Assembly (NCBI GenBank): GCA_041667185.1 | Contig: JBAYFM010000010.1 | Location: 1-58,336 of the forward strand | Source of the DNA: Patescibacteria group bacterium | GTDB lineage: Bacteria; Patescibacteriota; Patescibacteriia; SG8-24 | Length of the DNA: 58,336 nucleotides | Direction of reading: 5' to 3' | Shown here: piece after piece, positions 1 through 58,336 of the stretch | Numbering within the stretch: position 1 is the stretch's first letter | How the letters are laid out: the number at the start of each line of letters is the position of its first letter | Translations under genes and position numbers: made by a program | The notes under the pieces: generated by a model | The model's database searches: none | Seen by the model: the letters and a program-made list of their open reading frames with translations, nothing else | Told to the model about the DNA's origin: nothing

Positions 1-419
1 GCCAGGTCGGGACGGCCGCCGCGCGAGACGATGGCGGCGATGGCGCGGCCGCGGCGGGCGGCGACGTTCAGGGCGGCCGCGGCGCCGGTGCTCGCGCCGG
101 CGAGTCCGATGGGCAAACCCCGCAGTTCCGGCGCGGCCAAGACCCAGTCAACGGCGAGATCCAGCCGCGCGGTCAGGAGATCGAGGTCAAAGACGTTCTG
201 GCGATAATTCTCTTTCTCCCCGGCGGTCAGCAGATCGAGCAACAGCGTGGCGAAGCCAGTCTCGTTCAGCCTGGCGGCGACAAGTATGTTGCGCGGGCTC
301 TCCTTGCCGCTGCCGCTACCATGAGCGAAAACAATGACGCCGCGAGCGCGGTCTGGCACCAGCAATCGTCCCGGCAGGACAATGCCGTTCTTCGTGATGT
401 TGATCGCTTGGTCGTGCAT
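1..419 (-). CDS. alpha/beta hydrolase (dienelactone-hydrolase-like), N-terminal part only; the rest runs off the window start
   Basis: Not in the ORF track because it is partial. RC of 417-419 is ATG. Translation: MHDQAINITKNGIVLPGRLLVPDRARGVIVFAHGSGSGKESPRNILVAARLNETGFATLLLDLLT...GLPIGLAGASTGAAAAL. It has an HGSGSG region and a G-x-S-x-G nucleophile elbow (GASTG). Confidence 0.6.
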   Translation of the reverse strand, partial: MHDQAINITKNGIVLPGRLLVPDRARGVIVFAHGSGSGKESPRNILVAARLNETGFATLLLDLLTAGEKENYRQNVFDLDLLTARLDLAVDWVLAAPELRGLPIGLAGASTGAAAALNVAARRGRAIAAIVSRGGRPDL

Positions 420-464
420 AATTCAACGGTGTCGTTCGCTGTGCTGCGGATCGGCTGCTGTTTT

Positions 465-498
465 AAAATAAAAAATCTGCATCAACCGATGATGCAGA
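465..498 (-). terminator. hairpin plus U-run in the AT-rich spacer downstream of the 1651-aa gene
   Basis: Plus strand reads aaaataaaaaa TCTGCATCA accga TGATGCAGA. On the minus strand this is a 9-bp stem followed by a T-rich run. Confidence 0.5.
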
Positions 499-770
499 CC
501 GTCGACAGGATATCATCGTTCAAAATATTCTCGTCGCTGATATTAACGGCGGAGAAACGCCGAGCTGACTTCGAATTTCTAACAGCCACCGAATCAATGA
601 TTCCGGACGCAGTGGGGGTAAGAGAAAAGCGCATGAATCGTATTTTTAACCGGTTTGGTCTTTCATTTCACCGCTGCTGTTTCATGTGACGGATGGATGA
701 CACATGAAAGCTCCTATATGTATTTTACCAGCTAATGGGGGTGGGCACAAGCCCAAGCCCGACGAAAAAT

Positions 771-829
771 CGTCAGACGATTTTAAGGTTAAAACCGTCT
801 GACGAAAACGGGGTCAAAACTGTCTGACG
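771..829. repeat. three spaced copies of the palindromic 9-mer CGTC(A/T)GACG
   Basis: CGTCAGACG at 771-779, CGTCTGACG at 796-804, tGTCTGACG at 821-829. Each is flanked by A/T runs. Confidence 0.6.
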
Positions 830-948
830 GTTTTTTGGGGGGCTTACGAATAAAAGTATTTAAGGCAAAAGAGACTGTTCTTTTTCGAGGTCATATCAAA
901 CGACCCGGCCGATCAAGGCCGAGTCGTTCTTTCAGGTCCGATCCAGGT

Positions 949-3900
949 TTATTTCCTGCCGAGGAAATCCAGGAGCGGGCTCCAGTCGAGACTGGTGCCG
1001 ATCTCCAGAGACCGGGCTTCCCGGGTGCCTGACGGCAAACCCCACTCGGGGATGCTGAGCTGGTTGATCTCGGCTACCCGCCTGACGAGCTGTTTGACGG
1101 CTTCGTCCTTGGCTGAAGTACCCATCTCATGCTTGACCACCTTCCAGAGGGAGTCGCCCACCGCAAGCTTGGTCAGCGACACGCTGCCGGTATTGGCGGC
1201 GGTCGCGGCCAGGGTCACGATGAACTTGACGTCGCTCTTGTAACCGTAGAAGGAGCCGTTCCGGTACTGCTTCGTGATCGTGGCGGCGATGGCCGCCTCC
1301 ATATCCACGAAGTCAACGGCCGCCACATCCTTGCCCACGTAGACGTACTTGCCGCTCTCGCCGTCGAAGTACCGGGCGATGACCAGGTAGTGGCCCGGAG
1401 CCGCCACGCCCTCGTAGCAAGTGCCGGTGGCGTCAGACGTGCAGCCGCCGATGCGGCCGGTGTTCTGCTGGTAGATGAGCGGGTACAACGAGCTATCGGG
1501 CTGATTCTTGCCGGAGAGCGCCTGGAACGCCGGATCGGCGTAGTCGAAGAGTTTCGTGCGCACGCCCCAGAGCGAGGTCTTCACAGAGACCTTCGTCGAG
1601 AGTTCCAGTTTCTCCAGGGTGAAAGTGTTCTTGATGCCGATGGAACAGCCCTGATAGCCGGCGCTGCCGGACGTGGAGGGCGGACACATATCAACGATCC
1701 ACGTCATCGAGGCCGGCGTCGCCTGGATCGTACCGAACTCGTCGAATGCGCGGACCTGATAAGTGTGCGTGCCTGCGGTCAGACCCTCGATAGTCATCGG
1801 AGAGGCGCAGGCCGAGAACTCAGCGCCATCGAGGCTGCACTCCAGCCGATCCGTCGGCTGAGGAACAGAAGGTGGGGTGGTTATGCGTAATTCGATGACG
1901 TGCTGACCAAGTGAGAGTCCACTGAAAACGTTGTAGTTCCGACAGTTCAGGTAGTCACCACCATCAATACTGCACTCAGTATTCGCAGGCACTCCCATTA
2001 CCCTGGAATAGTCGTAAACCAGGACTCGGTCGATGCTGAAAGTGGTCGCCTCCGGACCGCATTCGAAGCTGTTGAGATAATATTCGTAATCGGAGTCGTA
2101 ACCTCGTATCACGCACATAGCTGCTTGCGACAACGGCCCCTGCGACCCCTGGCTGCCCTCGGTGCCACTGAACGTGACGACCAACGGATCAGCGAAGCCC
2201 GCGTCGGGAGCAGCGCCTATGACATTATTACCCTTCCAGTCAATGGCCGAATCGATGGAGGACGCCAGGACCACAGGCGATCTGAGATCGATCTGGGTAA
2301 GCTTTTGATTCCACAAGCCGTCTGCATCCTTGCATCTCATGGGCAGATAATGACTGCCGGCAGACGGAGTCCCTGCAATCACACCTGTCCAGCCGGACCA
2401 GCCCGCTGGCAGGGTCACTGAAGCCGTACCGCTCACGCCGCCGACATCCGAAAGGGTCATAGCTTCGGAGACCCTAGGGGTAGCGGAGTTGTTGCTGTCG
2501 AGCCAGCATTCGGTCACGCCCTGGTCATCGCTATACGACGCGGTGAATGTCCGCGGCTGGTCGATACGCGCCCAAGCCGGCGCGAGATCGCTCAGGACCG
2601 GAGCGGTCGGATTAAGATCTTGATTCCACCAGTATCCACCGTCCTCATCCATATTCCCTTCCAGATCAACGCACCTCGCGCTGAGAGAGGTCGTGCCCGA
2701 GAGCCATCCTGCTGAATTTGTCTCACCACTAATAATGGTACTTACACTAGGAGCATTGTACGTTCCGGGTATGAAATACGTCTCCGTGGTGCCGCTGGTA
2801 CTGCCGCGGGTCAGGATCAGCTCTTGGTTAATAGTTCTATAGGTAGGTTCGTATCCCTGTTCCGCCCCCACCCTCCCCTCCTCTGCGTTCGAGGCATAGA
2901 AACGGCAGGCATAGATCCCCTTGGGGGCAGAGTAGCTGACCGAGACCGGCTTCGGCACGCCTTTAGAACCTGACAAGCTGGTGTTAAGACCAATCTGAAT
3001 CTCATCAGTGCCAAGCTGATAGGCCATATTGGCCAGTATCTGATTCGAACGTCCGAGCGCATCAGTGCAGGTCAGGTTCATGGAGACGGACCAATTTCGG
3101 TAGCCAGTGAATATTCCTTGGTAAGCTCCCCAGAACACTTCCGGTCCAGTGAGCGTCAGGGCGTATTCGTTGGTGGTCCAGGTTTTCTTCACCAGAGAGG
3201 TCGCGAACGAGATCTCTTCGTTGTAAGAATGGGAACTAGCGGTGCAGGAGACCAACTCGGAGTCGTCGACGACCGTAAGGTTGAGGACGGGAGAGAGGAC
3301 TGAAGCGGGGAACACGGTCGGGACATCGACGAAGTAAGGCGGACCGATGAGCGTCGATATCGTCGTAAGCTCACCCTGCCCAGTTTGGCCGGCGGTATCC
3401 GTACAAACGACGTAGACATTCCAATTGTCGCCGCCGGAGAACGTCCAGGGCAGCGTGGCTATCCCCTGATCGGCGCCGGGTGCCGACAACGTGGCCGCGG
3501 CATGGCTGCCGTCATCGAAGACGAACTCGCAAGCAGTCACTCCTCCCTGGTAATCCGAATAAGGAGCGGACAATAAGGTTTCGCGTCCGGGCACCACCAG
3601 GGTCGGTTCGACCGTGCCAGCGGACGGAGCATAGTCTACAGGCCTCGTCAGGTAAGCCGACGATTCGCTGCCGACCGTGCTATTGCCGTCGGCATCGCTG
3701 CACCTGGACTGCATATAATGGTACGACCATTCGTCGTTCCCATAAGGCCACTGGAAGTCGGCCGGGATCACATAGGTGGCAACGCCGCTCGTGCCGCCCG
3801 GAGCCGACAGGGTCATCGGACCGATGTCCGTGTAGTCGGCGATGAAGATACACTCCGTCACGCCCAGATCATCCGCGTAGTCCACTTTAACAGTCGACGG

Positions 3901-5904
3901 GACTCCGATACTGATCTCGAAGGCGTACGGATCCAACTCCGTCTGGCCGACGACCGGAAGGGCCGGGTTCGGCGTCAGTTCGAAGTACGTATAATTCTGA
4001 TCGTTGCTGGCGCCGCTGGCGTTCGAGCAGACCACAGCCACGTAATGGAATGAATTCATGTTCCCCCAGGGCCACTGAAAGTCGGCTGGAATCACGTAGG
4101 TGGCAGTACCGCTCGCGCCGCCCGGAGCCGACAGGGTCATCGGACCCATATTCGTGTAGTCGGCGTAAAAGTCGCAGCTAACGACGCCGGCCTGATCCGA
4201 ATAATCGGCGGAAATGGTCACCTCCGTACCGACCGGGGCAGAAGTCGGCGAAATCGGTCCGACCGTCGGCCGCGGAACGCTCAGCATGACCAAACTCCAG
4301 TAGGAAGACCCGATCTTGCTCTCGACATCCGTACACGTAGCCATCGCGTAATGGTAGGTCTCGCTATTCCCGAAAGGCCACGAGAAATCAGCGGGCAGGG
4401 TGTAGGTCGCCGTGCCGCTCACGCCGTTGGGATCAGAGAGCTCCATCGACAGAGGCGTGACCAGGTCCCAATCATCGATGAACAGGCTGCAGGAAACGAT
4501 GCCGAGATCATCAGAGTAATCCACCGTGAAGCTCGCAGTCTGGCCGAGCTGAACCGAACTCGGCGCGCTGAGGGAAACGGTCGGCACCCCAGCTTCGGCC
4601 AGGAGAACGATGTACGTCGATCCTTGTTCCCAGTACATGCGGCCGGTCGTGTCTGCGCACTCCGCATAGACATAGTGATAGCTGTCGGGATAATTCCCCC
4701 AGGACCACTGGAAATCTGACGGGATGGTGTACGAGACCGTTCCGGTGCTGCTCGCGGGATCGCGAGTGATGGTCATGGGACCGACGAAAGAGTAATCGGC
4801 GTAGAAGGCACAGTAATCCAGGATCGCACCTTCCAGCTCTTCATAAGAAGCGGTGAAGGTCGCCTCCGAATTCAGATTGACCGACGTCGGAGAGAACTGG
4901 CCCACGTAAATGCCGGCGTTCATCCCGGTGACCGCGATGGTCGTGAGAGCGCCGGTGCCGGAGTTATCCGCGTCATCGAGGCAGACGACCTGCGCCGTCT
5001 GGTCGCCGGTAGAAGTAAAGACGTACGCAAACGAGGCTGTGCCGCTCATGGCACCCGGGGCGGAAAGGTCCATGGCCCCCAGGTTGGAGCCGTTCACGAT
5101 GAGGTTGCAGCTCATCACGCTCTGATCATCCGAGTAGTCGGCGGACAGCGTGACTGTCTCGCTCATGACGGCCGAGGTCGGGCTCACGGCGCTGACGGTC
5201 GGCGGAATGATGTTGCTGGCATTCCGGGCCAGCAGGCTGGTCACCGGACCCTGGCCGACGTTGCCGCGGTCGTCCTCGCAGGTGACCCGGGCTTGGTGCG
5301 GCCCCACCACGGCCGTCCGATACCGAAGAGTGGCTGTGCCGCTCGCCAGGTCATGCTTGATGAGCGTCATCGCTCCGATTGCGGTCCCGTCGAACTCGAA
5401 AGTACACTTCTTCACTTCCGCCAGGAGCCCGATGTCCTGGTATTCGGCGGAGAAGGTCACGTCCGTGTTGGTGTTGAACTTCACCGGCGCGACGGCGCCG
5501 ACCGTGAGCGGGCTCACCGCCATGAGCGTCGTCTCCGTGCCGTTGCCGACATTGCGGTTGTTGTCGGAACAGACGACCAGCGCACGATGCTCGCCGGTCT
5601 CAGGCACCACATAATTAATCTTGGCCGCGCCGCTCGTGCCGCTCGCCGCGTTGATCTGAGACAATTGCATCTTTCCGATCATCCGGCCGTCGAACAGGAA
5701 AAGACATTCTTTCACGCCCACGTTGTCGGTGAAGTCCGCAGAAAATGGTGTGATGACATTGGCGCCGACCAGACCGGGAGTGACCGCGCCGACTTCCGGA
5801 GCCGTGATATCAGCGGTCCTCGCGTTCGCCAGGCCACCGGACAGCATGGCGCCGGCAAAAATGGCGACAGCCGCTGTAATTATCCGTAACTTTAGGTGCT
5901 TCAT
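949..5904 (-). CDS. large secreted surface protein with tandem Ig-like repeat modules and a LysM-like C-terminus
   Basis: 1651-aa ORF with a signal-like N-terminus (MKHLKLRIITAAVAIFAGAMLSGGLANA). At least 9 tandem modules of ~95-110 aa share the pattern ..S(A/P).Y.D..GV..C.F......G.M.L......G.A.....C.D..GN. Two C..DG..F..C..P....GL..G.H modules follow. The C-terminal VGDSLWKVV...VAEINQLS...LEIGTSL resembles LysM. Confidence 0.85.
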   Translation of the reverse strand: MKHLKLRIITAAVAIFAGAMLSGGLANARTADITAPEVGAVTPGLVGANVITPFSADFTDNVGVKECLFLFDGRMIGKMQLSQINAASGTSGAAKINYVVPETGEHRALVVCSDNNRNVGNGTETTLMAVSPLTVGAVAPVKFNTNTDVTFSAEYQDIGLLAEVKKCTFEFDGTAIGAMTLIKHDLASGTATLRYRTAVVGPHQARVTCEDDRGNVGQGPVTSLLARNASNIIPPTVSAVSPTSAVMSETVTLSADYSDDQSVMSCNLIVNGSNLGAMDLSAPGAMSGTASFAYVFTSTGDQTAQVVCLDDADNSGTGALTTIAVTGMNAGIYVGQFSPTSVNLNSEATFTASYEELEGAILDYCAFYADYSFVGPMTITRDPASSTGTVSYTIPSDFQWSWGNYPDSYHYVYAECADTTGRMYWEQGSTYIVLLAEAGVPTVSLSAPSSVQLGQTASFTVDYSDDLGIVSCSLFIDDWDLVTPLSMELSDPNGVSGTATYTLPADFSWPFGNSETYHYAMATCTDVESKIGSSYWSLVMLSVPRPTVGPISPTSAPVGTEVTISADYSDQAGVVSCDFYADYTNMGPMTLSAPGGASGTATYVIPADFQWPWGNMNSFHYVAVVCSNASGASNDQNYTYFELTPNPALPVVGQTELDPYAFEISIGVPSTVKVDYADDLGVTECIFIADYTDIGPMTLSAPGGTSGVATYVIPADFQWPYGNDEWSYHYMQSRCSDADGNSTVGSESSAYLTRPVDYAPSAGTVEPTLVVPGRETLLSAPYSDYQGGVTACEFVFDDGSHAAATLSAPGADQGIATLPWTFSGGDNWNVYVVCTDTAGQTGQGELTTISTLIGPPYFVDVPTVFPASVLSPVLNLTVVDDSELVSCTASSHSYNEEISFATSLVKKTWTTNEYALTLTGPEVFWGAYQGIFTGYRNWSVSMNLTCTDALGRSNQILANMAYQLGTDEIQIGLNTSLSGSKGVPKPVSVSYSAPKGIYACRFYASNAEEGRVGAEQGYEPTYRTINQELILTRGSTSGTTETYFIPGTYNAPSVSTIISGETNSAGWLSGTTSLSARCVDLEGNMDEDGGYWWNQDLNPTAPVLSDLAPAWARIDQPRTFTASYSDDQGVTECWLDSNNSATPRVSEAMTLSDVGGVSGTASVTLPAGWSGWTGVIAGTPSAGSHYLPMRCKDADGLWNQKLTQIDLRSPVVLASSIDSAIDWKGNNVIGAAPDAGFADPLVVTFSGTEGSQGSQGPLSQAAMCVIRGYDSDYEYYLNSFECGPEATTFSIDRVLVYDYSRVMGVPANTECSIDGGDYLNCRNYNVFSGLSLGQHVIELRITTPPSVPQPTDRLECSLDGAEFSACASPMTIEGLTAGTHTYQVRAFDEFGTIQATPASMTWIVDMCPPSTSGSAGYQGCSIGIKNTFTLEKLELSTKVSVKTSLWGVRTKLFDYADPAFQALSGKNQPDSSLYPLIYQQNTGRIGGCTSDATGTCYEGVAAPGHYLVIARYFDGESGKYVYVGKDVAAVDFVDMEAAIAATITKQYRNGSFYGYKSDVKFIVTLAATAANTGSVSLTKLAVGDSLWKVVKHEMGTSAKDEAVKQLVRRVAEINQLSIPEWGLPSGTREARSLEIGTSLDWSPLLDFLGRK
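3746..4164 (-). repeat. intragenic near-identical DNA repeat pair (3746-3841 and 4069-4164) inside the 1651-aa gene
   Basis: The two ~96-nt segments align with only scattered mismatches: ggccactg[g/a]aagtcggc[c/t]gg[g/a]atcac[a/g]taggtggca...ccgcccggagccgacagggtcatcggacc...gtgtagtcggcg. They encode the GPMTLSAPGG.SG.ATYVIPADFQWP.GN part of adjacent modules. Confidence 0.8.
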
Positions 5905-6139
5905 ACTTTTCTTGTTTATTCTGAACCCCGGGATCGGGGCCTGAGAAATGATTTATGTAATTATTAAAAAAAATCGCCTTGTTAATGATTCATAACATAG
6001 ACGGATCTTGAGCCGCAGCCGGCTGGATGTAGGATTGCTATCGTCATGCGTACCCTGTCGTTAGTCTTGCCGGTTCATGACCGCAATAAAATGTGATTTA
6101 TTTTTGTTTATTCTTGAAACTTTTCAAGCCTGTGGATAC

Positions 6140-6169
6140 ATTATATCAATTTTACCCCCCCCCTCACAA
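6140..6169 (-). promoter_or_regulatory. candidate promoter TTGTGA-18-TATAAT whose spacer contains a G9 homopolymer
   Basis: Minus strand reads cTTGTGA GGGGGGGGG taaaattga TATAAT g. The -10 is RC of 6140-6145, the C9 tract on the plus strand is 6155-6163, and the -35 is RC of 6164-6169. It lies ~240 nt upstream of the ATG at 5904. Confidence 0.4.
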
Positions 6170-6223
6170 GAGCCCCGCTCTCTTCCATAACCTTAGTGCC
6201 TGACACCGAAGTCACTAACAATT

Positions 6224-6287
6224 GGGAGAGTGAGGGAGTGCGGTAGTCAGGGAGAGACGGAGCCACGTCGTTCGCGAGCGACGTGGC
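6224..6287. repeat. octamer-phased GGAG-type intergenic array, locus 1, with 24-nt palindrome
   Basis: gggagagtgagggagtgcggtagtcagggagagacggag followed by CCACGTCGTTCGCGAGCGACGTGG (6263-6286). Confidence 0.8.
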
Positions 6288-6430
6288 GGAGGGTGTGGGG
6301 CTCCTCCTCGCCCGCCACTCGCTACCAGGGGCCCCTGCCCCTGGTGCTCGCGGCTCCTTCGGAGCCCGGGTCGTCCGCAACTTGCCATACTAGGCAAGTT
6401 GCGTCCGTACCCTTCGAGCCCCACACTTCC
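6284..6430 (-). other. 147-nt structured element bounded by inverted copies of the tRNA-Ser T-arm/acceptor 3' half, with an encoded CCA end
   Basis: Minus-strand 5' arm GGAAGTGTGGGGCTC is RC of 6416-6430. The 3' arm GAGCCCCACACCCTCC-G-CCA is RC of 6284-6303 and is identical to the last 20 nt of tRNA-Ser (6472-6491). Three perfect internal hairpins lie at 6377-6402, 6352-6366 and 6324-6345. Confidence 0.55.
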
Positions 6431-6471
6431 ATAATTAAATGTGACCCCGCATTAAGCGGAGTCACATTTAA

Positions 6472-6560
6472 TGGCGGAGGGTGTGGGGCTCGAACCCACA
6501 AGACCCCTTACGGGGTCGCAGTTTAGCAAACTGCTGGCTTACCATTCGCCTCAACCCTCC
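6472..6560 (-). tRNA. tRNA-Ser (anticodon GCU), long variable arm, CCA encoded
   Basis: RC reads GGAGGGT TG AGGC GAATGGTAA GCCA GCAGT TTGCTAA ACTGC GACCCCGTAAGGGGTCT TGTGG GTTCGAGC CCCAC ACCCTCC G CCA. It folds as a cloverleaf with acceptor, anticodon and T stems, and the anticodon loop is TT-GCT-AA. Confidence 0.9.
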
Positions 6561-6813
6561 TTAAAATGTAGGACCGACCTATTTATGTTTCCGTGATCGA
6601 GAACTGGCTTACAGTGCCCTTGGTCGCGCAGCGACCAAGACTACAGACGAGGCGGCTAAGGCCGCCACATCTCACTGCAGGCCGCACCATCGGACGGGCG
6701 GAGCGCAGCGAAGACCTGTCCGGCGGCATTTCGCTCGCATATTATATGAATTTGCTCGCAAAATCCAGGGCGCCCCTTGGCGCCCGCACATTGTTCGCCT
6801 GCTCACAATGCGC

Positions 6814-6832
6814 CCATTCGCCTCAACCCTCC
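6814..6832. repeat. 19-nt direct copy of the tRNA-Ser 5' end
   Basis: ccattcgcctcaaccctcc occurs at 6542-6560 (tRNA positions 1-19 on the minus strand) and again at 6814-6832. The two copies bracket 253 bp. Confidence 0.85.
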
Positions 6833-6913
6833 AATAAACTAGTTACTGGGTGCTAGGTGCTAGTAGCCCCGGAATCCTACCCCAAACGCGCCTATTTGTG
6901 AAGACCGACGAGC

Positions 6914-7666
6914 CTATCCACGCAACAACGTCAGCCCCCAAACCCGCTTGGCTCCCCGCGCTCTGAGCACCCGGGCGCAAACCGACAAGGTCGCTCCGGT
7001 AGTGAAGACGTCGTCAATCAGCAACACCGATTCGGGAACTCTCGTCCCCGGCTCCAAAAATATCATCCGCTCAACGTTCCTGTGCCGCAACAACGGCGAA
7101 TCCAGCTGAGTCTGGCGCTTCCAGCCGAAACGCCGCCGTAGCAGCGACCGGACCGGCAACCCAAGCGGCGCCGCGACCGCCGTCGCCAGCGTCCCGGCCT
7201 GATTGAAACCACGCCAAGCCTCGCGCCAGGGGTGCAGTGGGACCGGCATGATCACGGCCTCGAGCCCGAGCAAGCTGCCCATGACCGGCTGCGACCGGGC
7301 CGCAAAACCGCCCAGAACGCCCGAGATCGCCCGACCGGCTTCCAGGATGCCGGAATACTTATATAAATGAAGAGCTTCCCGCGCCGCCGTCTCGGCGTAC
7401 GCCGCCGCCGACATGACGCCATCCAGCGACGTCCGCGACCGGCACGCGGTCGAGCAGGCCGCGCCCCAGACCGATGGCGCGGCGCAGCCTGGACACTTAA
7501 AAACGCCCTTTCGGGCGCTCAGATTCAGCCGACAATCATCGCAGATGACGCTCCCCTCCCGGCCGCACTCCACGCAATAATGGGGAAACAAGACCCCAGC
7601 CGCCCCACGGCCCAGCCTCAGCCAGAATTCACTTTGTCGCCCCATTTGGCCGCGTCTACTTTCCAT
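6914..7666 (-). CDS. comFC: ComF family protein (phosphoribosyltransferase-type, ComFC-like)
   Basis: N-terminal double CxxC zinc-finger-like motifs (CVECGREGSVICDDC, CPGC) and a C-terminal PRTase motif (VLLIDDVFTTGATL). The start is uncertain (alternative ATG at 7645). It overlaps the upstream ORF end at 7618. Confidence 0.8.
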   Translation of the reverse strand: MESRRGQMGRQSEFWLRLGRGAAGVLFPHYCVECGREGSVICDDCRLNLSARKGVFKCPGCAAPSVWGAACSTACRSRTSLDGVMSAAAYAETAAREALHLYKYSGILEAGRAISGVLGGFAARSQPVMGSLLGLEAVIMPVPLHPWREAWRGFNQAGTLATAVAAPLGLPVRSLLRRRFGWKRQTQLDSPLLRHRNVERMIFLEPGTRVPESVLLIDDVFTTGATLSVCARVLRARGAKRVWGLTLLRG

Positions 7667-8265
7667 GTGCCGTCGGTCTTAACGAAATCAATGCTGATGA
7701 CCTGGTAATAGAGTTTTTCACCGCCGTTCGGCGCGATCTCGCGCCGCTGGGTCGTGACGGCTATCTTGGCGATTCCTGCGGTTTCGTCAAGTTTCAGGAC
7801 CTCGGACGACACCGACCGCGTGACCATGCCGAAATATTCCGCGCGGACCGCGCCAGCGGCGGTCGCGTCGGCGACATATTTGTCAGCCCACTTGATCATG
7901 GCGGGGCTCATGAAAGATCTCAAATCAAGGATGTTCTCGTAGCCGCTCTGGTTGGAAAAACTCCCGAACCGTTCGGCAAAAGCGGCGGCCAGGCGTTTCA
8001 GAGCGGCGCTTTCGTCCGGTACGGCCGGCACGACCGGCGTGGTCGCGTCGGCAGCCGGCTGAGACGGAGCCGCGGCATTGACGTTCGCCCCGGTCGTCCG
8101 ATCCAGACTGCCGCCCAGTTGCCTATTGATGTCCGTTGCACCATCGTCCGGCAGCGCCGTCACGCCCGCCGATCCGCGCGGCTGCAACAACAGATACGCG
8201 ATGATCGCGCCGACCAGCAGCAACAGAGCCGCGATGATGAGGATGATCCGTGTGCGTCTGGACAT
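7618..8265 (-). CDS. bitopic membrane protein, possibly a VirB8/PrgL-like (NTF2-like) component
   Basis: N-terminal TM segment IILIIAALLLLVGAIIAYLL, an Ala/Pro-rich linker, then a ~130-aa alpha+beta domain ending YYQVISIDFVKTDGTWKVD. It sits directly after VirB4. The function is inferred from architecture only. Confidence 0.6.
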   Translation of the reverse strand: MSRRTRIILIIAALLLLVGAIIAYLLLQPRGSAGVTALPDDGATDINRQLGGSLDRTTGANVNAAAPSQPAADATTPVVPAVPDESAALKRLAAAFAERFGSFSNQSGYENILDLRSFMSPAMIKWADKYVADATAAGAVRAEYFGMVTRSVSSEVLKLDETAGIAKIAVTTQRREIAPNGGEKLYYQVISIDFVKTDGTWKVDAAKWGDKVNSG

Positions 8266-8299
8266 GCAGATGTTCCGGCTCGTCAGCCGTCAGAGATGA

Positions 8300-10201
8300 T
8301 TATTTGTTGCCTTCCGCTTCCGCCAACTTAGCCTCGTATTCTTTCTTGGCCGCTTCGATCTCGAGAAGCTGTTGCGGGTTCGTGGTGACGACCTGGTCCT
8401 CGGTATAGGAAGCGACGACCTTGATCGCCGCGTGCTTGTTGCCGGCGAAGAAGATCCCCTCGCCCACGCCACCCTCGAGCAGCAGGAACTTCTCGCCCTC
8501 CGTGAGCATGAAAGTCTTCTGCAGATTATCGACCGCAGCCGGCGACTGTTTCAGCAGGAGCTGCATGGCGGAATTCGTGACGATCGCCTGGCCGAACGGC
8601 GAGCGCAGGAAGTCGTTGACGTCCTGGGTGATGGTCGTGACGCCGAGATAATACTTGCGGCAGCGTTTGACGAGAGCGAAGATGAATTTCGCGGAATCCT
8701 CGTTCTGCATGAGCCACCAAGCCTCGTCGATGACGAGGATGCGCTTCTTCCGTTCCGCGCGGACGACGTTCCAGATGTAATTGACGATGGCGTAGATCGC
8801 GAGCGGCCGTAGCTCGTCCTCGAGGTCGCGCACGCAGAAGGTCACGAGGATGTTGTTCATCGCGACCGTGGTCGGGGAATTGAACAGGCCGGAGAAAGTG
8901 CCTTCGGTGTATTTCTTGATGCGGATGACGAGATCGGCCGTCCCCTCCATGCCCTCGAGCACCTGCTGGAAATCCTGCATGATCGGCATCTCGACCGTGG
9001 CCAGGTCCGCGTCCGGCGTGATGTCCTTCTTGGCGTAGGTCTCAAGCAAAGCGCGATCCAGGACGGAATCTTCCTGAGGCGTCACGTTGCCGAGCATGAT
9101 GCGCAGCAGGCCCTTCACGGTGATGACCGCGCTCCGGATGATGTCCTCGGTCGACACTTCGCTGCTGATGGCGCGCGGCAGATCGAACGGATTGATCTTG
9201 GCGTCGGAGGCCAGCGAGATATTGATGTAAGTGCCGCCGACGGCGTCAGACAAATGCTTGTACTCCATTTCCGGGTCAATGACGATGACCTCGGTGTTGA
9301 GCATGAGCGACCGCAGGATCTCGAGTTTCACGGCGTAGCTCTTGCCGGCGCCGGAGGTGGCGAAGACGATGTAGTTCGCGTTCTGCATCGAGAAGCGGTC
9401 GAACAGGATCAGGCTGTTGTTGTGGCGGTTGATGCCGAACAGGATGCCGTTGTCCGAGGTAAGGTCCGCGGAGATGAACGGGAACGAGGAAGCGATCGGA
9501 CTGGAGTTCATGTTGAAAGTGATCATGAGCTCGTCGTTCCCGAGCGGCATGGTCGAGTTGAACCCCTGCTCCGAAGTGTAGAAAACCCGCTTGGTATAGA
9601 TCAATTTGCCGCCGAAGAGCGTCTCCACATCCTCGGAAAGCTTGTCGAGCTGAGTCTTGTCCTTGGCGTAGATGGTGACGTAAAGCGCGAACTGGAAGAA
9701 ATGCTCGGTGCCCTGCGAGAGCGAGTCGCGGAGATCCTCGATGTCGCGGAGCGCGGTCTCGCGGATCGGATCGCGGGGCGCGCCTTTCTCGGAATCCGAC
9801 AGGATCTGCGCTTCGAGCGCGCCGACCTTCTTTTTGAGCTGCTTCAGGATGATGTCCGCGCGGACCGGATAAAAGAACATGGCGACGTCGAGCGTCGTGT
9901 TCATGTTGATGATCGGCGCGAACCAGCCGAGGGTCACGTAGCGCGGGTAGGTCACGACGAAGATGGTCCGGACGAAAGTCTCGCCGAGGACCAGGAAGGT
10001 CGGATCGATCTTCATCCCGGCCGGAGCGATGACATCCTTGATGGAGACGACGCCTTTGCGATAGATGCGCTCCTCCTCGAGCAGTTGTTTCTCGGTCGCG
10101 ATCTTCTCAGCCTCGGCGAGCTTCCGGCGATCGGCCGGATCCGGCTGGCGAGGCGGCTGGACCGCTCCGGTCGCGCCTAGTTGTTGCGGTTTGAAAGCCA
10201 T
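8300..10201 (-). CDS. virB4: VirB4/TrsE/PrgJ-type type IV secretion ATPase
   Basis: 633 aa. Walker A is VFATSGAGKSYAVK and Walker B is RILVIDEAWWLM. The N-terminal domain has the VirB4 pattern (VRTIFVVTYPRYVTLGWFAPIIN). Confidence 0.9.
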   Translation of the reverse strand: MAFKPQQLGATGAVQPPRQPDPADRRKLAEAEKIATEKQLLEEERIYRKGVVSIKDVIAPAGMKIDPTFLVLGETFVRTIFVVTYPRYVTLGWFAPIINMNTTLDVAMFFYPVRADIILKQLKKKVGALEAQILSDSEKGAPRDPIRETALRDIEDLRDSLSQGTEHFFQFALYVTIYAKDKTQLDKLSEDVETLFGGKLIYTKRVFYTSEQGFNSTMPLGNDELMITFNMNSSPIASSFPFISADLTSDNGILFGINRHNNSLILFDRFSMQNANYIVFATSGAGKSYAVKLEILRSLMLNTEVIVIDPEMEYKHLSDAVGGTYINISLASDAKINPFDLPRAISSEVSTEDIIRSAVITVKGLLRIMLGNVTPQEDSVLDRALLETYAKKDITPDADLATVEMPIMQDFQQVLEGMEGTADLVIRIKKYTEGTFSGLFNSPTTVAMNNILVTFCVRDLEDELRPLAIYAIVNYIWNVVRAERKKRILVIDEAWWLMQNEDSAKFIFALVKRCRKYYLGVTTITQDVNDFLRSPFGQAIVTNSAMQLLLKQSPAAVDNLQKTFMLTEGEKFLLLEGGVGEGIFFAGNKHAAIKVVASYTEDQVVTTNPQQLLEIEAAKKEYEAKLAEAEGNK

Positions 10202-10208
10202 AGTGTGA

Positions 10209-10904
10209 TCAGACCGTGGACGCGTTATCGCTCACGCGCAATTTATCGGTGTCGCTCATCTTCTCGGAATCGAAAGTTTCCGGATTATAGACCCGATAAT
10301 AGAGCTCGATGAGGCTCTGGGTGTCGAGCTGTTGGGATTTCAGGCCCATGCTGTTCAGCGCGCTCTGCATATGCTCGACGCGGAGCATCAGCTGCTGTTT
10401 GCGCTCCTGGAAACGCTTCTCGGCGAGCCGCACGGACAGCGCGGGCGAGATCGCGTCCTGCAGCTGCGCGAAAAATCCCTTGCGCTTGTCGGACAGCGGA
10501 TTGTACGGCACGACCACGAAGAACTGCTTCTGCATGATCTGTCCGAGATCGATGAGTTCCTTGATGAACGCGCGGTATTCGGAGATCTGCATCCGTAGCA
10601 GGTCGTTCTGCTGTTCCCGTTCGGCCGCCTGCAGGCGTTCCAGATATTTGTCGATGTTCAGGCGCCGCGACTGGATGACGATCTGCAGCGGATACTCGAG
10701 CGAGTTCAGGAAAGCGACGTACTGGGCGATGACCGCGTTCTGCTCGTCCTCGGATTTGAGGGCGAAATTGATGCTGGCGACCATGATGACGGCCCGAAGC
10801 GTGCCATCGCGCATGATGACGATGTCCTCCTTGATCTCGGCAATGTCGATGTAACGCTGGGTGGCCGGACCCGGTTTCGGACCGGCCAATTTCTGGGACT
10901 GCAT
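10209..10904 (-). CDS. stand-alone protein resembling the N-terminal domain of Gram-positive VirB4 (TcpF/Orf16-type)
   Basis: 231 aa. DIAEIKEDIVIMRDGTLRAVIMVASINFALKSEDEQNAVIAQYVAFLNSLEYPLQIVIQSRRLNIDKYL matches the I..I..d.i....G....v..v..iNF.L.S..Eq..i...f..fL..l..p.Qi pattern. No P-loop is present. Confidence 0.7.
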   Translation of the reverse strand: MQSQKLAGPKPGPATQRYIDIAEIKEDIVIMRDGTLRAVIMVASINFALKSEDEQNAVIAQYVAFLNSLEYPLQIVIQSRRLNIDKYLERLQAAEREQQNDLLRMQISEYRAFIKELIDLGQIMQKQFFVVVPYNPLSDKRKGFFAQLQDAISPALSVRLAEKRFQERKQQLMLRVEHMQSALNSMGLKSQQLDTQSLIELYYRVYNPETFDSEKMSDTDKLRVSDNASTV

Positions 10905-10910
10905 AGGACT

Positions 10911-11348
10911 CTAGTCTTCCGGATTATAGACGCCGCCCGTGTTCACGATGAGCGACAGTTCGTTCAGCTTGGTCGTGCCCAGCGCCTCCTTGTAGATCCT
11001 CTTTTTGGGCGGCAGGGGCGGCGGAACCCTGACGATGAAATTCAACTCGGCATCGGTCAGGTTCTTGTCCCAGGCCCGCAGAGCCGGCCGCCGCAGCGTC
11101 TGGACCAGATTGAGCAGAAAAAAATGGAACGGTTGGCCGTTGACCCGGAAAAAAGCCAGGGTGCCGCCGATGAGAAGCAGGGCGATGGCCACGACCAGGA
11201 ACAGGCTGAAATCGAAGAGCTTGTAGGCCAGGAACTGAAAAAACGCCATTGCGAGCAGGATCACGAATTGGCGCGTAGTGACCGGCCCGATGATCTTATC
11301 CTCCACCTCGATGAATTGCGGCACGGTGTACTTCATGACGTCTTCCAT
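10911..11348 (-). CDS. PrgI family (VirB3-like) small membrane protein
   Basis: 145 aa. KYTVPQFIEVEDKIIGPVTTRQFVILLAMAFF followed by two TM segments is the typical PrgI layout. It lies immediately upstream of the VirB4-type genes. Confidence 0.75.
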   Translation of the reverse strand: MEDVMKYTVPQFIEVEDKIIGPVTTRQFVILLAMAFFQFLAYKLFDFSLFLVVAIALLLIGGTLAFFRVNGQPFHFFLLNLVQTLRRPALRAWDKNLTDAELNFIVRVPPPLPPKKRIYKEALGTTKLNELSLIVNTGGVYNPED

Positions 11349-11386
11349 TATATCACAACCCCGCAGGACGGTCGCACGACCCCGGA

Positions 11387-12685
11387 TCAGCCGAAGCGGA
11401 GCTTCCGATTAAGCTCCATGATGGCATCGAATTCCGCTTTGTTGAGCACATTTTCGCCCTTGGATTCCTTCTCGGCGATGATCTCCATGATCGGCCTTCC
11501 TTCAAGGCTGGAGCGCAATAATTCAAGATAAAGGCGGTTAGCCTCCGATTCCTGCCAACCCCTGATGCCGGCCGTGCGTTTTTCGAACGACTCTTCTTTG
11601 AGCAGGTCGATCTTATCGGTGATCTTCAGGGTCGCTTCATGCGGATCGCGCGACAGGCGGCGGAAGTCCTTGATGGTCATGGCGCGCAATTCTTCGACCG
11701 GACCGAGGAGTTTGGAAGCGAATTTGACGTCAGAGACCACCGGCTTGATCTCGGTCAGAGCCGGAATCTGGACCTGCGCTGGCGCCGCTGGTTCGGGAGT
11801 CGGCGCTTCCTCTGCCCGGACGACCGGCAATCCCGGCGGCGGCGGAGCTTTGGCTGCCGAGGGTACCAATTCGATATTGATCGTTTCGGGCTCGGCGGAA
11901 ACAGCGGGATGAATGGCCGCGGCATCGACCACCGTGATGATCTTCGGGGTCGAGGGCACGGCTGGCTGGACCGGGAACGGCGGCGCTGCGGCAGCGGAAC
12001 CGGATCTCTGGGTGATCTCCGAGAAACGACGCTCCAGAGTCTCGACCTCTTTCGTCTGCGCCTGCTCGGAGACGTTCAGGACCTTTTCCGCCTGCGTCGC
12101 GAGATACCGCTGTCTCGCCGCATCATTGGCCGACTGGATCAGGCCGCGATAAGCGGCGACCTTGGCTTCGAGCAGCGCCATGACGCGGTCAGCCTCGGCA
12201 TCGTCGAGTCCCATGCCGCCGGAGCCGCGGGACATCGTGAGCTTGGACCTGGTCTCGAGCGCGTCGCGCAGATCGCGGAAGAACAGGTTCACAGCGGTCT
12301 GGTATCTTTTTTCGAGATCGAAATCATTGAGCCGGACGCCGCTGGCTTTGACCGCGTCCGCGACCGCCGCGTCCAGACAATCGGCTTCCGAGGCCATGCC
12401 GGATGAGTCGGCTTTCTGCTCGGCACGGGCGGTCTCTCCGGCCGCGATGAGATCGGCGGAATCGAACTTCGAAACATCGGGTTTCTTTTCGACGACTGAC
12501 GTCGGCAAAGCCGTGGCGGGAACAGTTGCCGCCGCCGGCAGTTGATCCGCGCCGTCCGGCGATGCGGAAACAGCCAGTGCGGTCGTCTGATCGCCCTTGA
12601 TGACGCGTCGGGGCTGGTTCTTGCTGACGACGATGATCTCGTCGTCATCCAGACCGAACGATCGATTGCTGGCGTTGTCGGCCAT
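11387..12685 (-). CDS. hypothetical protein (Ala/Pro-rich, coiled-coil-like) of the T4SS-like operon
   Basis: The ORF track gives 11387..12745. The ATG at 12685 (MADNASNRSF...) starts 10 nt after the upstream stop at 12696, so I prefer it. I recognise no motif. Confidence 0.65.
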   Translation of the reverse strand: MADNASNRSFGLDDDEIIVVSKNQPRRVIKGDQTTALAVSASPDGADQLPAAATVPATALPTSVVEKKPDVSKFDSADLIAAGETARAEQKADSSGMASEADCLDAAVADAVKASGVRLNDFDLEKRYQTAVNLFFRDLRDALETRSKLTMSRGSGGMGLDDAEADRVMALLEAKVAAYRGLIQSANDAARQRYLATQAEKVLNVSEQAQTKEVETLERRFSEITQRSGSAAAAPPFPVQPAVPSTPKIITVVDAAAIHPAVSAEPETINIELVPSAAKAPPPPGLPVVRAEEAPTPEPAAPAQVQIPALTEIKPVVSDVKFASKLLGPVEELRAMTIKDFRRLSRDPHEATLKITDKIDLLKEESFEKRTAGIRGWQESEANRLYLELLRSSLEGRPIMEIIAEKESKGENVLNKAEFDAIMELNRKLRFG

Positions 12686-12695
12686 AGATCTGTGG

Positions 12696-13982
12696 TTAGA
12701 CTTCCACCGGTTCAAGCCATTTGAATATCCCCTCGTCCGCGTCAAAAGCCGCGAGTTCAGCGTCTGCCGTCAACAGATTGTTCTTTTTCAGCAGATTATA
12801 AGCTCGCAAACCGAACCGGGCGGAATCATTCTCGGTCAGTCCGGCGAAACCGCGCAACAGCATTTGCATGAAAAAATTGAAGAAGCGCGTCTGGTAGGGA
12901 TCGATCTCAAGCATCGCCGCCCCGTCCGCGTTGCCGGCCGCCAGACGATCGGCGACCAGGTTGCGCAAGCGCTTGTCCTTGGCCAAAACATCCCACAGCG
13001 TGCCTGTCTGGGCCAGCGCCATGATCGCGGACACGACCTCCAGCCGGTCAACAGCCTTCCCCTCTTCCGGGAAAAGCTGGATGAAAAGCCAACCAGCCAG
13101 ATCCTCCGGCTTTCGGCCAGCAGTATCGAAAATATTCTGGATGTGCCGGGCGAGATCAGCCTGTTCTTCGGGCGCGCCGGCATAGATGTCACGGATCATT
13201 TTCGGCGTGAACCTGGGCTCGGCCGCCGCCGCAGCGGAAACCGGCGGCACGATATCTTCGATGAAGACGGTCGCGTTCAACTCATCATGAATGGCGTCCA
13301 GGATCCGCTCGGCATCTTCCGAAGCCAGGTCGAGCCCGCCGGTCTTCACCGGTTTCATCAGCTGTTCCTTGATCTGAGTGTCGGTCCGGACCGCGCGCAG
13401 ACGCGTTTCGATGAGATGCTGCAGGCGCACGCTATCGAACTGGGGCGGCAGGAATTTGGCGGCCTCAGCGGAGATCTGGCGGGCGCCAGCGTCATAACTC
13501 ATGAGCTGCAACGCCAGTTTCTCCTGCGGAAAAACTGCCGGATCAACCTTCAAATCCCTGATGAACCCATCGACATCGCCGATATAGCCGCTAGCCGGCA
13601 AAAACAATTGTCCAGCGATCTCGACCGCCAGTTTATCCAGTCGCTCCCGGTCGGACCATTTGAGACGTTCGGCCAACAGGCCATGGAATTCCTTGAACGG
13701 CCGGGTGCGGAAAAAAATGGCGTTGATGACGCTGACCATGGCGAAGATCTCATCGCTCGCCAACTGGAAGTCAGTCGCGACCTTCTCGAACCTGGCATCG
13801 GTCGACGGCGACAAGAGATATTCCCTGATGGCGGCCGGAGCTTTCTCCAGCAACTCGAAAAAATCCGTGTCCGGCGCTGGCGGCGCCGGCTCGGCCGGCA
13901 GCGGCGACGCTGAAACAGCGGCTGATCCGGGAATCGTCCCGGCCGCGCCCGCTGCTCCGGCTTTTACTGTCTCCTCAGACAT
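12696..13982 (-). CDS. hypothetical protein of the T4SS-like operon
   Basis: 428-aa ORF with ordinary amino-acid composition. The competing plus-strand ORF 12597..13913 is Arg-rich, as expected for antisense reading. Confidence 0.7.
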   Translation of the reverse strand: MSEETVKAGAAGAAGTIPGSAAVSASPLPAEPAPPAPDTDFFELLEKAPAAIREYLLSPSTDARFEKVATDFQLASDEIFAMVSVINAIFFRTRPFKEFHGLLAERLKWSDRERLDKLAVEIAGQLFLPASGYIGDVDGFIRDLKVDPAVFPQEKLALQLMSYDAGARQISAEAAKFLPPQFDSVRLQHLIETRLRAVRTDTQIKEQLMKPVKTGGLDLASEDAERILDAIHDELNATVFIEDIVPPVSAAAAAEPRFTPKMIRDIYAGAPEEQADLARHIQNIFDTAGRKPEDLAGWLFIQLFPEEGKAVDRLEVVSAIMALAQTGTLWDVLAKDKRLRNLVADRLAAGNADGAAMLEIDPYQTRFFNFFMQMLLRGFAGLTENDSARFGLRAYNLLKKNNLLTADAELAAFDADEGIFKWLEPVEV

Positions 13983-14006
13983 AATTCTTCACGCCGACTC
14001 CCCGAC

Positions 14007-16811
14007 CTAAGCGCTCTTGACCCGGCCGGCGGCTGAAGCTCCGGCGATACCTTTGGGAGCCGCTTTCTGGATTATCTGTTTGGACGCTTCCTGCGCCCTC
14101 GCGATCCTCTCCATCATGATCTTGATCTCGGCCTTGAACTCATCACTGTCGTGGCCCAGGCTGGGACGCATCTTTTCGACCAGTTTGGCGGCAATCTCGG
14201 CCGGATCCTTGATCGCGGCGATTCCCTGCGCCGCCTGCATCATGGCCGGATTTTTCGCCTCGGCCATCTGGTTGACCGTGGTAGCGTCAATATTGGTGAC
14301 GAGCTCGATGGCCACCTCGTTCACGCCGCCGCCAGCCGTAAGCACGGAGGGACTGATCGAGGCCGCCAACTCGGCCGCTTGCGCCGGCGACTCTTTGGCG
14401 CGTTCACGGAATTGCGCCCGTCCTTCGTCGGCATAGCTGCCGCTGAAATTACCGCTCGGGTTGAGCGAGAAATTCTCCAGCGTCCGGCTTTGCAGGGCGG
14501 CTTTCAACACGCTGGCCTGCCCGATGCTGTCCGGATTCTTGGCCAGTTCGTTGATACCAGACAACTTCAAGCCGTCGGCGATCTGTTTGGACAACTCGAC
14601 ATTCTTACCCAGAGCTTCAGCGTCGACCTTGGCCACTTGTTCAGTGGTCAGGGCGCGTCCTTTCTTGTTATCAGCCAGGGCCGACAGCACCGCCGGGGTC
14701 AATTCAGCCCCGTCGATCGCGGCCACCTGCGCGTTGCTCATCTTGCTGTTGATGGTCGGCAAGAGCTCCTGTTCCCGCTGTTTCAGATACCGCTGTTTTT
14801 CCTCGGACTCAAGACCGGCAGCCAGGCTCTCGCCGCTTTTCCTGTTCAGAAACGCGTTGATCTTGCCAGTGACATCCGTACCGGCGAAGTCCAAAGCCTT
14901 AGTCAGGGCTTTCGGATTCATCTTGGCCATCACATCGTCTGTCAGATCATCCTTGTTCATTTCACCGATCTTCTGAGGCGACAGGCTGCCGACGACCGAT
15001 TCGAAAGCCCGGCCATCAGTCTTAACGATGTCCATTCTCTCTTCTTCCGCTTTCGAAAGCTGGCCAGCCGCTTTCTTCTTCTCCAGATCCTGCCATTCTT
15101 TATAATTGGCGGCGGCGGCGGCCGGACGGGTCCTGATGGCTTTCCAGCGATCGCCGATATAGCTCGGATCATCCTTGACGAACGCTGAATGCTGATCCAT
15201 GGCTTCTTTAACCTTGGCGGTATTGCCGGAGATCAAAGCGGCAGACAGTTCATTCTTGGCCACAGCCGCAGCCCGAGCCCGACCAGCAGGTGTCAACCTG
15301 CCTAATTTACCCATCACAGCCTGAACCCGACCAGCAGGTGTCAACTTGCCTGATTTATCCACTGTGCCCGTGCCCATGGAAGCAGCGTATTTCTGATACT
15401 CCGGCGGCAGACCGCCAATCTCTTTCTCCGCCCGCGATCTGATTTCCGCGGACTTGGCCCGGGAATCGATCAAAGCTCTTTTGGCCAAGCCACCGCCCAT
15501 AAAAGACGGCAACCTCATGGCCTGGGCCAGACCAGCCTCTTTCAATTTATCCAGACGACCGCCACTCAAGTTATCAGCAGTCACGGCAACACCCCTGCCA
15601 GCCCTGAGGCTCATGCGACCGGCTTTCTGAGCGTATTTCGTCGCGCCCTGGCGGATCTGCTTGGCCATGCCCATGGTCTCGCCGGCCATCTCGGTCGCCA
15701 TCGTGTAACCGCCGAGCAGCAGACAGACGCCGATCATGAACTGCTGGACGCTCTGACTATTGAAAGCCGCTGAAACCTCGTCGCTGAAACTCTCCTCCTC
15801 GTTGCGCGCCGGAAAACCGGCGGTCACGTCGCCCTGCTGGACGACGGCCAGCGACAACCACAGGAAGAAAGCCAGGAACGGCCCCACGATCACGTTGCTC
15901 GTGAACTTGGACCACCACTTGCCGTAGAAACCCGAGGCCGCGCCGCCAGGGACCGCCTTCAGGAAGAACGCGAGCGGCGACAGGACGACGAGCAGCCACA
16001 GGAAAACGATGCGGACGATGAGAGTGATGGTCATCATGATGACCACGAAGGTCGCGATCGCCGTCATGACCACGGCGAGCAGCATGGACACGACGATGGC
16101 CGTGGTCGAAGCGTCGGCCCCTTCGCTCTTCGAAGAGTCCGAGGCCTGCATCATCTCGGTGATCTTCATGGCCTCCATGAAGTTGCCGCCGGCGGCATCC
16201 TTGAAGCCGCTCACGAAGGTCAGCATGACCACCTGGCCGAAATCGATCATGATGCCGCAGAGCGTGCGGGAGAAATTGATGACGATGGCCATGATCAGGA
16301 GGCGCGTGAGCTTGCCGCCCTTGATGCTGTAGTTGTCCATCCCGAGGATGGTCGCGAACGCCATGATCAGGAGGACCACGATGAAGAACATGTTGACCAC
16401 GTCCCGGAGGATCGACCAGCCGAGGCCGACCGCCGGCGACGTGACGAACGAGTTGTACTGAGCGACGTTGACGAGCACGCCCACGACGATGAGCAGCACC
16501 GAGGCTAGCAGCCAAATGATGAGCTCACTGGCGTAACCGATGATGACGACGACCATTTTCTCAATGGGATCTTTCGCGGCATAGACAGAGCTCGCCGACC
16601 AACACAAACCGACGACGACGATCGCCGCGACAGCCAGCATCGCGTAAGCATCGCGGCCGCGGGGGCGCGCAGCATAAAGTTCCGCCGCGCGGGAGCGAAG
16701 CCGGCCGATCTGGGTCCGGATACCGTTCAGTTTTGAGGCGATCATATGGCTCTGGTTCAGGGTCAACTTTACGGCACTTCGATCTTGATCTTGCCGTAAG
16801 CCCAGGTCCAC
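14007..16811 (-). CDS. polytopic membrane protein, VirB6/TrbL/PrgH-like by topology and position, with a ~540-aa hydrophilic C-terminal extension
   Basis: Multiple hydrophobic segments in the first ~390 aa (e.g. VVVIIGYASELIIWLLASVLLIVVGVLV, FFIVVLLIMAFATILG, IVVSMLLAVVMTAIATFVVIMMTITLIVRIVFLWLLVVLSPLAFF), then a Lys/Ala-rich soluble tail. An alternative start at 16745 (MIASKLNG) would remove the overlap with the giant gene. Confidence 0.7.
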   Translation of the reverse strand: MDLGLRQDQDRSAVKLTLNQSHMIASKLNGIRTQIGRLRSRAAELYAARPRGRDAYAMLAVAAIVVVGLCWSASSVYAAKDPIEKMVVVIIGYASELIIWLLASVLLIVVGVLVNVAQYNSFVTSPAVGLGWSILRDVVNMFFIVVLLIMAFATILGMDNYSIKGGKLTRLLIMAIVINFSRTLCGIMIDFGQVVMLTFVSGFKDAAGGNFMEAMKITEMMQASDSSKSEGADASTTAIVVSMLLAVVMTAIATFVVIMMTITLIVRIVFLWLLVVLSPLAFFLKAVPGGAASGFYGKWWSKFTSNVIVGPFLAFFLWLSLAVVQQGDVTAGFPARNEEESFSDEVSAAFNSQSVQQFMIGVCLLLGGYTMATEMAGETMGMAKQIRQGATKYAQKAGRMSLRAGRGVAVTADNLSGGRLDKLKEAGLAQAMRLPSFMGGGLAKRALIDSRAKSAEIRSRAEKEIGGLPPEYQKYAASMGTGTVDKSGKLTPAGRVQAVMGKLGRLTPAGRARAAAVAKNELSAALISGNTAKVKEAMDQHSAFVKDDPSYIGDRWKAIRTRPAAAAANYKEWQDLEKKKAAGQLSKAEEERMDIVKTDGRAFESVVGSLSPQKIGEMNKDDLTDDVMAKMNPKALTKALDFAGTDVTGKINAFLNRKSGESLAAGLESEEKQRYLKQREQELLPTINSKMSNAQVAAIDGAELTPAVLSALADNKKGRALTTEQVAKVDAEALGKNVELSKQIADGLKLSGINELAKNPDSIGQASVLKAALQSRTLENFSLNPSGNFSGSYADEGRAQFRERAKESPAQAAELAASISPSVLTAGGGVNEVAIELVTNIDATTVNQMAEAKNPAMMQAAQGIAAIKDPAEIAAKLVEKMRPSLGHDSDEFKAEIKIMMERIARAQEASKQIIQKAAPKGIAGASAAGRVKSA
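15278..15357 (-). repeat. in-frame 48-nt tandem duplication inside the VirB6-like gene
   Basis: cccgaccagcaggtgtcaac[c/t]tgcct[a/g]attta occurs at 15278-15309 and 15326-15357. It encodes GKL(G/S)..TPAGR twice. Confidence 0.75.
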
Positions 16812-19800
16812 GGCGCCTTCTCAGAAGGCTTCGTGGTAGTGGTCGTGAGGTTGCCGAAACAATCATTGCCCTCCACGTCGTTATTCCGGTCCGTGTTGAG
16901 GCAGAAATTGTCGCCGTCGGTCTTGACGCACGTGCCGTTGCAGACGCCCCAATTGTCCGTGAACTGGACGCGCGGGCGGAAGACGCAGTAATTACCTTCC
17001 TTGCAGGGATACGTCTCTTCGTCGACCAGGTTGCTGCAGGCCGGCAACGAGTCGCGGTACGGCGTGTTGCAGACGTAGGTCTTGGCCTCCTCGAAATACC
17101 GCGGATCGCACGTGTCGTCGGTCAGGCCCCAGTATTTGCCCCAGTCGGCGTAATCCGAGCTGCAGATCTTCTTGAGATTCGCGGCGGCGACGGGGCCGTT
17201 GTAGAAGGCGCCGCGGTGATTCTTATAGTAAGCGTCGCCGGAGGGGACGAGTTTGCCGTCGCCGAAGTCGAAGACCTTGCGGCGCAGCGGCATCTGATCC
17301 TTGTCGGCGTAGGCGTAATACCTGATCTTGACCGTCAGCCGTCCGCCGCCGTCGGCGCCCTGGATGATGTCGGTGCCGGCCGAGGTGCTATTGCCGCGGT
17401 CCGAGATCATGGTCAGACCCTCGGTCGCGAGTTCCTGGCAGACTCCTTCTTCGCCGTCGATGCATTTGCCGATGCTCGTGTCGACGCCGACGACCCGCGG
17501 CCGCTTGGAGAACGACGTGAGTCGCGATCGGTCATCCCAACCGCCTGCCGGCTGGTAGGTCAGATCGTTGGAGTTGCCGCCCCAGTGATAGATCTGTTCA
17601 GCGGTCGCGAAGAGTTCCGAGAGCCGGCGTGTCGCGTTCGGCAAAGCGCTGGCGCCATTATTGTTCCAGCTGGCCGGAAGACCGGTTCCGCCGCAGGCGC
17701 CGACGCAAGCATACGGCACGCCGCTATAGGACCGACCGCCGTCGTTCTTATAAGCACTGGCGGCGCTGTTCCAATAGATGTACGTGAACGGGCTGCCGCC
17801 TTCCGTATTGAACACCGGCAGGATCTTCTCGAACGTATCCGGAGCGATGCCGGCGGGGTCGGAACCATAGGTCAGCGCATCGGCATTCTGGGTCGCCGGA
17901 ATCGTGGCGATGCGTCCGAACGGTTCCAGCGATTCGCTGGCGCCGGTGCGGGTGGAGGCGTGGGTGAACGAGTAGCCAGTGGCGACGAACTGGCCGGCTT
18001 TCCACATCCGATCGGTCCAGACGACGCCCGGAGCCACCGGATTATGGACGTAGGCGACGTCGGTGCAACGATCGCGCAGATGGACGGTGATGGTGCCGTT
18101 GTAGACCGGGTTACAGGACCAATTGTCGTTATGGCACATCGTGGTCTTGAAACCATCCAACTTCTTATCAGCGGTCCAGATCGGCATGATGCCCACACAA
18201 TCGCGATCGTTCTGGCCGTTGTTGTCGGCGGACCAACGATCGCACCAATCCGCAACCTCATCATTAGTGCCTTCGGTCAGCAGGTTTACGCAGATCGACC
18301 TGGCCTGGCCGCCGGAAGCCGGAATACCTTCATCGGATTGAGGCGGCCAATCGTTAGCCGGCTGATGGCCCGGCGCGCGTGTTTCCGTGCCTTCCCAAAT
18401 TCCGGCTTTCGGATGCCGCTTGCCGCCGGTGTCATCATCTTCCCAATCAATCGCTTTGCCGTTGAAATCAGGACCGGTCATATACAAGGTGACCAGACCA
18501 CTGGAGCTGGGTGCGCCCTGGCTGCACAAAGATTCATTGCAGGCCGTGCCGCCACAGAGGCTGGCATTCGGACACTTGCCGTCATTGGTCAGTGTTCCCT
18601 GGTCAGGATCCGAACCGCAATCGCGGGTGCAATCCGTCGGCTGCCGGAATTTAGTGCCGTCAGCGCAAACCCAGCGGGTACAACCGGCGTTACCGGAACA
18701 AGTCTGAGACCTCGTCCCATAATTGGAACAGGTCGACGCGGTCGGATTGCAGCCAGGGTTGAAATCCACCTGGATGCCGGCGATCTGATCGCGGCTGATC
18801 TGCGGCGCCCAATCACGGATCAATCGGCCGCCTTCGCCGTTGGTCAGGTAAAACAGATGTTTGTAATTGCCGCTGGCGGAGCCGGTGTATTGCCGGCTAG
18901 CGGAATATCCCTGACCAGCGACCTGCGTGCCCTCGGCGACAGCGCAATAGGACAGAGCGCTGGTCTGCTGGTAGCCGGCCTCCCGGAACTGGTTGAAACG
19001 ATCCGGCATGCCGGACAGCTTGTCCACCGGCAACCACATGATGCAGGCGCGCCGGGCCTCGTCGTTGTTGATGATCAGCGACTCGTCGTAATCCAGGCAG
19101 AAGCCCGGCCAACCGAGCAGCGTCGAGACCGACTTGAGCTTCTGGCACTGGCCCTGGCCGTCGACGCAGGCCGCCTTCAGACCGGGATCGATCGCGCCGG
19201 AACCCAGATCGCAGGGTTTGCCGTCCTCGGAGCCGCCGACGCACAACGTCTTCGCGAAGCCGCGCTCATAAGTCGCGTCCTTGACGCCGAGGTAGCGCTT
19301 CTCGCCGTAATTCGTGCCGTAGGTCAGTTTCTGATAGGCGCACTCGCAGTCATTGCCGTTGCCGTGGCAGATATTAGCGCCGGCGAAATCAGGCGACCGT
19401 TCGGCTTCCACGCCGGAAGCGGTCCCGGTGGCGGCGTCATAACCCGCCTGGCCCTTAAGTATGATGGTCGAAGAGTAGGGCGAATCGACCTCCGGATAAG
19501 CCCGGCAGAGTGGCATCGCGCCGACGTCGTTGCGCAGCAGCGGACCGCCGGTGTAGTCGTAGTAGCAGAGGTGCTGGTAGCAGCGGCCGCCTTTGTTCGA
19601 AGCGCCGAAATCCGGATCGATCTTCTGATCGACGCAATCGCTCGAGATGCCCGATCCGCTGTCGTCGTTGGGCCGGCAGGTCAGGGCGCAGGAACCGGAG
19701 ACGCCGCCGCAATCCTTGTCGTTGGTGCAGAGCTCGCCTTTCTTGGCGCCGCTCTTGCACAGCGCCAGATTGACGCCGTAGCGCTGCTGGGTCATTTCGG

Positions 19801-22800
19801 TCTTGGAGCACCAGGCTTTCGAGCCGCAATCGGCGTCCGTGGCGCAGGCGACGCCGTACTTGTTGATGTCGCCCATGCAGCTGCCGCTCTTGTTACCGGT
19901 CACTGTCGGCATGGTGGCCGGCAGCAGGTACTGAGCCGGGTAAGCATTGGGCACGCTGTAACCGGAGAACTCCAGACCCTTCCAGGAAACATCGCGCTGG
20001 GCGTACTGCTGGTTCGTCAGCCGCGATTTCTCCGGCTCGACGTAGCTGCGGCACTCGCTCGCGACGCCGACGACGGTCGACTCCTCGCACAAGCCGAAAC
20101 CAGTGCAGGATTCGCGCCACTCGCCCTTGGTCTCATCCCAGGTGATCTCCGACTCGCGGCAATTGAGCCAGCGGGCGCACTCGCGGTCCGGACGGACCTT
20201 GAGCACGATGTTGGCGTCATTGCGGGTGAAGTCGACCCCGGTCAGGCTCCGGCGGCAGGTCTTGCCGGACGGACAGGTCGCCGGATCGCCGTAGGTCATG
20301 CATTTCTCGCCCAGCTGGGAGCTGCAATCCCGATCGGAGCGGCAGCCGAAGCCGTAGCTCTCGGTCCCGATGCAGCGTCCGACGCCGCAATCGGCATCCT
20401 GGTTGCAGGCCTGGCCCAGAACCGTGATGTCCTCGCAGGTGCCGTTGACGTAGCTGAAGCAGCGGCTGCCGCACAGCTCGTCGGAACGGTTCGATAGGTT
20501 GCAGTTGACCGGGCTGGCGCTCATATCGCCGGCTTTGACGTACGAAGCGGCGGCGGAATAGAGGTTCTGCGGATTACTGGTCTGCTTGAGCGCGACGCAG
20601 CCGGTCTTGAGATCGACGTTGCCGCCGCAGGTGGACTGATCGATCTTGCTGTTGAATATATAATAGTAAGGTTCGCCGGCGGCGTGATTCGGCGAGGTCG
20701 CCACCGTGTCGACGAATTCCTCGCAACGGTCGTACTCGGCCGCGCACAGACCGACCCAGCCGTCAAAGCCGCAGACGCTGTTGCCGCGCATGACCCGGCA
20801 GGCCTGTTCGACCTTGCAGGTGGTCTTGGTATTGCCGACCGTGCAGGAATTCTGTCCTTCGTTCGGGCAGGCACAGCCTTCGGGTTTGGTGCAAGCCGAC
20901 GCCAGGGTGCAATCCGGAGAATCCGGACTGGTGCTCAGATAGCACGGGCAGCCGGCGTCCTGGGTGCACGGCGTCTTCAGGTCGCAGCGCTGGTCCTTAT
21001 TCTTGGCGATGGCATAGAACTCGCCGTTCACGAGCCGGTCGCCGTAACACGGCAGCAGGGCGCCGCTCTCGGTCTTCCGGAACCAGCCCGAGACCCGGCG
21101 ATCCTTCACGAAGACGTTCTCCCGGTATTCGCAGGCGCGGTTGCCCGGATCCTTGAAGTAGTAGGAACCGTCGCGCGTCGAATACTGGGCGCAGCCGACC
21201 TCTTTCTCCAGACACAGGGTCTTGGAATAGTCGGCCGGATTATCCTTGACGGCCGCGGCTTTCCAGCTCCCGATGATCGGCTCGGAGACGGAGTACTGGC
21301 AGCGCGATTCGCCGATCTTGATCTTGCAATAACCCTTGGTCTTGGGATCTTCGCAGCCGGTCTCGGCGCTCACCGGCGTCTCTTTGTTCGCGACCCGGTT
21401 GACACACACGCCGTCAAAGGCCTGGTTCGGGACGCCGACGGTGCGACAGCCGATGTTCGCGGCTTCGCATTTGTCCTGAGGAGTCACGACGAGATGGGTC
21501 AACGAATCAGCCGGCACGACCACGATATCCGGATTGGCGGCGCGGGACGCCAGCGACGCCCGGGTCTCCAGGTTGAATTTCGTGATGCGGCACTCGGTCT
21601 CATTGAACGCGACGCGACAGGCGTCGAACAGCATCAGCGGCGCTTCGGCAGAGGCGGCCGCGTGCGGCAATCTGTAATTACAGATGCAGTTCGTACCGCC
21701 GTCGGCCGGAGCCTCGGGGCTGCCGCAGCGGGCCGGCAGGCTGCAGACAGCGTTGAACGATTCTTCGTAAGGATTCTCGACCGTGTTCTTGGTGTCGGAG
21801 TAAGCGGAGCAGCCGACCACCTTGTCGCGGCACAGCTTGCTGAACGAACGCAGGTAGCTGACCTTGCCGGCGGTGTTGCGGTATTCGCGGCAGCCGAGCA
21901 TTTCCCGCGGCGACGCCGCGCCCGCGAGCGTCTGGTCGCAGGAAGCGGGGATCTTCCAGGAATCGCGGACCACGCTGATCGTGTCGCGGACCTCGTTCAA
22001 AATGAGATTGTCGAGATAGACCTCGCCGATCGTGACGACCGGAGCGGCCGCGGACCCCGCAATGCTGAACTTCAGACAACGGCCGTTCGGACAATCCGGA
22101 CCGGCAACCACGGTCTCCTGGAAAATGACCGGACCGAGGGCGTAACGGCGCCACTCGCTGGTCAGGATGATCTTCGGCGCGGACTTGGTCGCGTTGTTGT
22201 CGTCGCTGAACACCTGGGTGCCGGCGCCAGTCTCGGAGCCGAAGCTGATGTTGAGGATACCGCCGCCGCGAGCCCAGAACGACAGGCTATAGGATTGGCC
22301 GCCGGTCACGAGCGTTCCCAATTCCCGCACGATCTCGCGCCTGTCGGTCGCCGTGCCGGAGAGTTTGAGCGAGTGTCCGCCGACGACCAGCGCTTCCGAC
22401 GATTGCGCCGGGATCGCGGTGCCGGCTTTCCAGACGGCCGCGTCGATCGCCTGTTCGAACGCGTCGGTGAAAGCGGCGCGGATGTTCGAAGCGGCATTGC
22501 CTTTGTAGGCCCGGCAGCCCTTGGAAGCCGCCGCGCAAGCCAGGCTGTCGCCGGCCGAAGCGGCGTAGATGCATTCCTGTTTCGCTTCGTTCCAGGAGCC
22601 GTTCGAGTCGCGGCAATCAGACTCGATCGAACCAGTGATGCGATAGCGCCGGCAATCCGCCGCAGCCACGATGACGCGCGACATCAGCCGGTAATGGCGG
22701 TTGCCGAACTCATCGTAAAATTCGCGGCAATCGTAATCATGGCCGGCATCAATGGAATCACGGGTGCAGAAACCGTCGGGCAGTTCCGCGCCGGCGATCG

Positions 22801-25800
22801 CCACGGACTCGTCCAGACACTCGAACCGGTCATCGCCGACTGGGGCCGCGGTGTTCAGGTGGACGCAGGGCGAGTAGCCGCAAGTTCCGCCGGCGGTCGG
22901 CGCGCAGACATCACTCGCGGTGGCGGCGGCCGTAACGATCTGGGCTTCGGTCCGCTTCAGGTTCCAGACCTTCAGCTGATAGCCGGCCGTGTCCGAACCT
23001 TCCCAGGAATAGAACACCTGGTTGGTGTCGGCCTCGGGTTTCTGGCAGATGCGCAAACGGGAATAATAGCTGCGCTGCTCGTTCTCCAGATCCGTGAACT
23101 CCGAACAGCCGATCTCGGCCTCGGAACAGGACTGGGCCAGTTTCGGAATGAAGTAGATCGGGAATTTGGAAGCGCGTTCGAATTCGGACGCTTCCTGTTT
23201 GAAGACGTCGTAACCGGAACATTCCGCCGGACAAGCGTCCTGCGGTCCGACGACGCCGGGAATGGCCGGATCGGCGGTCGCAGGAGTATAGCGGTCGCAA
23301 CCGACCTCGTTGTCGCGGCAGACCATCGCGAAGCTCTTGCATTCCGCGCGGTCGCCGTCCTCGCCGGTGCAGCCGAGATAGTTCGGAGCGACTTTGGCGT
23401 AAACCAGTGATTCGACCTCGCCGTAAGTATCGTGGTAAGAGACGCCGCCGCCCTCGTTCAACAGGACGCCATCAACCATGGTCTGGGCGCCGCTGATCTC
23501 CAGGTAAGCGCCGGCGATGGGCCGACTCACCGTGAACGTGCACGACGGGCGGACGTAAGCGGCGTCCGACAGAGCCGGGTCCGTCGCCGCGGTCAGGGTC
23601 ATGAAGAGGCCGCCGGCCGGAGTGAAGTCGCACGGACCGACGTTGGGGGTCACGATGACGTCATCATTCTTCACCCAACCAGCCATGGAGGCCGACTGAT
23701 TATAATCGGACTGGTAGAACTTGAGCCGCAGCGTCGCGCTGGCGGCGCCCGGTCCTGGGACCAAAGCGGCCGGGATCTGCCGCAGGTCGGCGGACAGCGT
23801 ATAGGTCTTGCCGATCTCGAGCGGCAGCCGATCCTGGATCAGACGATTGGTGAGCGAACAGCTGGTCTCGCCTTTGGCGACCGCGCAGCTGTAGCCGCCC
23901 TTGGGGCAGGTGCAGGAAGGATAATTCGCGCAGGCCGTATTCAGCGTGCAGACATCCTCGTAATCGCCTCCGACCCGGGCGGCATTCGAACCAGCGGAGG
24001 CATAGAACTTGTTGTCCGCGCCGCGTTCAGTGATGATCCCGCCAGCGCCGCCGACCGTCACTTTGCCGAAAGGCGACCAGTACTTGGCGTGATCACTGGC
24101 CCCGTCGGCATCCATATCCTCGAGCGTCTCGAAACTGCCGTTCTTGACGAGATTCAAAGACTGGCCGGCCGCGAGCTTCACGAGAGCGGTGCAGCCGTTC
24201 TTGTCCGCCGAACAGCCCTGAGCCTGTTTGTTGAGATAAAGAGCCGGGGTGATCTGCCAATCATCGCCGGCTTCGGGACCGCCGACGATAGTGCTGCAGG
24301 ATCTGGCGCCCGACACGACCAGACAGGAAGAATTCTTGGAACAGTCGCACTCGGCGGTCTGACAGACATTGGGCAGCCGGCACTGCTCGCCGCTCGGCAG
24401 CAGCAGACAGGTCTTCTCGCCCTGACCGACCTTGCACGAACGAGGTATCGTGCAGGAACACCCGGCGCTATTCGAACACACGGCGCCGAGAGTGCAGCTG
24501 CCGGCGTTCAACCTGGTCGAGTACGCCCGACAGCCTTCATTCGAGGAATTGCACACGCCGTAATCAAGAGTGTTGACTAGGAAATTTTCGGTCTTGCCGG
24601 ACGTGCTCTTGAACGTGCGGCAGGAATTATAATATTCAGGGCAGGAATCGGCGTTGAACCGCCAGACGCGCCGGTCCTGAGTGCAGTAACCGTAACCGCC
24701 GACGCACTGGCCGAAATCGTCCTCTTTGAGACAGGTGGCCACGTCCGTGCAGGTCTCGGCGCGAGTGGCGATCCCCGCGCTGAGCAGCACCGGTCCGTAA
24801 ACCTTGGCGCGACATTCGGCTGACGGCGCTTTGAGGACCCAGTTGGGATCAATGAGATGGCACCACTTGGTGGCCGGATTGGCCGCGTCGGGTGCGCCGT
24901 TCACGCCGCAGACATTGAAGCCGGCGACGACCTGGCCCAGCGTCACTTTTTCTCCGGTCGCGGCGACCTTGCTCGCGGCGATCTCCCAGCCGATCGGGAT
25001 GATCCGGGCCGCGCGCATCTTCTTGAGATTCGTCTCGCAATAACCATCCTGATAGCAGGAAGCCTTGGCGTTATCCTGGCTGGTCGCCGGGATCAGCCGG
25101 AAATCCTTGTGCAGCAGATCCTGTTTGAGGGCTTCGCCGACGGTCAGCGGGATGGCGTTGCCGGAACGGATCGCGACCGCGAGCGCCTGATCCATCACGC
25201 AATTCTCCGGACCGCGATATGCCTCGGGACACAGACCGAACAAGGTGACTACGTCATACATGCCGGTTCCCTTGATCGGCGTCGCCCGGATCAGCGACGA
25301 GGGAGCCTCGATCTCCCCGATCCGCTCGCTGCTCTGAACGAGACCAGGATTCACCAGTGATTCGCGGTCCAGCAACGCGACCTCCGTGGCCGCCTCTTCG
25401 GCAGCCATGAGCGACAACAGTTCCTGAACGCCCTTGTTCCAGAATCCCTTGATCAGGGTCATGGCGAAAGTCTGGACCATGCCGCCAACGATCGGCTTCC
25501 AGGCCTTGGCAGCCAAAGCTCCCGATGCCGCCATCTGCACCCCCGTATCCGGAATGACGCCGCTCTTGTCCTTGTAGAGGTCGAATTCTTTCTTCGCGAC
25601 CGCCGCCGGACTGAGTACATTGCCGGTCACGGGATCGGTGATGTCCGAAAAACCGCCGCCGCCGGCGTATTTATTGGCGACTTTCAAACTCTGTTCCAGA
25701 TAAGCCTTGGGTTGGACATCCACCTGGATGAACGAACCCATCCGTAAACCGGCTGACAACGGCGATTTGCCCGGCTTGACCGTATCCTTCAACATCTTCA

Positions 25801-26407
25801 TCATTTCGCCTTTGGAGAACTGATTGCCGACCTTGCCCCAGCTCTCGGCGATCTTGGACAGGTCGCACTTGGGCCGCGGCGGCTGGATCTCGTCAAGCAG
25901 ACCGAGCTGGAGATTCAAAGTGAGATTGATGTTCGGCGCACAAAGATTCAGCCCCATTGCCGTCAAACCGGAAGCTTCGCTGAAAGCCCCGATCGCCTCG
26001 CCCGCCGCGCCGGCGACGGCATCTTTCAAGCCTTTGGAAAATTCCTTGGAATCGAAGCAAGGTTTTTGACCGGCGCAATTCAACAGGTTCTGCGCCAGCA
26101 TGCTCGCGACCTGCTGAGCGAACTGATTAGTGGCGCTGACCGCGGCCACCATGACGCCTTCAGTGAGACCTGTGGTGATCTGATCGAAAACGGAGGCGGA
26201 AACAGTGGTGGGTCCGCCGATGACATCAGCCGCCTGCGCCCGGACCGGACGCGGAAACGCCAACATGAACGGCAACGCCGCCGCGAAAGCGAAACCAAAC
26301 ATCAAGATGGCGGAGGCGGCCCTGGATTGACGTGAGTTCATGTTGATCCGGATTAATTTAATTTGCGACGCTGGCGGCTGCTGGCTGAGGCGACGTCTCC
26401 GGATCAT
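16769..26407 (-). CDS. giant (3212-aa) secreted Cys-rich protein
   Basis: Uninterrupted 9.6-kb ORF. N-terminus has RRRR plus the hydrophobic segment AASAILMFGFAFAAALPFMLAFP. Cys modules recur (e.g. CSNSAGCSCTIPRSCKVGQGEKTC, CANYPSCTCPKGGYSCAVAKGETSC, CTQDAGCPC..., CTKPEGCACPNEGQNSCTVGNTKTTC). At least 9 GC.(A/x)(Y/L)-type motifs are present (GCRAYS, GCSAYS, GCAQYS, GCDRYT...). A C-terminal FDFGDG segment is PKD-like. The ATG at 26407 overlaps the upstream TGA (ATGA); an alternative ATG is at 26341. Confidence 0.85.
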   Translation of the reverse strand: MIRRRRLSQQPPASQIKLIRINMNSRQSRAASAILMFGFAFAAALPFMLAFPRPVRAQAADVIGGPTTVSASVFDQITTGLTEGVMVAAVSATNQFAQQVASMLAQNLLNCAGQKPCFDSKEFSKGLKDAVAGAAGEAIGAFSEASGLTAMGLNLCAPNINLTLNLQLGLLDEIQPPRPKCDLSKIAESWGKVGNQFSKGEMMKMLKDTVKPGKSPLSAGLRMGSFIQVDVQPKAYLEQSLKVANKYAGGGGFSDITDPVTGNVLSPAAVAKKEFDLYKDKSGVIPDTGVQMAASGALAAKAWKPIVGGMVQTFAMTLIKGFWNKGVQELLSLMAAEEAATEVALLDRESLVNPGLVQSSERIGEIEAPSSLIRATPIKGTGMYDVVTLFGLCPEAYRGPENCVMDQALAVAIRSGNAIPLTVGEALKQDLLHKDFRLIPATSQDNAKASCYQDGYCETNLKKMRAARIIPIGWEIAASKVAATGEKVTLGQVVAGFNVCGVNGAPDAANPATKWCHLIDPNWVLKAPSAECRAKVYGPVLLSAGIATRAETCTDVATCLKEDDFGQCVGGYGYCTQDRRVWRFNADSCPEYYNSCRTFKSTSGKTENFLVNTLDYGVCNSSNEGCRAYSTRLNAGSCTLGAVCSNSAGCSCTIPRSCKVGQGEKTCLLLPSGEQCRLPNVCQTAECDCSKNSSCLVVSGARSCSTIVGGPEAGDDWQITPALYLNKQAQGCSADKNGCTALVKLAAGQSLNLVKNGSFETLEDMDADGASDHAKYWSPFGKVTVGGAGGIITERGADNKFYASAGSNAARVGGDYEDVCTLNTACANYPSCTCPKGGYSCAVAKGETSCSLTNRLIQDRLPLEIGKTYTLSADLRQIPAALVPGPGAASATLRLKFYQSDYNQSASMAGWVKNDDVIVTPNVGPCDFTPAGGLFMTLTAATDPALSDAAYVRPSCTFTVSRPIAGAYLEISGAQTMVDGVLLNEGGGVSYHDTYGEVESLVYAKVAPNYLGCTGEDGDRAECKSFAMVCRDNEVGCDRYTPATADPAIPGVVGPQDACPAECSGYDVFKQEASEFERASKFPIYFIPKLAQSCSEAEIGCSEFTDLENEQRSYYSRLRICQKPEADTNQVFYSWEGSDTAGYQLKVWNLKRTEAQIVTAAATASDVCAPTAGGTCGYSPCVHLNTAAPVGDDRFECLDESVAIAGAELPDGFCTRDSIDAGHDYDCREFYDEFGNRHYRLMSRVIVAAADCRRYRITGSIESDCRDSNGSWNEAKQECIYAASAGDSLACAAASKGCRAYKGNAASNIRAAFTDAFEQAIDAAVWKAGTAIPAQSSEALVVGGHSLKLSGTATDRREIVRELGTLVTGGQSYSLSFWARGGGILNISFGSETGAGTQVFSDDNNATKSAPKIILTSEWRRYALGPVIFQETVVAGPDCPNGRCLKFSIAGSAAAPVVTIGEVYLDNLILNEVRDTISVVRDSWKIPASCDQTLAGAASPREMLGCREYRNTAGKVSYLRSFSKLCRDKVVGCSAYSDTKNTVENPYEESFNAVCSLPARCGSPEAPADGGTNCICNYRLPHAAASAEAPLMLFDACRVAFNETECRITKFNLETRASLASRAANPDIVVVPADSLTHLVVTPQDKCEAANIGCRTVGVPNQAFDGVCVNRVANKETPVSAETGCEDPKTKGYCKIKIGESRCQYSVSEPIIGSWKAAAVKDNPADYSKTLCLEKEVGCAQYSTRDGSYYFKDPGNRACEYRENVFVKDRRVSGWFRKTESGALLPCYGDRLVNGEFYAIAKNKDQRCDLKTPCTQDAGCPCYLSTSPDSPDCTLASACTKPEGCACPNEGQNSCTVGNTKTTCKVEQACRVMRGNSVCGFDGWVGLCAAEYDRCEEFVDTVATSPNHAAGEPYYYIFNSKIDQSTCGGNVDLKTGCVALKQTSNPQNLYSAAASYVKAGDMSASPVNCNLSNRSDELCGSRCFSYVNGTCEDITVLGQACNQDADCGVGRCIGTESYGFGCRSDRDCSSQLGEKCMTYGDPATCPSGKTCRRSLTGVDFTRNDANIVLKVRPDRECARWLNCRESEITWDETKGEWRESCTGFGLCEESTVVGVASECRSYVEPEKSRLTNQQYAQRDVSWKGLEFSGYSVPNAYPAQYLLPATMPTVTGNKSGSCMGDINKYGVACATDADCGSKAWCSKTEMTQQRYGVNLALCKSGAKKGELCTNDKDCGGVSGSCALTCRPNDDSGSGISSDCVDQKIDPDFGASNKGGRCYQHLCYYDYTGGPLLRNDVGAMPLCRAYPEVDSPYSSTIILKGQAGYDAATGTASGVEAERSPDFAGANICHGNGNDCECAYQKLTYGTNYGEKRYLGVKDATYERGFAKTLCVGGSEDGKPCDLGSGAIDPGLKAACVDGQGQCQKLKSVSTLLGWPGFCLDYDESLIINNDEARRACIMWLPVDKLSGMPDRFNQFREAGYQQTSALSYCAVAEGTQVAGQGYSASRQYTGSASGNYKHLFYLTNGEGGRLIRDWAPQISRDQIAGIQVDFNPGCNPTASTCSNYGTRSQTCSGNAGCTRWVCADGTKFRQPTDCTRDCGSDPDQGTLTNDGKCPNASLCGGTACNESLCSQGAPSSSGLVTLYMTGPDFNGKAIDWEDDDTGGKRHPKAGIWEGTETRAPGHQPANDWPPQSDEGIPASGGQARSICVNLLTEGTNDEVADWCDRWSADNNGQNDRDCVGIMPIWTADKKLDGFKTTMCHNDNWSCNPVYNGTITVHLRDRCTDVAYVHNPVAPGVVWTDRMWKAGQFVATGYSFTHASTRTGASESLEPFGRIATIPATQNADALTYGSDPAGIAPDTFEKILPVFNTEGGSPFTYIYWNSAASAYKNDGGRSYSGVPYACVGACGGTGLPASWNNNGASALPNATRRLSELFATAEQIYHWGGNSNDLTYQPAGGWDDRSRLTSFSKRPRVVGVDTSIGKCIDGEEGVCQELATEGLTMISDRGNSTSAGTDIIQGADGGGRLTVKIRYYAYADKDQMPLRRKVFDFGDGKLVPSGDAYYKNHRGAFYNGPVAAANLKKICSSDYADWGKYWGLTDDTCDPRYFEEAKTYVCNTPYRDSLPACSNLVDEETYPCKEGNYCVFRPRVQFTDNWGVCNGTCVKTDGDNFCLNTDRNNDVEGNDCFGNLTTTTTKPSEKAPWTWAYGKIKIEVP

Positions 26408-27084
26408 TGTCCGGTGTCGTTGTTAGTCAAACCAGCATCTTTCAAAGTGTCCAACATCAGCTGACGCAGCGCGTCATCGGGAGCTTTCGCGACCAATTCG
26501 GTGGGCAGTCCGATCTCGACGTAAAACTTTCTCAGATCATCGCCGGTCATCTGCGCCACGATCGCCTCGGCTTTCTTCTGGGTCAGCTCGGCCGGATCGC
26601 CGAAGATGCGCGTGACAGCCTGGATCAGCGGACTCTGGCTGTCCGAGACCACCGATTCTTTGACCGGCTCTTCCGGCAGATCGGTCAGACCAGACGACAA
26701 GGTCGGAGCCGTAGACGCGCCGCTCGAAGATGAAATGGAAACCTGGCGGCAAGTCTTGCCGGCCGGACAATTGGGGTCGCTGTTCTGGCTGATCTCCAGC
26801 CCGTCAGGAGTACCGTCGGAATCAGTGTCGGCGATATAAGGACTGGTCCGAAACGCGTAAAGTTCGTCGAAATCAGTGAGCCCGTCCTTGTCGGTGTCCA
26901 TGGATTTCAAAGACGCTACCCGCTCCTGCTCGATCTGATCCGACGTTTTGATGGTGCCCGTAGCCTGCGGCTGGAAGAAGGGCGAAATCACGGACTTATT
27001 CAGGCTGATGACATCAAAAAGAAGCGTGGCCGTACCGATGACCACGACGATCGTCAAAGCCATTTTTTGGTTAGTATTGAGCAC
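26404..27084 (-). CDS. membrane-anchored protein with thrombospondin-type-3-like Asp-rich (Ca-binding-like) repeats
   Basis: TM segment ALTIVVVIGTATLLFDVI, then DTDKDGLTDFDE and DTDSDGTPDGLE repeats, then NCPAGKTC. It starts at GTG 27084 or ATG 27063. It is the first gene after the promoter at 27113-27142. Confidence 0.7.
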   Translation of the reverse strand: MLNTNQKMALTIVVVIGTATLLFDVISLNKSVISPFFQPQATGTIKTSDQIEQERVASLKSMDTDKDGLTDFDELYAFRTSPYIADTDSDGTPDGLEISQNSDPNCPAGKTCRQVSISSSSGASTAPTLSSGLTDLPEEPVKESVVSDSQSPLIQAVTRIFGDPAELTQKKAEAIVAQMTGDDLRKFYVEIGLPTELVAKAPDDALRQLMLDTLKDAGLTNNDTGQ

Positions 27085-27112
27085 GCGAGTTGCGCTTAAT
27101 CGTTCCTATACA

Positions 27113-27142
27113 ATTATAACACGGGCTCAGACCCGCGTCCAA
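27113..27142 (-). promoter_or_regulatory. near-consensus sigma70-type promoter of the T4SS-like/giant-protein operon
   Basis: Minus strand reads TTGGAC gcgggtctgagcccgtgt TATAAT (18-nt spacer). It lies 18 nt after the rsmA stop and ~30 nt before the first ORF. Confidence 0.55.
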
Positions 27143-27159
27143 GGTAAATTAAGGGGGTT

Positions 27160-28014
27160 TCAGGACCGCTTGGCGAGCTCGATGGAGAGGCGCGCCCAAT
27201 CGCTGACGGAGAGTTCCTGGGGCCTGGATTCGGGCTTTAAACTAGCTGAAATTATAGCTTCATTGAGCAAAATATCGCTGAGACCCAGCTGGCGCAGCGT
27301 GTTCTTGATCTGTTTGCGGGGTTCCTGAAAAGCCGCCCGGGTCACCCGGAAATGCCGTTCAGCCGACCAAGCGGCGCCGAATCTGGCGCTGAGTTCGGCT
27401 GATGAAAACGGCTTGATGTGGATAACTGCGGAGTCGACTTGCGGGGCGGGATAGAAGCTGGCGCGCGGCACCCGGACCACGAGCGCGGCTTGCGCCAGGG
27501 TCTGGACGAGCACCGCGAGCGAACTCATCTCGCCCGGCGCGGCCAGGACGCGGTCAGCGACCTCGGCCTGGACCATGAGCGTGAAACTTGCCGGCTGCGG
27601 CGCTTCGAGCAGGAACTTCTGGATGAGGGCGCTCGTGATGGCGTACGGGATGTTGGCGACGACGCGGTAACCGGATCGCGAACCGCCGGCCGCTTCGGCC
27701 AGCGCCGCGTTCGTGAAGGCCAGCGCGTCGCCCTCCAGCACCTGCAGATCCTGCTTGTCGAAACGGCGGCGCAGGAACGAGCAGAGCCGCGGATCGATCT
27801 CGACGGCCGCGACGCGCGCGCCGCGCTCGAGCAGCCGGCCGGTGAGGACGCCGGCTCCCGGACCGATCTCGACCGCGGCGGAACCACGTTCGATGCCCGC
27901 GGCCGCGACCATCTGGTCGATCACTTTTTCGTCCAACAAGAAATTCTGACCGCGCCCTTTCCAGGGTTCGATTCGGGCTTCATTGAGCAAAATTTTGAGC
28001 TCCTCCGCGGTCAT
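27160..28014 (-). CDS. rsmA: 16S rRNA (adenine1518/1519-N6)-dimethyltransferase
   Basis: GQNFLLDEKVIDQMV, the SAM motif VEIGPGAGVLT, and NIPYAITS. Confidence 0.9.
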   Translation of the reverse strand: MTAEELKILLNEARIEPWKGRGQNFLLDEKVIDQMVAAAGIERGSAAVEIGPGAGVLTGRLLERGARVAAVEIDPRLCSFLRRRFDKQDLQVLEGDALAFTNAALAEAAGGSRSGYRVVANIPYAITSALIQKFLLEAPQPASFTLMVQAEVADRVLAAPGEMSSLAVLVQTLAQAALVVRVPRASFYPAPQVDSAVIHIKPFSSAELSARFGAAWSAERHFRVTRAAFQEPRKQIKNTLRQLGLSDILLNEAIISASLKPESRPQELSVSDWARLSIELAKRS

Positions 28015-29225
28015 GCTACCGGCGCCACAATGGTCTCGTCCGGCGTTTCGCCGCGCTTGTCGATCATGACGGCGAACAGCAGCGTGAAGCCGGCCGCCAG
28101 GATGAAGATGGGCGTCCAGGCATCGGGGAAGATCCGGAACAGCGCGACGGCGGCGAGCGCTGCAAGGATCTTGCCGACCGACAGCGCCATCTCGAAGAAG
28201 ATGACCTGCTCGGTGGCGCCGTCGCAGCGCGCTTTCTCATAGAGCAGCGCCACGAGCGGGATGCCGATCATGTTCTTGGCGACGCGATAGAACGAATCGA
28301 TCAGGAAGACGCCGAGGCCGCCGCCGACGAAGATGCGCACGAGCCAGGAGCCGGCCGTGAAGAACGCGCCGCTGCGCAACACTTGCATTTTTCCGCCATC
28401 ATCCACGAGGCTGCCGATGTACAGGATGACGACGACGTTGACCATCATGGCGAGCGACATGATCGCGCCCAGGGACAGCATGTTCGGAATGACGAACGAC
28501 ACGAAGATCGGCCAGAGCACCAGGGCCAGGAATTCCTCGCCGTAGCCGATGAAGGCCAGGAGCGCGCGGCGGTTGTCTTTTTTGACCAGCCGCTTCAGCG
28601 CCCCACCATAAGAAAATGGCTTAGGTATGAAGAATTCCGGGGTCCGGAGCAGCGGCGCGTTCGAGAGCAGGATCAGCACCGAGACGACGATGAAGAGAGC
28701 TTTGAAACCCAGGAAAGCGACAATGACGCCGCCGACGACCGGCGCGGTCGCGGCCGCGAACGCCGACAGCGACCACATGTTCGAGATCTCCCGTCCGGTC
28801 TCAGCCTGCTGGCTCCAGGTCGCGAAGTTGGAATGGTAGCTCGGCCAATACAGGATCTTCTGGATCGCGAGCGCCACGACGGCCGCGGCAATGAACAGCT
28901 GATTGTAAGAGATGGCGAAGAACGAGAGATAGTACAGGATCAGGAACGGCGAGCTGAGCAGGATCGTGTGCTCGTAGCCGTGCCGGCGGCAGATGCGGCC
29001 GCCGATCGGCAGCAGGAAAAAATAGAGCACGTAGACCGCGGCGTAAAAGAGGAGGATCTGTTCGATTGAAAATTTCTGCGAATAAAGATAGATCGGCTCG
29101 AACACCATGACGAGCGACATGGCGAAATCCAGGATCGCCGTGGACCAGAAAAGCTCCCGGACCTCGCGAGCCGGATGCGGGGCGAGGAAATGTTCGACGT
29201 AATGCCGGAGGTGTCCCGTGGCCAT
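28011..29225 (-). CDS. MFS-type transporter
   Basis: 404 aa with about 12 hydrophobic segments and a loop RICRRHGYEHT after TM2. There is a 4-nt overlap with rsmA. Confidence 0.7.
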   Translation of the reverse strand: MATGHLRHYVEHFLAPHPAREVRELFWSTAILDFAMSLVMVFEPIYLYSQKFSIEQILLFYAAVYVLYFFLLPIGGRICRRHGYEHTILLSSPFLILYYLSFFAISYNQLFIAAAVVALAIQKILYWPSYHSNFATWSQQAETGREISNMWSLSAFAAATAPVVGGVIVAFLGFKALFIVVSVLILLSNAPLLRTPEFFIPKPFSYGGALKRLVKKDNRRALLAFIGYGEEFLALVLWPIFVSFVIPNMLSLGAIMSLAMMVNVVVILYIGSLVDDGGKMQVLRSGAFFTAGSWLVRIFVGGGLGVFLIDSFYRVAKNMIGIPLVALLYEKARCDGATEQVIFFEMALSVGKILAALAAVALFRIFPDAWTPIFILAAGFTLLFAVMIDKRGETPDETIVAPVA

Positions 29226-29237
29226 GTGGGGTTGCGG

Positions 29238-29873
29238 CTAATGGCTCTCAGCCAGTTTTATGCTGCCTGGACGCAAAATAACGACCTGGCCTTTCACGAT
29301 CTTAACGATAGTCGAAGGCGGCCGACGGGGCAATGCCCCGGCGTTCAGGAATAGCTCCGGCTGTCGGCGGCGCGCGACCAGTTGTTTCCGCACCTCGCGC
29401 GGCGAGTAACAGGCCGGCTGGCCGGAAAGGTTCGCCGAGGTCGAAGTGAGCGGCGCGCCGAATTCGCGCGCGAGCGCGCGGGCCCAGGCCAGCGCCGGCA
29501 CGCGGACAGCGACGGTCGCGCCGCGAGCGCCGGCTCCGACCGGACGGCGGCCGGATCTGACCGGCGCGACGATGGTCAGGGCGCCGGGCCAATGTCGGAG
29601 CGCGAGACGGCGCGCCGGGCCAATGAGCCGCACGACTGCGGCAGCCTGTCGGAGATCGGCGGCGATGAGTGGCAATTTCTTATCATTCGTCCGCCCCTTG
29701 ATGGCGTAGATCGCGGCCACGGCCTCGCGGCTGAACGGATCGGCGGCCAGACCGTAGGCAGTCTCGGTCGGAAAGACGACGACACGGCCGGAACGCAAAA
29801 CGCGGACCGCCTCGCTCAAGGCCGTTCGCGAAACGCGATCGCGTTGGATGCGCAGCGTTCTCATGCCGTTCAT
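29238..29873 (-). CDS. tsaC: L-threonylcarbamoyladenylate synthase (Sua5/YrdC/TsaC family)
   Basis: VVVFPTETAYGLAADP, AIKGR..KKLPLI and SANLSGQP. I trimmed the start to the ATG at 29873, which forms an ATGA overlap with the upstream stop (29870-29872). The longer track ORF (to 29987) overlaps the epimerase gene. Confidence 0.8.
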   Translation of the reverse strand: MNGMRTLRIQRDRVSRTALSEAVRVLRSGRVVVFPTETAYGLAADPFSREAVAAIYAIKGRTNDKKLPLIAADLRQAAAVVRLIGPARRLALRHWPGALTIVAPVRSGRRPVGAGARGATVAVRVPALAWARALAREFGAPLTSTSANLSGQPACYSPREVRKQLVARRRQPELFLNAGALPRRPPSTIVKIVKGQVVILRPGSIKLAESH

Positions 29874-30835
29874 CTCATGAAAGCCGGGCGCCGGGTATGT
29901 TCCGCCGACGGCCGCGGCGAGCGGGTCTTGGCCACTGACGCATACGCCAAGCTGAGCCCTTCCTCGATTGAAACCTGCGGCCGCCAACCAACCTTGGCCG
30001 CACGGCGCGGATCGAGCACGCTCCGGCGATCCTCGTTAGGCTTGGCCGCCGCGTGTTTAGCCTCGACTTCGGAGCCGGAAATTTGCCTTAAAATGCGGAA
30101 AATATCATTGATCGAGGTTTCGACGCCAGTGCTGACGTTGAAGATGCCGTGCAGCCGCCGTTCGGCCGCGAGCACGACCATACGAGCGATATCGCCCACA
30201 TAGACGAAATCCCGGGACTGGCCGCCGTTGCCATTGATGGTCGGTGACACGCCATCGCACAAATATTTCAAAAAGATGGCCACGACTCCGGCCTCGCCCT
30301 TGGAATTCTGGCGCGGACCGTAGACGTTGGCGAACCGCAGGATCGAATCGCTCATGCCGGAGAGTTCGTGGTCGGCCAAAAGGTAGCGTTCGAAAGCGGC
30401 CTTGGCGATGCCGTAAGGAGACGACGGTGCGAGCGGCGCATCCTCGGGCGTCGGCAGCGTCTTGGCGCTGCCGTAAGCCGCGCCGGAAGACGCGAACACG
30501 AAATGCCGCGCGTTGGCGGCGTGAGTGGCTTTGAGTACGTTCAGTCCGCCAATGATGTTGATGTCGGCATCAGCCGCCGGATCCTCGCTCGAACGACGGA
30601 CGCTGATCTGGGCTGCTAGATGAATGACGACCGCGGGCTTGAGCCGGCGAAACAAGGCCGGCAACTTCGATGACCGGATATCGATCTTGTGCAGGTTCGC
30701 CGCCGGATTGAGATTCGCGCGCTTGCCGGTCGACAGATCGTCGATGACGTGGACGCGATGGCCATGTTCGACCAGGAGATCAACGACATGCGAGCCGATG
30801 AAACCAGCGCCTCCAGTTACAATAAATGTTTCCAT
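29870..30835 (-). CDS. NAD-dependent epimerase/dehydratase (GalE-like)
   Basis: Rossmann motif IVTGGAGFIGSHVV and the catalytic YGIAK (YxxxK). Confidence 0.85.
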   Translation of the reverse strand: METFIVTGGAGFIGSHVVDLLVEHGHRVHVIDDLSTGKRANLNPAANLHKIDIRSSKLPALFRRLKPAVVIHLAAQISVRRSSEDPAADADINIIGGLNVLKATHAANARHFVFASSGAAYGSAKTLPTPEDAPLAPSSPYGIAKAAFERYLLADHELSGMSDSILRFANVYGPRQNSKGEAGVVAIFLKYLCDGVSPTINGNGGQSRDFVYVGDIARMVVLAAERRLHGIFNVSTGVETSINDIFRILRQISGSEVEAKHAAAKPNEDRRSVLDPRRAAKVGWRPQVSIEEGLSLAYASVAKTRSPRPSAEHTRRPAFMR

Positions 30836-30889
30836 ATGATACGACCGTCAGATAACGCCTTAGGACTTCTAGAAGCCGCGAAAATGAGC

Positions 30890-32054
30890 TTAAATATCGT
30901 CCGACTCGGCCTCTTCAGCCGCTGACGTGCCATCCGCGGACGACGTGTCGCCGCCGCCCTGTTTGCGATACCGCAGATAAGACTCAACGAACTCGTCGAG
31001 GTCGCCATTCAGGATGCGTTCCGCGTCCTGGGTCTCATATTTGGTGCGATGATCTTTGACCAGCTTGTACGGATGCAAGACGTAAGACCGCGCCTGATTC
31101 CCCCACTCCGCGCTCGTGAACTCGCCGCGCAATTTTTTCTTCTCGGAATTACGCTCCTGCAGATAGATGGCGTGCAGCTTGGCGCGCAAGATGCGCATGG
31201 CGGTTTCCTTGTTCTGGGTCTGCGAGCGTTCGTTCTGGCAAGAGACGACGATGCCCGTCGGCAGATGCGTGACGCGCACGGCCGAATAGGTCGTCTGCAC
31301 GCCCTGGCCGCCGTGGCCGCCGGCGAGGAACGTGTCGATGCGCAGATCCTCGGGCTTGATCTTCACCTCTTCGATGTCGCCAAGATCGGGCAGGACCTCG
31401 ACCAGGGCGAAGGACGTTTGGCGGAGATGGTCGGCGTTGAACGGCGAAAGCCGCACGAGGCGATGCACCCCGGCCTCGGATTTCAGATGACCATAAGCAA
31501 AGCGCCCCTCCACGGAGAAGGTCGCACTCTTGATTCCGGCTTCAGCGCCACGATGCTCATCCAACGTTTTGACGCGCCATTTTTTAAGCTCAGCATAGCG
31601 GAAAAACATCCGCATCAGCATCTCCGCCCAATCCTGGGCTTCAGTGCCGCCGGCTCCCGCGTGGACCGCCACGATGGCGTCGCGGTCGTCGTATTTATCA
31701 TCCATGAGCGTCGCGAATTCCAGTTTCGCCAGGCGCTCCTTGATGGCGTCGAACTGCTTCAGGATCTCCGCTTCGGAAGCCTCGTCCCCTTCTTCAGCGG
31801 CCAATTTGGCGAACTCCAAAAGTTCGGACGAATCCGTCCGGAGAGATTTCCAGGCTTCGTAATATTCCTTCAACTCGGCCAGTCGGCGCGAGACGCGCTG
31901 GGCCGTTTCGTTGTCTTTCCAGAAATCAGGCTGCTGCGATTCCCATTCCAGTGATTCGATTTCGCCGTGGGTCTTATCCAGGTCAAAGCAACCCCCACGT
32001 CCCGGAGACTTTGGCGGCGATCTCGTCGATGGCGTGGAGGTATTGTTTGATCAT
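30890..32054 (-). CDS. prfB: peptide chain release factor 2, requires a programmed +1 frameshift
   Basis: Frame 0 runs 32054..31986 (MIKQYLHAIDEIAAKVSGTWGLL) and meets an in-frame TGA at 31985-31983. The +1 frame runs 31984..30890 and continues DLDKTHGEIESLEWESQQPDFWKD... into the track ORF, which carries SPFNADHLRQTSF and GGHGGQGVQTTYSAVRVTH (GGQ motif). Confidence 0.9.
31982..31997 (-). promoter_or_regulatory. RF2 autoregulatory +1 frameshift site
   Basis: Minus strand reads TGG GGG TTG CTT TGA C. This is an SD-like GGGGG followed 3 nt later by the slippery CTT-TGA-C, the same layout as E. coli prfB. Confidence 0.85.
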
Positions 32055-32123
32055 ATGGCTGACAGGTTCGAGACGGGCGGCGGCACGGAAAGCCGCGGCC
32101 CGGACCGACCGAACCCTGGCCGA

Positions 32124-32513
32124 CTAAAGTTTGATCTGTTTAGCGTACTGGCCGACCACCGGCAATTCCCAGCGCTCGCCCTGATAAGCCTTGACGGCGG
32201 CAAAAATCGAGAGGACGACGAGGGCCAGGCAAGTCATCTGCCCGATGAACGGGATCCAGACGATGAAACTGGCGACGACCCAGACGAGAAAGAGGGCGAT
32301 GCCCTGGCGGACATGAAACTTCACGAACTCATCGTTCTTGGCTTCGGTGAGCAACGGGATCAGGAACAGGACGCCGATATAAGAAATGGCGGCCATGAGT
32401 TTGTTATTGTCGATAGCGGCGGCTGGAGCCGGGGCGGATTGCTGGGCCTGAGGTGCCGGAGCCGGGGCGGGCTGGCTAGCCGGTTGTTCGGCAGGCTTCA
32501 TTTCTTCGGACAT
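32124..32513 (-). CDS. DUF4870-like small membrane protein
   Basis: AAISYIGVLFLIPLL.....EFVKFHVRQGIALFLVWVV is the typical DUF4870 core, preceded by a Pro/Ala/Gln-rich N-terminus. I prefer the ATG at 32513; the track uses TTG at 32522. Confidence 0.7.
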   Translation of the reverse strand: MSEEMKPAEQPASQPAPAPAPQAQQSAPAPAAAIDNNKLMAAISYIGVLFLIPLLTEAKNDEFVKFHVRQGIALFLVWVVASFIVWIPFIGQMTCLALVVLSIFAAVKAYQGERWELPVVGQYAKQIKL

Positions 32514-32570
32514 AAACTTCAAACTAGAGAGTTTAATTTCGACTGCTGAAGCTTAGCTCAATTTTGAGAA

Positions 32571-32820
32571 ATTGGGAATATAGAGAGTGCGGGAGTCAGG
32601 GAGTGACGGAGTTACGGAGTCATTGTCTCTACCTGATCCAATGAACGGGAGAGTGCGGGAGTGGAGGAGTTGGGGGAGACCCGACAAAAACTCCTGCACT
32701 CCCTCACTCCTGCACTCTCACACCCCAAAACTCCCATACTCCGTCTCTCCCTGACTCCGCCACGTCGTTCGCGAACGACGTGGCTCCGTCTCTCCTGCAC
32801 TCCAGCACTCCAGCACTCTC
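32571..32820. repeat. octamer-phased GGAG/CTCC array, locus 2 (compound, with 24-nt palindrome)
   Basis: gagagtgcgggagtcagggagtgacggagttacggagtc ... gagagtgcgggagtggaggag ... ctcctgcactccctcactcctgcactctc ... CCACGTCGTTCGCGAACGACGTGG (32760-32783) ... ctcctgcactccagcactccagcactctc. Confidence 0.85.
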
Positions 32821-32885
32821 TGATTCAAAGCGGAGGTCCCTCTACTGAGGAACCCCCGCTTTTCTGGCTATTGGTTAACCGCTAC

Positions 32886-34535
<1,650 letters not shown>

Positions 34536-34555
34536 AGTTGATGTTCAAAGGATTA

Positions 34556-34846
34556 CTATTCCATGATGGCGATGATGTCGGATTCGTCGAGGATGAGCAG
34601 CGTCTGGCCGTCGATCTTCACTTCGTCCGGACCATACTTCTTGAACATGATCTGGTCGCCGACCTTGACGCTCATCGGAGCGCGCTTGCCGTCTTCGAGC
34701 AGTTTGCCGGGTCCGATCGCGAGCACCTCGCCCTGCTCCGGCCGTTCTTTTTCGACTGTCTCCGGAATAACGATGCCGGACTTGGTGACCTCGGTCTTCG
34801 GCGTGGCTTTGACCAGCACGTGGTCATTCAGCGGTTTGACTTTCAT
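34556..34846 (-). CDS. groS: co-chaperonin GroES
   Basis: MKVKPLNDHVLVK....KSGIVIP......PEQGEVLAIGPGK; 96 aa, directly upstream of groL. Confidence 0.95.
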   Translation of the reverse strand: MKVKPLNDHVLVKATPKTEVTKSGIVIPETVEKERPEQGEVLAIGPGKLLEDGKRAPMSVKVGDQIMFKKYGPDEVKIDGQTLLILDESDIIAIME

Positions 34847-34906
34847 ATCATGGCTTATAAAATATCTGCTTCATTAAGCAAATATATAGGTGATGATTAG
34901 AGGCTA

Positions 34907-34933
34907 TTAGCACTCGCTATTTTAGAGTGCTAA
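34907..34933. promoter_or_regulatory. CIRCE (HrcA operator)
   Basis: Perfect TTAGCACTC-N9-GAGTGCTAA, 60 nt upstream of the groES ATG. Confidence 0.9.
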
Positions 34934-34947
34934 TCGCTAAACGTCAA
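34919..34947 (-). promoter_or_regulatory. groES promoter overlapping CIRCE
   Basis: Minus strand reads TTGACG tttagcgattagcactc TAAAAT (17-nt spacer). The -10 lies in the CIRCE spacer. Confidence 0.5.
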
Positions 34948-36256
34948 GCGGCGCGGGGTCGTTGCGGCCGAAGCTCCAGGCCAGACCGCACAGCAGCCAG
35001 AACTGCAGCTGTCCGAACCACGAACTCCAAAGATAATGATCGAAGCAGGATGCGACGATGACCGCCGCGAGGCCGGCGGCGATGACGGCCGCCGGAGCCG
35101 AACCGCGCGCGGCCGCGGTCATGGAACTGTGGAGGGCCAGGGCCAGCGTACTGAGCCAGGCGATCAGTCCAAGCAGTCCGATCTCCGCCAGACTGAGCAG
35201 ATACACGTTATGGACCGGCTCATAACCCCAGCCCGGGCGGCCATCGCCATGGTCGCGTTCGAGTGCGAGCGGCATTTCGCCCAGGCCGACGCCCATGAGC
35301 GGATGGTCGGCGATGATCTCGGCGGCATCCTGGAGCTGGCTGCGCCGATCATTGAACGATCGGGCTTCCAGGCGGCCGGAGCCGCTGAGCCGCGTGAAGA
35401 CGACCGCGTTGAAAATGCTGCCGAAGAGCAGCAAGACCGCGGTCACGGCCAGAGCCGAACGGAAAACCGCGGAGAATGACGGCTTGGAAAACCGGACCGA
35501 CCAGATCAACAAAACGACGAAACCGGCGGCCAGGGCCAGGACGGCGCTCCTGGAAAGCGAGCAGAAGATGCCGGCCGCGAGGAGCGGCAGGGACGCCGCG
35601 GCCAAACGGCGGGCGCGGCTGCCAGCTGGCAAGGTCAGGAGCAGGCCGACGGCGAAAAAGATCCCGACGGCCAGAAAGAATCCGAGGATGTTCGGATGCG
35701 CCAGTGATCCGTAAGCGCGCAGCCAGCGGCCCGAGGCGGTCTCGACGACGTAGGAACCGGCGACCGCGGCTTCATGCGGCGCCATGCCGAACCATTTGGC
35801 GCTGACAGCCGACTGAGTGAAGAATTGCGCCGCCGCGAGCGCGGCCTGGACTGCAGCCGAAGCGACGAACGCCGCGGCGACGGTCAGGAAAGGCGCTTCG
35901 ACCAGCCTGATGCCGCACAAGACCAGCGCACCGAGCGCGATCCAGGAGACGGCGAGCAGATTCCAGCCGGAAACCGGCCCGGAAATGACGGAGGCCAGCA
36001 GGGCCGCGAGCGGCAAAGCCGCGGCCGCTGCGGCCGCCGGACCAGCGAGCCGACCAAGCCGCCGCTCCCGCGCCGCCAGAGCGAAAGCCGCGAAGACGAA
36101 AACGACCGCGAGGATCTGCGTCGCGAAAAGGCTGATGGTCCCGGCCTCGACCGGGAACCCGGCGATCGCGCCGCGGCTCCAGATGTAACGGGTGCCGAAC
36201 GGCGCCAGGAACACGAGCGTCGCGAAGATCAATTGGACGGAACGGCGCAAATTCAT
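34937..36256 (-). CDS. O-antigen ligase (Wzy_C)-like polytopic membrane protein
   Basis: 439 aa with many TM segments, plus SLAHPNILGFFLAVG and VHNVYLLSLAEIGLLGLIAW motifs typical of the family. ATGA overlap with the upstream gene. Confidence 0.7.
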   Translation of the reverse strand: MNLRRSVQLIFATLVFLAPFGTRYIWSRGAIAGFPVEAGTISLFATQILAVVFVFAAFALAARERRLGRLAGPAAAAAAALPLAALLASVISGPVSGWNLLAVSWIALGALVLCGIRLVEAPFLTVAAAFVASAAVQAALAAAQFFTQSAVSAKWFGMAPHEAAVAGSYVVETASGRWLRAYGSLAHPNILGFFLAVGIFFAVGLLLTLPAGSRARRLAAASLPLLAAGIFCSLSRSAVLALAAGFVVLLIWSVRFSKPSFSAVFRSALAVTAVLLLFGSIFNAVVFTRLSGSGRLEARSFNDRRSQLQDAAEIIADHPLMGVGLGEMPLALERDHGDGRPGWGYEPVHNVYLLSLAEIGLLGLIAWLSTLALALHSSMTAAARGSAPAAVIAAGLAAVIVASCFDHYLWSSWFGQLQFWLLCGLAWSFGRNDPAPLDV

Positions 36257-37182
36257 AATTGCTTGAGGACCTCGGCCCGCCGCTCGCGGAACCGCCGTTC
36301 GTAATCGGCCCGGCGATCATCAACATGAAACTTGAGGATGTCATCAGCCACGACCACGCGGCTGTCCGTGTTGGCCAGCTCGCGGATAGCCGCGGGGAAA
36401 CGCCGTGTCTGCCAGCGCTTGGCGAAACCATCGAGACGACGCAATAGCGGCAACAACCAGCCCGTGCCGGCGACGACCGGCACGCTGCGGCGATCAGCCT
36501 GCGGATTCGGCACGGCTCCGGGCAAGGAAGTCCGCACCCAGGCATTGGCGTTCCAGAGACGCTCCATCACGCCGCCGGCGTCGTACAGCGGCATGAGCGT
36601 GGCGGTCCAATAGAGCAGATACGGATCGCCGCCGGGCAAAGCCAGGCCGGACAGATCCAGACGGTCCTCGGAAATGATGAAGCTCAGGCAGAACCGGTCG
36701 GCTTCGCGGCCTGGCTCCGGACGCAGCCCGAATAGCTGCAGCAACCCAGCGACGATCAGACGCGTGATCCAGAGCGTGCCAGGGCGGCAGATCAGGAACA
36801 GGTCGATGTCGCTGGCCTCGTCGGCGTTGGAAAAAGCCAGGCTGTTGCAGACGGCGACGAGCCGGATCGACGGCAGCAGCCGCGTCCAACGGGCGAACCG
36901 GACGGCCAGGCGATATTTGCTTTCCGCCAGCCGATAGCGCCGCTGCCGGCTGGGGACGATCTCTTCCCGGCCGGCCAAAAAATAATATCCGCTGGCTTCG
37001 CCGACCGGCGCGCCGGCCAAAACCTCGCGGATGTCGTCGAGCTCCGGTGCCGCGACCGGACCGCCGAAGCGCCAGCGCCGCAGTTCGAGCAGCGTCAGCG
37101 GATAGTCGAACAGGTCGAAATAAGCCAGCGCGGCCAAGAGCGAAACGCGAAGTTGTGCCTGGTCAGCGGTATCCGCGATCAT
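36253..37182 (-). CDS. hypothetical protein (possible nucleotidyltransferase-fold)
   Basis: I trimmed the start to the ATG at 37182 (MIADTADQ...). The longer track ORF runs through a terminator (37312-37342) and into the deaminase gene. CNSLAFSNADEASDIDLFLI resembles a GS...DxD NTase motif. Confidence 0.6.
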   Translation of the reverse strand: MIADTADQAQLRVSLLAALAYFDLFDYPLTLLELRRWRFGGPVAAPELDDIREVLAGAPVGEASGYYFLAGREEIVPSRQRRYRLAESKYRLAVRFARWTRLLPSIRLVAVCNSLAFSNADEASDIDLFLICRPGTLWITRLIVAGLLQLFGLRPEPGREADRFCLSFIISEDRLDLSGLALPGGDPYLLYWTATLMPLYDAGGVMERLWNANAWVRTSLPGAVPNPQADRRSVPVVAGTGWLLPLLRRLDGFAKRWQTRRFPAAIRELANTDSRVVVADDILKFHVDDRRADYERRFRERRAEVLKQL

Positions 37183-37311
37183 AATCTTTCCTAAATATAA
37201 TCTAAAAAGCGGGTCTCGGCGAGCGCGGGAAAACGTAGCGGCGTGAAAACGCGGCGGCGCGAAGCAACGAAGCTTGCGCCGGCCGCGGCTTGGCGCCACC
37301 TGAACTGGCGC

Positions 37312-37342
37312 AAAAAAAAATGACCGGGCCAGAACCCGGTCA
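37312..37342 (-). terminator. intrinsic terminator after the deaminase gene
   Basis: Minus strand reads TGACCGGG ttctgg CCCGGTCA TTTTTTTTT. Confidence 0.8.
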
Positions 37343-37349
37343 AGACGCT

Positions 37350-37838
37350 TCAGATGAACTGCCGGTCGACGATGTTGTCGGGATGTTCGCGATTGAACAG
37401 GGTCTCGCTGTCCTGCAGCAGGCAGACGTCCCGGATGCCGGCGGCCTCCATCAGCTTCCAGCAAGGTTCGCAGCACCACCAGTGGCCCCACAGGTACAGG
37501 TCCGCGCCGCGCGGATCATGTCCGTGGCTGTGCGCGCTCTGGAGAGCTTTCGCTTCGCCATGATTCCGGGGGTGGCAGCCGTCGCACAGCTCGTAGCCTT
37601 CGCCGCTGCGGCACTTCAACTCCACCCGGCGGCAGCCATGGAGATCATGGTAATCGCTGCCGTTGGCGCCGATGCCGATGATCCGGCTGCCTTTGACGAG
37701 AACCGCGGCGTTCGGCATGACCCGGTCCAGCGAATGCCGCTGGGCGTACACTTTGGCCAGGGCCATGAACAACCGATCCGGACCGACGTAGCAGATGGAG
37801 CGGCCTTCGGGCAGATAAGGATAAATGATTCCCGGCAT
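37350..37838 (-). CDS. CMP/dCMP-deaminase-fold zinc protein
   Basis: HGEAKAL (H-x-E) and CCEPCWKLM (C-x-x-C) zinc-ligand motifs. An AGGAG lies 8 nt upstream of the ATG. Confidence 0.7.
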   Translation of the reverse strand: MPGIIYPYLPEGRSICYVGPDRLFMALAKVYAQRHSLDRVMPNAAVLVKGSRIIGIGANGSDYHDLHGCRRVELKCRSGEGYELCDGCHPRNHGEAKALQSAHSHGHDPRGADLYLWGHWWCCEPCWKLMEAAGIRDVCLLQDSETLFNREHPDNIVDRQFI

Positions 37839-37874
37839 GCGGAACTCCTGGTTTGGAGGAAAAGAACCGCGGTG

Positions 37875-37903
37875 ATCTAAACACGCCGCTCTCGCCGCGT
37901 CAA
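37875..37903 (-). promoter_or_regulatory. promoter of the deaminase gene
   Basis: Minus strand reads TTGACG cggcgagagcggcgtgt TTAGAT (17-nt spacer). Confidence 0.5.
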
Positions 37904-37916
37904 TCGCGCGCGGGCT

Positions 37917-37948
37917 AAAAAAATGACGCCTCTGCCGAGAGAGGCGTC
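37917..37948 (-). terminator. intrinsic terminator after paralog 1
   Basis: Minus strand reads GACGCCTCT ctcggc AGAGGCGTC ATTTTTTT. Confidence 0.85.
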
Positions 37949-37969
37949 GTGAGCGATCCGTGAGCCGGA

Positions 37970-38518
37970 TCAGGGCTCAAGGCGCGTGGCCAGGAAGCGA
38001 TGGTAAGACGACCAACCGCTCGCAAAACCCTTGGACCGCGCCAGAATGAAGTACAGGTCGTACGTCCGCCGATAGGGCCGATCCCAGAGGCTGAGATTGA
38101 AGACCAGATCCTGGTCGCGATAAGTCGCGCCCAGAGCGGTGATGTCGCATTGCCGCCGGAGACGATGCGGATGCTGGGCCAAAAAGGACAGGAACTCGTG
38201 GGCGTCGGCCGGCCGGTAACCGCGCTGGGCCAAATCGGCCAGAGCCTGGTCGGTTTCCGGGAACCAGAGGGAGCCATCAAGTCCCAGGATTTCGAAGTCG
38301 CGGACGTAAGGCGTGACGTGGCAGACCGGATAGATCTCGGACCACGGCCGTGCGAACGGCTCATGGCTGTAAATCTTGATCCCGTCAAAACCGGCTTGAC
38401 GGACGAGATCGTCGATGGGCACGTTCGGATCGACGTAGACGCGGAAAGATTCCGGGCCCGTCAATTTCCAACGCCGCCGCGCTTCCCAATTCGGGAACAA
38501 CTTCGGGAAAAGATCCAT
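37970..38518 (-). CDS. hypothetical protein, tandem paralog 1
   Basis: 182 aa from MDLFPKLFP..., with AAGGAG 6 nt upstream of the ATG at 38518. It shares YRPADA.EFLSFLAQ.PHR.RRQ.DI..LGA.Y and HRFLATRL.P with paralog 2. Confidence 0.75.
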   Translation of the reverse strand: MDLFPKLFPNWEARRRWKLTGPESFRVYVDPNVPIDDLVRQAGFDGIKIYSHEPFARPWSEIYPVCHVTPYVRDFEILGLDGSLWFPETDQALADLAQRGYRPADAHEFLSFLAQHPHRLRRQCDITALGATYRDQDLVFNLSLWDRPYRRTYDLYFILARSKGFASGWSSYHRFLATRLEP

Positions 38519-38560
38519 GACCGTCTCCTTTGACGCTGCGGCCGCCATGGCCGTGACCGA

Positions 38561-38589
38561 AACTTAATCCGCCGAGACGCGAGTGTCAA
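38561..38589 (-). promoter_or_regulatory. promoter of paralog 1
   Basis: Minus strand reads TTGACA ctcgcgtctcggcggat TAAGTT (17-nt spacer). Confidence 0.55.
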
Positions 38590-38625
38590 GACGGAGCGAG
38601 GCGGATCGCGACGGCCTGACGGAAC

Positions 38626-38653
38626 AAAAAAAACGCCCCGTTGAGAGGGGCGT
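38626..38653 (-). terminator. intrinsic terminator after paralog 2
   Basis: Minus strand reads ACGCCCC tctcaac GGGGCGT TTTTTTTT. Confidence 0.85.
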
Positions 38654-38675
38654 AGCGAGCGACCCGTAAGCCGGA

Positions 38676-39227
38676 TCAAGGATCAAGGCGCGTGGCGAGG
38701 AAACGGTGGTGGCTCAACCAATAACTGCGCAGGCTGCGACTCCTCAGAAGCAGATAGACGAGCCGGTACTCGCGTTCGTTCGGCCGATCAAAGACCTCAA
38801 GGACGTAAACTCGATCTTCTTCCTGGTACACGGCACCCAAGGGGATGATGTCGTGCTGACGCCGCTGCCGATGCGGATACTGGGCCAAAAAGGACAGGAA
38901 CTCGCGAGCGTCAGCCGGCCGATAACCGCGTGCGGCGAGGACGGCCAAGGCTTCGTCTAAGTCGAGTCTTTGATGATCCCCACAGAGCTGCAGGAGTTCG
39001 AAGCGGCGGACGTAAGGCTTGCCGCCTTTGGCCGGATAGATCTCGGGCCACGGACGTTTGAGGCTGTCGAATCCAGTGAGACCGCTCACGCGATCAAATC
39101 CGGCCCAATGGACCAGTTCTTTGAAAGACATCCGCGGGTCGACACAGACGTCGAAATGATCCGGAAGAGGCAGCTTCCAACGCCGCAACGACTCAAGCTC
39201 GGGGAATAGCTTTGGGAAAAGATCCAT
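38676..39227 (-). CDS. hypothetical protein, tandem paralog 2
   Basis: 183 aa from MDLFPKLFP..., with the same AAGGAGACGGTC-ATG start context as paralog 1. Roughly half of the residues are identical by eye alignment. Confidence 0.75.
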   Translation of the reverse strand: MDLFPKLFPELESLRRWKLPLPDHFDVCVDPRMSFKELVHWAGFDRVSGLTGFDSLKRPWPEIYPAKGGKPYVRRFELLQLCGDHQRLDLDEALAVLAARGYRPADAREFLSFLAQYPHRQRRQHDIIPLGAVYQEEDRVYVLEVFDRPNEREYRLVYLLLRSRSLRSYWLSHHRFLATRLDP

Positions 39228-39269
39228 GACCGTCTCCTTTGACGCTGCGGCCACTATGGCCGTGGCTGC

Positions 39270-39298
39270 AACTTAATCCGCACGTAGGCAAGAGTCAA
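39270..39298 (-). promoter_or_regulatory. promoter of paralog 2
   Basis: Minus strand reads TTGACT cttgcctacgtgcggat TAAGTT (17-nt spacer). Confidence 0.55.
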
Positions 39299-39371
39299 GT
39301 TGGTTCGAAGCGGATCTTCAACGCTCTGAATATCCCGAGCTGACGCTCGGGATCGAACTGAAATGGCGAAC

Positions 39372-39397
39372 AAAAACCGCCGAGCTGGGCTCGGCGG
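39372..39397 (-). terminator. intrinsic terminator after the PRC-barrel gene
   Basis: Minus strand reads CCGCCGAGC cca GCTCGGCGG TTTTTG. Confidence 0.8.
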
Positions 39398-39415
39398 CTG
39401 TCGGCTGATAATTGT

Positions 39416-39727
39416 CTACGACCTGACCGATTGACTCGCGCTCGGCACGGCCGCTTCGGCACCGCGCAAGGCCACAGCTTCGGCCGCCTCGACGGCAATG
39501 AACTCGTCCTTGACCACCATCTTCTCATCGTCGAGCGAAATGACCTGGGTGGGATGGACCAGCAGTTCCTGCGGCAGCAGCGCCGAGAGCGAACGTGACT
39601 TGGCGACGACGTACTGCGCCACAGTGTGGCTCTCCGAATCAATGACCAGCGCTTTCAGTTTGCCGATCCGGCTCCCGTCCCGGGAAAAGACCGGCAGGCC
39701 GCGCAGCTCGTTATCACGGAGTCTCAT
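39416..39727 (-). CDS. PRC-barrel domain protein
   Basis: LRGLPVFSRDGSRIGKLKALVIDSESHTVAQYVV... is the typical PRC-barrel N-terminal pattern; 103 aa. Confidence 0.65.
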   Translation of the reverse strand: MRLRDNELRGLPVFSRDGSRIGKLKALVIDSESHTVAQYVVAKSRSLSALLPQELLVHPTQVISLDDEKMVVKDEFIAVEAAEAVALRGAEAAVPSASQSVRS

Positions 39728-39740
39728 AAGCGTTTCAGGG

Positions 39741-40475
39741 TCAGATCTTTTCCGCGACCGCGGCCGGCGGCTTGGGCCGCAGGGCGTAGTATTGCTGAAC
39801 GATGGTGAGCGCGGTCATGACGAACCAGTACAATGAGAGGCCGCCCGGAAGTTTCCAGCTGATGAAGACCGTGAGCAGCGGCATCATGTACAGCATCTGT
39901 TTGTTCATCATGGAGAGCATCTCCTCGTCCTTGGCGCCCGGAACGCTCTTCGGCGGCTGCTTGGTGATCATCATCTTCGCCTGAAAGTAGGTGGCGATGC
40001 CGGCCGCCACGGCGAGATACGGATTCGCGACGGAAAGATCCACCACGCCGAAGATGAACGGCTCGATCTTGCCGGGATTCGCGACGAAACCGTACAAGGC
40101 TTCGAAACCGCTGGACTGCAGGCCGCGGCCCAGCGACTGGTACAAGGCGATGAAGACCGGCAGCTGCACCAGGGTCGGCAAGCAGGACGACATCGGATTG
40201 ACCTTCTCCTTGGAATACAGCGCCATGAGCTCCTTGGCGAGCTTGTCCTTGTCGTTGGCGTATTCCTTCTTCAGAGCCTCCATCTTCGGCTGGATGTTAT
40301 TCAGCGCTTTCTGCGAACGCAGCGCTTTCTGGGACAGCGGCCACAACGCAGCTTTGATGACGATCGTGAGCAGGATGATGGCGATGCCGATGTCAGAACC
40401 GGGGATGATGTCGTACAGGAAGATCAGCAGGTTGAAGATCGGCCGATAGAAGACTTCGTGGAAAATTTCACTCAT
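39741..40475 (-). CDS. yidC: membrane protein insertase YidC (short, Oxa1-type)
   Basis: IAIILLTIVIKAALWPLSQKALRSQKALNNIQPKMEALKKEY......LAKELMALYSKEKVNPMSSCLPTLVQLPVFIALYQ. Confidence 0.9.
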   Translation of the reverse strand: MSEIFHEVFYRPIFNLLIFLYDIIPGSDIGIAIILLTIVIKAALWPLSQKALRSQKALNNIQPKMEALKKEYANDKDKLAKELMALYSKEKVNPMSSCLPTLVQLPVFIALYQSLGRGLQSSGFEALYGFVANPGKIEPFIFGVVDLSVANPYLAVAAGIATYFQAKMMITKQPPKSVPGAKDEEMLSMMNKQMLYMMPLLTVFISWKLPGGLSLYWFVMTALTIVQQYYALRPKPPAAVAEKI

Positions 40476-40538
40476 AGTTCGGCGGTCAGGGTCGGCCGGC
40501 GGCGCCGGCGAACCGCGAAACCGCGGTCAATCCGTGGG

Positions 40539-41819
40539 TTAGGCCGCCTCCTCGGCCGCTTCGGAATCGTCAGCGGTCTTTTCAGCCTCGACTGCTGGTT
40601 CGGCGGCTTCGGTCTCGGCCGCTGGTGCCTCGGTCGCGATGACCTGCCCCTCGACCTCGGCCAGCGAACGGATGTTGATCTTCCAACCGGTCAGTTTCGA
40701 AGCCAGACGCACGTTCTGGCCGCCCTTGCCGATGGCGAGCGAGAGCTGGTCGTCGTTCACGATGACGTCGGCCGCGCGGAAATCCTCGTCGAGCGCGATC
40801 TCCACGACCTTGGCCGGCGACAGGGCGTTGGTGATGAACTTCACCGCGTCCTCGTCATACTGGATGATGTCGATCTTCTCGCCGCCCAGCTCGCCGATGA
40901 TGGTCTGGATGCGCGTGCCGCGCTGGCCGATGCAGGAGCCGATCGGATCGACGTTATCCTGCGTCGAAGAGACGGCGACCTTCGAGCGGGAGCCGGCCTC
41001 GCGGGCGATGTCTTTGATCTCGACCACGCCGGCCGCGACCTCGGGGATCTCGACCGTGAAGAGTTTGCGGATGATCTCCGGATGGGCGCGGGACACGACG
41101 ACCTCGGGGCCGCGGGAAGTCAGGCGAACGTCGGTGATGAGCACTTTGATGCGATCGCCGGGAGCGTAGCGCTCGGTCGGGATCTGTTCCTCGGGCGGCA
41201 TGACGGCCGTCGAGCGGCCGATGTCGATGAACACGATCCGGCCCTCGCGGCGCTGGACCGAAGCGGTGATGAGTTCGTTCTGCTTGTCCTTGAATTCGTT
41301 AAATAGCTTGGAGCGCTCGGCCTCGCGGAGCTTCTGGGTGATGACCTGCTTGGCGGTCTGCGCGGCCATGCGGCCGAACGCGGCCGGCACGTCGAGCTGG
41401 GTGCGGATCTCCTCGCCGATCTCCGCGCCTTTCTTCAGGGTCTTGCGGGCCTCGGTGATCATGATCTCAGTCTTCGGGTTGAAACGCTTGACCTCTTCCT
41501 CGCTGGACGCGAGTTCGGTTCCCGGCGCGGCCGACTCGACCGGAGCGGCAGCGCCAGGACGCCGCTTCTCCCTCGCGGGCTCTTCCTCGGCCTCGGTCTC
41601 TTCGGGCAATTCCTGATCCTCGACCACGGTCTTGACGTCGAACACGTCAAAACTGCCGGACTCAGGATCGAACTTGACCTTGAGGTTCTGGTCCTTCTCG
41701 CCGAAATCTTTGCGGTACGCGGCGGCCAAAGCGGCCTCGATGGTCTCGATGACCGAATCCGCGGAAATATTCTTCTCGTCGCTGATCTGCTTGATGGCCT
41801 GCATTATCGGTGACGGCAT
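40539..41819 (-). CDS. nusA: transcription termination/antitermination factor NusA
   Basis: N-terminal IKQISDEKNISADSVIETIEAALAAAYRK, an S1 region (GRIVFIDIGRSTAVMPPEEQIP.E.Y..GDRIKV), KH motifs (IGQRGTRIQ, IGKGGQNVRLASKLTGWKI) and an acidic tail. Confidence 0.93.
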   Translation of the reverse strand: MPSPIMQAIKQISDEKNISADSVIETIEAALAAAYRKDFGEKDQNLKVKFDPESGSFDVFDVKTVVEDQELPEETEAEEEPAREKRRPGAAAPVESAAPGTELASSEEEVKRFNPKTEIMITEARKTLKKGAEIGEEIRTQLDVPAAFGRMAAQTAKQVITQKLREAERSKLFNEFKDKQNELITASVQRREGRIVFIDIGRSTAVMPPEEQIPTERYAPGDRIKVLITDVRLTSRGPEVVVSRAHPEIIRKLFTVEIPEVAAGVVEIKDIAREAGSRSKVAVSSTQDNVDPIGSCIGQRGTRIQTIIGELGGEKIDIIQYDEDAVKFITNALSPAKVVEIALDEDFRAADVIVNDDQLSLAIGKGGQNVRLASKLTGWKINIRSLAEVEGQVIATEAPAAETEAAEPAVEAEKTADDSEAAEEAA

Positions 41820-41900
41820 AGTGCTGGTGGCGGCGCGTCCGACTACTGTCGTCCGGGCCGGTATGAATATTTTAGCTCAACTGAGCTGATTTTTTACTTA

Positions 41901-41934
41901 TATAAAATGACTAGTTCTAGGATTAGAACTAGTC
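41901..41934 (-). promoter_or_regulatory. perfect 11-bp hairpin plus U-rich run in the nusA leader (attenuator candidate)
   Basis: Minus strand reads GACTAGTTCTA atcc TAGAACTAGTC ATTTTATA. It lies between the predicted promoter (41943-41971) and the nusA ATG (41819). Confidence 0.5.
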
Positions 41935-41942
41935 TTATGGGG

Positions 41943-41971
41943 AGAATACATGATTTGAGCCGGTTTGGCAA
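41943..41971 (-). promoter_or_regulatory. nusA promoter
   Basis: Minus strand reads TTGCCA aaccggctcaaatcatg TATTCT (17-nt spacer). Confidence 0.5.
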
Positions 41972-41992
41972 GGCTGAGAGTGACAAAGTCAT

Positions 41993-42090
41993 GGGGAGAC
42001 GGAGATGCGAAGATACGGAGTGCGGGAGAGACGAAGAGACGGAGTCAGGGAGTTTAAGAGTGCAGGAGTGCTGAAGTGCTGGAGAGACGG
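41993..42090. repeat. octamer-phased GGAG-type array, locus 3
   Basis: ggggagacggagatgcgaagatacggagtgcgggagagacgaagagacggagtcagggagtttaagagtgcaggagtgctgaagtgctggagagacgg. Confidence 0.85.
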
Positions 42091-42092
42091 AC

Positions 42093-42123
42093 AATAAAAA
42101 TGCGGCCCGGGATCCCGGGCCGC
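42093..42123 (-). terminator. intrinsic terminator after methyltransferase 42148..42738
   Basis: Perfect 22-nt palindrome GCGGCCCGGGATCCCGGGCCGC, followed on the minus strand by ATTTTTATT. Confidence 0.85.
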
Positions 42124-42147
42124 GCGACGATCAAGATGGCTCCGGTC

Positions 42148-42738
42148 TCAAATGCGCCGGAAGATCTTCCAGACCTCGACCACGTCAGGGCCGAACATCA
42201 GCGACGGCGTGTGCATTTCCAGGCGGCTTTCTTCGATGCCGGCCAGAGGATGTTCGCCGAGCCGATCAATGGTCTGATAGCTCACGATATTGCCCGCCTC
42301 GTCGACGGTCTCCTGATCGCGCCGCGATTCGTAGTAGAATCCGCCGACGAGACCGCAGGTCAGTTCCGGAAAATTCCGGAACAGCTCGCCGTAGATCCGG
42401 TAGCGTTCGACGACCGGCAGGCAAGCCTCGATGGAGAACAGGCTGACGAAAGCCTGGGGCGGGAACGGCAGCTGCGACCGCAAGAAAGCGGGGTCGGCGT
42501 AGTCGCCGCTGATGACGCGCCCGGGATGCCCGGGGTCGTGGCGGTCCACGCCGACGTATTCGCGAAAGGCTCCGTGCCGGAAATATTCGCCGAGCCCGCA
42601 GCCGAGATCAACGACAGCGGCCTGCTTCGCGTTGCAACGGCCGTCGAAGATCCGGAAAACCCAGCCATGATTCTCGCGGACGGTCGGCTCGGCCAGATAT
42701 TGCGCGTAAGCCTCGAAAAACTTCTGATCGTAAGCCAT
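42148..42738 (-). CDS. class I SAM-dependent methyltransferase
   Basis: Motif I is AAVVDLGCGLGEYF; 196 aa. Confidence 0.7.
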   Translation of the reverse strand: MAYDQKFFEAYAQYLAEPTVRENHGWVFRIFDGRCNAKQAAVVDLGCGLGEYFRHGAFREYVGVDRHDPGHPGRVISGDYADPAFLRSQLPFPPQAFVSLFSIEACLPVVERYRIYGELFRNFPELTCGLVGGFYYESRRDQETVDEAGNIVSYQTIDRLGEHPLAGIEESRLEMHTPSLMFGPDVVEVWKIFRRI

Positions 42739-42779
42739 GCTCGCCTCCGAAGCGGTTTGAGAAAAGAACAGCTGGCGAC

Positions 42780-42808
42780 AACTTATCCATTCCGGGATCG
42801 GGTGTCAA
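42780..42808 (-). promoter_or_regulatory. promoter of methyltransferase 42148..42738
   Basis: Minus strand reads TTGACA cccgatcccggaatgga TAAGTT (17-nt spacer). Confidence 0.55.
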
Positions 42809-42820
42809 TCAGTGGGTGGA

Positions 42821-42976
42821 GAGAGTGCAGGAGTGCAGGAGTGCGGGAGAGACGGAGATGCGGAGAGACGGAGTCAGGAAGAGACGGAGTCAGGGAGTGA
42901 TGAAGCACTCCAGCACTCCAGCACTCCAGCACTCCTGCACTCCCGCACTCCCGCACTCCTGCACTCCTGCACTCTC
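42821..42976. repeat. octamer-phased palindromic element, locus 4 (archetype): 156 nt in strict 8-nt register with 29-bp perfect terminal inverted repeats
   Basis: gagagtgc aggagtgc aggagtgc gggagaga cggagatg cggagaga cggagtca ggaagaga cggagtca gggagtga tgaagcac tccagcac tccagcac tccagcac tcctgcac tcccgcac tcccgcac tcctgcac tcctgcac tctc. The first 29 nt are the exact reverse complement of the last 29 nt. Confidence 0.95.
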
Positions 42977-43007
42977 AATAAAAAGAGACGAAGCGATGCT
43001 TCGTCTC
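42977..43007 (-). terminator. intrinsic terminator after gene 43020..43619
   Basis: Minus strand reads GAGACGAAGC atc GCTTCGTCTC TTTTTATT. Confidence 0.85.
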
Positions 43008-43019
43008 GCGGAGATACCG

Positions 43020-43619
43020 TTATTTCCGAGGCTGATCCTGGCCAGCAGCCTGGCGCGTCTGGTACAGCGGTGCGAAGAACCGGATCTGACGCTCTAAATG
43101 GTTGACTGCCATGACCGGATGCGAGCGGAGCAGTTCGCGCTCCTCTTTCAGGAAAACTGCCGCTTCTTCCGGGGTCACGAGGCCGCCGGTCGCTTCTCGG
43201 CTGAGCCAGAGCGCGAGGATCACGATATCCTCATCCTCGAGGCCGGCGATATGCCTGGCCAGATGGCCGCGCAGAACTTCGAGATCATCGAGCGTCTGAC
43301 TGAGCTCGTGCTGCAGCCGGCGATCCGCGGCGGAGTTTCTGTCGACCAGGTTCTCAAGCTGCTCCCGCAACCGGTTCTTGCGGCCGCGGCAGGCGTAGAA
43401 CGCCATGGCGACCATCTGATAGACCGCGATACACTCCTGCTCGCGCCGGAAGACAGGATCGCGCTGCATACGCCACCACCGGGGCAGCGACCGGAACCAG
43501 GCCGCGAGGCCCTTGAAGGCCGCGACGTTATTCTTCCAGCACAGCATCGTGATCACGATGAACGCCGCGACCGACAAAAAAATGACCCGACCCAGATCGA
43601 ACATGGTCTGTCCGTCCAT
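43020..43619 (-). CDS. hypothetical membrane protein
   Basis: I trimmed the start to the ATG at 43619 (MDGQTMFDLGRVIFLSVAAFIVITMLCW), which is preceded by AAGGAGAACATC. Confidence 0.65.
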   Translation of the reverse strand: MDGQTMFDLGRVIFLSVAAFIVITMLCWKNNVAAFKGLAAWFRSLPRWWRMQRDPVFRREQECIAVYQMVAMAFYACRGRKNRLREQLENLVDRNSAADRRLQHELSQTLDDLEVLRGHLARHIAGLEDEDIVILALWLSREATGGLVTPEEAAVFLKEERELLRSHPVMAVNHLERQIRFFAPLYQTRQAAGQDQPRK

Positions 43620-43693
43620 GATGTTCTCCTTGGAAAAAGGCTGATCGCCTTGGCAAAGAACTGGCCAGACCTTAGCAACCGACTGTGGCCGCG

Positions 43694-44125
43694 TCAATCC
43701 GCCTCTTCGACGGCGCGGCGAATGTGCCGCAGAGCCGCCCTGCCGCCGCGGACCGGCGGACCGATCGCGATGATGTCAATGCGAAAACCGGCGCGACTCA
43801 ATCCGCGAGACCGCAAATAACCGTGAGCCGCCCGCCGCAACCGCTCCCGCTTGCCGGCCGTGACCGCCTCCTCGGGATATCCGAACTCGCGACCACGTCT
43901 GGTCTTGACCTCGACAAAAACGACCTCGCTGCCTTCCATGGCCACGAGGTCGAGTTCTTCTGAATTCATGCCGCCGCCGCGCCAGTTGCGAGCCAGGATG
44001 CGGTAACCGGACGCTTCCAGATAATCAGCAGCCAAAGCCTCGCCGTTCCAACCGAGAGCCGAGCGGGCGCTCGCGGGATCAGCGATTCGCTCCGGGAAGA
44101 TATTTAGCCAGGCGTTTCTTTTCAT
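43694..44125 (-). CDS. yraN: YraN family (UPF0102) endonuclease-like protein
   Basis: GEALAADYLEASGYRILARNWR....ELDLVAMEGSEVVFVEVKTR is the family signature. Confidence 0.8.
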   Translation of the reverse strand: MKRNAWLNIFPERIADPASARSALGWNGEALAADYLEASGYRILARNWRGGGMNSEELDLVAMEGSEVVFVEVKTRRGREFGYPEEAVTAGKRERLRRAAHGYLRSRGLSRAGFRIDIIAIGPPVRGGRAALRHIRRAVEEAD

Positions 44126-44507
44126 CGAGTTCGGTCCGCAGGCGGGGATAATCGCGGGCGACGTAGATGACGACCCGGACGAGCCAGACCAACAGGACCG
44201 TGAAAGTGAGCAGGAACCAGAACCGCATGCCGAACAGCGGCACCTGCTCGTAGGCGCAGAACAGCGACGCGAGCCCCAGGAAGCCGGTCCAGAACAGCAG
44301 GCTGGCGAACCGGTTAAAAACGCCGGCTTTAAGCGCGTGGTCGCGCTTCAGACTCCGGGCGATGATCGCCAAAATAGCCGCAACCACCAGGAACCAGAGG
44401 AAAAATATCAAAATACCGCCGACCAGCGACGGACCCAGCGGGACCGGGTTGGGATTCAGCCAATAGCGATAATCGAGGAACGGAGCGAAACCCTTGATGA
44501 AGTTCAT
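44079..44507 (-). CDS. hypothetical membrane protein
   Basis: I prefer the ATG at 44507 (MNFIKGFAPF...). The track start, TTG at 44561, lies upstream of the predicted -10. There are three to four hydrophobic segments. Confidence 0.6.
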   Translation of the reverse strand: MNFIKGFAPFLDYRYWLNPNPVPLGPSLVGGILIFFLWFLVVAAILAIIARSLKRDHALKAGVFNRFASLLFWTGFLGLASLFCAYEQVPLFGMRFWFLLTFTVLLVWLVRVVIYVARDYPRLRTELDEKKRLAKYLPGANR

Positions 44508-44533
44508 AGGCTTATGATGAGCGACGAGTTGGC

Positions 44534-44561
44534 ATTCTAACAGGCGACCAAAAAAAAGCAA
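44534..44561 (-). promoter_or_regulatory. promoter of gene 44079..44507
   Basis: Minus strand reads TTGCTT ttttttggtcgcctgt TAGAAT (16-nt spacer). Confidence 0.5.
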
Positions 44562-44570
44562 GTGAGCGGC

Positions 44571-44722
44571 GGAGTTGGGGAGGATGGGAGAGACGGAGAG
44601 ACGGAGTCAGGAAGAGACGGAGTCAGGGAGTGATGAAGCACTCCAGCACTCCAGCACTCCAGCACTCCAGCACTCCGCCACGTCGTTTGCGAACGACGTG
44701 GCTCCAGCACTTCCCTACTCCC
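44571..44722. repeat. octamer-phased array, locus 5, with (GCACTCCA)4 and the 24-nt palindrome
   Basis: It shares the 43-nt block ggagagacggagtcaggaagagacggagtcagggagtgatgaa with locus 4. That is followed by four full GCACTCCA units, then CCACGTCGTTTGCGAACGACGTGG (44678-44701). Confidence 0.9.
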
Positions 44723-44725
44723 AAC

Positions 44726-44752
44726 AAAAAACCGGAAGCGCGGCGCTTCCGG
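44726..44752 (-). terminator. intrinsic terminator after methyltransferase 44771..45325
   Basis: Minus strand reads CCGGAAGCG ccg CGCTTCCGG TTTTTT. Confidence 0.85.
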
Positions 44753-44770
44753 CTCACTGATCCGATCGAC

Positions 44771-45325
44771 TCACGGCTTGGTGAAAAGCAGGCCGTAATG
44801 ATAACGACCCGGCTCGAACGCCTTCAAAAACACCAAGCCGGCGGCTTCCGCCAATTTTCGGGCTTCCTCGGCGCTGATGCGGGAGGCTTGATCAGGACCG
44901 AACGCCGGCCCCGTCGGTTTCCAATCGATCACGACGAACTTGCCGCCCGAGCGCACGGTCCGGACACACTCGCTCATCATCGCCTCCCGATGGCGCGACA
45001 TGAAAAGATTATTGATGAGCAGACCGATGTCCAATTCGCCGTCAGGAATACTGACGCCCTTGGGCCTTTCCAGATCGCCCCAGATCGTCTCGACGTTATT
45101 GGCCGTCTCCAGTTTGATGCGGCCCTGGATGCCGCCGAGCACGGACTTCAGGATGTCGACCGCGTAAACTTTTCCCGACGGACCGACCAGACGCGAGGCC
45201 GGAAAAACATAATGGCCGATGGTGCCGCAACCGAAATCAGCGACCTTCATCCCGGCGCGCGTATCCGCTTCCTCCAGGACCTTGAAAGGATCGATGAGTT
45301 CTTTGCCCGTGGGTATGTAGGCCAT
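44771..45325 (-). CDS. class I SAM-dependent methyltransferase
   Basis: Motif I is KVADFGCGTIGHY; 184 aa. Confidence 0.7.
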   Translation of the reverse strand: MAYIPTGKELIDPFKVLEEADTRAGMKVADFGCGTIGHYVFPASRLVGPSGKVYAVDILKSVLGGIQGRIKLETANNVETIWGDLERPKGVSIPDGELDIGLLINNLFMSRHREAMMSECVRTVRSGGKFVVIDWKPTGPAFGPDQASRISAEEARKLAEAAGLVFLKAFEPGRYHYGLLFTKP

Positions 45326-45338
45326 AGTGATGGAGTGT

Positions 45339-45602
45339 TTAGGCCGGAGGCGTGAACAGGCGGCCGACGGTCCCCATGAGGAAACCGCCGATCATGCCGG
45401 TAGCAGCCAGAAAACCGATGAAAATGATGCCGAGGCCGATGAGTTTATAGAACAGGCGCGTGCCGCCGGACGTGCCCAGATGCTGCTCCGCCCATTCGAT
45501 GGCGCCAAAATTATTGAGGAACCACTCGGACTTGATGACGAACAACAGGCCGACCCCGACGGCCGCCAGACCTCCCAGGACCCTTCCGATGATGGCGAAC
45601 AT
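45339..45602 (-). CDS. small membrane protein (hypothetical)
   Basis: 87 aa with two to three hydrophobic segments, tightly spaced with the downstream gene. Confidence 0.55.
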   Translation of the reverse strand: MFAIIGRVLGGLAAVGVGLLFVIKSEWFLNNFGAIEWAEQHLGTSGGTRLFYKLIGLGIIFIGFLAATGMIGGFLMGTVGRLFTPPA

Positions 45603-45674
45603 AATTTCGAAGCGATTATTTTAGAAGACAGGCGAACCTGCGGTCTGGCCGCGATACTTATATTTTACATCCTT

Positions 45675-45751
45675 TGGTGGGCACGGGTGGATTCGAACCA
45701 CCGACCTCCTCGGTGTAAGCGAGGCGCTCTAACCAGCTGAGCCACATGCCC
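45675..45751 (-). tRNA. tRNA-Val (anticodon UAC), CCA encoded
   Basis: RC reads GGGCATG TG GCTC AGCTGGTTA GAGC G CCTCG CTTACAC CGAGG AGGTC GGTGG TTCGAAT CCACC CGTGCCC A CCA. Confidence 0.9.
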
Positions 45752-45885
45752 GTCTGGCCCACCGGAGGATGTAAACAATGAGGCGATGCGGCCCGCTCTG
45801 ACCAGCTGCCCGCCACCCACAACTCCGCAGGAGCGGAGGGTGGAGCTAATCGTCCGGATACGCGAGCCCTCTCATCCTGGTCATT

Positions 45886-45914
45886 ATTATAGCCTTAATA
45901 AGCGACGCGAGCAA
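45886..45914 (-). promoter_or_regulatory. promoter ~135 nt upstream of tRNA-Val
   Basis: Minus strand reads TTGCTC gcgtcgcttattaaggc TATAAT (17-nt spacer). Confidence 0.5.
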
Positions 45915-45921
45915 TTAATAT

Positions 45922-45990
45922 GAAGTGTGGGAGAGACGGAGTGCAGGAGTGCTGAAGTGCAGGAGTGCGGGAGAGATGAAAGATTGGAGC
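45922..45990. repeat. octamer-phased GGAG-type array, locus 6
   Basis: gaagtgtgggagagacggagtgcaggagtgctgaagtgcaggagtgcgggagagatgaaagattggagc. Confidence 0.8.
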
Positions 45991-46017
45991 AATAAACCGA
46001 GCTGAGCTCGGTAAATA

Positions 46018-46044
46018 CAAAAACCAGCCGGTGTTGTCCGGCTG
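46018..46044 (-). terminator. intrinsic terminator ending the tRNA-Leu trailer
   Basis: Minus strand reads CAGCCGG acaaca CCGGCTG GTTTTTG. Confidence 0.8.
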
Positions 46045-46183
46045 ATTCTCACCACTGAACTCGGCTCTGGAGTTTCGGTGGGCCAGCTCAGCTAGCCACA
46101 CCTCGCTCTGGTCGCTCGGTTGTTTCATCAGAGAATGCGAAGCTGAGCTTCGCCATCATCTTTTGGAACCGAGCTGAGCTCGG

Positions 46184-46270
46184 TGGTGCGGACGGAGGGA
46201 TTTGAACCCTCACGAGGTTGCCCCCGCCAGCCCCTCAAGCTGGTGCGTCTGCCAGTTCCGCCACGTCCGC
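46184..46270 (-). tRNA. tRNA-Leu (anticodon GAG), long variable arm, CCA encoded
   Basis: RC reads GCGGACG TG GCGG AACTGGCAGA CGCA CCAGC TTGAGGG GCTGG CGGGGGCAACCTCGTG AGGGT TCAAATC CCTCC GTCCGCA CCA (approximate parsing). Confidence 0.88.
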
Positions 46271-46279
46271 GTAGCTGAT

Positions 46280-46308
46280 AAAATAGCCGACTCCGCCAAA
46301 AAAAGCAA
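46280..46308 (-). promoter_or_regulatory. tRNA-Leu promoter
   Basis: Minus strand reads TTGCTT tttttggcggagtcggc TATTTT (17-nt spacer), ending 9 nt before the mature 5' end. Confidence 0.5.
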
Positions 46309-46340
46309 GCGTCAGGATGCCGAAGCCGCGAAATCACCGA

Positions 46341-46393
46341 CTTCCCACTACTCCCTGACTCCATCTCTCCCCAACTCCGTCTCTCCCACCCCC
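46341..46393. repeat. octamer-phased array, locus 7 (CTCC orientation on the plus strand)
   Basis: cttcccactactccctgactccatctctccccaactccgtctctcccaccccc. It abuts the lipid-kinase stop codon (46395-46397). Confidence 0.8.
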
Positions 46394-46394
46394 T

Positions 46395-47174
46395 TCACGC
46401 CGCGAACAACCGCTCCTTGCCCGTAACGACCTTCAGCCTGGACGGAGCGATCTCGATCAAGGCTTCGCGATATTCGGTCTTGCGGCCGTCGACCACGACA
46501 GTGAACGGTTCGTCGCTCGAGACCTTCAGCCGGCGGAGCGGTATCAGTCCGGCTTCCTCGTTCTTGCCGCGACCGCCCAAAAATCCGCCGGACCGCTTCG
46601 GGATCATGAGCATATCCAGACGCCCATCCTGAGGATCGCCGGGATGCCTGAGAGCGGCCGGACCGCGCAGGGCGAGTTCGGCGCTGCGGATATTGCTCAC
46701 CACGATCTCACACTCGGAATCGACCGAGGAGATCCGGTAATCGCCCTCGCCCTCGACGGTATAACGTCCCGGAGGTATGACCACCTGCCACAAAAAATAC
46801 TGGCCATTGATCTTGCCCAGGTCGATCTTCTGGATGACGCGACGCGACAAAACCTCGCAAGCCTCGGCGCCCGGCGGAATGCCGAGCGACTTGGCGATGG
46901 AATTCGGCTGGCCGATGGGAATGAGTCCCAAAGTGACGTCGGCGTCGCCAAGACCGGCCACGACCTGCGAGACGGTCTCGTCGTTGCCGACGGCGACGAT
47001 CGTCTTGGCGCCGCGGCGCGTCTCATCGCGAACAAGGCCGCGCGCATTGGTGAACGGCGTCAGCCGGCCGATCTTGCCGGTGATGCCGAGATCGGTCAGA
47101 GCGATCTCCACGGCCGCCATGACGCGCTCGTATTTCCGGTCGCTGATGAAGCTGTCGTAAATATAGAAATACAT
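46395..47174 (-). CDS. diacylglycerol/lipid kinase family protein (YegS-like)
   Basis: The DAGK catalytic-domain layout is present: TIVAVGNDETVSQVVAGL (a GGDGT-type motif variant) and LGLIPIGQPNSIAKSLGIP. Confidence 0.75.
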   Translation of the reverse strand: MYFYIYDSFISDRKYERVMAAVEIALTDLGITGKIGRLTPFTNARGLVRDETRRGAKTIVAVGNDETVSQVVAGLGDADVTLGLIPIGQPNSIAKSLGIPPGAEACEVLSRRVIQKIDLGKINGQYFLWQVVIPPGRYTVEGEGDYRISSVDSECEIVVSNIRSAELALRGPAALRHPGDPQDGRLDMLMIPKRSGGFLGGRGKNEEAGLIPLRRLKVSSDEPFTVVVDGRKTEYREALIEIAPSRLKVVTGKERLFAA

Positions 47175-47200
47175 GTTGGACGGGACTAACCCGCGCGTCC

Positions 47201-47229
47201 ATCATAATCATAAGCGGCGGGACTGTCGA
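47201..47229 (-). promoter_or_regulatory. promoter of the lipid kinase gene
   Basis: Minus strand reads TCGACA gtcccgccgcttatgat TATGAT (17-nt spacer). Confidence 0.5.
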
Positions 47230-47247
47230 GCGCACGGACCACGCCTA

Positions 47248-47346
47248 TTGGGAGAGTGCAGGAGTGCTGGAGTGCGGGAGTACGGGAGAGACGGAGTCAG
47301 GGAGTCAGTATCTTAACTTCGTATCTTCAGCACTCCAGTACTTCAA
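47248..47346. repeat. octamer-phased array, locus 8
   Basis: ttgggagagtgcaggagtgctggagtgcgggagtacgggagagacggagtcagggagtcagtatcttaacttcgtatcttcagcactccagtacttc. Confidence 0.85.
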
Positions 47347-47355
47347 GAGTATAGT

Positions 47356-47381
47356 AAAAAACCACCGGCTGTCGCCGGTGG
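47356..47381 (-). terminator. intrinsic terminator after the bactofilin gene
   Basis: Minus strand reads CCACCGGC gaca GCCGGTGG TTTTTT. Confidence 0.85.
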
Positions 47382-47420
47382 CTTTCAGTTTGCGGGTTAT
47401 GCCCGCCATTCGTCTGGCGG

Positions 47421-47861
47421 TTAGATGGCCGGCAGCTTCACTTTTTCTTCCGGCTTCTCGGCCAGCTTGAACTGCGGCTTGGCCTGGTTCTCATTCTTGC
47501 CGGTCTCTTGGCCCATGGCCACGCGGCCGTTGACCTGCGCGCCAGCCGCGACGGTCAGGACCTTGGCGCGGACGTCGCCATAGATGTGGGCCGTGGCTTC
47601 GAGTTCCAGTTTCTCGGCCACCACGATGTTGCCGCGGACTTCGCCCGCGACCGTGGCGCTCGCCGCGGACACATCAGCGTTGATGCGGGCCCGCTCGCCG
47701 ACGCGGAGATTCTTCTCGGTCTTCAGGCTCCCCTCGACGACGCCTTCGATGAGCACATTGCCCTGGCTCACGAATTCGCCCTCGACTTTGACGGAGGCGG
47801 CTATCACTGTTTCGGCTTCGTTGCCGATATCGCGGTTCGCCATAGGTTTGGCTTGAAACAT
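47421..47861 (-). CDS. bactofilin (polymer-forming cytoskeletal protein)
   Basis: Repetitive beta-helix pattern VIAASVKVEGEFVSQGNVLIEGVVEGSLKTEKNLRVGERARINADVSAASATVAGEVRGNIVVAEKLELEATAHIYGDVRAKVLTVAAGAQVNGRV. Confidence 0.85.
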   Translation of the reverse strand: MFQAKPMANRDIGNEAETVIAASVKVEGEFVSQGNVLIEGVVEGSLKTEKNLRVGERARINADVSAASATVAGEVRGNIVVAEKLELEATAHIYGDVRAKVLTVAAGAQVNGRVAMGQETGKNENQAKPQFKLAEKPEEKVKLPAI

Positions 47862-47994
47862 ATTATGACGGCGGCGGCGCCAAGAAAGGCTGACGCCCCG
47901 GCCCGACGGTCCGTACGCAGATTAATAAAACACCCCGCGATTATACCATTGGTCCGCGGAGTGTAAATAGCCGCTCAACTGAAAGCCAGTCGGC

Positions 47995-49599
47995 CTACAG
48001 TTCAAAAGGCAGCGTGAAACCGAAAGTCGAACCCAAACCCTTGCCCGGCGATTCGACTAGGATCTCGCCGCCGTGGGCCTGGATGATATTTTTGACGATG
48101 AAGAGCCCGATGCCGGAGCCGTCTTTGTTGACCTTGATACCGCTCGTGCCACGCTGGAACATCTCGAACAAACCGCGCTTGTCCGCGTCACTGAGTCCGG
48201 CCCCGCTGTCCTTGACGCGCACTTCGATGTGTTTGCTGGTAGCCGCAGCCGAAATCGTGATCCCGCCGGTCACGGTATATTTGACCGCGTTATCGATCAG
48301 GTTCATGAGCACATGGTAGATCTTGCCGCCGTCACAAACGATCATCGGCAGCGTCAATGGGACATCGACTTCCAGCATCAATTTCTTGGTGCCAGCGAGC
48401 GGCTTGATGCTGCTCACCGCCCGTTCGATGACCTCGCGCAGATTGGTTTCAGAACGGTAAAGTTCGAACTTGCCCAGTTCGATCTTCGTGGCGTCCAGGA
48501 ACGTTTCAATGGTCTCAAGCAGCTGGTTCGCCGCGACCAAATTACTGACGATGATCGGACGCTGTGCCGCGGTGAGCTCGCCGAAATCGCCGCGGTTCAG
48601 CATATCCAGATAACCGCGGATGCCGGCGAGCGGCGCGCGGAACTGATGCGAGGCGATGGACACGAACCTGGTCTTGGAGCGATCCGCTTCGATGAGTTTG
48701 GCGTTCATCGCCGTCACCTGCTCGTTCAGGATCTGCAATTCGCGAACGTGGCGGATCTCCCGCATGATGGTCCGACTGGTCACGATCCCGTAAAAGATGA
48801 GCACGATCAGGGTCACCAGCCGCAGGGAAAAATCAACCGTTGACCGAGCCACCGCGATGTCGGCGATGACCACGAACAGCGCCACGATGACGAAGACCTC
48901 GATGCTCACGAGCCGCAGATCGACGAACAGGCGGTGGCGGATGATGCTGAGCGCGATGATGAATACGCCGATCATGAGCGCGACATTGCCGACCCAGAAC
49001 GACTCGGCCAGCGTCGTCAGTTCGGAACCATACATCGCGACGAAAACGATATTGAAAGAGACGATGGTCCCGGCGACAATCGAAAGCAAATGCTTACGAT
49101 CAAGTTCGGGCTGGCGGCGGCTGGCGGCGCCCAACAAAACGAGTCCCGCGATGGTCAAGATAACGAAATGAATCGCGAAGAATATCCGACCTGGACCGAA
49201 AACCGGCAAGCTCCAAGATTCGCCGGCGGACCGGACCAGGAACGGCGTATTGTAAGCGATCCAAAAAAGAACGGCGTTGGGCAAAAACAGCAGAAACTGT
49301 TTCCAGCCGCGGGGAATATCTTGCCGGACGTAGGAGTAAGCGAAGAAAAAATACAGCACCGGCAACAACGAACCGACAAAAAACAAAGTCCGGATCCAGA
49401 ACAACACCTGATTCGGCTCGACGGACATGCGCCACAACACCAGGGAAAAGCTCCAGAACGACACAGCGATGAGCAACGAGCTCAGCGTCACGTTCCGAAA
49501 GTCGCCGCGCCGATCAAAATAGACCCACATGCCCAGACCGAAAGCCAGAGTCGCGGTCAGGATGGCGTTGTGTGTCAGAAAATAGGTCAGGAAACTCAT
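47995..49599 (-). CDS. sensor histidine kinase (polytopic N-terminal sensor)
   Basis: H-box SIASHQFRAPLAGIRGYLDML, N-box NLIDNAVKYT and G-boxes VKDSGAGL / GIGLFIVKNI. The N-terminal ~260 aa are hydrophobic. Confidence 0.9.
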   Translation of the reverse strand: MSFLTYFLTHNAILTATLAFGLGMWVYFDRRGDFRNVTLSSLLIAVSFWSFSLVLWRMSVEPNQVLFWIRTLFFVGSLLPVLYFFFAYSYVRQDIPRGWKQFLLFLPNAVLFWIAYNTPFLVRSAGESWSLPVFGPGRIFFAIHFVILTIAGLVLLGAASRRQPELDRKHLLSIVAGTIVSFNIVFVAMYGSELTTLAESFWVGNVALMIGVFIIALSIIRHRLFVDLRLVSIEVFVIVALFVVIADIAVARSTVDFSLRLVTLIVLIFYGIVTSRTIMREIRHVRELQILNEQVTAMNAKLIEADRSKTRFVSIASHQFRAPLAGIRGYLDMLNRGDFGELTAAQRPIIVSNLVAANQLLETIETFLDATKIELGKFELYRSETNLREVIERAVSSIKPLAGTKKLMLEVDVPLTLPMIVCDGGKIYHVLMNLIDNAVKYTVTGGITISAAATSKHIEVRVKDSGAGLSDADKRGLFEMFQRGTSGIKVNKDGSGIGLFIVKNIIQAHGGEILVESPGKGLGSTFGFTLPFEL

Positions 49600-49608
49600 G
49601 GCCGCGTT

Positions 49609-51303
49609 TTATGTTCCAGACAAATCATTGTCTGCTCCGTTGCAGACGCCGGATGCGACTGTCGGCAGCCGGACGGCAAAGATCGTGCCCTCGCCAGGAG
49701 CGGTCCGGTCCACCCAGATGTCGCCGCCCATGCCATGCAGGAACTTGGCGCAGATGAAAAGTCCGAGCCCCATGCTCATGCCCGACTGACGGATCGAGTT
49801 GGTCTGAGCCGGACGGAAAAACTTTTCGAACAGATGCTCCAAATCCTGGGGATTCATGCCGATGCCGGTATCCTCGATCCGAAGGACGGCGAAACCTTCG
49901 CCGCGATCAGGCTCCAGACTCACCTCGACATGGCCTTTCTGAGTATATTTGAGGGAGTTATCGATCAGGTTGACGATGATCTCGTGCAGCTTGTCCGGAT
50001 CCGCAAAAACCTTGACCTTGCCGTCCGCAGACTGGCGGAAACGCAAATCCAAACCCTTATTCTTAGCCTCCAAGGAGAGCTCTTTGACAGCGTGATCAAT
50101 GATCTCGACCGCGTCGACATCCTGGCAGAAGTAGGCCAGATTATCCCGCTCGATGCGCGTGACGTTGAGCAGATTATTGATCAGGTGGATCAGGCGCTCG
50201 TTCATCTCATAGAGCTGGTCGATCTTGTCCTGCACGGCGCCGCCGACCGCGCCGTAAGCGCCGTCTTTCATGAGCGACAGATAGCCTTTGATGACCGAGA
50301 CCGGCGTCCGCAGCTGGTGCGAGGCGATCGAGATGAATTCGGACTTGGCTTCGGAGAGTTCGCTGAGGTGTTTGTTGGATTTCTCGAGTTCGACGGTCAT
50401 CACTGACAGCAGTTCGTGGCGATGAACTTCGGCCACCACCGATTTGATGAGTAAAACGCCGAAAATTACCGAGATTACGAAGAGGACGCTCTGAAAAATA
50501 AAGTCCGAATCCGATGAGGCGATGAAAAGCCGTGAAAAATTCAACAGGACAAAAACGACCGTGAAGAACTCCGCCGCGATGACTTTGGTGTGGTCCACGC
50601 CATGTTTCACGACGGCATAAGAGGCCAAGATCACGAAGAGGGCGGAAGCGGCCGGTCCGATAACGCTGGCTTGGGAAAAATTAAAGAAAACCGGCAGGAT
50701 CAAATTAGTGACCAGGCCCGATGACACCATCAGCGCGACGCCGATATAGATCAATACGATCTGTCTTTTGATGAGCGCGTCCTGACTCTTGCGGTAAGTC
50801 ACCATCAAACGACGAGATGCCCAACCGAAACAAGCGACCATGTAACTCAGAAGAACCAAATACATCGGACCGGGCTGAAAATCGGTGCCCCAGGGCTTTA
50901 ATTCAATAGAAAGGACATTTAATCTGGTGGGTACGAAAGGCAACATCAATATCACCGGCAATATATACAGTAACGCTCTGCGCAAACTCAGTTCTTTTGT
51001 TAAATTCGGAAAATAATACGTGAAGAGAAGAAAAAAGAACGAGAAAAAAAATGGTCCAATAAAGGCCAGTTGAGCCCAAAGAAGCGTGTCGGATGGCTTG
51101 CGCACTACGTCAGCCATCGAGGATGAAAAAACCCAGAAACTGACACTGACTGTTAGCAAAAAGAATGTCTGATTCAGCTCGTGTTGCCTATGCCGCCAAA
51201 AAATTATAACACCAAGAGCCAACACAAAGATCGATAACATGAAATTTATTGCCTGCGTAGGAGACAATAAAGTAGGTATCGCTTGTCCTATTGATGGTAA
51301 CAT
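49609..51303 (-). CDS. sensor histidine kinase (polytopic N-terminal sensor), paralogous architecture
   Basis: H-box SIASHQLRTPVSVIKGYLSLM, N-box NLIDNSLKYT and G-boxes IEDTGIGM / GLGLFICAKF. The N-terminal ~300 aa are hydrophobic and encoded by visibly AT-richer DNA. Confidence 0.9.
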   Translation of the reverse strand: MLPSIGQAIPTLLSPTQAINFMLSIFVLALGVIIFWRHRQHELNQTFFLLTVSVSFWVFSSSMADVVRKPSDTLLWAQLAFIGPFFFSFFFLLFTYYFPNLTKELSLRRALLYILPVILMLPFVPTRLNVLSIELKPWGTDFQPGPMYLVLLSYMVACFGWASRRLMVTYRKSQDALIKRQIVLIYIGVALMVSSGLVTNLILPVFFNFSQASVIGPAASALFVILASYAVVKHGVDHTKVIAAEFFTVVFVLLNFSRLFIASSDSDFIFQSVLFVISVIFGVLLIKSVVAEVHRHELLSVMTVELEKSNKHLSELSEAKSEFISIASHQLRTPVSVIKGYLSLMKDGAYGAVGGAVQDKIDQLYEMNERLIHLINNLLNVTRIERDNLAYFCQDVDAVEIIDHAVKELSLEAKNKGLDLRFRQSADGKVKVFADPDKLHEIIVNLIDNSLKYTQKGHVEVSLEPDRGEGFAVLRIEDTGIGMNPQDLEHLFEKFFRPAQTNSIRQSGMSMGLGLFICAKFLHGMGGDIWVDRTAPGEGTIFAVRLPTVASGVCNGADNDLSGT

Positions 51304-51354
51304 GTTAGGGTTGCGTTGATTTAGACGTTCTTTGACTTCGCTAGGAGGCCGAAC

Positions 51355-51933
51355 ATGAGCAAAATGACCTGTGAAATGCTTTTTTCGATCACGGATGTGT
51401 CGCTCCAGCAGGAGTTATGGCGCGTCTATCTAGCCGCGTTCCAACCCAGCTCGGAACTTTGCATTCAAGAACAACTCTGTTACTCCGAGGAAAGCTTTCG
51501 CAGCGCCTTGACGGACCCGGATTACGTCAAATTCGTCGCCAAGGAAGATGGCCACGCCATCGGTCTGCACATGGGCACGAACAATTTGGAAAAAGCACGG
51601 GTCGCTTATGTCAACCCACGAAAACTGGAAGCGCAATTTCCTGAATTCGTGGGAAGAATCTACTACTTCACGATATTCGCGATCGAACCAAGCCGACAAG
51701 GTTCAGAGTGTGCCTCGCTTATCGTGACCAACGTAGGCCTCTTTATCGAGCAACATGACGCGATCGTGGCTTTCGATTACGCCTCGGAAAAGAACTCCCG
51801 ACTGCCGCAGTTGATCATTCACGTGTTGGAGGTGGCGCATAGTCACAACCTCATCGCCTCGGATACTTTCACGGGTACACCGCTTGGCGGACAGTGCTAC
51901 TACGCCATCCGTGTATCAAAATCGAAGAAATGA
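51355..51933 (+). CDS. hypothetical protein, possibly a GNAT-type acetyltransferase; the only plus-strand gene
   Basis: AGGAGG lies 6 nt upstream of the ATG, and a terminator hairpin follows directly after the stop. IFAIEPSRQGSECASLIV loosely resembles the GNAT R/Q-x-x-G-x-G/A motif. Confidence 0.6.
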   Translation: MSKMTCEMLFSITDVSLQQELWRVYLAAFQPSSELCIQEQLCYSEESFRSALTDPDYVKFVAKEDGHAIGLHMGTNNLEKARVAYVNPRKLEAQFPEFVGRIYYFTIFAIEPSRQGSECASLIVTNVGLFIEQHDAIVAFDYASEKNSRLPQLIIHVLEVAHSHNLIASDTFTGTPLGGQCYYAIRVSKSKK

Positions 51934-51937
51934 ACTT

Positions 51938-51970
51938 ATACGGAGACATCCTCGTCTCCGTATTTAATTA
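51938..51970 (+). terminator. intrinsic terminator after the plus-strand gene
   Basis: ATACGGAGAC atcctc GTCTCCGTAT TTAATTAT. Confidence 0.75.
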
Positions 51971-52030
51971 TAGCATAATATCGACCCTCAAGCTACGTCT
52001 CTCGGGCTTAAATATGATTAGTGGCATAAC

Positions 52031-52053
52031 AAAAAAGAGCGGAAGTCCCGCTC
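52031..52053 (-). terminator. intrinsic terminator after the PLP decarboxylase gene
   Basis: Minus strand reads GAGCGG gactt CCGCTC TTTTTT. Confidence 0.8.
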
Positions 52054-52062
52054 TCTGTTCGC

Positions 52063-53208
52063 TTATTCGCCGCAGATGATGATCCGCGGGAAAGAAAAGC
52101 CGTTATACGTCTTGTAGGAGTTGGTGTACGCTCCGGCCGTGTGAAAGATCACGCGGTCGCCGACTTCAAGGCGCGGCAGGCTGATATCCTTGGCGATGAC
52201 ATCAACGCTATCGCACGATGGCCCGACCAGCGTCACCGTTTCCGTCTTATCCGACGAGGCGGCGCCCAGACGCTCCAGGCGATACCAAAAAGCCTCGTAG
52301 GTTTCCATCAGACCGTTGAAGATGCCGACGTCGAGAAAGACAATGGTCTTCCCGTTGCGCTCGGCTCGGCCGATGACCGTGGTCAGAAGCGTGCCAGCAT
52401 TCGCCACGAGAAAGCGTCCAGGCTCGATGATCAGCCGTTCCAATCCCGGCAGAAGCTCCTTCGCCATTTGGGCGACGACTGGTCCGATCTCGCTGACAGC
52501 CGGTTCTGTGCCGTCATACGCGGCCGGCAGGCCGCCGCCGATATCGAGCAGTCGCAGCTTCAGACCGCGTTGCTGCGCCTCGCGCCACACGTCGCGGCAT
52601 CTGAGCAAGGCCGACCGCCAGTTGTCGATCCGCACGCATTGCGACCCGACATGGAAAGTCAGGCCCACCGGATCAAGACCGGCGGCCGCGGCAGCCGCGA
52701 GCAGGTCAGGGGCTTTTTCCGGCGACGCTCCGAACTTGCCGGAGAGCGGCCAGCCGCTGCCATGATTATCGACTTCCAGCCTCAGGTAGACCTGCGCGCC
52801 AGGCGCCAAAGCGCTGAGCTTGCGGATCTCGTCTTCCGAATCGAACGCGAACAGATCAACTCCCGCGCGGCGGGCAGCCGCCAATTGCTGCGGGATCTTG
52901 ACCGGATTCGAAAAAGCGATCTTTTCCGGACCGACTCCCAGCGACAGCACGCGGCGGATCTCTCCCAACGATGCCACGTCGAAACCGGAGCCCAGGCGGG
53001 CGAGAGTCCGCAGCACGCGGACGTCATCATTGGCCTTGACCGAGAAAAACACTTCGAAAGACGAGCCGAAAGACCGGCGCAGCGCCTCGTAATTGCGGAC
53101 GATCGCATCCAGATCCAGGAACAACGCCGGCGTCCGGCGTCGCTTGTCCGTCAGACGGTCCGCGAACGCGACTTCTCTGCGGCTTGTCCTCTTTTTTCTT
53201 GTGGTCAT
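52063..53208 (-). CDS. PLP-dependent group IV (Orn/DAP/Arg family 2, eukaryotic-ODC-like) decarboxylase
   Basis: FFSVKANDDVRVLRTLARLGSGFDVASLGEIRRVL (PLP lysine in KAN), DIGGGLP and GPSCDSVD. I trimmed the start to the ATG at 53208, which is preceded by GGAGGGTGTC. Confidence 0.8.
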   Translation of the reverse strand: MTTRKKRTSRREVAFADRLTDKRRRTPALFLDLDAIVRNYEALRRSFGSSFEVFFSVKANDDVRVLRTLARLGSGFDVASLGEIRRVLSLGVGPEKIAFSNPVKIPQQLAAARRAGVDLFAFDSEDEIRKLSALAPGAQVYLRLEVDNHGSGWPLSGKFGASPEKAPDLLAAAAAAGLDPVGLTFHVGSQCVRIDNWRSALLRCRDVWREAQQRGLKLRLLDIGGGLPAAYDGTEPAVSEIGPVVAQMAKELLPGLERLIIEPGRFLVANAGTLLTTVIGRAERNGKTIVFLDVGIFNGLMETYEAFWYRLERLGAASSDKTETVTLVGPSCDSVDVIAKDISLPRLEVGDRVIFHTAGAYTNSYKTYNGFSFPRIIICGE

Positions 53209-53260
53209 GACACCCTCCAAATTTGGAAAAGAACAGGCTCCGCAATCTGCAGAGTAGGTC

Positions 53261-53289
53261 AACGTAACCCACTCGCTTTAAGCTGTCAA
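53261..53289 (-). promoter_or_regulatory. promoter of the PLP decarboxylase gene
   Basis: Minus strand reads TTGACA gcttaaagcgagtgggt TACGTT (17-nt spacer). Confidence 0.5.
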
Positions 53290-53486
53290 TTAAGATGATT
53301 TCCCGCGCTTTTCATCTTCCGCCGCGCCTTGATGATCAATAATGCAGCCATTTTCAATGGTCCGGCGCGCGGCCCCGCTGACCGATGAATCGGGAGCTAA
53401 AACAAGCCTGATTATTCGGATGACGCGGCAAGGAGCCGGCAGACCGCCGCCGACCGGATCGCTGTAATTGAAGCCTTTTAAAAGAT

Positions 53487-53512
53487 AATAAAACCCCCTC
53501 GGACCGAGGGGG
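53487..53512 (-). terminator. intrinsic terminator after the HdcA-like gene
   Basis: Minus strand reads CCCCCTCGG t CCGAGGGGG TTTTATTATCTTTT. The G/C run is part of the stem. Confidence 0.75.
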
Positions 53513-53542
53513 GGGGTAAGGTCGGGATGCGGATCAGTCGCA

Positions 53543-54358
53543 TCACCCGCATTCGGAGAGCCAATCGTCGAGCGTCATCTGCCGCAGGCGTCTGAGGCCG
53601 TCGCGCGGCCAGGCGTTTCCGGCCAACCGCAGATACGGCGCGGCCACGAGAGCGCAGCCGACCTCGCCGGCAGCGACATCGATATCGGCGCAGGCCACGT
53701 AAATGCTGGCGCAGCGCAAACCTTGGTTCGCGGCGACCGCAAGCACGCTCGCGGCCATCGAACCAGTGATCTGACCGCGCTGGGCGGCGAGATCGCCGCC
53801 GCAGGCGAAAGAGCCGACATCCTCCATGAAGATGCAGGCCGACCAGGCCCGATCCTCGACGATGCCGAGGCCGAAAGCGGCGAAACACCGAGCCGGACCA
53901 GCGATGGTCGTAGACTTGTAGGCCGCGGGGCACAGGGAGCCGGGCAGGATCCGGAATCTCGAATCCGTGGCCGTACCGAGCAGGGCTTTCGAAGCCTCGA
54001 TGAGCGGCGCGGCGTCGTAGACCGGCACCAGATGCCCGGAAGCGTCAGGCTGGTCCAGAAGCTTGCGATCGAGATCGGCAACACGGGCCAGATCGTAGCC
54101 CCAGATGAGGCCGCCCGGACCACAAAAGGACGAGACCTGGATGAGGTTGGTCTGACCAAGATAGGCCGCAGCTGTCTCCGCCATGTCAAAAGCGTGAATG
54201 CCGTCGAGCAGCTTCGAACCGTCGTGGCCGAAACGCTGCGGCACCTTGGCGGCGGCAGCGTTCACCGCGACAATGTAGCGGCTGGGATCAAGCGCGCCTT
54301 CGCAGAAATCCGCGAGCGAGCTCTTGAGATCGGCAGTATGCGCTCTGATGCTTCTCAT
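53543..54358 (-). CDS. pyruvoyl-dependent decarboxylase proenzyme, histidine decarboxylase (HdcA) family-like
   Basis: AAYLGQTNLIQVSSFCGPGGLIWGYDL closely parallels the Lactobacillus 30a HdcA self-cleavage region AYIGQINMTTASSFTGVQGRVIGYDIL as I recall it. IFMEDVG parallels MFVEDAG. The putative Ser-Ser cleavage codons are 54133-54128. The ATG at 54358 is preceded by GGAGG. Confidence 0.65.
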   Translation of the reverse strand: MRSIRAHTADLKSSLADFCEGALDPSRYIVAVNAAAAKVPQRFGHDGSKLLDGIHAFDMAETAAAYLGQTNLIQVSSFCGPGGLIWGYDLARVADLDRKLLDQPDASGHLVPVYDAAPLIEASKALLGTATDSRFRILPGSLCPAAYKSTTIAGPARCFAAFGLGIVEDRAWSACIFMEDVGSFACGGDLAAQRGQITGSMAASVLAVAANQGLRCASIYVACADIDVAAGEVGCALVAAPYLRLAGNAWPRDGLRRLRQMTLDDWLSECG

Positions 54359-54456
54359 GGTGACCTCCGTCTTGTGAAAGATCGCCCACAACAAAAACGC
54401 GGGGTGTCATAATTTATCCCGCGTCCGGACTACTGTCAATCAATATTTTTCAGATC

Positions 54457-56214
54457 CTACATCTCGCGCGGCGCCTTGATGCCCAGGATCCGCAAACCAT
54501 TCTCGATCGTCAGACACGCGGCCTCGATGACGAGCAGGCGATGCTCGCGCTCGGCCGCGGACGCAGCCGCGATCACCGGCACGTCGCGGTAGTAATCATT
54601 GGCCGCCTGGGCCAGGTCGAACAAGTATTGCGCGAGGATGGACGGTTTGAAAGCCGCGGCAGCGCCAGCGACGATCTCCGGATACTCGGCGATCCGCGCA
54701 ACGAGTGCGTTCTCATTCTCCTCAGCGGCGCCAAACTTCGTCGCGGCCGGCACGCCCCCTTTGTCCCCCGCAGCTTTAGCGTAGGGGGAAGCCTTGGCGA
54801 TGATCGACGAGAGCCGGGCGTGCGCGTACTGGATGTACGGCCCAGTGAAACCATCGAACGCGAGCGCAGCCTCGATGTCGAAAACGATCGGCTTGTCCGG
54901 ATCCTGTTTCAACATGCCGAATTTCATCGCCCCTTCGGCCACGAGCCAAGCCGTCTCTTTGATCCTGCTTTCAGACCAGTCCGGCTGTTTCTGGCGCGTC
55001 TCCCCAGCGACCCGACTCGCGAGTTCATCGCGAAAATCTTCGTAAGCAATGATGTTGCCTTTGCGCGACGACATCGCCCCCTCTTTCAGGGTCACGAACT
55101 CATACGCCAGATGCGTGGTCTTCAATTTATCGAAACCCATGAGTTCCAAGGTCTTGAAGAACTGTTTGAAATACAAGGATTGCCGCGAATCCACGACATG
55201 GATGCTGCGGCTGACGTTCTGATATTCGCTGAACTTCAACTGGGCAAGCGCCAATTCCTTGGTCGCATACAGCGAACTGCCGTCACCTTTGAGCGCCAGA
55301 AAAATGCCGAGGCTGTACTTCTCCAGATTCACGATGATCGCTTCCCGTTCGCCGATTTCGGCCAGTCCCTTCGCCAGAAGTTCCCGTACTAATTTCTTGC
55401 CCGGCTCCTCGACTTCGGATTCGTAGTAGGCGCGTTCGATCTCGACGCCGAGCTCGGCGAAGATCTCCTTGAACTCGACCAAGCTCCACTCCCGCGTCTC
55501 GCGCCACAGCGCGTCCCACTCGGGTTCGCGGGCTTCGAGCCGCCGCTGCACGTCGGCGATCTCCTCTTTCAGCTTCTCGTCCTCGTCAACGCGGCGCGTC
55601 GCCTCGGCATAGATCTGTCCGAGGAACTTGCCGCGATTGAGTTCCGGCGACTGCCGGTATTTTTCCATCTCGTCGGCATGGAATTTCTTCAGGCACCACA
55701 GACACTTCGCCACGTGCGAGCCGATGTCACCCATGTAACTAACGGGGATGACCTCCTGGCCGGCGGCGCGGCCCAGATTCACGACCGCGATGCCGAGACA
55801 GATGTTGCGCAGATGACCGACGTGGAATTCCTTGTGCGTGTTCGGCTGGGCGTACTCGATCATCACGCGTTCGCCGGTCGCGGCGCGCGTGCCGTATCCG
55901 TCCCGGGCCGAGAGCACCTCGCCGATGACCGCGGCGGAATACGCCGACCGGTCCAGATCGAAATTCAGGTACGGACCAAGGGCGCGGACCGCGGCGATGA
56001 AACCGCCGGTCTTGTAGCCGGAGGCCAGCTCCTGCGCCACGGCAGCCGGATTTTTCTTCAGGAGTTTGGAGGCGCCGAAACAACCGAACGCCAAGTCCCC
56101 CATCTCGGGCTTCGGCGGCCGGACCAGGTCGGTCGCGGACACAGCCAAATCAGGCGGTAATAAACCGCTCAACTGAGCGAGAATCTCTTTTTTGATCGTC
56201 TCGAGAGTAGTCAT
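54457..56214 (-). CDS. argS: arginine--tRNA ligase
   Basis: Class I HIGH variant (NTHKEFHVGHLRN) and KMSK variant (AMSSRKGN). The N-terminal Arg-tRNA-synthetase add-on domain and a DALR-type C-terminus are present. Confidence 0.92.
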   Translation of the reverse strand: MTTLETIKKEILAQLSGLLPPDLAVSATDLVRPPKPEMGDLAFGCFGASKLLKKNPAAVAQELASGYKTGGFIAAVRALGPYLNFDLDRSAYSAAVIGEVLSARDGYGTRAATGERVMIEYAQPNTHKEFHVGHLRNICLGIAVVNLGRAAGQEVIPVSYMGDIGSHVAKCLWCLKKFHADEMEKYRQSPELNRGKFLGQIYAEATRRVDEDEKLKEEIADVQRRLEAREPEWDALWRETREWSLVEFKEIFAELGVEIERAYYESEVEEPGKKLVRELLAKGLAEIGEREAIIVNLEKYSLGIFLALKGDGSSLYATKELALAQLKFSEYQNVSRSIHVVDSRQSLYFKQFFKTLELMGFDKLKTTHLAYEFVTLKEGAMSSRKGNIIAYEDFRDELASRVAGETRQKQPDWSESRIKETAWLVAEGAMKFGMLKQDPDKPIVFDIEAALAFDGFTGPYIQYAHARLSSIIAKASPYAKAAGDKGGVPAATKFGAAEENENALVARIAEYPEIVAGAAAAFKPSILAQYLFDLAQAANDYYRDVPVIAAASAAEREHRLLVIEAACLTIENGLRILGIKAPREM

Positions 56215-56215
56215 C

Positions 56216-57451
56216 TCAGATCTTCGGCCAAAGATTTTTCAGCACCAGTTTCACGAAATGACGTTTGCCTTTCTGGATGATGATCGCTTCCTTCTGGACG
56301 GCGATTTCAGAGTTCACATCCTTTACGACCTTGTCATCGACTTTGACGCCGCCCTGCTCGATGGCCCGACGAGCTTCGCTCTTCGATGCGACCATCATCG
56401 CCTCGATCAGCAGATCAACGAGTTTGTAAGCGCCCGCATCAACAGCCAGAACTTTGATATCATCCGGCACTTCCTTGTTCTTGAAGGTCTTGATGAAAGC
56501 CTCCTCCGCGGCCTCCGCGGCGTCAGCCGAGTGGTAGAAAGCGATGATCTCTTTGGCGAGCCGCGCCTTGGCGTCGCGCGGATTCATCTTCCCGGCGGCG
56601 CAAGCTTTTTTCATTTCAGCGACCTCTTCGAGCGGCACGTCGGTAGTCAGATTGAAATAATCCCACAGCGCGGCGTCGGGAATGGACATGGTCTTGCCGA
56701 ACATCTGTTCGGGAGTCTCGGAAACGCCGATATAATTGCCGAGCGACTTGGACATCTTGTTCGTCCCGTCGATCCCGACGAGGATCGGGCCCAGGAACAT
56801 GGCGTCCTGTTCCGGCTTGCCGAGCTTGCGCTGCAGATCGCGGCCGGCGAGGATGTTGAACCGCTGATCGGTGCCGCCGATCTCGACATCAGCCTCGACC
56901 ATGATGGAGTCGTAGGCCTGCATCATCGGATACAAAAGTTCGTGCAGATGGATGTCCGAACCAGCGGCCAGGCGTTTGGCGAAATCGTCGCGTTCGATCA
57001 TACGGGCGACGGTGAACTTAGCCGCGAGCTGGATGATGTCGTTGAAATTCAGTTTGGCGAACCACTCGCCATTGCGGCGCACTTCGACCTTGTCGAGATC
57101 GAGGATCTTGGCGGCCTGGTCGAGATAGGTCTTGGCGTTGGCTTCGATGTCAGCCTCGGAAAGCATCGGCCGGGTCTTGGACTTGCCGGTCGGATCGCCG
57201 ACGCGGGTGGTGTAGTCGCCGATGATGAGCACGACCTGGTGGCCCAGTTCCTGGAATTCCCGCAGTTTCTTGAGAGCCACAGCGTGCCCGAGGTGCAGGT
57301 CCGGAGCCGTCGGATCGACGCCTAGCTTGACGCGCAACTGGCGGCCGGAAGCGAGCTTCTGGCGCAGACTGGCCTCCACGACGACTTCGGCGACGCGGCG
57401 GCGCAATAAGGATTCGATCCTGGCTTTATCGGTGATGATTTTAGCGACCAT
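56216..57451 (-). CDS. tyrS: tyrosine--tRNA ligase
   Basis: GVDPTAPDLHLGHAVAL (HIGH), KMSKSLGN (KMSKS) and a C-terminal S4 domain (SKSEARRAIEQGGVKVD). I trimmed the start to the ATG at 57451; the longer track ORF runs into the repeat array. Confidence 0.92.
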   Translation of the reverse strand: MVAKIITDKARIESLLRRRVAEVVVEASLRQKLASGRQLRVKLGVDPTAPDLHLGHAVALKKLREFQELGHQVVLIIGDYTTRVGDPTGKSKTRPMLSEADIEANAKTYLDQAAKILDLDKVEVRRNGEWFAKLNFNDIIQLAAKFTVARMIERDDFAKRLAAGSDIHLHELLYPMMQAYDSIMVEADVEIGGTDQRFNILAGRDLQRKLGKPEQDAMFLGPILVGIDGTNKMSKSLGNYIGVSETPEQMFGKTMSIPDAALWDYFNLTTDVPLEEVAEMKKACAAGKMNPRDAKARLAKEIIAFYHSADAAEAAEEAFIKTFKNKEVPDDIKVLAVDAGAYKLVDLLIEAMMVASKSEARRAIEQGGVKVDDKVVKDVNSEIAVQKEAIIIQKGKRHFVKLVLKNLWPKI

Positions 57452-57459
57452 ATGCGGGA

Positions 57460-57488
57460 AGCTTAGCGGAAAAACATATTTATTGAAA
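57460..57488 (-). promoter_or_regulatory. candidate tyrS promoter, so close to the ATG that the mRNA would be (nearly) leaderless
   Basis: Minus strand reads TTTCAA taaatatgtttttccgc TAAGCT tcccgcat ATG (17-nt spacer, 8 nt between the -10 and the ATG). Confidence 0.35.
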
Positions 57489-57490
57489 GA

Positions 57491-57630
57491 TGCGGAGTCG
57501 GAGGAGAGGAAGTCATGGAGTTGCGGGGTGCGGAAGCCGGATCCGCTCCCTGACTCCGTCACTCCCACACTCCCTCACTCCTGCACTCTCAAACTACCCG
57601 ACTCCGTCTCTCCCCAACTCCGTCTCTCCG
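57491..57630. repeat. octamer-phased array, locus 9 (GGAG arm then CTCC arm)
   Basis: tgcggagtcggaggagaggaagtcatggagttgcggggtgcggaagccggatccgctccctgactccgtcactcccacactccctcactcctgcactctcaaactacccgactccgtctctccccaactccgtctctccg. Confidence 0.85.
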
Positions 57631-57653
57631 TTTCTTCCTGGTGCCTAAACTCC

Positions 57654-57679
57654 AAAGAAAAAGAGCGGCTGAGCCGCTC
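57654..57679 (-). terminator. intrinsic terminator after gene 57706..58071
   Basis: Minus strand reads GAGCGGC tca GCCGCTC TTTTTCTTT. Confidence 0.8.
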
Positions 57680-57705
57680 AAAAGATTCCGTAGGCGAATG
57701 GCCGC

Positions 57706-58071
57706 CTAGGGCAGCTGGTAGCCCAACAAGGCGAGCCTTAGCCGGATCATGCTGGCGAATTCCGGAACGAACGCGTACACGCAGCAGAGCTGGTCGACGG
57801 ACGGATTCTTGAACAGGAGCAGCGACGCGGCTTCGAAACGGAAACGTGCGTGGCACATGACGACCTGGCACAAGATGTCTGTCGGCAGCCGCTCCGAATG
57901 ACGCAGCAATTTCGCCCAGGCCAGGTCGCTCAATTCCGGAAAAGACAGGATGTCCACGAGTTGCAGGGTGCCGATCTCCATGTTGGAACTGCTCAAGATC
58001 GGAATCATCCGTTTGATGAAGCTCTCGCGATTGAAACCCGGCGCGTCGATATCATTGCGGTTGTCCGGCAT
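57706..58071 (-). CDS. hypothetical protein
   Basis: I trimmed the start to the ATG at 58071 (MPDNRNDIDAPGF...), which is preceded by GGAGGAAAAC. I recognise no motif. Confidence 0.6.
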   Translation of the reverse strand: MPDNRNDIDAPGFNRESFIKRMIPILSSSNMEIGTLQLVDILSFPELSDLAWAKLLRHSERLPTDILCQVVMCHARFRFEAASLLLFKNPSVDQLCCVYAFVPEFASMIRLRLALLGYQLP

Positions 58072-58118
58072 GTTTTCCTCCAAACGCTGGCTATGTCGCC
58101 AAAAGAACGGTCGCCGAC

Positions 58119-58146
58119 ACCTTAGCAGGATTTTTTCAGCCGTCAA
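58119..58146 (-). promoter_or_regulatory. promoter of gene 57706..58071
   Basis: Minus strand reads TTGACG gctgaaaaaatcctgc TAAGGT (16-nt spacer). Confidence 0.45.
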
Positions 58147-58170
58147 TAACCGATTGGCGATGGCGGTATT

Positions 58171-58336
58171 CCAGAGTCAGGGAGAGACGGAGTTACGAAG
58201 AGACGGAGTCACGTCGTTCGCGAACGACGTGACGGAGTCAGGGAGTGATGAAGCACTCCAGCACTCCAGCACTCCAGCACTCCAGCACTCCAGCACTCCA
58301 GCACTCCAGCACTCCAGCACTCCAGCACTCCAGCAC
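58171..58336. repeat. octamer-phased array, locus 10, ending in at least 10 tandem GCACTCCA units that run off the window
   Basis: ccagagtcagggagagacggagttacgaagagacggag TCACGTCGTTCGCGAACGACGTGA (58209-58232) cggagtcagggagtgatgaa, then (gcactcca) x10.5 at 58253-58336. Confidence 0.95.

Follow-up and report, generated by a model that had tools for sequence, protein, structure and literature searches.

The question raised by this locus is why the 3' end of a tRNA gene recurs a short distance beyond the gene itself, and what is represented by the DNA which ends in this copy. The window (viz. the whole stretch of DNA that was analysed, 58,336 nt in length) is one complete contig of a bacterium from the Patescibacteria (CPR), a group with small genomes for which, to our knowledge, very few regulatory RNAs have been described; among the names attached to the relatives of its ComF and NusA proteins are Patescibacteria, Uhrbacteria, Paceibacterota and Kuenenbacteria. 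On the minus strand of this contig, a PrgI/TraC-like/VirB4-like cluster is followed by the gene for ComF (6914-7666), the tRNA locus and the gene for a 1651-aa Big_7 protein (949-5904). The tRNA gene, identified by both ARAGORN and Rfam, is an intact tRNA-Ser(GCT) with an encoded CCA (6472-6560, minus strand), and it is the donor of the repeated ends. Its last 20 nt, extending from the T loop to the CCA (6472-6491), recur exactly at 6284-6303, and a 14-nt inverted copy of its T arm, perfectly complementary to 6481-6494, is present at 6413-6426; both of these repeats had been noted in the original prediction and both are confirmed. When up to three mismatches were allowed, the 20-nt repeat had only these two matches in the window, with 0.02 expected by chance. 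For the element bounded by these sequences (6284-6430), three explanations had been offered, viz. a tRNA-like non-coding RNA, the scar of an integration into the tRNA 3' end, or a small mobile element. The first of these, in a modified form, appears to be the best supported, and we consider it on balance probable that the element encodes a structured small RNA, some 130-150 nt in length, which is known at present from a single lineage of Patescibacteria.

If the strand of tRNA-Ser (i.e. the minus strand) is taken as the sense strand, then the whole element, 147 nt from 6430 to 6284, folds at -99.4 kcal/mol (z = -8.66), a stability that was reached by none of 200 shuffled sequences. The fold, a covariance model (R1, 122 bits) and the covariation described below delineate it as a three-way junction of a closing helix P1, a P2-P3 arm and a P4-P5 arm. 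The 5' strand of P1 (6416-6430), GGAAGUGUGGGGCUC, corresponds to the acceptor 5' strand of tRNA-Ser, to which the T-stem 5' strand, GUGGG, is directly attached, and its 3' strand with the tail (6284-6303), GAGCCCCACACCCUCC followed by GCCA, comprises, by its identity to the last 20 nt of the tRNA, the T-loop end, the T-stem 3' strand, the acceptor 3' strand, the discriminator G and the CCA. In the predicted fold for the window, GGA pairs with UCC, a 1x2 internal loop and 11 bp follow, and the helix is succeeded by GCCA. The acceptor 5' strand of P1 is degenerate in the window, its exact form, GGAGGGU, being found in the homologue from contig L031, and at position 13 a C-G pair of this helix is exchanged for A-U in the homologue from L008. 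Read in this manner, the closing helix is the acceptor stem and T stem of a tRNA merged into one predicted 'minihelix', which is followed by the discriminator G and CCA; a two-armed domain of about 110 nt stands in place of the T loop, and the D, anticodon and variable arms are absent. An outer stem with a 3' GCCA tail, as originally proposed, is retained in the window in the form of 3 + 11 bp, whereas the cloverleaf-like shape proposed together with it is not, as only the closing helix is tRNA-like.

Of the two arms carried by this helix, the P2-P3 arm (6368-6412), which is delineated by covariation, has a 4-bp base (GGGU/ACCC), two more base pairs, a tandem G·A/A·G (6404-6405 with 6374-6375), an 11-bp stem and a hexaloop, UAGUAU (6387-6392). 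The P4-P5 arm (6304-6364), delineated by both covariation and conservation, is made up of the 4-bp P4, which in the window is CUCC (6361-6364) paired with GGAG (6304-6307), a purine-rich 6x6 internal loop, GAAGGA (6355-6360) opposite GGGCGA (6308-6313), and a variable hairpin (6314-6354). All of the three hairpins that had been named within the outer stem are present in the sequence. However, the one at 6352-6366, of 6 bp, is peculiar to the window genome and competes with the conserved P4 pairing, and in both the minimum free energy fold and the comparative data the CUCC/GGAG pairing replaces it, so that the conserved fold is a three-way junction and not the four-way junction suggested earlier.

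Synteny and a motif scan led to homologues of the element in metagenome contigs of four other Patescibacteria, viz. L008/L032, L011, L027 and L031. Two of these, at L008:6816-6952 and L011:3631-3771, came to light when contigs encoding more distantly related ComF proteins were inspected (ComF 42% and 45% identical, respectively, to that of the window). A single metagenome scan with a motif consisting of the conserved hairpin loop and the 3' end gave matches at 18 loci, 15 of which were chance matches in other sequence and three of which were real (L027, L031 and L032); as L032 is the same genome as L008, it was counted once, and the comparisons are thus based on five sequences inclusive of the window. 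The model R1, which was built from these five sequences, gave scores of 119-156 bits on the four homologues, and over 152 kb of fetched DNA it detected nothing beyond the homologues except weak matches to the T arms of tRNA-Ser. The five copies of the element are 61-73% identical to each other, and as this divergence parallels that of the hosts (ComF 42-45% identical, with 43% between the window and L027; NusA of the L027 and L008 contigs 78% identical to that of the window), a recent spread of the element is not suggested.

The pairing within the element is kept in all five genomes. Standard pairs occupy 92.8% of the alignment cells, compared to 38-45% when the partners are slid by 1-3 columns, and 14 of the 37 pairs are changed on both sides (shuffle mean 8.2; none of 500 shuffles reached 14), these counts being from five sequences in an alignment fitted to the model, with a shuffle control that ignores phylogeny. 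The same helices were obtained with RNAalifold on the same model-fitted alignment (A3), and the compensations are already visible in the raw MAFFT alignment. The comparison of homologous loci, which had been named as a check on the proposed fold, thus shows that the five nested helices, P1 to P5, covary. In the P2-P3 helices, 10 out of 15 pairs change on both sides, with 96-100% of the cells being paired in the five sequences; the base of P2 is GGGU/ACCC, GGGA/UCCC or GCCG/CGGC depending upon the genome, and the P3 stem, 8-11 bp long in different homologues, covaries at five positions. The P4 helix is similarly CUCC/GGAG, CGGC/GCCG or CCGC/GCGG. The unpaired and non-standard positions are also conserved: the tandem G·A/A·G is present in four of the five sequences (A·G/A·A in L027), the hexaloop UAGUAU likewise in four (UUGAAU in L011), and the strands of the 6x6 loop conform to G[A/G]AGGA opposite [G/A]GGNGA.

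The plus strand of the element folds nearly as stably as the minus strand (-87.3 kcal/mol, z = -7.8), and the count of G·U against A·C combinations does not pick a strand, as the paired cells number 168 for the sense strand and 167 for its antisense. We infer that the minus strand is the sense strand because it is the strand of the tRNA in three loci, terminators follow the element in this direction in L011 and L027, the conserved unpaired residues, including the tandem G·A, are purine-rich on it and make sense in this orientation only, and an RNA made from this strand would end in the tRNA's own CCA.

The near equivalence of the two strands, together with the neutral strand count, is also what may be cited in favour of a different reading, which we regard as unlikely, that the element functions as DNA, either as a MITE- or REP-like mobile element or as a protein-binding or single-stranded hairpin site such as an oriT of the adjacent secretion-like cluster, its match to the T arm being fortuitous. 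In keeping with this reading, the element has terminal inverted repeats of 14-17 bp, which are perfect in L031; its position and orientation differ in L008 and L011; partial extra copies of its 5' arm are found nearby, one detected by a repeat search about 95 nt downstream of the element in the window (6160-6190, minus strand, UUAUGGAAGAGAGCGGGGCUC...) and an equivalent one in L008; a dispersed REP-like family is present in the window genome, one copy of which abuts the element; and the VirB4/PrgI cluster adjoins the element in four of the five loci. However, five nested helices covary, and the conserved G·A pairs and purine loops are typical of folded RNA. Further, there is a single copy of the element in the 58 kb and one per related locus, no target-site duplication flanks it even though its ends are inverted, and its divergence parallels that of the genomes; on these grounds neither a MITE or REP-type repeat nor the small mobile element of the original prediction is supported. 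The oriT possibility was rejected since L031, the exception among the five loci, keeps the element with its tRNA-Ser and has no secretion cluster nearby.

The REP-like family itself is built around a 24-26-nt palindrome, (G)CCACGTCGTTCGCGAACGACGTGG(C), on either side of which are arrays of units, each 7-8 nt long, of the form nnACTCC / GTCTCTCC. Four copies of the palindrome are present in the 58 kb, where none is expected by chance, and the one at 6262-6287 overlaps the terminal CCA of the element. The positions of the family are 6226-6291, 32755-32795, 44673-44705 and 58199-58237, and also 32570-32611, 42821-42889 and 47262-47299.

The type-IV-secretion-like cluster (VirB4/TraG P-loop, TraC-like and PrgI proteins) adjoins ComF and is followed by giant ORFs of 934 and 3212 aa that have no Pfam match, the cluster and these ORFs together being at 8300-12745 and 14007-26407 on the minus strand. 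As the order of the cluster and ComF is also kept in L008, L010 and L027, the cluster appears to be chromosomal and not recently acquired.

With regard to its genomic setting, the element lies directly downstream of the tRNA gene and on the same strand in the window, L027 and L031, and in these three of the five real loci the order is tRNA-Ser(GCT), a hairpin and then the element. In the window this hairpin (6434-6472, minus strand), found by an inverted-repeat search, has 17-nt arms that are 94% complementary. The 3' end of the element is identical to that of the local tRNA over 20 of 20 nt in the window, over 20 of 20 nt and on into the terminator in L027, and over 17 of 17 nt in L031. The order in L027 is ComF, tRNA-Ser(GCT), the element and tRNA-Ser(TGA). 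In L008 and L011 the element does not follow a tRNA; there it comes after another conserved non-coding stretch and a terminator. This second stretch, referred to here as RNA X (L008:6985-7215 and L011:3808-4085, minus strand as sense), lies directly upstream of the element, and its last ~95 nt (...CAACCCACATGCCTCAAAT...GAAAAAGCCCnCAACGGC...TGGTGGGGCACTnAAC...TTACACCGCCA) are 79% identical between the two contigs. RNA X ends in CGCCA, after which there is an intrinsic terminator; it has no match in Rfam and is absent from the window.

A second repeat, which the original prediction had missed, involves the other end of the tRNA gene. An exact copy of the initial 19 nt of tRNA-Ser (6542-6560) is present 272 bp upstream, at 6814-6832 on the minus strand, and this displaced fragment now lies behind a conserved, ancestral promoter-like site, TTCACA-17-TAGGAT (6874-6902). 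In L001 and L027, in which no module separates this site from the tRNA, the intact tRNA occupies the spot that is held in the window by the displaced fragment. Between the fragment and the intact tRNA in the window there is a hairpin-rich module of 253 nt (6561-6813, minus strand), inside which are a terminator-like site (6768-6785) and a TATAAT; it is homologous to a module in L002 (84% over 134 nt), whereas the module found at the same D-loop position in L031 is unrelated to it. The duplication of the first 19-22 nt of tRNA-Ser upstream, with a module in between, is thus seen at 6561-6832 (minus strand) in the window, at L002:1210-1398 and at L031:1433-1612. These modules look like recurrent insertions into the D-loop region of the tRNA, with the 5' end being regenerated each time.

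According to the second of the explanations offered earlier, the 20-nt repeat would represent the attL and attR of an integrative element that entered the T loop of tRNA-Ser and subsequently lost almost all of its DNA, the fold being incidental. As in tRNA genes that serve as att sites, the direct repeat covers the tRNA 3' end from the T loop to the CCA, and such a region is a classic site of crossover for integrases that target tRNA genes. The displaced 5' fragment and the inserted module of the same tRNA also speak for this reading; a module is present at the D-loop position in both L031 and the window, and as these two modules are unrelated, the tRNA-Ser gene does attract insertions. Further, tRNA-Ser(GCT) genes without the element are present in L007 and L010, although both of these loci are non-syntenic with the window. 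However, five diverged genomes have conserved the interior of the element, a covarying fold of about 110 nt without a gene, while both partners have changed in 14 pairs, and a decaying remnant would not keep such an interior. The 168-nt DNA bounded by the repeats has no gene, and among the neighbouring ORFs of the window no integrase or cargo gene was found in or beside the element. A scan of IMG/VR with the element motif gave no matches, so that no virus in it carries this motif, and no phage attP was found; a scan of IMG/VR with a 17-mer gave four matches, none with a tRNA, two of which read as the HTLRH box of integrase genes. In L027 the direct repeat runs on through the terminator for about 55 nt, and because of this it looks like a tandem duplication and not an att core. 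An inverted copy of an arm is also not a feature of att sites, and vertical inheritance of the arrangement extends to genomes in which ComF is no more than 42-45% identical. Judged from these sequence comparisons, the att-scar reading appears to be largely refuted by the covariation, and we hold it to be very improbable.

Another possibility is that the element is a decaying pseudogene of tRNA-Ser, or debris of a tandem duplication, that has no function and whose ends are kept tRNA-like by gene conversion. The identity of the ends to the neighbouring tRNA with an interior that has diverged, the presence around the locus of incomplete copies of both the 5' arm and the tRNA's 5' end, and the condition in L027, where the 3' arm is identical to the tRNA and the 5' arm has mismatches, would all agree with this. 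However, gene conversion can explain neither the compensations in P2-P5, which have no counterpart in the tRNA, nor the conserved loops, and L008 and L011 retain the element with no tRNA-Ser adjacent to it. We regard it as improbable that the element is of this nature.

The gene for a structured small RNA, which is the reading preferred here, does not match any family in Rfam. Searches of Rfam, with the window at the gathering threshold and with the region 5900-6920 and the L008 and L011 loci at permissive E-values, returned only tRNAs and noise; the model for RtT RNA (RF00391) had no match by cmscan of 5900-6920 at E <= 10, nor at the gathering threshold, and no match to the SRP RNA model was seen. 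A tRNA was rejected since ARAGORN and RF00005 call only 6472-6560 and the element has no T loop or anticodon loop, and a tmRNA since ARAGORN finds none and there is no Rfam match. A cis-regulatory leader was set aside as the downstream genes differ at every locus, and a small protein because the ATG frame (MRIFPAPPGE...) that L008 and L011 have in common does not occur in the other three sequences (the window, L027 and L031). For the tRNA-like RNA that had been suggested, the covarying fold in four other genomes is favourable, but the cloverleaf and any match to a tRNA or tmRNA model are lacking.

If the tRNA-like features extended to function, then the element would be a true mimic of tRNA-Ser that is charged by SerRS, or bound by EF-Tu, the CCA-adding enzyme or another partner, and serves as a seryl carrier or decoy. 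The closing helix retains G1-C72, G2-C71, A3-U70, the discriminator G and the CCA, with the full acceptor stem present in L031, and the long helical arm that extends from the end of this helix loosely recalls the variable arm of tRNA-Ser, which SerRS reads. However, the T loop, D arm and anticodon arm are missing, the acceptor stem is imperfect from pair 4 onwards in the window, L008 and L027, and the tail is not free in the fold of L031. We see only a slim chance of such mimicry, and equally slim is the chance that, by keeping the SerRS identity elements (viz. the first acceptor pairs, G73 and CCA), the closing helix would cause the RNA to be serylated or to hold SerRS, EF-Tu or the CCA enzyme. 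If the mimic reading were true, the element could represent a non-ribosomal seryl carrier (e.g. for cell-envelope chemistry) or a sensor or decoy of tRNA-Ser charging in bacteria with reduced genomes, and a new aminoacylatable non-tRNA class alongside tmRNA.

Returning to the small-RNA gene, the element has probably arisen by a partial tandem duplication of tRNA-Ser(GCT), of which the 5' acceptor strand, both T-stem strands, the 3' acceptor strand, the discriminator G and the CCA would have been kept. The RNA may then be produced by transcription together with the upstream tRNA (or another RNA), through read-through of the weak first hairpin. A consensus scan found no promoter directly upstream of the element, and L031 has no convincing promoter for it. 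The hairpin at 6434-6472 is not called a terminator by the consensus scan, and as only a short U-rich tail follows it, we read it as a weak, leaky one; hairpins occupy the same place, between tRNA and element, in L027 and L031, the U tract is poor in both the window and L027, and stronger terminators come after the element in L027 and L011. However, a strong U6 terminator lies between the tRNA and the element in L031, which is against this part of the model.

In the next step of the proposed mechanism, the tRNA-like closing helix and the 3' GCCA would allow the RNA to be cut out, with RNase P acting at its 5' end and the tRNA 3'-end enzymes at the CCA, giving an RNA with defined and protected ends. 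Bacterial RNase P processes non-tRNA substrates that mimic elements of tRNA (PMC4919922), and in pre-4.5S RNA, pre-tmRNA, phage regulatory RNAs and, in eukaryotes, mascRNA, the ends are set by an acceptor/T-stem-like helix with a 3' NCCA-type tail (PMC4919922), as is predicted for this element. For such substrates a helix of at least about 12 bp and a 3' NCCA are expected, and the predicted fold in the window offers 3 + 11 bp and GCCA. In contrast to these RNAs, the inner domain of the element resembles none of them, and the models for tmRNA and SRP RNA do not match it. The geometry of P1 in the homologues bears on this step. In L031, the 5' strand GGAGGGU-GUGGG-GC, which corresponds to the acceptor 5' and T-stem 5' strands of the tRNA, pairs perfectly with GC-CCCAC-ACCCUCC, giving a helix of 14 bp and then GCCA if the RNA is cut before GGAGGGU; however, in the simplest fold the pairing runs through the GCC and the tail is of 1 nt unless the cut is made 3 nt further in. 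Two mismatches are present in P1 of L027 and its register is shifted in L011. Both the missing free NCCA in the simplest L031 fold and these imperfect helices count against the excision model, and because P1 geometry varies in this manner, a free NCCA is not clearly universal. In the last step, the conserved inner features, viz. the tandem G·A, the UAGUAU hexaloop and the G[A/G]AGGA / [G/A]GGNGA internal loop, would form the working part of the RNA, probably a protein-binding surface.

The closest known kind of element is provided by the tRNA-linked repeats (TLRs) of E. coli, viz. RtT of the tyrT operon (RF00391) and RrA, RrB and RrF of the rrn operons. [quoted passage not shown] The element resembles these repeats in its place next to a tRNA gene, which it follows in the same orientation in the window, L027 and L031, and in the last 20 nt that it shares with the tRNA 3' end (18-19 nt in TLRs); it is also flanked by hairpins, which may correspond to the first and second terminators of TLRs. 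Motifs of the GGA type are found in unpaired regions in both, and the unpaired AGGA/GGA of the element may be compared, by analogy, with the CsrA-binding GGA motifs of RrB. The two positional features that define the TLRs are thus present, but the element has no match in sequence or structure to RF00391 or any other Rfam family. Further, in contrast to TLRs, the element's own 5' strand pairs with the tRNA-derived 3' end, rebuilding the acceptor/T-stem helix, and its core covaries across diverged genomes; it is present in one copy per locus whereas TLRs form tandem arrays; its host belongs to the Patescibacteria; and RNase P is proposed for it in place of the RNase E proposed for RrB (PMC8144298).

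The element would thus add a candidate RNA class absent from Rfam 15, in which the acceptor/T-stem helix of a tRNA is recycled as an end-defining module, and it would suggest that an analogue of the TLR arrangement of E. coli occurs in a distant phylum. It would also be a clean system for examining how duplications of tRNAs become new RNAs, and if its ends are truly made by RNase P and the tRNA 3' enzymes, it would represent a natural form of tRNA-scaffolded RNA production.

As to the distribution of the element in other relatives, a scan of GTDB genomes for the tRNA 3' half gave three matches, none with the element, and no element is found beside ComF in the ComF relatives P0006, P0008 and P0011; two others, P0024 and P0030, are non-syntenic and uninformative. 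In the closest relatives (ComF 66-68% identical; identical in L004), the contigs L001, L002, L004 and L013 end inside or before the tRNA. Independent assemblies (L001, L004, L008/L032 and L013) end inside or beside the tRNA-Ser locus, with L001 and L004 both stopping in the anticodon loop. It is probable that repeats at this locus, or strain variation, break the assemblies, and such breaks may explain why the element went unnoticed.

Lastly, downstream of the element there is a strong promoter-like site, TTGTGA-18-TGnTATAAT (6140-6169, minus strand; 10 of 12 matches, with an extended -10), which probably serves the gene for the 1651-aa Big_7 surface protein (949-5904). The spacer of this site contains a run of nine G residues (6156-6164), just upstream of the -10 hexamer.

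Follow-up and report, generated by a model that had tools for sequence, protein, structure and literature searches.

Gene content and boundaries of the locus

The window analysed here, 58,336 nucleotides from a Patescibacteria group bacterium (GCA_041667185.1, JBAYFM010000010.1:1-58336), contains an uninterrupted ORF of 3,212 codons that spans 9.6 kb of the minus strand, in agreement with the single giant ORF of the initial annotation (Table 1). The gene lies in a co-directional array, directly downstream of a small Asp-repeat gene and upstream of a set of T4SS genes. Gaps are at most 38 nt among the genes between 6914 and 13982 and at most 62 nt over the whole array. A promoter-like site in the gap between KsgA and the Asp-repeat gene is a possible start of this 20-kb array. 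It was the best minus-strand match in a scan of 26200-32700, which gave two sites in total, not above shuffle expectation. The strongest terminator-like hairpin is a possible array end.

Table 1. Features of the giant gene and its surroundings (aa numbering from the first codon of the ORF).
Feature	Position (nt)	Strand	Remarks
Promoter-like site	27113..27141	-	TGGACG-17-TATAAT with TG; consensus match 10/12
Partner gene, 226 aa	26404..27084	-	N-terminal TM anchor aa 7-30; two TSP3-type Ca-binding Asp repeats; CPxGxxC motif
Giant ORF	16769..26407	-	likely start ATG 26341-26339 (M23), giving 3,190 aa
Predicted Sec-type signal peptide, M23 to A57	26237..26341	-	V-R-A/Q motif (slash, putative cleavage); matches family consensus AxA/Q
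N-terminal domain, aa 60-384	25256..26230	-	moderately conserved; conserved Cys 156 and 181; helical (low-confidence prediction)
Most conserved core, aa 385-640	24488..25255	-	columns on average 41% identical; Cys: 14 invariant, 4 nearly so
Two tandem six-Cys CxC knots, aa 638-667 and 676-704	24296..24496	-	lineage-specific insertion; column occupancy 0.38; C-x5-C-x4-5-C-x-C-x5-C-x8-C
CBM4/9-like jelly-roll domain 1, aa ~745-1000	23408..24175	-	starts LNLVKNGSFE; Pfam CBM_4_9 E 0.018, below threshold
Third CxC knot, aa 820-850	23858..23950	-	inside jelly-roll domain 1
Conserved disulfide scaffold, aa 1000-1895	20723..23410	-	invariant Cx6C hairpins (C-x5-GC-x2-Y/F) at aa 1030, 1094, 1291, 1526, 1647, 1732 and 1888, plus CxC knot cluster
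CBM4/9-like jelly-roll domain 2, aa ~1300-1450	22058..22510	-	whole-protein Pfam CBM_4_9 score 20.9 bits (gathering threshold 25.9); segment E 0.0074
CxC knot cluster of the scaffold, aa 1808-1879	20771..20986	-	
Length- and sequence-variable region, aa ~2500-2960	17528..18910	-	identity to family 0.08-0.2; AF2 pLDDT <35
C-terminal beta-rich domain, aa 2966-3212	16772..17512	-	MPIRR..(F/W)D(F/W)GDG, YKNHRG, PRV.V.DNWG.C; pLDDT 60-89
Extended VirB6/TrbL-like protein	14007..16745	-	6-7 TM helices and ~600-aa hydrophilic tail
Rest of array	6914..13982	-	proteins of 428 aa and 452 aa (function not assigned), PrgI/VirB3, TrsD/TraC-like, VirB4 ATPase, 215-aa TM protein, ComFC-like
Terminator-like hairpin	6768..6785	-	7 G-C pairs and T-tract, ~130 nt past ComFC; consensus match only

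The T4SS genes were assigned from profile matches: TraG P-loop/VirB4 at 93 bits, PrgI at 35.4 bits (cutoff 27) and TrsD (NF041427) at E 4e-7. The identification of the gene immediately downstream of the giant ORF as VirB6-like was borne out by its topology and by one orthologue that matches Pfam TrbL/VirB6 at E 3.9e-6. The annotated ORFs show no relaxase, the T4SS array holds no pilin genes, and a tblastn search of the VirB6-like TM domain against plasmids gave zero matches. By gene content, the array is an MPF-FATA-like Patescibacteria T4SS in which VirB4, PrgI/VirB3, TrsD and VirB6 cluster without a relaxase. Published ABY1 T4SS loci also carry comF (PMC12102498).

Both ends of the giant ORF had been described as translationally coupled. 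At the 3' end, the TAA followed by 23 nt and the ATG of the VirB6-like gene was confirmed in the sequence. At the 5' end, the ATGA overlap with the stop of the Asp-repeat gene is present (26407-26404), but the true start is probably M23, which is favoured both by the gene call in the database (P0001, 3,190 aa) and by the N-termini of homologues. This start leaves a 62-nt gap to the upstream gene with no overlap, and coupling is therefore doubtful. The RRRR stretch, initially counted as part of the N-terminus, probably lies 5' of the real start. A Tat signal built on this run was rejected, as the arginines sit 27 residues before the hydrophobic segment and probably precede the start codon.

An assembly or annotation artefact, whether a chimeric or collapsed repeat or fused ORFs, is refuted for practical purposes and has a vanishingly small probability. 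TRF and direct-repeat scans found neither tandem nor dispersed DNA repeats in the gene, and its GC content is that of the flanks. About 1,000 relatives are collinear, and in hundreds of independent assemblies the ORF is collinear, equally long and shares 39 invariant Cys.

Export signal and domain organisation

The giant protein has a single strongly hydrophobic stretch, aa 29-53. The sequence from M23 reads MNSRQSR-AASAILMFGFAFAAALPFMLAF-PRPVRA/Q, with a basic n-region, an h-region and small residues at -3/-1 of the putative cleavage site. The prediction of a signal peptide is based on the -3/-1 rule and on conservation in the family: among 123 full-length relatives, 118 have an N-terminal h-region, 112 have [AVS]xA after it, and the shared cleavage-site motif is PxPAxAQ. 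A second strongly hydrophobic segment occurs in only 2 of the 123, and the giant protein lacks a C-terminal anchor or hydrophobic tail. The initial suggestion of "an anchor or signal" is thus narrowed to the signal.

Along the chain, a conserved N-terminal part of ~2,500 aa gives way to a hypervariable stretch (~2500-2960), after which comes a beta-rich C-terminal domain that is again conserved, the last 250 aa family-wide. PDB and Pfam searches with the N-terminal domain (aa 60-384) gave no match. The core contains an SRCR-like 50-residue motif (aa ~494-545) and the first Cx6C hairpins (568, 589 and 619), and AF2 pLDDT is 70-87 over aa 385-524. Other members carry large indels in the variable region, for example P0018, which is 4,466 aa long. 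A diversity-generating retroelement acting on this region was rejected: the gene holds no template/variable repeat pair, and no reverse transcriptase is found among the annotated ORFs.

Two AF2 models, covering aa 55-1160 and aa 2050-3212 and built from 21-sequence MSAs, were poor (mean pLDDT 50 and 47). Foldseek searches against the PDB and viral libraries returned only weak jelly-roll, Ig-like and tail-fibre-like matches, and jelly-roll domain 1 aligned with Eph LBD, Cry domain III and CBM4 at E 6e-4 to 8e-3. On these models, the folds are not assignable beyond "beta-sandwich".

The arrangement of a helical N-terminal ~330 aa followed by jelly rolls, with a Cry toxin as the top PDB match in Foldseek (E 5.9e-4, probably through the jelly roll), invites a reading of the protein as a secreted offensive factor. 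It could be a pore-forming or membrane-breaching toxin with Cry-like logic, acting through the N-terminal helical domain and beta-sandwich receptor-binding domains, or a protein that degrades the host envelope and releases nutrients. CPR bacteria are reported to depend on host-derived nutrients (PMC11665869), which would fit such a role. We consider this improbable: the helical prediction is of low confidence, TM-scores are 0.06-0.08, catalytic motifs and any invariant His, Ser or Lys pattern are absent, the C-terminus is conserved rather than polymorphic, and no immunity-like gene lies downstream.

A conserved putative disulfide scaffold with lineage-specific knots

The giant protein contains 170 Cys (5.3%). 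The recurring Cys motifs were confirmed to be far above chance in 2,000 shuffles of its sequence: the five-Cys CxC pattern was observed 4 times against 0.05 expected and GC..[YLF] 10 times against 2.1, neither count being reached in any shuffle, and C-x5-GC-x2-[YF] occurs 6 times against 0.06 expected. All four CxC strings quoted in the initial annotation were found, at aa 644, 682, 826 and 1839.

The CxC modules had been taken as the body of the protein, but the six-Cys knots are present in only 33 of 123 relatives and occupy low-occupancy alignment columns, which identifies them, at the level of the alignment, as lineage-specific insertions. The conserved element is instead the Cx6C "GC..Y" hairpin, of which nine are invariant in the family. 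Across the family, 83 of the 170 Cys are at least 80% conserved, and the Cys count is even in 82% of members. The 87 invariant columns include 39 Cys and 16 Gly but no His or Lys; invariant positions are almost exclusively Cys, Gly and aromatic residues, without catalytic motifs. The protein has a mass of ~340 kDa and 85 potential disulfides.

Repeat detection did not reveal a repeat array, as self-BLAST, TRF and direct-repeat scans were all empty. Internal duplications are ancient and visible only at profile level (605-668 with 1634-1704 at 92%; 978-1060 with 1465-1556 at 90%).

Searches against known families

The statement that the architecture matches no named adhesin or toxin family held up: Pfam (the whole protein and 10 segments, E<=5), NCBIfam, PHROGs, PDB and Foldseek gave only weak CBM4/9 and jelly-roll signals. 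The two CBM4/9-like regions, of ~150-250 aa, start with the N-L-V-x-N-G-x-F-E ... W strand typical of PF02018, and this domain is precomputed for five homologues; scores in the giant protein are nevertheless sub-threshold, and such domains make up <15% of the chain.

PDB sequence searches, run with three sub-profiles as well as the single sequence, returned no explanatory family and only an SRCR-like half-motif. The SRCR domain (PF00530) is ~110 aa long with 6-8 conserved Cys, and in PIT54 (9h0m), which has four SRCR domains, the family profile at aa ~494-545 matches the first half of each, with a summed E of 9.4e-6, each stretch alone reaching only E 4-960. Pfam gave no SRCR match in the giant protein.

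The PKD domain is an Ig-like domain of ~85 aa containing WDFGDG. The FDFGDG segment initially called PKD-like is present (aa 3046), but Pfam gave no PKD match (PF00801/PF18911) at E<=5 over aa 2950-3212, and the Ig-like Foldseek matches were insignificant (best E 0.098). A beta-sandwich resemblance is possible. Scans of the giant protein for HExxH, GxSxG, PAAR, RTX, YD and LPxTG motifs were negative.

Family distribution and genomic context

Twenty-one collinear homologues share 27-42% identity with the giant protein. In an exhaustive profile search of 50%-identity cluster representatives, 1,150 matched the family profile (1,060 with E<=1e-30), and their core domain is in the same position. 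Word-indexed searches with the full-length profile gave the same proteins again, and those with the N-terminal-domain profile gave none. The family is found in at least 568 GTDB species genomes, every named one CPR, and named members belong to Uhrbacteria, Magasanikbacteria or Falkowbacteria-type Patescibacteria. Median ORF length is 3,125 aa (n=56), and the profile finds essentially only ~3,000-aa ABY1-type proteins. Judged by these profile matches, the giant protein is a member of a large, so far unnamed, ABY1-type-specific family of ~3,000-aa proteins.

Genomic neighbourhoods were compared in 80 GTDB loci, most full-length ones having ~1-3.5 kb of downstream sequence. The TSP3 partner gene lies directly upstream of the giant gene in all 79 testable loci, and its TM anchor and two TSP3 repeats are conserved. 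The two genes move as a unit, the distant clade carrying the pair between HSP20 and NusA. The initial annotation had asked whether relatives always neighbour VirB6/VirB4; this is so for about half only. Of 44 testable loci, 23 have the VirB6-like gene downstream; in 18 of these it is no more than ~810 nt away, and in five loci it lies exactly 4 nt past the giant ORF end. Where the full 10-kb downstream flank is available, 7 of 11 loci have the T4SS downstream. The gene after the giant gene is either VirB6-like or housekeeping. About half of the loci, and the most divergent clade, lack an adjacent T4SS, and the T4SS is also found in CPR classes that lack the giant family; the giant protein is therefore not a core part of the T4SS.

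These neighbourhoods bear on the possibility that the protein is a T4SS substrate or conduit, exported in two steps like pertussis toxin or forming a pilus-like extracellular tube in place of VirB2. The giant gene heads a T4SS array without pilin genes, and Sec-dependent arrays next to CPR T4SSs have been compared with Ptx/Ptl (PMC7427843). Such a role is nonetheless very unlikely: in a monoderm, Sec export calls for no second step, the family is also maintained where the T4SS is not adjacent, and a single ~340-kDa non-repetitive chain is unlike polymerising pilins.

The same context gives more room, though still a minority share of the probability, to a general structural role. Here the protein would be an S-layer-like envelope component of ABY1 cells (sheath, spacer or cell-shape element) that serves envelope integrity with its Ca-binding partner, unrelated to the T4SS, whose adjacency would be gene order inherited in small, highly syntenic genomes. 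The giant gene occurs in one copy per locus and contig examined, is class-wide and is set in a housekeeping block (GroEL, RF, Sua5, KsgA, NusA, YidC and Wzy_C); about half of the loci have no nearby T4SS, and the invariant residues are structural. Against this stand the hypervariable region and lineage-specific knot insertions, which are typical of proteins facing other organisms, the lectin-like domains, and the recurrence of the 4-nt spacing to VirB6 at several independent loci. A protein of this mass and disulfide content would also be costly for a bulk lattice.

A candidate surface contact protein

Export, a predicted disulfide-rich chain, a Ca-binding membrane protein encoded next door and a frequent place heading a T4SS operon make a role in cell-surface contact or adhesion the most likely one. 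The explanation we favour, at about an even chance, is an exported non-enzymatic surface/adhesion protein whose TSP3 partner tethers or assembles it, and which the sub-clade of the window has recruited into its T4SS operon. The protein would be exported by Sec, lose its signal and fold outside the cell into an elongated, largely beta, disulfide-stapled scaffold. Going purely by adjacency, the membrane-anchored Ca-binding partner may hold or assemble it at the cell surface, where lectin-like and variable regions would contact the envelope of a partner or host cell. It would act as an adhesin or docking arm, as neither enzyme nor toxin. In the sub-clade of the window, where the pair heads the tightly packed, pilin-less MPF-FATA-like array (extended VirB6, PrgI, TrsD and VirB4), it probably supplies the extracellular contact function of the T4SS. 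Counting against this explanation, conserved synteny of housekeeping genes could account for the adjacency of the giant gene and the T4SS.

In a cultured Saccharibacterium, the essential proteins include surface adhesins and proteins with lectin domains (PMC10633639), and a PrgB-like adhesin has not been found in Patescibacteria T4SSs to date (PMC12102498). A more specific proposal, tentative and well short of an even chance, is that the TSP3-anchor and giant pair constitutes an unrecognised extracellular module of the ABY1 T4SS. It would form a ~340-kDa docking arm, Ca-dependent and stapled by disulfides, that takes the place of VirB2 pili and PrgB-type adhesins, derives host specificity from the hypervariable region and insertable six-Cys knots, and represents the missing host-contact component of the essential CPR T4SS.

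Comparison with known systems and implications

T4SSs of the MPF-FATA type are pilin-less and make cell-cell contact through adhesins. One of the closer parallels is PrgB of pCF10 and related MPF-FATA adhesins, large exported proteins encoded with a monoderm-type T4SS (VirB4, PrgI/VirB3, VirB6 and TrsD). The likeness is partial, as the window and 23 of 44 testable loci have the giant gene inside such a cluster, but the remaining loci and the divergent clade do not. The giant protein also differs in being about three times larger and Cys-rich, in its lack of sequence or fold similarity, of PrgB adhesin/Ig-like Csa domains and of an LP.[TSA]G sortase signal, and in a T4SS that is not always adjacent.

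Like the giant T1SS RTX adhesins LapA, SiiE and MpIBP, the protein is several thousand residues long and would be an extracellular, non-enzymatic, Ca-dependent adhesin with ligand-binding modules near the distal end. The RTX adhesins belong to diderms and have tandem Big-domain arrays and a C-terminal RTX/T1SS signal. The giant protein instead has an N-terminal Sec signal, no tandem repeats (DNA or protein) and no GGxGxD, and the Ca-binding repeats sit on the separate partner. RHS/YD-repeat, teneurin and ABC-type toxins are comparable in size, predicted extracellular location and the presence of Cys, but the giant protein lacks YD repeats (no Y.YD..G[RN]), an RHS core and any Pfam/NCBIfam match, and its conserved C-terminus comes without a polymorphic toxin/immunity pair. 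A study of predatory Omnitrophota reportedly describes giant proteins, recovered from metagenomes, that ultra-small bacteria export and that may act on other cells; by description these are set apart, belonging to another phylum and being tens of thousands of residues long.

The envelope adhesins of Saccharibacteria are likewise patescibacterial and exported, and they carry polysaccharide-binding-type domains, for which the CBM-like regions are the candidates in the giant protein. In Southlakia epibionticum, for which Tn-seq data are available, adhesins and lectin-domain proteins are proposed at the epibiont-host interface alongside an essential relaxase-less T4SS (PMC10633639). They belong to another CPR class, and a family profile search detected no homology to the giant family.

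Patescibacteria make up a large share of bacterial diversity, and the giant family may bear on how they attach to and exploit partners and on what their conserved relaxase-less T4SS does. The family occurs in at least 568 species of one major class without annotation in any database, tied to a membrane partner that binds Ca and, across many lineages, also to a T4SS operon. Its definition provides targets (signal peptide, core aa 385-640, Cx6C hairpins, CBM-like domains, variable region and obligatory partner) for Pfam/NCBIfam models, metaproteomics, cryo-ET labelling and host-range inference in uncultured ABY1 bacteria. Were the protein only a structural envelope component, this would still be useful annotation, of modest general interest. 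The giant gene takes up about 1% of a genome of ~1 Mb.

Conservation of the giant gene

The product of the giant ORF carries 170 Cys (5.3%) and very little His (0.7%). Misassembly, which the initial annotation had kept in view, finds no support. Scans of the gene for tandem or dispersed DNA repeats and of the protein by self-BLAST found none, the GC content equals that of the flanks, and collinear relatives of like size are widespread. An initial search returned 21 collinear proteins (2,300-4,466 aa, 27-42% identity), of which the named members are Candidatus Uhrbacteria. An exhaustive search of 1.84 billion cluster representatives with a profile of aa 385-640, where conservation is highest, matched 1,150 proteins (E<=1e-30 for 1,060). 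The best 150 of the 1,150 matches are mostly ~2,600-4,500 aa long, the shorter ones among them probably being contig fragments, and nearly all place the domain at residues ~350-650. Relatives are encoded in at least 568 genomes (GTDB contigs, one genome per species), and the median complete ORF in GTDB loci is 3,125 aa long (n=56). The giant is therefore a real and widespread gene; an artefact is practically inconceivable.

Among the matches listed, record titles name Uhrbacteria, Magasanikbacteria, Falkowbacteria, Parcubacteria SG8_24 and "Patescibacteria group", together with evident placeholder labels. The Uhrbacteria, Magasanikbacteria, Falkowbacteria and SG8_24-type lineages carrying the giant we take to be GTDB class ABY1. 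This CPR-specific locus also occurs in public MAGs labelled Binatia, Eisenbacteria, Methylomirabilis, Vicinamibacterales, Acutalibacteraceae or "uncultured Gammaproteobacteria" (L001/L027, DATJFD010000076.1; L021; many records with CAZ and CAY prefixes), for which mis-binning of contigs or placeholder taxonomy is the probable explanation.

Signal peptide and translation start

Read from M23, an internal ATG at 26341-26339, the giant begins with a textbook n-h-c signal peptide: MNSRQSR, AASAILMFGFAFAAALPFMLAF, then PRPVRA with cleavage before QAADV (family consensus P-x-P-A-x-A-Q). The h-region is present in 118 of 123 full-length relatives and is followed by [AVS]xA in 112; a second strongly hydrophobic 19-mer occurs in just 2. 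The giant itself has a single strongly hydrophobic stretch (aa 29-53); besides the Sec-type signal it carries no further anchor. The initial annotation had seen an anchor or signal in this segment together with an RRRR stretch. The segment is indeed a signal peptide, but the RRRR stretch is probably untranslated, since the database gene call starts at M23 (3,190 aa) and homologues have n-regions of 10-20 residues.

Translational coupling on both sides of the gene is likewise only partly retained. The first ATG does overlap the upstream stop as ATGA (26407-26404), and 23 nt separate the giant stop from the next ATG (16745), but a start at M23 turns the upstream overlap into a 62-nt gap. At other loci the spacing of the two genes ranges from a 1-nt overlap to 78 nt. 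A second, weaker promoter-like site near the gene boundary is compatible with M23 as the real start.

The cysteine scaffold

The Cys motifs noted in the initial annotation are present and non-random. The five-Cys CxC pattern occurs 4 times (0.05 expected), GC..[YLF] 10 times (2.1 expected) and C-x5-GC-x2-[YF] 6 times (0.06 expected), counts that none of 2,000 shuffles equalled. In an alignment of 22 members, 83 of the 170 Cys reach a conservation of 80% or more, and the 87 invariant columns include 39 Cys and 16 Gly, with neither His nor Lys. Relatives have an even Cys count in 82% of cases. The invariant Cx6C hairpins share the local consensus C-x3-[ENK]-x-G-C-x-x-[YF], which is exactly the earlier "GC.(A)Y" motif. 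Profile-profile self-comparison further revealed an ~80-aa "LGC ... Cx5GC..Y" unit anciently duplicated within the protein (aa 978-1060 with 1465-1556 at 90%; aa 605-668 with 1634-1704 at 92%).

The CxC strings, initially described as recurring modules, are parts of a six-Cys knot, C-x5-C-x4-5-C-x-C-x5-7-C-x8-C. They are real and above chance but not core: the knots lie in low-occupancy alignment columns and are present in just 33 of 123 relatives (1-6 copies each). They are lineage-specific insertions.

Coordinates of features in the window and in the giant protein
Feature	Position	Strand	Description
Giant ORF	16769-26407	(-)	3,212 codons, uninterrupted
Promoter-like site	26403-26430	(-)	TTGACT-16-AATGAT; overlaps Asp-repeat (TSP3-like) gene end, ~55 nt upstream of M23 ATG
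Two proteins, 428 and 452 aa	11387-13982	(-)	Cys-free, TM-free; between VirB6-like gene and PrgI
215-aa protein	7618-8265	(-)	immediately after VirB4; one N-terminal TM helix and ~150-aa globular domain
1,651-aa protein	949-5904	(-)	second large exported protein; 32 Cys, signal-like N-terminus, Big_7 Ig domains, internal DNA repeats
Invariant Cx6C hairpins (nine)	aa 619/626, 732/739, 1030/1037, 1094/1101, 1291/1298, 1526/1533, 1647/1654, 1732/1739, 1888/1895
Six-Cys CxC knots	aa 638-667, 676-704, 820-850, 1808-1879
Histidine kinases	47995-51303	(-)	two adjoining paralogues, 7TM sensor domains (HisKA_7TM)
Tandem duplication	37937-38607, 38643-39316		offset 706 nt, 70-81% identity; two paralogous ~190-aa ORFs
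Intergenic repeat copies	6225-6291, 32574-32820, 41976-42091, 42815-42986, 44546-44722, 45924-45991, 47252-47322, 57537-57656, 58171-58336

Domains of the giant

Matches to CBM_4_9 at aa ~745-1000 and ~1300-1450 are both below threshold; five homologues have precomputed PF02018 matches, and the sole Foldseek signal of the N-terminal model is to jelly rolls (Eph LBD, Cry domain III, CBM4; E 6e-4 to 8e-3). These CBM4/9-like regions hint weakly at lectin-like domains. Four SRCR domains of PDB 9h0m each align, over their first half, with a stretch of fifty residues (aa ~494-545; summed E 9.4e-6), each single match being insignificant and Pfam SRCR giving no match; this possible likeness is a lead only. 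The AF2 models are poor (mean pLDDT 50 and 47) apart from a conserved C-terminal beta-rich domain with PKD-like motifs (aa 2966-3212, pLDDT 60-89), which follows a variable, indel-rich part (aa ~2500-2960). The PKD-like segment proposed earlier is represented by FDFGDG at aa 3046, but the domain has neither a PKD profile match nor a significant fold match.

The skeleton consists of conserved Cys, Gly and aromatics without catalytic signatures, and the distal region is variable. A scan for LPxTG, RTX, YD, HExxH and GxSxG motifs and for a C-terminal anchor found none. The giant is also not an RHS/teneurin toxin, and a pore-forming or lytic offensive factor is improbable.

Genomic context and the TSP3-like partner

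Six-frame ORFs of 86 related loci were searched with the neighbour genes of the window. The TSP3-like gene lies directly upstream of the giant in all 79 testable loci, and KsgA within 1.5 kb in 53 of 76. Of the 44 loci whose downstream sequence extends 1.5 kb or more, 23 have a VirB6-like gene there: in 18 of the 23 it lies no more than ~810 nt away, and in five its ORF starts 4 nt past the giant ORF end. With a full 10-kb downstream flank, 7 of 11 loci have it. The constant VirB6/VirB4 neighbourhood that the initial annotation proposed to check for is not observed, and linkage to the T4SS is operon-like and frequent, not universal. In the most divergent clade (homologues P0018 and P0020), the TSP3-giant pair is kept, flanked by HSP20 and NusA, and the 10 kb around it contain no T4SS; the two genes therefore travel together, and their pairing is what truly stays constant. 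That the giant is instead an envelope or S-layer-like protein independent of the T4SS is an alternative that we consider rather unlikely. In the partner family (80 sequences, median length 230 aa), a TM anchor is combined with two Ca-binding repeats of TSP3 type (DTDxDGLxDxxE ... DSDxDG) and a CPxGxxC motif. This Ca-binding membrane protein is an obligatory partner of the giant.

By its gene content (NusA, Wzy_C, GroEL, RF, epimerase, Sua5, MFS, KsgA, ArgRS, TyrRS) the window is a housekeeping segment of the chromosome. Ten genes read in one direction span 27084 to 6914 with gaps of at most 62 nt; they encode the TSP3-like protein, the giant, a 6-7-TM "extended VirB6", two unknown proteins, PrgI/VirB3, a TrsD/TraC-like protein, VirB4, a 215-aa TM protein and a ComFC-like protein. 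Consensus matches alone place a promoter-like site ahead of the array and the strongest terminator-like hairpin behind it. The VirB6-like call is borne out by the TM count and by one of six orthologues matching Pfam TrbL/VirB6 (E 3.9e-6).

The T4SS is of the pilin-less, monoderm type and agrees with published Patescibacteria systems, which are MPF-FATA-like, without relaxase and with comF nearby in ABY1; a PrgB-like adhesin was not found in that study (PMC12102498). According to the literature, most Patescibacteria have no detectable VirB8 homologue, and almost all of the few known ones come from class ABY1. The 215-aa protein has the topology expected of a VirB8/PrgL-like subunit; in homology searches, Pfam and NCBIfam gave just a sub-threshold DUF2749 and an insignificant SecG match, respectively. 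The 428- and 452-aa proteins matched no family; they are conserved with the cluster and form a single 855-aa fusion in one related locus (L006). Just past ComFC and tRNA-Ser, at the array end, lies the 1,651-aa Big_7 protein.

Proposed role of the giant

Together, these features suggest that the giant is an extracellular, disulfide-stapled, non-enzymatic surface protein, which the TSP3 partner would tether or assemble and which may contact the envelope of another cell. In the sub-clade of the window it would probably act as the contact arm of the T4SS. We give this reading as a whole an even chance; an exported structural or adhesive protein with a TSP3 partner is the more secure part of it, and the T4SS-docking step is less likely than not. 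The more novel possibility, of rather low probability, is that the giant would be a new T4SS host-contact module. That the giant is instead a T4SS substrate or conduit is very improbable.

The role would be like that of PrgB among Gram-positive T4SS adhesins, but the giant lacks LPxTG, PrgB domains and homology. It would also be like that of the essential adhesins and lectin proteins of Saccharibacteria (PMC10633639) and of giant RTX adhesins, but homology to either is absent, as are tandem Big/RTX repeats. The family is absent from every annotation library searched, and full-text literature searches found no published description; as a class, it appears to be a giant exported bacterial surface protein, until now unannotated.

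Other features of the window

An intergenic repeat family consists of 8-nt periodic units GGAGTSNN (complement ACTCCNGC) in both orientations, with the palindrome CCACGTCGTTCGCGAACGACGTGG inside several copies and at least ten tandem ACTCCAGC units at the contig end. All copies apparently lie between annotated genes, and the family could be a REP-like element, a terminator or a regulatory element. The window also holds a tandem duplication and a histidine kinase pair, the second kinase in a low-GC stretch (0.49, against 0.60 otherwise).

Follow-up and report, generated by a model that had tools for sequence, protein, structure and literature searches.

Octamer arrays between terminators and promoters in a Patescibacteria genome look like dispersed non-autonomous repeats

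In the Patescibacteria DNA analyzed here (58,336 nt, GC content 0.60; hereafter the window), where the minus strand carries nearly all of the genes, the same order recurs between transcription units: stop codon, terminator hairpin with T-run, an array of 8-nt repeats, and the promoter of the next gene. Is the array part of this punctuation, or has it come to lie within it? A preliminary description of the sequence read the fixed placement as a sign of function, and proposed a transcriptional insulator, an UP-element-like or protein-binding platform, an RNA 3'-end stabilizer, or a preferred insertion niche for a mobile repeat. The source names attached to homologues of the NusA encoded in the window include Patescibacteria group and Candidatus Uhrbacteria.

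The loci were read on the minus strand from the sequence and from a consensus scan for terminators and promoters. This confirmed the order at the six loci previously described (A to F), as well as two arrays that have no terminator before them (G and H). All arrays named in the preliminary description are real, but two more exist, one beside groEL and one beside tRNA-Ser. The features are as follows.

42148, minus: stop codon of locus A
42093–42123, minus: terminator A, of the 196-aa methyltransferase gene; hairpin GCGGCCCGGGATCCCGGGCCGC with 9 G-C pairs, then ATTTTTATT; top-ranked in the scan
41976–42090, minus: array A, a solo arm, of CTCC type when read on the transcribed strand
41943–41971, minus: nusA promoter, TTGCCA-17-TATTCT, from the consensus scan
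41934–41900, minus: nusA leader hairpin and T-run, conserved
43020, minus: stop codon of locus B
42977–43007, minus: terminator B, from the consensus scan; orthologous hairpin in the array-free relative L137
42821–42976, minus: array B, two-armed, with 29-bp perfect terminal inverted repeats GAGAGTGCAGGAGTGCAGGAGTGCGGGAG
42883–42906, minus: nonrepetitive core GCTTCATCACTCCCTGACTCCGTC within array B, with identical copies at 44616–44639 and 58231–58254
42780–42808, minus: predicted promoter B, of the gene at 42148–42738, TTGACA-17-TAAGTT
44771, minus: stop codon of locus C
44726–44755, minus: terminator C, from the consensus scan
44571–44725, minus: array C, two-armed, with a 24-nt palindrome nested at 44678–44701
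44534–44561, minus: predicted promoter C, TTGCTT..TAGAAT
47421, minus: stop codon of locus D
47356–47381, minus: terminator D, CCACCGGCGACAGCCGGTGG then TTTTTT; the scan lists the same hairpin on the plus strand
47248–47346, minus: array D, left arm degenerate, right arm intact and ending TGCACTCTC
47201–47229, minus: predicted promoter D, TCGACA-17-TATGAT, from the consensus scan
57706, minus: stop codon of locus E
57654–57679, minus: terminator E, from the consensus scan
57491–57633, minus: array E, two-armed
57460–57488, minus: predicted promoter E (TyrRS), TTTCAA-17-TAAGCT
46018–46044, minus: terminator F, within a conserved structured segment of 187 nt downstream of tRNA-Leu
45922–45990, minus: array F, a solo arm of CTCC type that precedes the tRNA-Val promoter
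45886–45914, minus: predicted promoter F (tRNA-Val), TTGCTC-17-TATAAT
46341–46393, minus: array G, a solo GGAG-type arm reaching from the DAGK stop codon to the tRNA-Leu promoter, without a terminator
58171–58336, minus: array H, more than 10 copies of GGAGTGCT, palindrome at 58209–58232; cut by the contig end
58119–58146, minus: predicted promoter following array H, which has no terminator before it
32584–32819, minus: composite array between groEL and a DUF4870 gene, palindrome at 32760–32783
6228–6290, minus: short CTCC-type arm with palindrome at 6263–6286, downstream of tRNA-Ser
38548–38676, 39254–39416, 47861–47995, and 53262–53543: the four terminator-bearing gaps without an array

The 8-nt periodicity claimed for the arrays is far above expectation. 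Runs of at least three phased GGAG/CTCC units number 16 in the window, whereas 50 shuffles average 0.06, and a motif-free lag-8 autocorrelation scan returned 12 true segments, located at 10 loci, compared with 0.2 per shuffle. TRF reports period 8 with 10.6 perfect copies at 58252–58336 and 5 copies at 44637–44676; elsewhere, tandem runs reach 13 copies in contig L131 and as many as 38 units in contigs of other phyla. Outside the arrays the octamer words occur at their Markov expectation (GGAGTGC, 4 observed and 4.3 expected; GGAGTGCT, 0 and 0.4; GGAGAGAC, 1 and 1.0). All 10 array loci of the window are intergenic, and together they amount to 1,366 nt, or 2.3% of its length. A census of the gaps places arrays in 17 of 47 co-directional gaps and in none of the roughly five convergent ones, a small sample, since the census holds only about five convergent and four divergent gaps. 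An Rfam search of the window returned three tRNAs only.

Terminator-like sites are enriched (44 in the window, 20 ± 4.7 in shuffles), and the hairpin and T-run sites at 42123, 44755, 43007, and 57679 are among the strongest in 20 kb in the consensus scan; by sequence reading, the hairpins 47381–47356 and 46044–46018 are equally clear. The promoters were found where the preliminary description had placed them, but hexamer pairs resembling promoters show no overall enrichment (8 versus 6.4 ± 2.9), so that individual promoters have to be read as predictions. The exception is the nusA promoter, which together with its leader hairpin is conserved in five relatives (L134, L137, L138, L141, and L142). 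The true ATG of TyrRS is at 57451, only about 9 nt past the predicted −10 box, and the TyrRS mRNA would therefore be leaderless or nearly so. Eight of the ten arrays begin 0–11 nt after a hairpin and T-run. This left junction is tighter than the right one, where 0–25 nt separate the array end from the −35 hexamer (4 nt in the case of array A, which ends in ..GTCACTCTC). The sequence TTTTTATTG lies ahead of arrays A, B, and F and not ahead of the others; given this and the variable distance to the −35 hexamer, we rejected the idea that the T-run or the −35 hexamer is carried by the element itself.

The arrays are not uniform: most are built of two inverted arms, of which the GGAG arm comes first in the 5' to 3' direction and the CTCC arm second. 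A full element comprises a 5' arm of GGAGNNNN octamers, a short center (TCAT), and a 3' arm of NNNNCTCC octamers, and is thus a large imperfect palindrome with the same reading on both strands. From the outside toward the center, the units of an arm follow the order (G)AGAGTGCN, two to three GGAGTGCN, GGAGAGAC, and GGAGTCAG; AGAGTGCN is the outermost arm unit in 15 of its 20 occurrences, and unit positions 1–5 (GGAGT) are much better conserved than position 8. Within the clade, the polarity of GGAG-then-CTCC over the reverse is 7:0, as is expected for terminal inverted repeats. Solo arms are found in both orientations on the sense strand (approximately 10 CTCC versus 6 GGAG). Folded as RNA, array B reaches −110.8 kcal/mol (z −11.3), array C −75 kcal/mol (z −4.4), and array E −69.9 kcal/mol (z −4.1), and the groEL array also folds, less strongly than array B. 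Arrays A (−4.5 kcal/mol, z +1.1), F (−4.9 kcal/mol), and G (−3.3 kcal/mol), all solo arms, are unstructured. G-quadruplexes were considered and dropped, as most window units give GG tracts only and the potential is accordingly weak.

Several features tie the copies at different loci to each other by descent. Arrays B and C have 118 nt in common at 88% identity and in register, the 24-nt core GCTTCATCACTCCCTGACTCCGTC is exactly the same in three loci (B, C, and H) where none would be expected by chance, and a 70-nt submodule is common to the window at 32650 and to contig L128, from another organism, at 1182. Four arrays contain a perfect nested palindrome of 24 nt, which is absent from the remainder of the window; its context is always CTCCG[palindrome]CTCCGTCT, an arrangement that resembles a secondary insertion accompanied by a duplication of 5 bp. 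For the elements themselves, no common direct repeat that would represent a target-site duplication was seen at the flanks of 15 inspected termini; past the terminus, CCACCCAC is a frequent flanking sequence and may itself still be part of the element. No transposase, RAYT, or other candidate mobilizing gene came up in Pfam scans of about 40 window ORFs, and neither a transposase nor a mobilizing gene was found in L127 or the other fetched loci.

For a comparison with relatives, we used seven syntenic contigs with the gene order tyrS-argS-HK-HK-bactofilin-DAGK-tRNAs-MTase-...-nusA-yidC-...-groES/EL-...-prfB. A lag-8 scan over 5–21 kb each revealed no octamer-type period-8 array in L134, L136, L137, L139, and L142, whose NusA proteins are 77–78% (L134, L139, and L136), 89% (L137), and 80% (L142) identical to that of the window; the one weak segment flagged in these five, L134 6941–6989, lies in a tRNA spacer and is of a different nature. 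At the orthologous gaps these relatives keep recognizably the same terminators and promoters, with approximately 2–45 nt between the T-run and the next −35 hexamer, and approximately 2–12 nt where this was measured directly; the groEL gaps of L134 and L136 are examples of such short spacing. In L137, one T-run lies about 45 nt from the next −35 hexamer with a hairpin between them, and the hairpin of terminator B, the nusA promoter, and the leader are all retained with nothing in between. The punctuation therefore works without arrays, and the arrays are dispensable for it. Their positions also differ between lineages. L138 has a single short, degenerate, two-armed array, at the position of array C. 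The three short arrays of L141 lie at gaps where the window has none; two of them take up intercistronic gaps immediately ahead of an ATG, and one includes the window core CTTCATCACTCC. The 196-aa methyltransferase gene, located between arrays A and B, is missing in all of the syntenic relatives. We also considered arrays as borders of gene cassettes; the window-specific insertions 53543–51355 and 39254–37350 have no arrays, leaving no consistent link. An ENA metagenome contig is identical to the window. On a shorter timescale, the JGI contig L002, from an independent sample, is 99.97% identical to the window, and the arrays are identical: all 7 positions that differ in 21.6 kb of this one strain pair lie outside them.

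A scan of metagenome contigs with a 19-nt arm word matched further organisms (L124, L127–L129, L131, and L133), in which the arms, termini, core, and nested palindrome all recur, for the most part in the order stop codon, terminator, array, promoter; the Ga0172379 organisms carry the same element family. The constancy of this order, correctly described for the six window loci, does not extend to the family as a whole: in L128 the array lies between the stop codon and the terminator, with the promoter following, three arrays lie between stop codon and promoter without any terminator, and two of the L141 arrays depart from it as well. Scanning GTDB with three tandem copies of GGAGTGCN gave at least 120 loci; the matches listed, among which the window organism does not appear, include many from Longimicrobium (Gemmatimonadota) and from Verrucomicrobiota MAGs, and others from Planctomycetota and further phyla. 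At least nine of the loci among the matches listed have paired arms, six of them in Verrucomicrobiota MAGs and the other three in genomes labeled Bifidobacteriaceae, Desulfobacterales, and Schlesneria (a planctomycete), and the GGAG arm comes first in all of these (9:0). Among the same matches, Gemmatimonadota/Longimicrobium have single-orientation arrays only. In Verrucomicrobiota the context differs: the arrays there occupy the narrow space from a stop codon to the following ATG. Searching 8.3 million papers by sequence, we found neither the GGAGTGCT dimer nor the AGCACTCC dimer, and keyword searches for CPR repeats gave nothing specific. The palindrome is absent from the viral collections searched, where the sole match to an octamer pair lies inside a phage coding region and was dismissed as chance.

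We consider it probable, at roughly 60%, that the arrays are lineage-specific, dispersed, non-autonomous repeats of a MITE/REP/STRR-like kind, which spread by copying from site to site, change size by slippage, and are retained only in an untranscribed slot. They look like selfish or neutral insertions and not like required punctuation, and of the four options in the preliminary description, a niche in which a mobile repeat preferentially inserts agrees best with the data; the window does show the fixed placement, but the function deduced from it is not borne out by relatives that have the same terminators and promoters without arrays. Copying, as opposed to independent slippage at each site, follows from the 118 nt common to B and C, the exact 24-nt core, the terminal AGAGTGCN, the conserved unit order, and the copies in other organisms; the perfect GGAGTGCT runs point to slippage on top of copying. 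The lack of a uniform structure, with two-armed copies that fold strongly and solo arms that do not, also fits a repeat family. Some copy mechanism acting in trans would spread copies to new intergenic sites, where the homogeneous GGAGTGCT tract, judging from perfect runs of more than 10–13 units, may grow and shrink through slipped-strand mispairing, arm loss would give rise to solo arms, and the 24-nt palindrome may secondarily colonize the unit CTCCGTCT. The terminator–promoter spacer would be nearly the only DNA that is neither coding nor transcribed, allowing elements to persist there. Insertion elsewhere would place a hairpin of −70 to −110 kcal/mol, with SD-like GGAG and anti-SD-like CUCC, into an mRNA, and selection would presumably remove such transcribed insertions. 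Since the ancestral spacer is usually only a few nucleotides wide, any insert necessarily abuts both the T-run and the −35 hexamer, and no function needs to be invoked. The recurrent order could then be a by-product of element survival or possibly of targeting on the T-run side, as the tighter left junction would allow for a preference for the terminator hairpin or T-run. Counting against dispersed repeats, the adjacency to the T-run (8 of 10 within 0–11 nt) is closer than selection alone strictly requires, a share of 2.3% of a streamlined genome could mean that the arrays are kept for a reason, GGAGT is conserved over position 8 as in a protein-binding motif, and we found no mobilizing gene, no target-site duplication, and no array difference in L002.

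Alternatively, the arrays could be boundaries or insulators, formed by a protein reading GGAGT cooperatively every 8 bp (compare the metboxes of MetJ and the heptads of the omega repressor) or by cruciforms, which would block read-through RNA polymerase or the diffusion of supercoils between packed units. Arrays at 8 of 10 unit borders that abut T-run and −35 hexamer, the conservation of positions 1–5 with position 8 left free, the strict arm polarity in the clade and at the nine or more loci of other phyla, their density in a compact genome, and their identity in two independent samples would all be accounted for. Nevertheless, we regard this as unlikely: the arrays are missing at the orthologous borders of five syntenic relatives, in which terminators directly adjoin promoters, those of L141 occupy different gaps, four terminator–promoter gaps of the window have none, and length, arm number, solo-arm orientation, and distance to the −35 hexamer all vary; in addition, solo arms cannot form cruciforms, and no candidate binding protein was identified. 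The variable distance of 0–25 nt likewise speaks against the UP-element-like platform, which needs a fixed geometry, and, with the absence of arrays at orthologous promoters and of an identified binder, sets them apart from operator arrays of the metbox or heptad type. A broader proposal, that GGAGT-N3 inverted-arm arrays are a cross-phylum class recognized by shared machinery (either a protein reading the 8-bp-phased GGAGT or a recombinase or transposase dedicated to the arrays) and that the CPR lineage recruited them as insulating boundary elements, appears to us distinctly unlikely as a whole.

A role at the RNA level is harder still to sustain. On read-through transcripts, C-rich arms could act as Rho-loading (rut-like) back-up terminators and two-armed hairpins as 3' stabilizers or processing sites, and the solo arms A and F are indeed C-rich, G-poor, and unstructured on the transcribed strand, two-armed copies give very stable hairpins, the L128 array upstream of its terminator lies in a 3' UTR, and REP elements and Xanthomonas heptamer arrays have been reported as transcribed (PMC3733652, PMC4692102). 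Most arrays, however, follow a strong intrinsic terminator and would rarely be transcribed, solo arms occur in both orientations, a common structure is absent, and the syntenic relatives manage without arrays, so that we judge the two parts of this proposal together to be very improbable; the suggested 3'-end stabilizer in particular fails on the location of the arrays downstream of the T-run. Independent microsatellite-like slippage of a GGAG-containing seed at each site, with no transfer between sites, would readily produce the perfect tandem runs of the window, L131, and other phyla. It is largely refuted by the nonrepetitive cores exactly common to several loci, and the in-register match of B and C, the conserved unit order and terminal unit, and the submodule common to the window and L128 leave it scarcely plausible. 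Finally, GCTGGAGT resembles the Chi sequences of Escherichia coli and Haemophilus, and the uptake sequences of Neisseria and Haemophilus often form inverted pairs at terminators; the arm polarity would point Chi-like words outward from the center. Clustered uptake or Chi-like recombination words are an explanation to which we attach almost no weight, and it was rejected on the word counts outside the arrays, which are at the Markov expectation, whereas genuine DUS, USS, and Chi words are enriched all through coding DNA.

If the arrays are dispersed repeats, as we favor, pneumococcal BOX and the Correia elements of Neisseria are comparators of the MITE type. MITEs with a modular structure or tandem repeats have been reviewed (PMC10969869), and a Porphyromonas gingivalis MITE contains an internal minisatellite (PMC4596501). 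The elements described here resemble MITEs in being noncoding and 60–240 nt long with terminal inverted repeats (29 bp and perfect in array B), in having many dispersed intergenic copies with internal tandem modules of variable number, and in their lineage-specific proliferation beside promoters and terminators; the ten loci within 58 kb, near-identical copies, and presence/absence differences between relatives are all in line with this. They differ in that neither a target-site duplication nor a parent IS was found (window ORFs and L127), their inverted repeats are made of octamers, and many copies are solo arms. REP/BIME (REPIN) elements of Proteobacteria are extragenic, high-copy, and palindromic, often in inverted pairs that fold into larger structures, with a patchy distribution across species and a debated function in termination, supercoiling, or mRNA stability (Di Nocera et al. 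2013, PMC3733652). Here, too, copies are extragenic, palindromic, patchily distributed, and located downstream of coding regions between unidirectional ORFs, and the nested palindrome of 24–26 nt, (G)CCACGTCGTTCGCGAACGACGTGG(C), is REP-sized and has a CGTC. This CGTC is paired inside the stem, however, and so differs from the unpaired tag of REPs, the window showed no RAYT gene, the convergent gaps favored by REPs are empty in the few cases at hand (about five, a number too small to weigh), and phased 8-nt units of variable copy number stand in place of a single hairpin of 20–40 nt.

Also comparable are intergenic heptamer arrays, namely the STRR or GGGGA(C/T)T repeats of Nostoc and GGGAATC of Xanthomonas (Rehm et al. 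2015, PMC4692102) and the TAACTGA repeats of Beggiatoaceae, Cyanobacteria, and Bacteroidetes (MacGregor 2015, PMC4679880). Likenesses are the short tandem unit, a strong intergenic preference with loci in the tens to hundreds, a position close to the upstream ORF's 3' end and for the most part between ORFs of the same direction, the occasional inverted pair, as well as lengths that vary between close species, a patchy phylogeny, and an unresolved function. The window arrays have the head-to-tail copies, at period 8, and the intergenic bias of STRRs, but mostly in a fixed succession of unit types. The unit has 8 nt instead of 7, the arrays combine several unit types in a fixed order and have a defined terminal unit, a shared core, and a nested palindrome, the G-quadruplex potential is weak (GG tracts), and, unlike TAACTGA, which sits just upstream of start codons, the arrays lie upstream of promoters. 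We file the element as a variant of the general REP/MITE/heptamer-array kind and as a member of no named family; we do not place it among MITEs, as neither a duplication (15 termini) nor a parent IS (window ORFs and L127) was found, or among REPs, as the tag is not unpaired and no RAYT was seen in the window.

For genome annotation the arrays have practical consequences. Contigs break off within them, as is the case for the window, L131, L063, L031, and L034. The arrays also create spurious ORFs (42076–42900 and 44630–45355) and false N-terminal extensions, the longest TyrRS ORF gaining 39 codons from array E, and they inflate intergenic lengths, so that MAG annotation pipelines should mask them. 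Were the boundary or protein-platform reading true, the arrays would represent a compact and portable insulator of transcription units. CPR/Patescibacteria genomes, at about 1 Mb, are very gene-dense, and repeats that take up 2.3% of the sequence and about one-third of the co-directional gaps are unexpected baggage; in the array family, nature provides a case in which to test how selfish DNA can hold out in a streamlined genome.

GGAGT-N3 octamer arrays, among the matches listed by the GTDB scan, also occur in Verrucomicrobiota MAGs (L022, L063, L071, L077, L086, and L097) and in Longimicrobium (L031, L057, L070, and L076). The Verrucomicrobiota arrays combine a heterogeneous GGAG arm with a homogeneous (AGCACTCC)n arm and take up the space from a stop codon to the following ATG. 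The Longimicrobium arrays are long (GGGAGTGC)n runs adjoining GC-rich hairpins. Wherever paired arms were seen in these distant Phyla, the GGAG arm precedes the CTCC arm (9:0 among the matches listed).

Several contigs have their first or last bases within a long, perfect run of octamers: the window (58252-58336), the metagenome contig L131 (1-110), the Verrucomicrobiota MAG contig L063 (1-60), the Longimicrobium contig L031 (1-250), and a further contig, L034 (1-160). Short-read assemblies are broken by octamer arrays, which are therefore probably under-counted in MAGs. Annotation is affected as well: since several reading frames through the window arrays are free of stop codons, ORF artefacts arise, and TyrRS, whose true ATG lies at 57451, receives a false N-terminal extension of 39 codons (loci affected: 57452-57568, 42076-42900, 44630-45355, and 57575-57871).

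Structured segments follow two of the tRNA genes of the window, and one of them has a homologue in L141, a relative that keeps the gene order of the window:
45997-46183, minus strand, 187-nt segment immediately 3' of tRNA-Leu
6284-6432, minus strand, structured element of ~147 nt downstream of tRNA-Ser (6472-6560)
L141 6175-6318, homologue of the 6284-6432 element, downstream of tRNA-Leu

The 187-nt segment matches positions 7632-7818 of L128 at 94% identity and a portion of L127 at 78%, both metagenome contigs from other organisms, and it shares no flanking genes with either locus. It carries CACCGAGCTCAGCTCGGT hairpins at both borders and folds with an MFE of -91.8 kcal/mol (z -7.3); an Rfam search with it returned no match. 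Small hairpins of the GAGCTNAGCTC form are repeated in and around it (46137-46153, 46012-45996, and 41872-41889), and this recurrence suggests a second repeat or RNA family.

The element following tRNA-Ser carries at its 3' end a copy of the final ~20 nt of that tRNA, comprising the 3' strand of the T-stem, the acceptor strand, and CCA, and its own 5' end is complementary to this copy; in the L141 homologue both ends match tRNA-Leu, the tRNA preceding it. RNAalifold on these two sequences (n = 2) gave 40 pairs, 11 of them with compensatory double changes, and an Rfam search found no match. Possible identities of the element are a new tRNA-end-mimicking RNA and an att-site remnant.

Further features of the window concern its genes:
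31982-31988, minus strand, CTTTGAC upstream of the RF2 ORF (30890-31873)
37937-38607 and 38643-39316, tandem duplication, copies about 70-81% identical
8300-11348, cluster encoding a TraG/VirB4-like ATPase and TraC-like and PrgI-like proteins
41900-41934, minus strand, nusA 5' leader hairpin GACTAGTTCT..AGAACTAGTC, then a T-run, downstream of the nusA promoter and ahead of the start codon
42148-42738, minus strand, class I SAM methyltransferase gene (196 aa, motif VVDLGCGLG) with arrays A and B on either side

The RF2 ORF looks truncated, with an apparent 250-nt "gap" that is explained by CTTTGAC, a classic prfB +1 programmed frameshift site. The tandem duplication yields two paralogous 192-aa genes with no assigned function; the syntenic relative L134 lacks both, together with the neighbouring deaminase gene. 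The cluster at 8300-11348, resembling type IV secretion or conjugation systems, adjoins giant surface-protein genes (3212, 1651, and 934 aa).

The nusA leader hairpin and T-run, conserved in the syntenic relatives L134, L137, L138, L141, and L142, are probably an autoregulatory attenuator. The methyltransferase gene is absent from all syntenic relatives, and its product has no Pfam match. With a top homologue only 57% identical and homologues scattered across Patescibacteria, DPANN archaea, and Legionellaceae, the gene is probably an insertion acquired horizontally.

Follow-up and report, generated by a model that had tools for sequence, protein, structure and literature searches.

Organization of the locus

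The window, i.e. the whole stretch of 58,336 nt that was analysed, originates from a member of the Patescibacteria (CPR) that is Uhrbacteria-like. At positions 42821-42976 it carries element D, a non-coding hairpin of 8-base GGAG-type repeats. The element lies between the intrinsic terminator of an upstream gene encoding 199 aa and a gene encoding a class I SAM-methyltransferase-like protein of 196 aa. The latter gene is missing from this position in syntenic relatives. A cassette in which the arrays travel together with this gene was ruled out, as its closest homologue (57% identity) is found in another genome and has no arrays around it. The arrays, labelled A to J, and the features associated with them are given in Table 1.

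Table 1. Octamer arrays and associated features, with positions numbered along the window
Feature	Position	Strand	Description
Array A	6224..6310		Nested palindrome at 6263-6286; downstream of tRNA-Ser
Array B	32571..32822		Compound/nested hairpin, z = -11; nested palindrome at 32760-32783; adjoins terminator-like hairpin of groEL at 32830-32859
Array C	41993..42092		One-armed, C-rich on the sense (-) strand; terminator 42102-42123 on one side, nusA promoter on the other
196-aa class I SAM-methyltransferase-like gene	42148..42738	-	Flanked by arrays D and C
Element D	42821..42976		5' arm of 10 G[G/A]AGNNNN units; 3' arm of ~9 NNNNCTCC-type units; 29-nt perfect terminal inverted repeats
Intrinsic terminator of upstream 199-aa gene	42985..43007	-	Hairpin followed by TTTTTATTG; array D directly after the tail
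Array E	44571..44722		Hairpin, z = -7; after terminator 44732-44752; nested palindrome at 44678-44701
Nested 24-nt palindrome CCACGTCGTTTGCGAACGACGTGG	44678..44701		CTCCG on one flank, CTCCA on the other
Array F	45922..45992		One-armed; after terminator 45996-46012; upstream of tRNA-Val
Array G	46341..46393		One-armed, G-rich on the sense strand; stop codon of DAGK-like gene, then array, then tRNA-Leu promoter
Array H	47248..47350		Hairpin, z = -6.4; after terminator 47362-47381
Array I	57491..57645		Compound; after terminator 57663-57679; upstream of tyrS
Array J	58171..58336		(AGCACTCC) x at least 10.6, running off the contig end; nested palindrome at 58209-58232

Element D spans 156 nt, equivalent to 19.5 octamers, and the strict 8-nt register that had been claimed for it was recovered. 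Units of the GGAGNNNN type come first and the complementary units follow, with a single phase for the ten G[G/A]AG cores and a single phase for the eight CT[C/T]C cores. Direct comparison confirmed that the terminal 29 nt on either side are exact reverse complements of each other. Each arm measures 70 nt, with a complementarity of 76%. RNA folding predicted a long stable hairpin, both for the element alone (-105.5 kcal/mol, z = -10) and for positions 42811-43015, a span that includes the adjoining terminator hairpin (-123 kcal/mol, z = -11.6). Its designation as the archetype of a family was a fair choice.

A family of octamer arrays

The small genomes of CPR bacteria are commonly regarded as poor in repeats. 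In this window arrays are found in 10 of the 30 intergenic gaps of at least 40 nt, so that about a third of the intergenic gaps in this CPR stretch are filled by one repeat family. A self-match scan of the window for periods 5-12 revealed enrichment of period 8 (184 windows) and a count of zero for every other period. The pattern GGAGN4GGAGN4GGAG occurs 44 times against an expectation of 0, and TRF detected tandem repeats of period 8 whose copy number reaches 8.9 or, where the contig ends, 10.6. No phased triples were found in the 51.6 kb of coding DNA. These family counts refer to the 58-kb window; among the matches listed from the genome and metagenome contig scans there were no other contigs of this genome.

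All nine further loci of the original prediction are real and intergenic, with the correction that those at 41993, 45922 and 46341 are one-armed and do not fold. The most common units are GGAGTGCN, GGAGAGAC and GGAGTCAG, in which the runs of G are no longer than GG. The GGAG core is invariant and the 4-nt spacer semi-variable. The arms are mosaics of three main octamers, up to 10 units long, and there are arms with at least 10 phased cores. Decay takes the form of transitions and arm loss (C, F, G and H). One arm of array H has decayed from GGAG to GAAG, and the arms of J and H are of very unequal length.

Neither the folding energies nor the G-U counts showed a strand preference that was consistent across the arrays. 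This argues against a sense-strand RNA gene, and RNA-level selection on the transcribed strand was rejected. A search of the window against Rfam 15 at the gathering score returned only tRNAs, and the same search in E-value mode only sub-threshold models of plant and animal miRNA precursors, i.e. generic long hairpins.

Authenticity and non-coding status

Three observations could point to an assembly artefact or a coding repeat: the contig terminates within array J, the break of a Logan contig falls in the middle of hairpin D, and the arrays contain readable ORFs of the STPALQHS type. For the internal arrays such a reading is already contradicted and deserves practically no credence. Across six of them, three assemblies are identical in every base. 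The ENA assembly is 100% identical to the window over 20.6 kb, and the JGI assembly differs by three substitutions and no gaps over 17.3 kb that include the six arrays, with all three substitutions falling within genes. Samples of this population underlie ERZ27249449, JGI 3300037810 and SRR18595301. Furthermore, the arms are imperfect and the flanks unique. The 8-nt period breaks every reading frame, no conserved ORF extends over the arrays, and they are few or absent at most orthologous positions in relatives. The longest ORF, overlapping 57491-57568, represents an over-extended TyrRS start. A CRISPR array had rightly been excluded, the 8-nt units being contiguous and lacking spacers.

The length of array J is a lower bound, since the array runs past the contig end; in the ENA version the contig reaches only to window position 58232. 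The arrays break metagenome assemblies, contigs having ended in J and in the middle of D, and they give rise to spurious ORFs.

Position relative to terminators and promoters

The arrays start 6-16 nt past the terminator stems at 42102, 42985, 44732, 45996, 47362 and 57663, and end 10-20 nt before -35 boxes. They occupy the gap that leads from the intrinsic terminator of one gene to the promoter of the next, exemplified by array C with the nusA promoter beside it (-35 TTGCCA, -10 TATTCT). The terminators are separate, gene-specific hairpins located beside the arrays. No T-run was found after the 3' arm of the arrays, which are thus not intrinsic terminators themselves. About half of the strong terminators in the 32-49 kb region have no array.

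That the arrays adjoin terminators is in part trivial, given how short the original terminator-to-promoter spacers were. The more precise proposal that an array starts where transcripts end is weakened for the same reason, as any insertion into such short spacers abuts both sides. Both the fixed terminator-to-promoter position and the nested palindrome described below had been overlooked in the original prediction.

Paralogy and variation in unit number

Arrays D and E are 96.7% identical over 90 nt, of which 75 nt are identical (42861-42935 = 44594-44668) and not 43 nt as stated earlier. D and J are 94.6% identical over 92 nt, and E and J 100% identical over 61 nt. The D-E, D-J and E-J blocks keep the same order of different octamers (8-11 per block), and the loci sharing these 61-92-nt blocks have unrelated flanks. 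The number of AGCACTCC copies is 3-4 in D, 5 in E and at least 10.6 in J; in all three arrays the centre is most conserved and the ends differ. The arrays are paralogues of one another, differing by whole 8-nt units. Several copies also share the end motifs (T)ATTG(GG)AGAGTGC ... GCACTCT(CC)CAAT, and ATTG(GG)AGAGTGC and its complement recur at the ends of A, B, D and H.

An independent origin of each array, by in-place slippage from short seeds without copying between loci, would agree with perfect single-unit runs such as (AGCACTCC)n and with the different unit repertoires of different genomes, but is hardly credible, as it is already contradicted by the ordered blocks shared between unrelated flanks and by the nested palindrome, for which B and J have the flanking context in common.

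A nested palindromic micro-element

Four of the arrays (A, B, E and J) contain a 22-nt perfect palindrome that was inserted with target duplication. Its flanking context is the same in B and J, and arrays A-J include filled and empty paralogues. The octamer arrays serve as landing sites for this palindromic micro-element of 22-24 nt. The palindrome was also found in more than 100 metagenome contigs, and the named carriers are CPR in four out of four cases. The octamer family is thus itself host to another repeat, a tiny mobile palindrome common to distant CPR lineages. Its hot spot is the 3' end of tRNAs, exactly at the CCA end.

A viral origin of the palindrome was rejected, as IMG/VR gave 0 matches. 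It was also rejected as a CGTC-tagged REP, since the tag must be unpaired and the CGTC of the palindrome is base-paired inside the perfect palindrome. No half-sites 0.3-4 kb apart that would point to a parent IS were found in any locus examined, and a full-text literature search with the palindrome sequence retrieved no paper.

The very small dispersed repeats (SDR) of Nostoc, reportedly described by Elhai and co-workers in 2008, are said to be 21-27 nt long. The SDR, which are also treated in a text that cites them (PMC5861425), reportedly resemble the palindrome in being hairpin-forming, of ~24 nt and located inside short tandem repeat arrays, sometimes nested in their own copies, and in their signs of recent mobility. 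The palindrome differs from the SDR in its sequence, in its named carriers, which are Patescibacteria and not Nostocaceae, and in being a perfect palindrome with clear flanking direct repeats and a tRNA 3'-end hot spot.

Relatives and age of the family

In syntenic contigs whose NusA is 77-89% identical, no array is present at sites B, C, D and H. At site E, on the other hand, two relatives, L246 and L247, have short or decayed arrays in the orthologous position. These share a right end, CCAACTCCGC, and the array at the site differs between the window, L246 and L247. The site has been kept in three lineages while its unit sequence turns over; the surrounding intergenic DNA is otherwise unalignable between lineages. 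At most orthologous sites in relatives arrays are few or absent. That relatives lack arrays altogether was ruled out, as visual inspection of orthologous gaps and a more permissive pattern revealed some. The orthology of site E in two relatives indicates that the family is old but has expanded in this host.

Similar arrays in other genomes

Our own scan revealed the GGAG-octamer foldback layout also in cyanobacteria, Chloroflexota, Acidobacteriota, Prevotella and other groups. In other genomes the CTCC array is on the 3' side of the GGAG array 13 times and on the 5' side 0 times. When inverted pairs of period 7-9 were taken without selection, the G-rich arm preceded the C-rich arm in ~19-20 of the 22 pairs listed from CPR loci and in 21 versus 2 cases in named genomes, an order also tallied as 36:3 in the named-genome scan; it is found in ~40 of 43 unselected pairs from many phyla. 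The architecture is constant across genomes that vary in their units, cores and periods (7, 8 or 9 nt). Because other genomes use unrelated units in the same architecture, roles as Chi-like sites, restriction-site decoys, G-quadruplexes or Shine-Dalgarno sponges, which were judged from the unit sequence only, were set aside.

The original prediction held that no element of this kind had been described. This does not stand in view of the 7-nt arrays with convergent inverted pairs in Xanthomonas and Nostoc (PMC4692102) and the hairpin-forming 7-bp STRRs of filamentous cyanobacteria (PMC2670836). The intergenic heptamer arrays of Xanthomonas (GGGAATC) and Nostoc (GGGGA(C/T)T) were treated by Rehm et al. 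2015 (PMC4692102), where they are assigned to the "long SSRs" of Mrazek and co-workers. They sit between aligned ORFs near the upstream stop, with position conserved and length variable, and convergent pairs can form stem-loops (PMC4692102). The arrays of the window resemble them in their head-to-tail units of 7-9 nt with a G-rich core, their dispersal and over-representation in non-coding DNA between co-oriented ORFs, their distance to the upstream stop codon, which is shorter than that to the next ORF, and the many convergent stem-loop pairs, with position kept in relatives and unit number varying. They differ in having a unit of 8 instead of 7 nt, a CPR host with a small genome, long mosaic arms that abut intrinsic terminators, and a nested micro-palindrome. 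Their GGAG core has GG runs only, and the G-quadruplex idea central to that paper is inapplicable.

The cyanobacterial STRR form hairpins, and while their function is unknown, a role in transcript stability or termination has been suggested (PMC2670836). They share with the present arrays a short tandem unit, an intergenic location and the ability to form hairpin loops, but the unit described is 7 bp and the hosts are heterocystous cyanobacteria. The primary papers on STRR are said to be those of Mazel in 1990 and Vioque in 1997. We found no paper describing 8-nt GGAG-type arrays in cyanobacteria, though our own scan shows such arrays, and a full-text literature search for the octamers gave chance primer matches only.

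REP, BIME and REPIN, together with their RAYT transposases (PMC3337134, PMC3733652), represent another class of intergenic palindromes, a REP being a single stem-loop of 20-40 bp with one unpaired GTAG or CGTC tag (PMC3733652). Like these, the octamer arrays are lineage-specific intergenic palindromes, mostly downstream of genes and flanked by ORFs that are unidirectional or convergent; their inverted doublets form long hairpins, and a purine-rich tetranucleotide is located on the 5' side (GTAG in REP, GGAG here). Unlike these, their arm is a tandem array, they have no unpaired tag, and no RAYT is encoded in the 58 kb. The layout had been described as REP/BIME- or MITE-like, which holds in the general sense of a dispersed intergenic palindromic family but not as proper membership, as there is no unpaired tag, no target-site duplication that we could find and no transposase in the window. 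Terminal inverted repeats as in a MITE are present in element D. No consistent direct repeat was seen at the array borders, and the relatives are too diverged to provide exact empty sites. No parent insertion sequence with the same ends was found in the window or in the loci examined, and a Pfam search of the ~40 proteins of the 58-kb window identified no transposase, reverse transcriptase or RAYT.

In Geobacter metallireducens, four tandem GTTGCTYN units are paired on opposite strands, according to PMC2700814. As described there, they share with our arrays tandem 8-nt units, inverted pairs, a multicopy nature and an intergenic location. They differ in their sequence, in having four units only and a variable distance between sites, and in being tied to insertions of ISGme8/9 and interpreted as regulator binding sites.

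The arrays of the window combine a tandem unit of 5-9 nt, a dispersed non-coding location, convergent pairs and a variable number of units, as in long-unit SSR/STRR, and lack the strict 7-nt unit of STRR and the four or more G3 tracts of the class of Rehm. By these features we would class them as an 8-nt, non-G4, CPR form of the known long-unit intergenic SSR/STRR, and not as a new category. For the old question of the nature and origin of short-unit intergenic arrays (STRR, long SSRs), the window is a tractable case, as it offers paralogues that vary by whole units, an orthologous site that is turning over, and filled and empty paralogues for the palindrome.

Origin and possible roles of the arrays

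Our preferred explanation, which we hold tentatively and at somewhat less than an even chance, is that the arrays are a non-coding foldback SSR family expanded in this lineage, an 8-nt analogue of the STRRs and heptamer arrays, generated by slippage and intragenomic copying. Each of the two DNA strands, and likewise any transcript that reads through from one side or the other, can fold into a long hairpin in which GGAG:CTCC helices of 4 bp recur every 8 nt. Array length would change by replication slippage of the 8-nt unit. Spread and homogenisation may be mediated by template switching, gene conversion or illegitimate recombination between arrays, probably with no transposase of their own. 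The arrays would persist because the terminator-to-promoter gap tolerates them. There, the G-rich-then-C-rich order might be harmless or mildly useful, as it would give a hairpin in the read-through RNA and no exposed C-rich stretch for Rho loading. A role as gene-boundary insulator is possible. Several observations fit this explanation less well. The shared end motifs and the nested-looking arrays B and I are more typical of a transposable unit, and the absence of a transposase covers 58 kb, which is compatible with a trans-acting enzyme elsewhere in the genome. The persistence of site E and the near-universal arm order could mean a selected function instead of tolerance. The adjacency to terminators is partly a matter of originally short spacers.

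A somewhat unlikely alternative is that the arrays are true non-autonomous transposons of a foldback MITE or REPIN-like type. An enzyme encoded elsewhere, e.g. an HUH/Y1 protein acting on ssDNA hairpins, would recognise GGAG octamers in inverted arms, and the element would be copied into new sites beside terminator hairpins. The perfect terminal inverted repeats of D, the end motif recurring at A, B, D and H, the nested or compound copies B and I, and the ordered blocks of up to 92 nt common to unlinked loci are consistent with this, and so are the empty sites B, C, D and H in relatives and the insertion, always beside hairpins. Some copies in other phyla, such as L055 and L070, have octamer-array arms that flank ~200 nt of unrelated DNA. 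On the other hand, no target-site duplication could be defined, no transposase is encoded in the 58 kb, and the arms of J and H are very unequal. Furthermore, D, E and J are conserved in the centre and variable at the ends, which is the opposite of the pattern of a transposase substrate, and units and periods that vary between genomes under a constant architecture are a poor fit to a single family of binding sites.

It is unlikely that the arrays are selected gene-boundary devices, with a G-rich run on the sense strand after the gene end and a C-rich run before the next gene. In such a device a hairpin, or an R-loop combined with Rho entry, would back up termination, insulate transcription units or protect mRNA 3' ends, roles as proposed for REP and STRR. 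The fixed terminator-to-promoter placement, the very stable predicted hairpins, the near-universal arm order across phyla and the retention of site E in three lineages despite unit turnover all point in this direction. In addition, the one-armed copies obey the Xanthomonas rule (PMC4692102), G being sense-G-rich right after a stop codon and C and F sense-C-rich upstream of nusA and tRNA-Val. Such a device is difficult to reconcile with the strong terminators that do without an array, with the closest relatives lacking arrays at the same gene boundaries, with the absence of a T-run of the arrays' own, with folding that is not consistently better on the transcribed strand, and with the decayed or lost arms of C, F, G and H. 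The cross-phyla rule that the G-rich arm is 5' is testable against Rho or terminator biology.

A multi-site platform for an oligomeric protein that reads the GGAG core every 8 nt, such as a ring that binds RNA in the manner of TRAP, HutP or CsrA, or a DNA-binding protein with a nucleoid or regulatory function, is very improbable. The invariant core with its semi-variable spacer and the 10 or more phased cores per arm would suit such a protein, and one-armed copies would expose single-stranded cores. In most copies, however, the cores are sequestered in the stem, other genomes have quite different cores and periods in the same architecture, and no candidate protein was identified.

Finally, the octamer foldbacks, the 7-9-nt foldbacks of many phyla and the CPR palindrome could all be products or substrates of one undescribed process directed at hairpins or gene ends, a proposal that we consider improbable. 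The process might depend on an enzyme acting on ssDNA, of the HUH type or another, or be linked to the 3' ends of RNA, in view of the location of the elements right after terminator tails and exactly at the CCA ends of tRNAs. If this were the case, the G-rich-first order and the 7-9-nt unit would be signatures of the mechanism and not of selection or plain slippage.

Structure and placement of the octamer arrays

Element D, the array under study, reads GAGAGTGC AGGAGTGC AGGAGTGC GGGAGAGA CGGAGATG ... TCCAGCAC TCCAGCAC ... TCCTGCAC TCTC. The strict octamer register and 29-nt perfect inverted termini of the original prediction are borne out: the G[G/A]AG cores share a single phase (10/10), likewise the CT[C/T]C cores (8/8), and the 29 nt at one end exactly match the reverse complement of the 29 nt at the other. 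Beyond these termini the arms carry 24 mismatches in the 49 remaining arm positions, and a repeat tool returned arms of 70 nt with 76% complementarity. RNA folding predicts a strongly stable hairpin, with z = -10 for D alone and z = -11.6 (-123 kcal/mol) when the neighbouring terminator is included. The feature is real and well observed.

All nine further array loci that had been named are present in the sequence (see table). Self-matches over the 58 kb are enriched at period 8 in 184 windows and at each other period from 5 to 12 in none, and GGAGN4GGAGN4GGAG occurs 44 times in the window vs 0 expected. Across 115 tallied array units the G-[G/A]-A-G core does not vary, as the way of counting requires; T (70%) or A fills position 5 and mostly G position 6, and the dominant octamers are GGAGTGCN (36), GGAGAGAC (15, plus 4 GAAGAGAC) and GGAGTCAG (12).

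Two-armed copies always carry the GGAG-type arm 5' and the CTCC-type arm 3'. Hairpins are strong in B, D, E and H (z -6 to -11) and weaker in A, I and J, whereas C, F and G have one arm and no fold, which corrects the original prediction. Several copies terminate in (T)ATTG(GG)AGAGTGC ... GCACTCT(CC)CAAT, B and I have the appearance of one element within or beside another, and the arms of H and C have decayed by transitions (GGAG to GAAG, CTCC to CTTC).

Almost all genes in the window lie on the - strand. They include groES/EL, nusA, yidC, RF, tRNA synthetases, two 7TM histidine kinases, a bactofilin, a T4SS-like cluster and two giant proteins, and the best named relatives of the NusA are Patescibacteria (Uhrbacteria, Paceibacterota, 'Patescibacteria group'). 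With transcription running along the - strand, the usual order is gene, intrinsic terminator, array, 10-20 nt, and the -35 box of the next gene. The terminators are gene-specific, with the tail TTTTT(A/G/C)TTG. The nusA promoter downstream of an array is TTGCCA-17-TATTCT, and the architecture (GCTCA)CTTGC(T/C), 16-18 nt, TAGAAT/TATTCT is conserved in several window genes and in the syntenic contigs L124 and L246-L248.

Coordinates of arrays and other features in the window (forward strand)
Feature	Position	Strand	Remarks
Array A	from 6224
Array B	32571-32822
Array C	from 41993
Array D	42821-42976		element under study
Array E	from 44571
Array F	from 45922
Array G	from 46341
Array H	from 47248
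Array I	from 57491
Array J	58171-58336		contig end
Nested palindrome	6263-6286, 32760-32783, 44678-44701, 58209-58232		22-nt core CACGTCGTTCGCGAACGACGTG
Conserved promoters	41943-41971, 44508-44560, 46271-46310		arrays stop 10-20 nt upstream
Class I SAM-methyltransferase-like gene	42148-42738	-	196 aa; between arrays D and C
Giant ORFs and type IV secretion-like cluster	949-5904, 8300-11348, 16769-26407		ORFs of 1651 aa (one Big_7 domain) and 3212 aa; cluster members VirB4/TraG-like ATPase, PrgI, TraC-like protein
Structured element	6290-6430	-	~140 nt; just downstream of tRNA-Ser
Tandem duplication	15269-15361		48 nt; within 934-aa ORF; 1.9 copies, 88% match
Two adjacent paralogous genes	37970-38548, 38676-39254		192 aa each; ~72% nucleotide identity over ~490 nt
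Hairpin ACCGAGCTGAGCTCGGT, two copies	45996-46012, 46168-46184		17 nt

The arrays are neither assembly artefacts nor coding repeats

The window is an entire metagenome contig, and misassembly was weighed against independent assemblies. An ENA assembly is 100% identical over 20.6 kb. Compared with the window, a JGI assembly has three substitutions, all of them within genes, and no gaps over 17.3 kb containing six arrays. An artefact is contradicted by this agreement. Assemblies do break at arrays: the end of a Logan contig falls in the middle of hairpin D (42890), and the ENA contig stops at 58232 in array J.

That the arrays are all intergenic and non-coding was likewise confirmed. Of the 30 intergenic gaps that measure 40 nt or more, 10 hold arrays, and no phased triple occurs in the 51.6 kb of coding sequence. 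A coding repeat is rejected on this count, the sole ORF conflict (57491-57568) being due to an over-long TyrRS start.

Kinship among copies

Arrays D and E are 96.7% identical over 90 nt, and the identical block they share measures 75 nt, not the 43 nt first claimed. D and J are 94.6% identical over 92 nt, E and J 100% over 61 nt, and B and J 95.7% over 47 nt. In each pair different octamers follow one another in the same order while the flanks are unrelated, which excludes independent in-place growth of each array and indicates that the copies are related by descent. The AGCACTCC run varies among these homologous copies, from 3-4 units in D and 5 in E to at least 10.6 in J, a lower bound because the window ends, at 58336, inside (AGCACTCC)n. 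Such variation bears the signature of unit-wise slippage.

Orthologous gaps in relatives

Contigs syntenic with the window were compared (NusA identity 89% for L124, 80% for L246, 78% for L125, L127 and L247, and 77% for L248). A strict scan found no array in any of them. With a looser pattern a 20.6-kb segment of the window gave 52 phased triples in 7 clusters vs one cluster in L246, and the other syntenic relatives gave none. Read directly, the relatives' gaps corresponding to B (groEL-DUF4870), C/D (199-aa gene-nusA) and H (bactofilin-DAGK) contain no arrays. In the E gap, between a methyltransferase gene and a 142-aa gene, L246 has a short foldback (CTGGAGCC GGAGGGTT ... GTACTTCA GAACTCCC) and L247 a decayed one, whose right end CCAACTCCGC is common to the window; no array is present in this gap of L248. 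L247 has a further GAAGT/ACTTT octamer foldback directly after another terminator.

The family is thus older than the window's lineage and strongly expanded in the window's genome, and it can persist long at one site with turnover of its units.

The 196-aa methyltransferase-like gene is extra between the 199-aa gene and nusA compared with all syntenic relatives. The closest homologues, which reach only 57% identity, are scattered in CPR, Legionellaceae and Micrarchaeota, a pattern that suggests that the gene was acquired horizontally. No arrays surround the nearest homologue in its own genome.

Comparison with known repeats

The original prediction knew of no description of such an element, yet 7-nt arrays had already been described (PMC4692102, PMC2670836). 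Rehm et al. (2015, PMC4692102) reported arrays of GGGAATC in Xanthomonas and of GGGGA(C/T)T in Nostoc, in excess in non-coding DNA between aligned ORFs, with the upstream ORF on average 28 nt and the downstream ORF 160 nt away. Each Xanthomonas genome has 70-75 stem-loop-capable array pairs 'with convergent orientation', of which 83% have kept their gene context in two species, with changed lengths (PMC4692102). Most are transcribed, the authors favour G-quadruplexes, and an idea quoted there is that the excess of 7-mers mirrors the polymerase footprint during slippage (PMC4692102). In filamentous cyanobacteria 7-bp hairpin-forming short tandemly repeated repetitive sequences are common and their function is unknown (PMC2670836).

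The window family matches the Rehm class in every tested respect but two, the 8-nt unit and the lack of G-quadruplex potential. The one-armed copies also obey the strand rule published for Xanthomonas (PMC4692102): on the sense strand, G, which lies just past a stop codon, is G-rich, and C and F, which precede the next gene, are C-rich. The arrays are an 8-nt, non-G4, CPR form of a known, poorly understood bacterial repeat and not a new category. REP, REPIN and RAYT biology (PMC3337134, PMC3733652) offers a looser parallel, as do the GTTGCTYN x4 sites that occur in pairs in Geobacter (PMC2700814).

Arm order across phyla

Searching one genome per species for five GGAG cores in phase gave at least 120 loci; those listed comprise, by record title, ~45 from cyanobacteria, 16 from Bacteroidota, 12 from Planctomycetota, 11 from Chloroflexota, ~10 from Acidobacteriota, 7 from Verrucomicrobiota, and others. 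Many of the listed loci have a GGAG array followed by a complementary array, as in the window, and among the matches listed the complementary partner is found 3' of the GGAG-type cluster in 13 cases and 5' in 0. A second set, 0.76 Mb of metagenome loci picked for a 22-nt palindrome (its four nameable carriers all CPR), contains short tandem arrays of periods 7, 8 and 9 and none of periods 5, 6, 10 or 11; the G-rich (usually purine-rich) arm is 5' in ~19-20 of the 22 inverted pairs listed. Non-GGAG pairs in named genomes, which were not pattern-selected, have it 5' in 21 vs 2 of the matches listed. On these counts, G-rich-arm-first order is a general rule across phyla. It was earlier noted only for Xanthomonas, and is among the most unexpected by-products of this work.

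Selection may keep this order, although this is speculation. A C-rich arm placed first in read-through RNA would expose a Rho-loading site, and a G-rich arm placed first would let the emerging C-rich arm pair at once.

Origin of the arrays

We tentatively favour slippage combined with copying between sites, tolerated in gaps, without rating it an even chance. Array length would change through replication slippage of the 8-nt unit, and sites could be copied or homogenised via template switching or gene conversion. The arrays would persist because, in a compact CPR genome, probably nothing but the gaps tolerates 100-250 extra bases.

A foldback MITE or REPIN driven by a transposase seems unlikely. 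The conserved part of the shared copies is the hairpin centre and the outer ends differ, which makes a transposase substrate a poor fit, and no transposase or reverse transcriptase is encoded in the window. A gene-boundary insulator maintained by selection is compatible with slippage and copying, and is slightly less probable still. In-situ origin, protein-binding platforms and artefact we regard as improbable.

A putatively mobile palindrome nested in the arrays

Four arrays serve as landing pad for a 24-nt palindrome, (C/T)CACGTCGTT(C/T)GCGA(A/G)CGACGTG(G/A), flanked in all four by CGGAG/CTCCG on either side. The filled paralogue J(-) reads ...CCCTGACTCCGT[CACGTCGTTCGCGAACGACGTG]ACTCCGTCTCTTCG and the empty paralogues D(-) and E(-) read ...CCCTGACTCCGTCTCTTCC, so that J vs D/E shows a 29-nt insertion, made up of the perfectly palindromic 22-nt core and a 7-nt duplication.

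A metagenome scan recovered the 22-mer in at least 115 contigs, which stem from many projects and have G+C contents of 31-68%, and no match was found in viral contigs. Among the matches listed, 77 of 103 non-redundant copies extend the palindrome by two more base pairs, and in 61/103 direct repeats of 4-5 nt lie flush against the 24-nt form, compared with ~1/103 with a 4-6-nt flush repeat for shuffled left/right partners, a control scored on the 22-nt core. Also among the matches listed, 15 copies at tRNA 3' ends start exactly at CCA and 4 copies lie at tRNA 5' ends. Self-nested or tandem copies also occur. The nameable carriers (4/4 Patescibacteria) are two Uhrbacteria, one Buchananbacteria and one Moranbacteria.

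The retrieved loci showed no parent IS, and a full-text literature search returned no paper with the sequence. A CGTC-tagged REP was rejected because the published tag is unpaired. In its behaviour the 22-nt sequence resembles a minimal mobile palindrome and can be compared with the SDR elements of Nostoc. Its occurrence with target duplications in many metagenome contigs is among the most unexpected by-products.

Other features

The two adjacent 192-aa paralogues have no Pfam match. The ~140-nt element by tRNA-Ser, for which Rfam gave no match, consists of three hairpins enclosed by a 9-bp closing stem. Its homologues in L247 (6176-6332) and L125 (6915-7068) adjoin tRNA-Leu and terminate in a duplicated tRNA-Leu 3' part; in the three-sequence alignment 11 predicted pairs stay paired despite two-sided changes. 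One ACCGAGCTGAGCTCGGT hairpin directly follows tRNA-Leu and the other lies ~155 nt beyond, just before array F, and the two bracket the segment in between.
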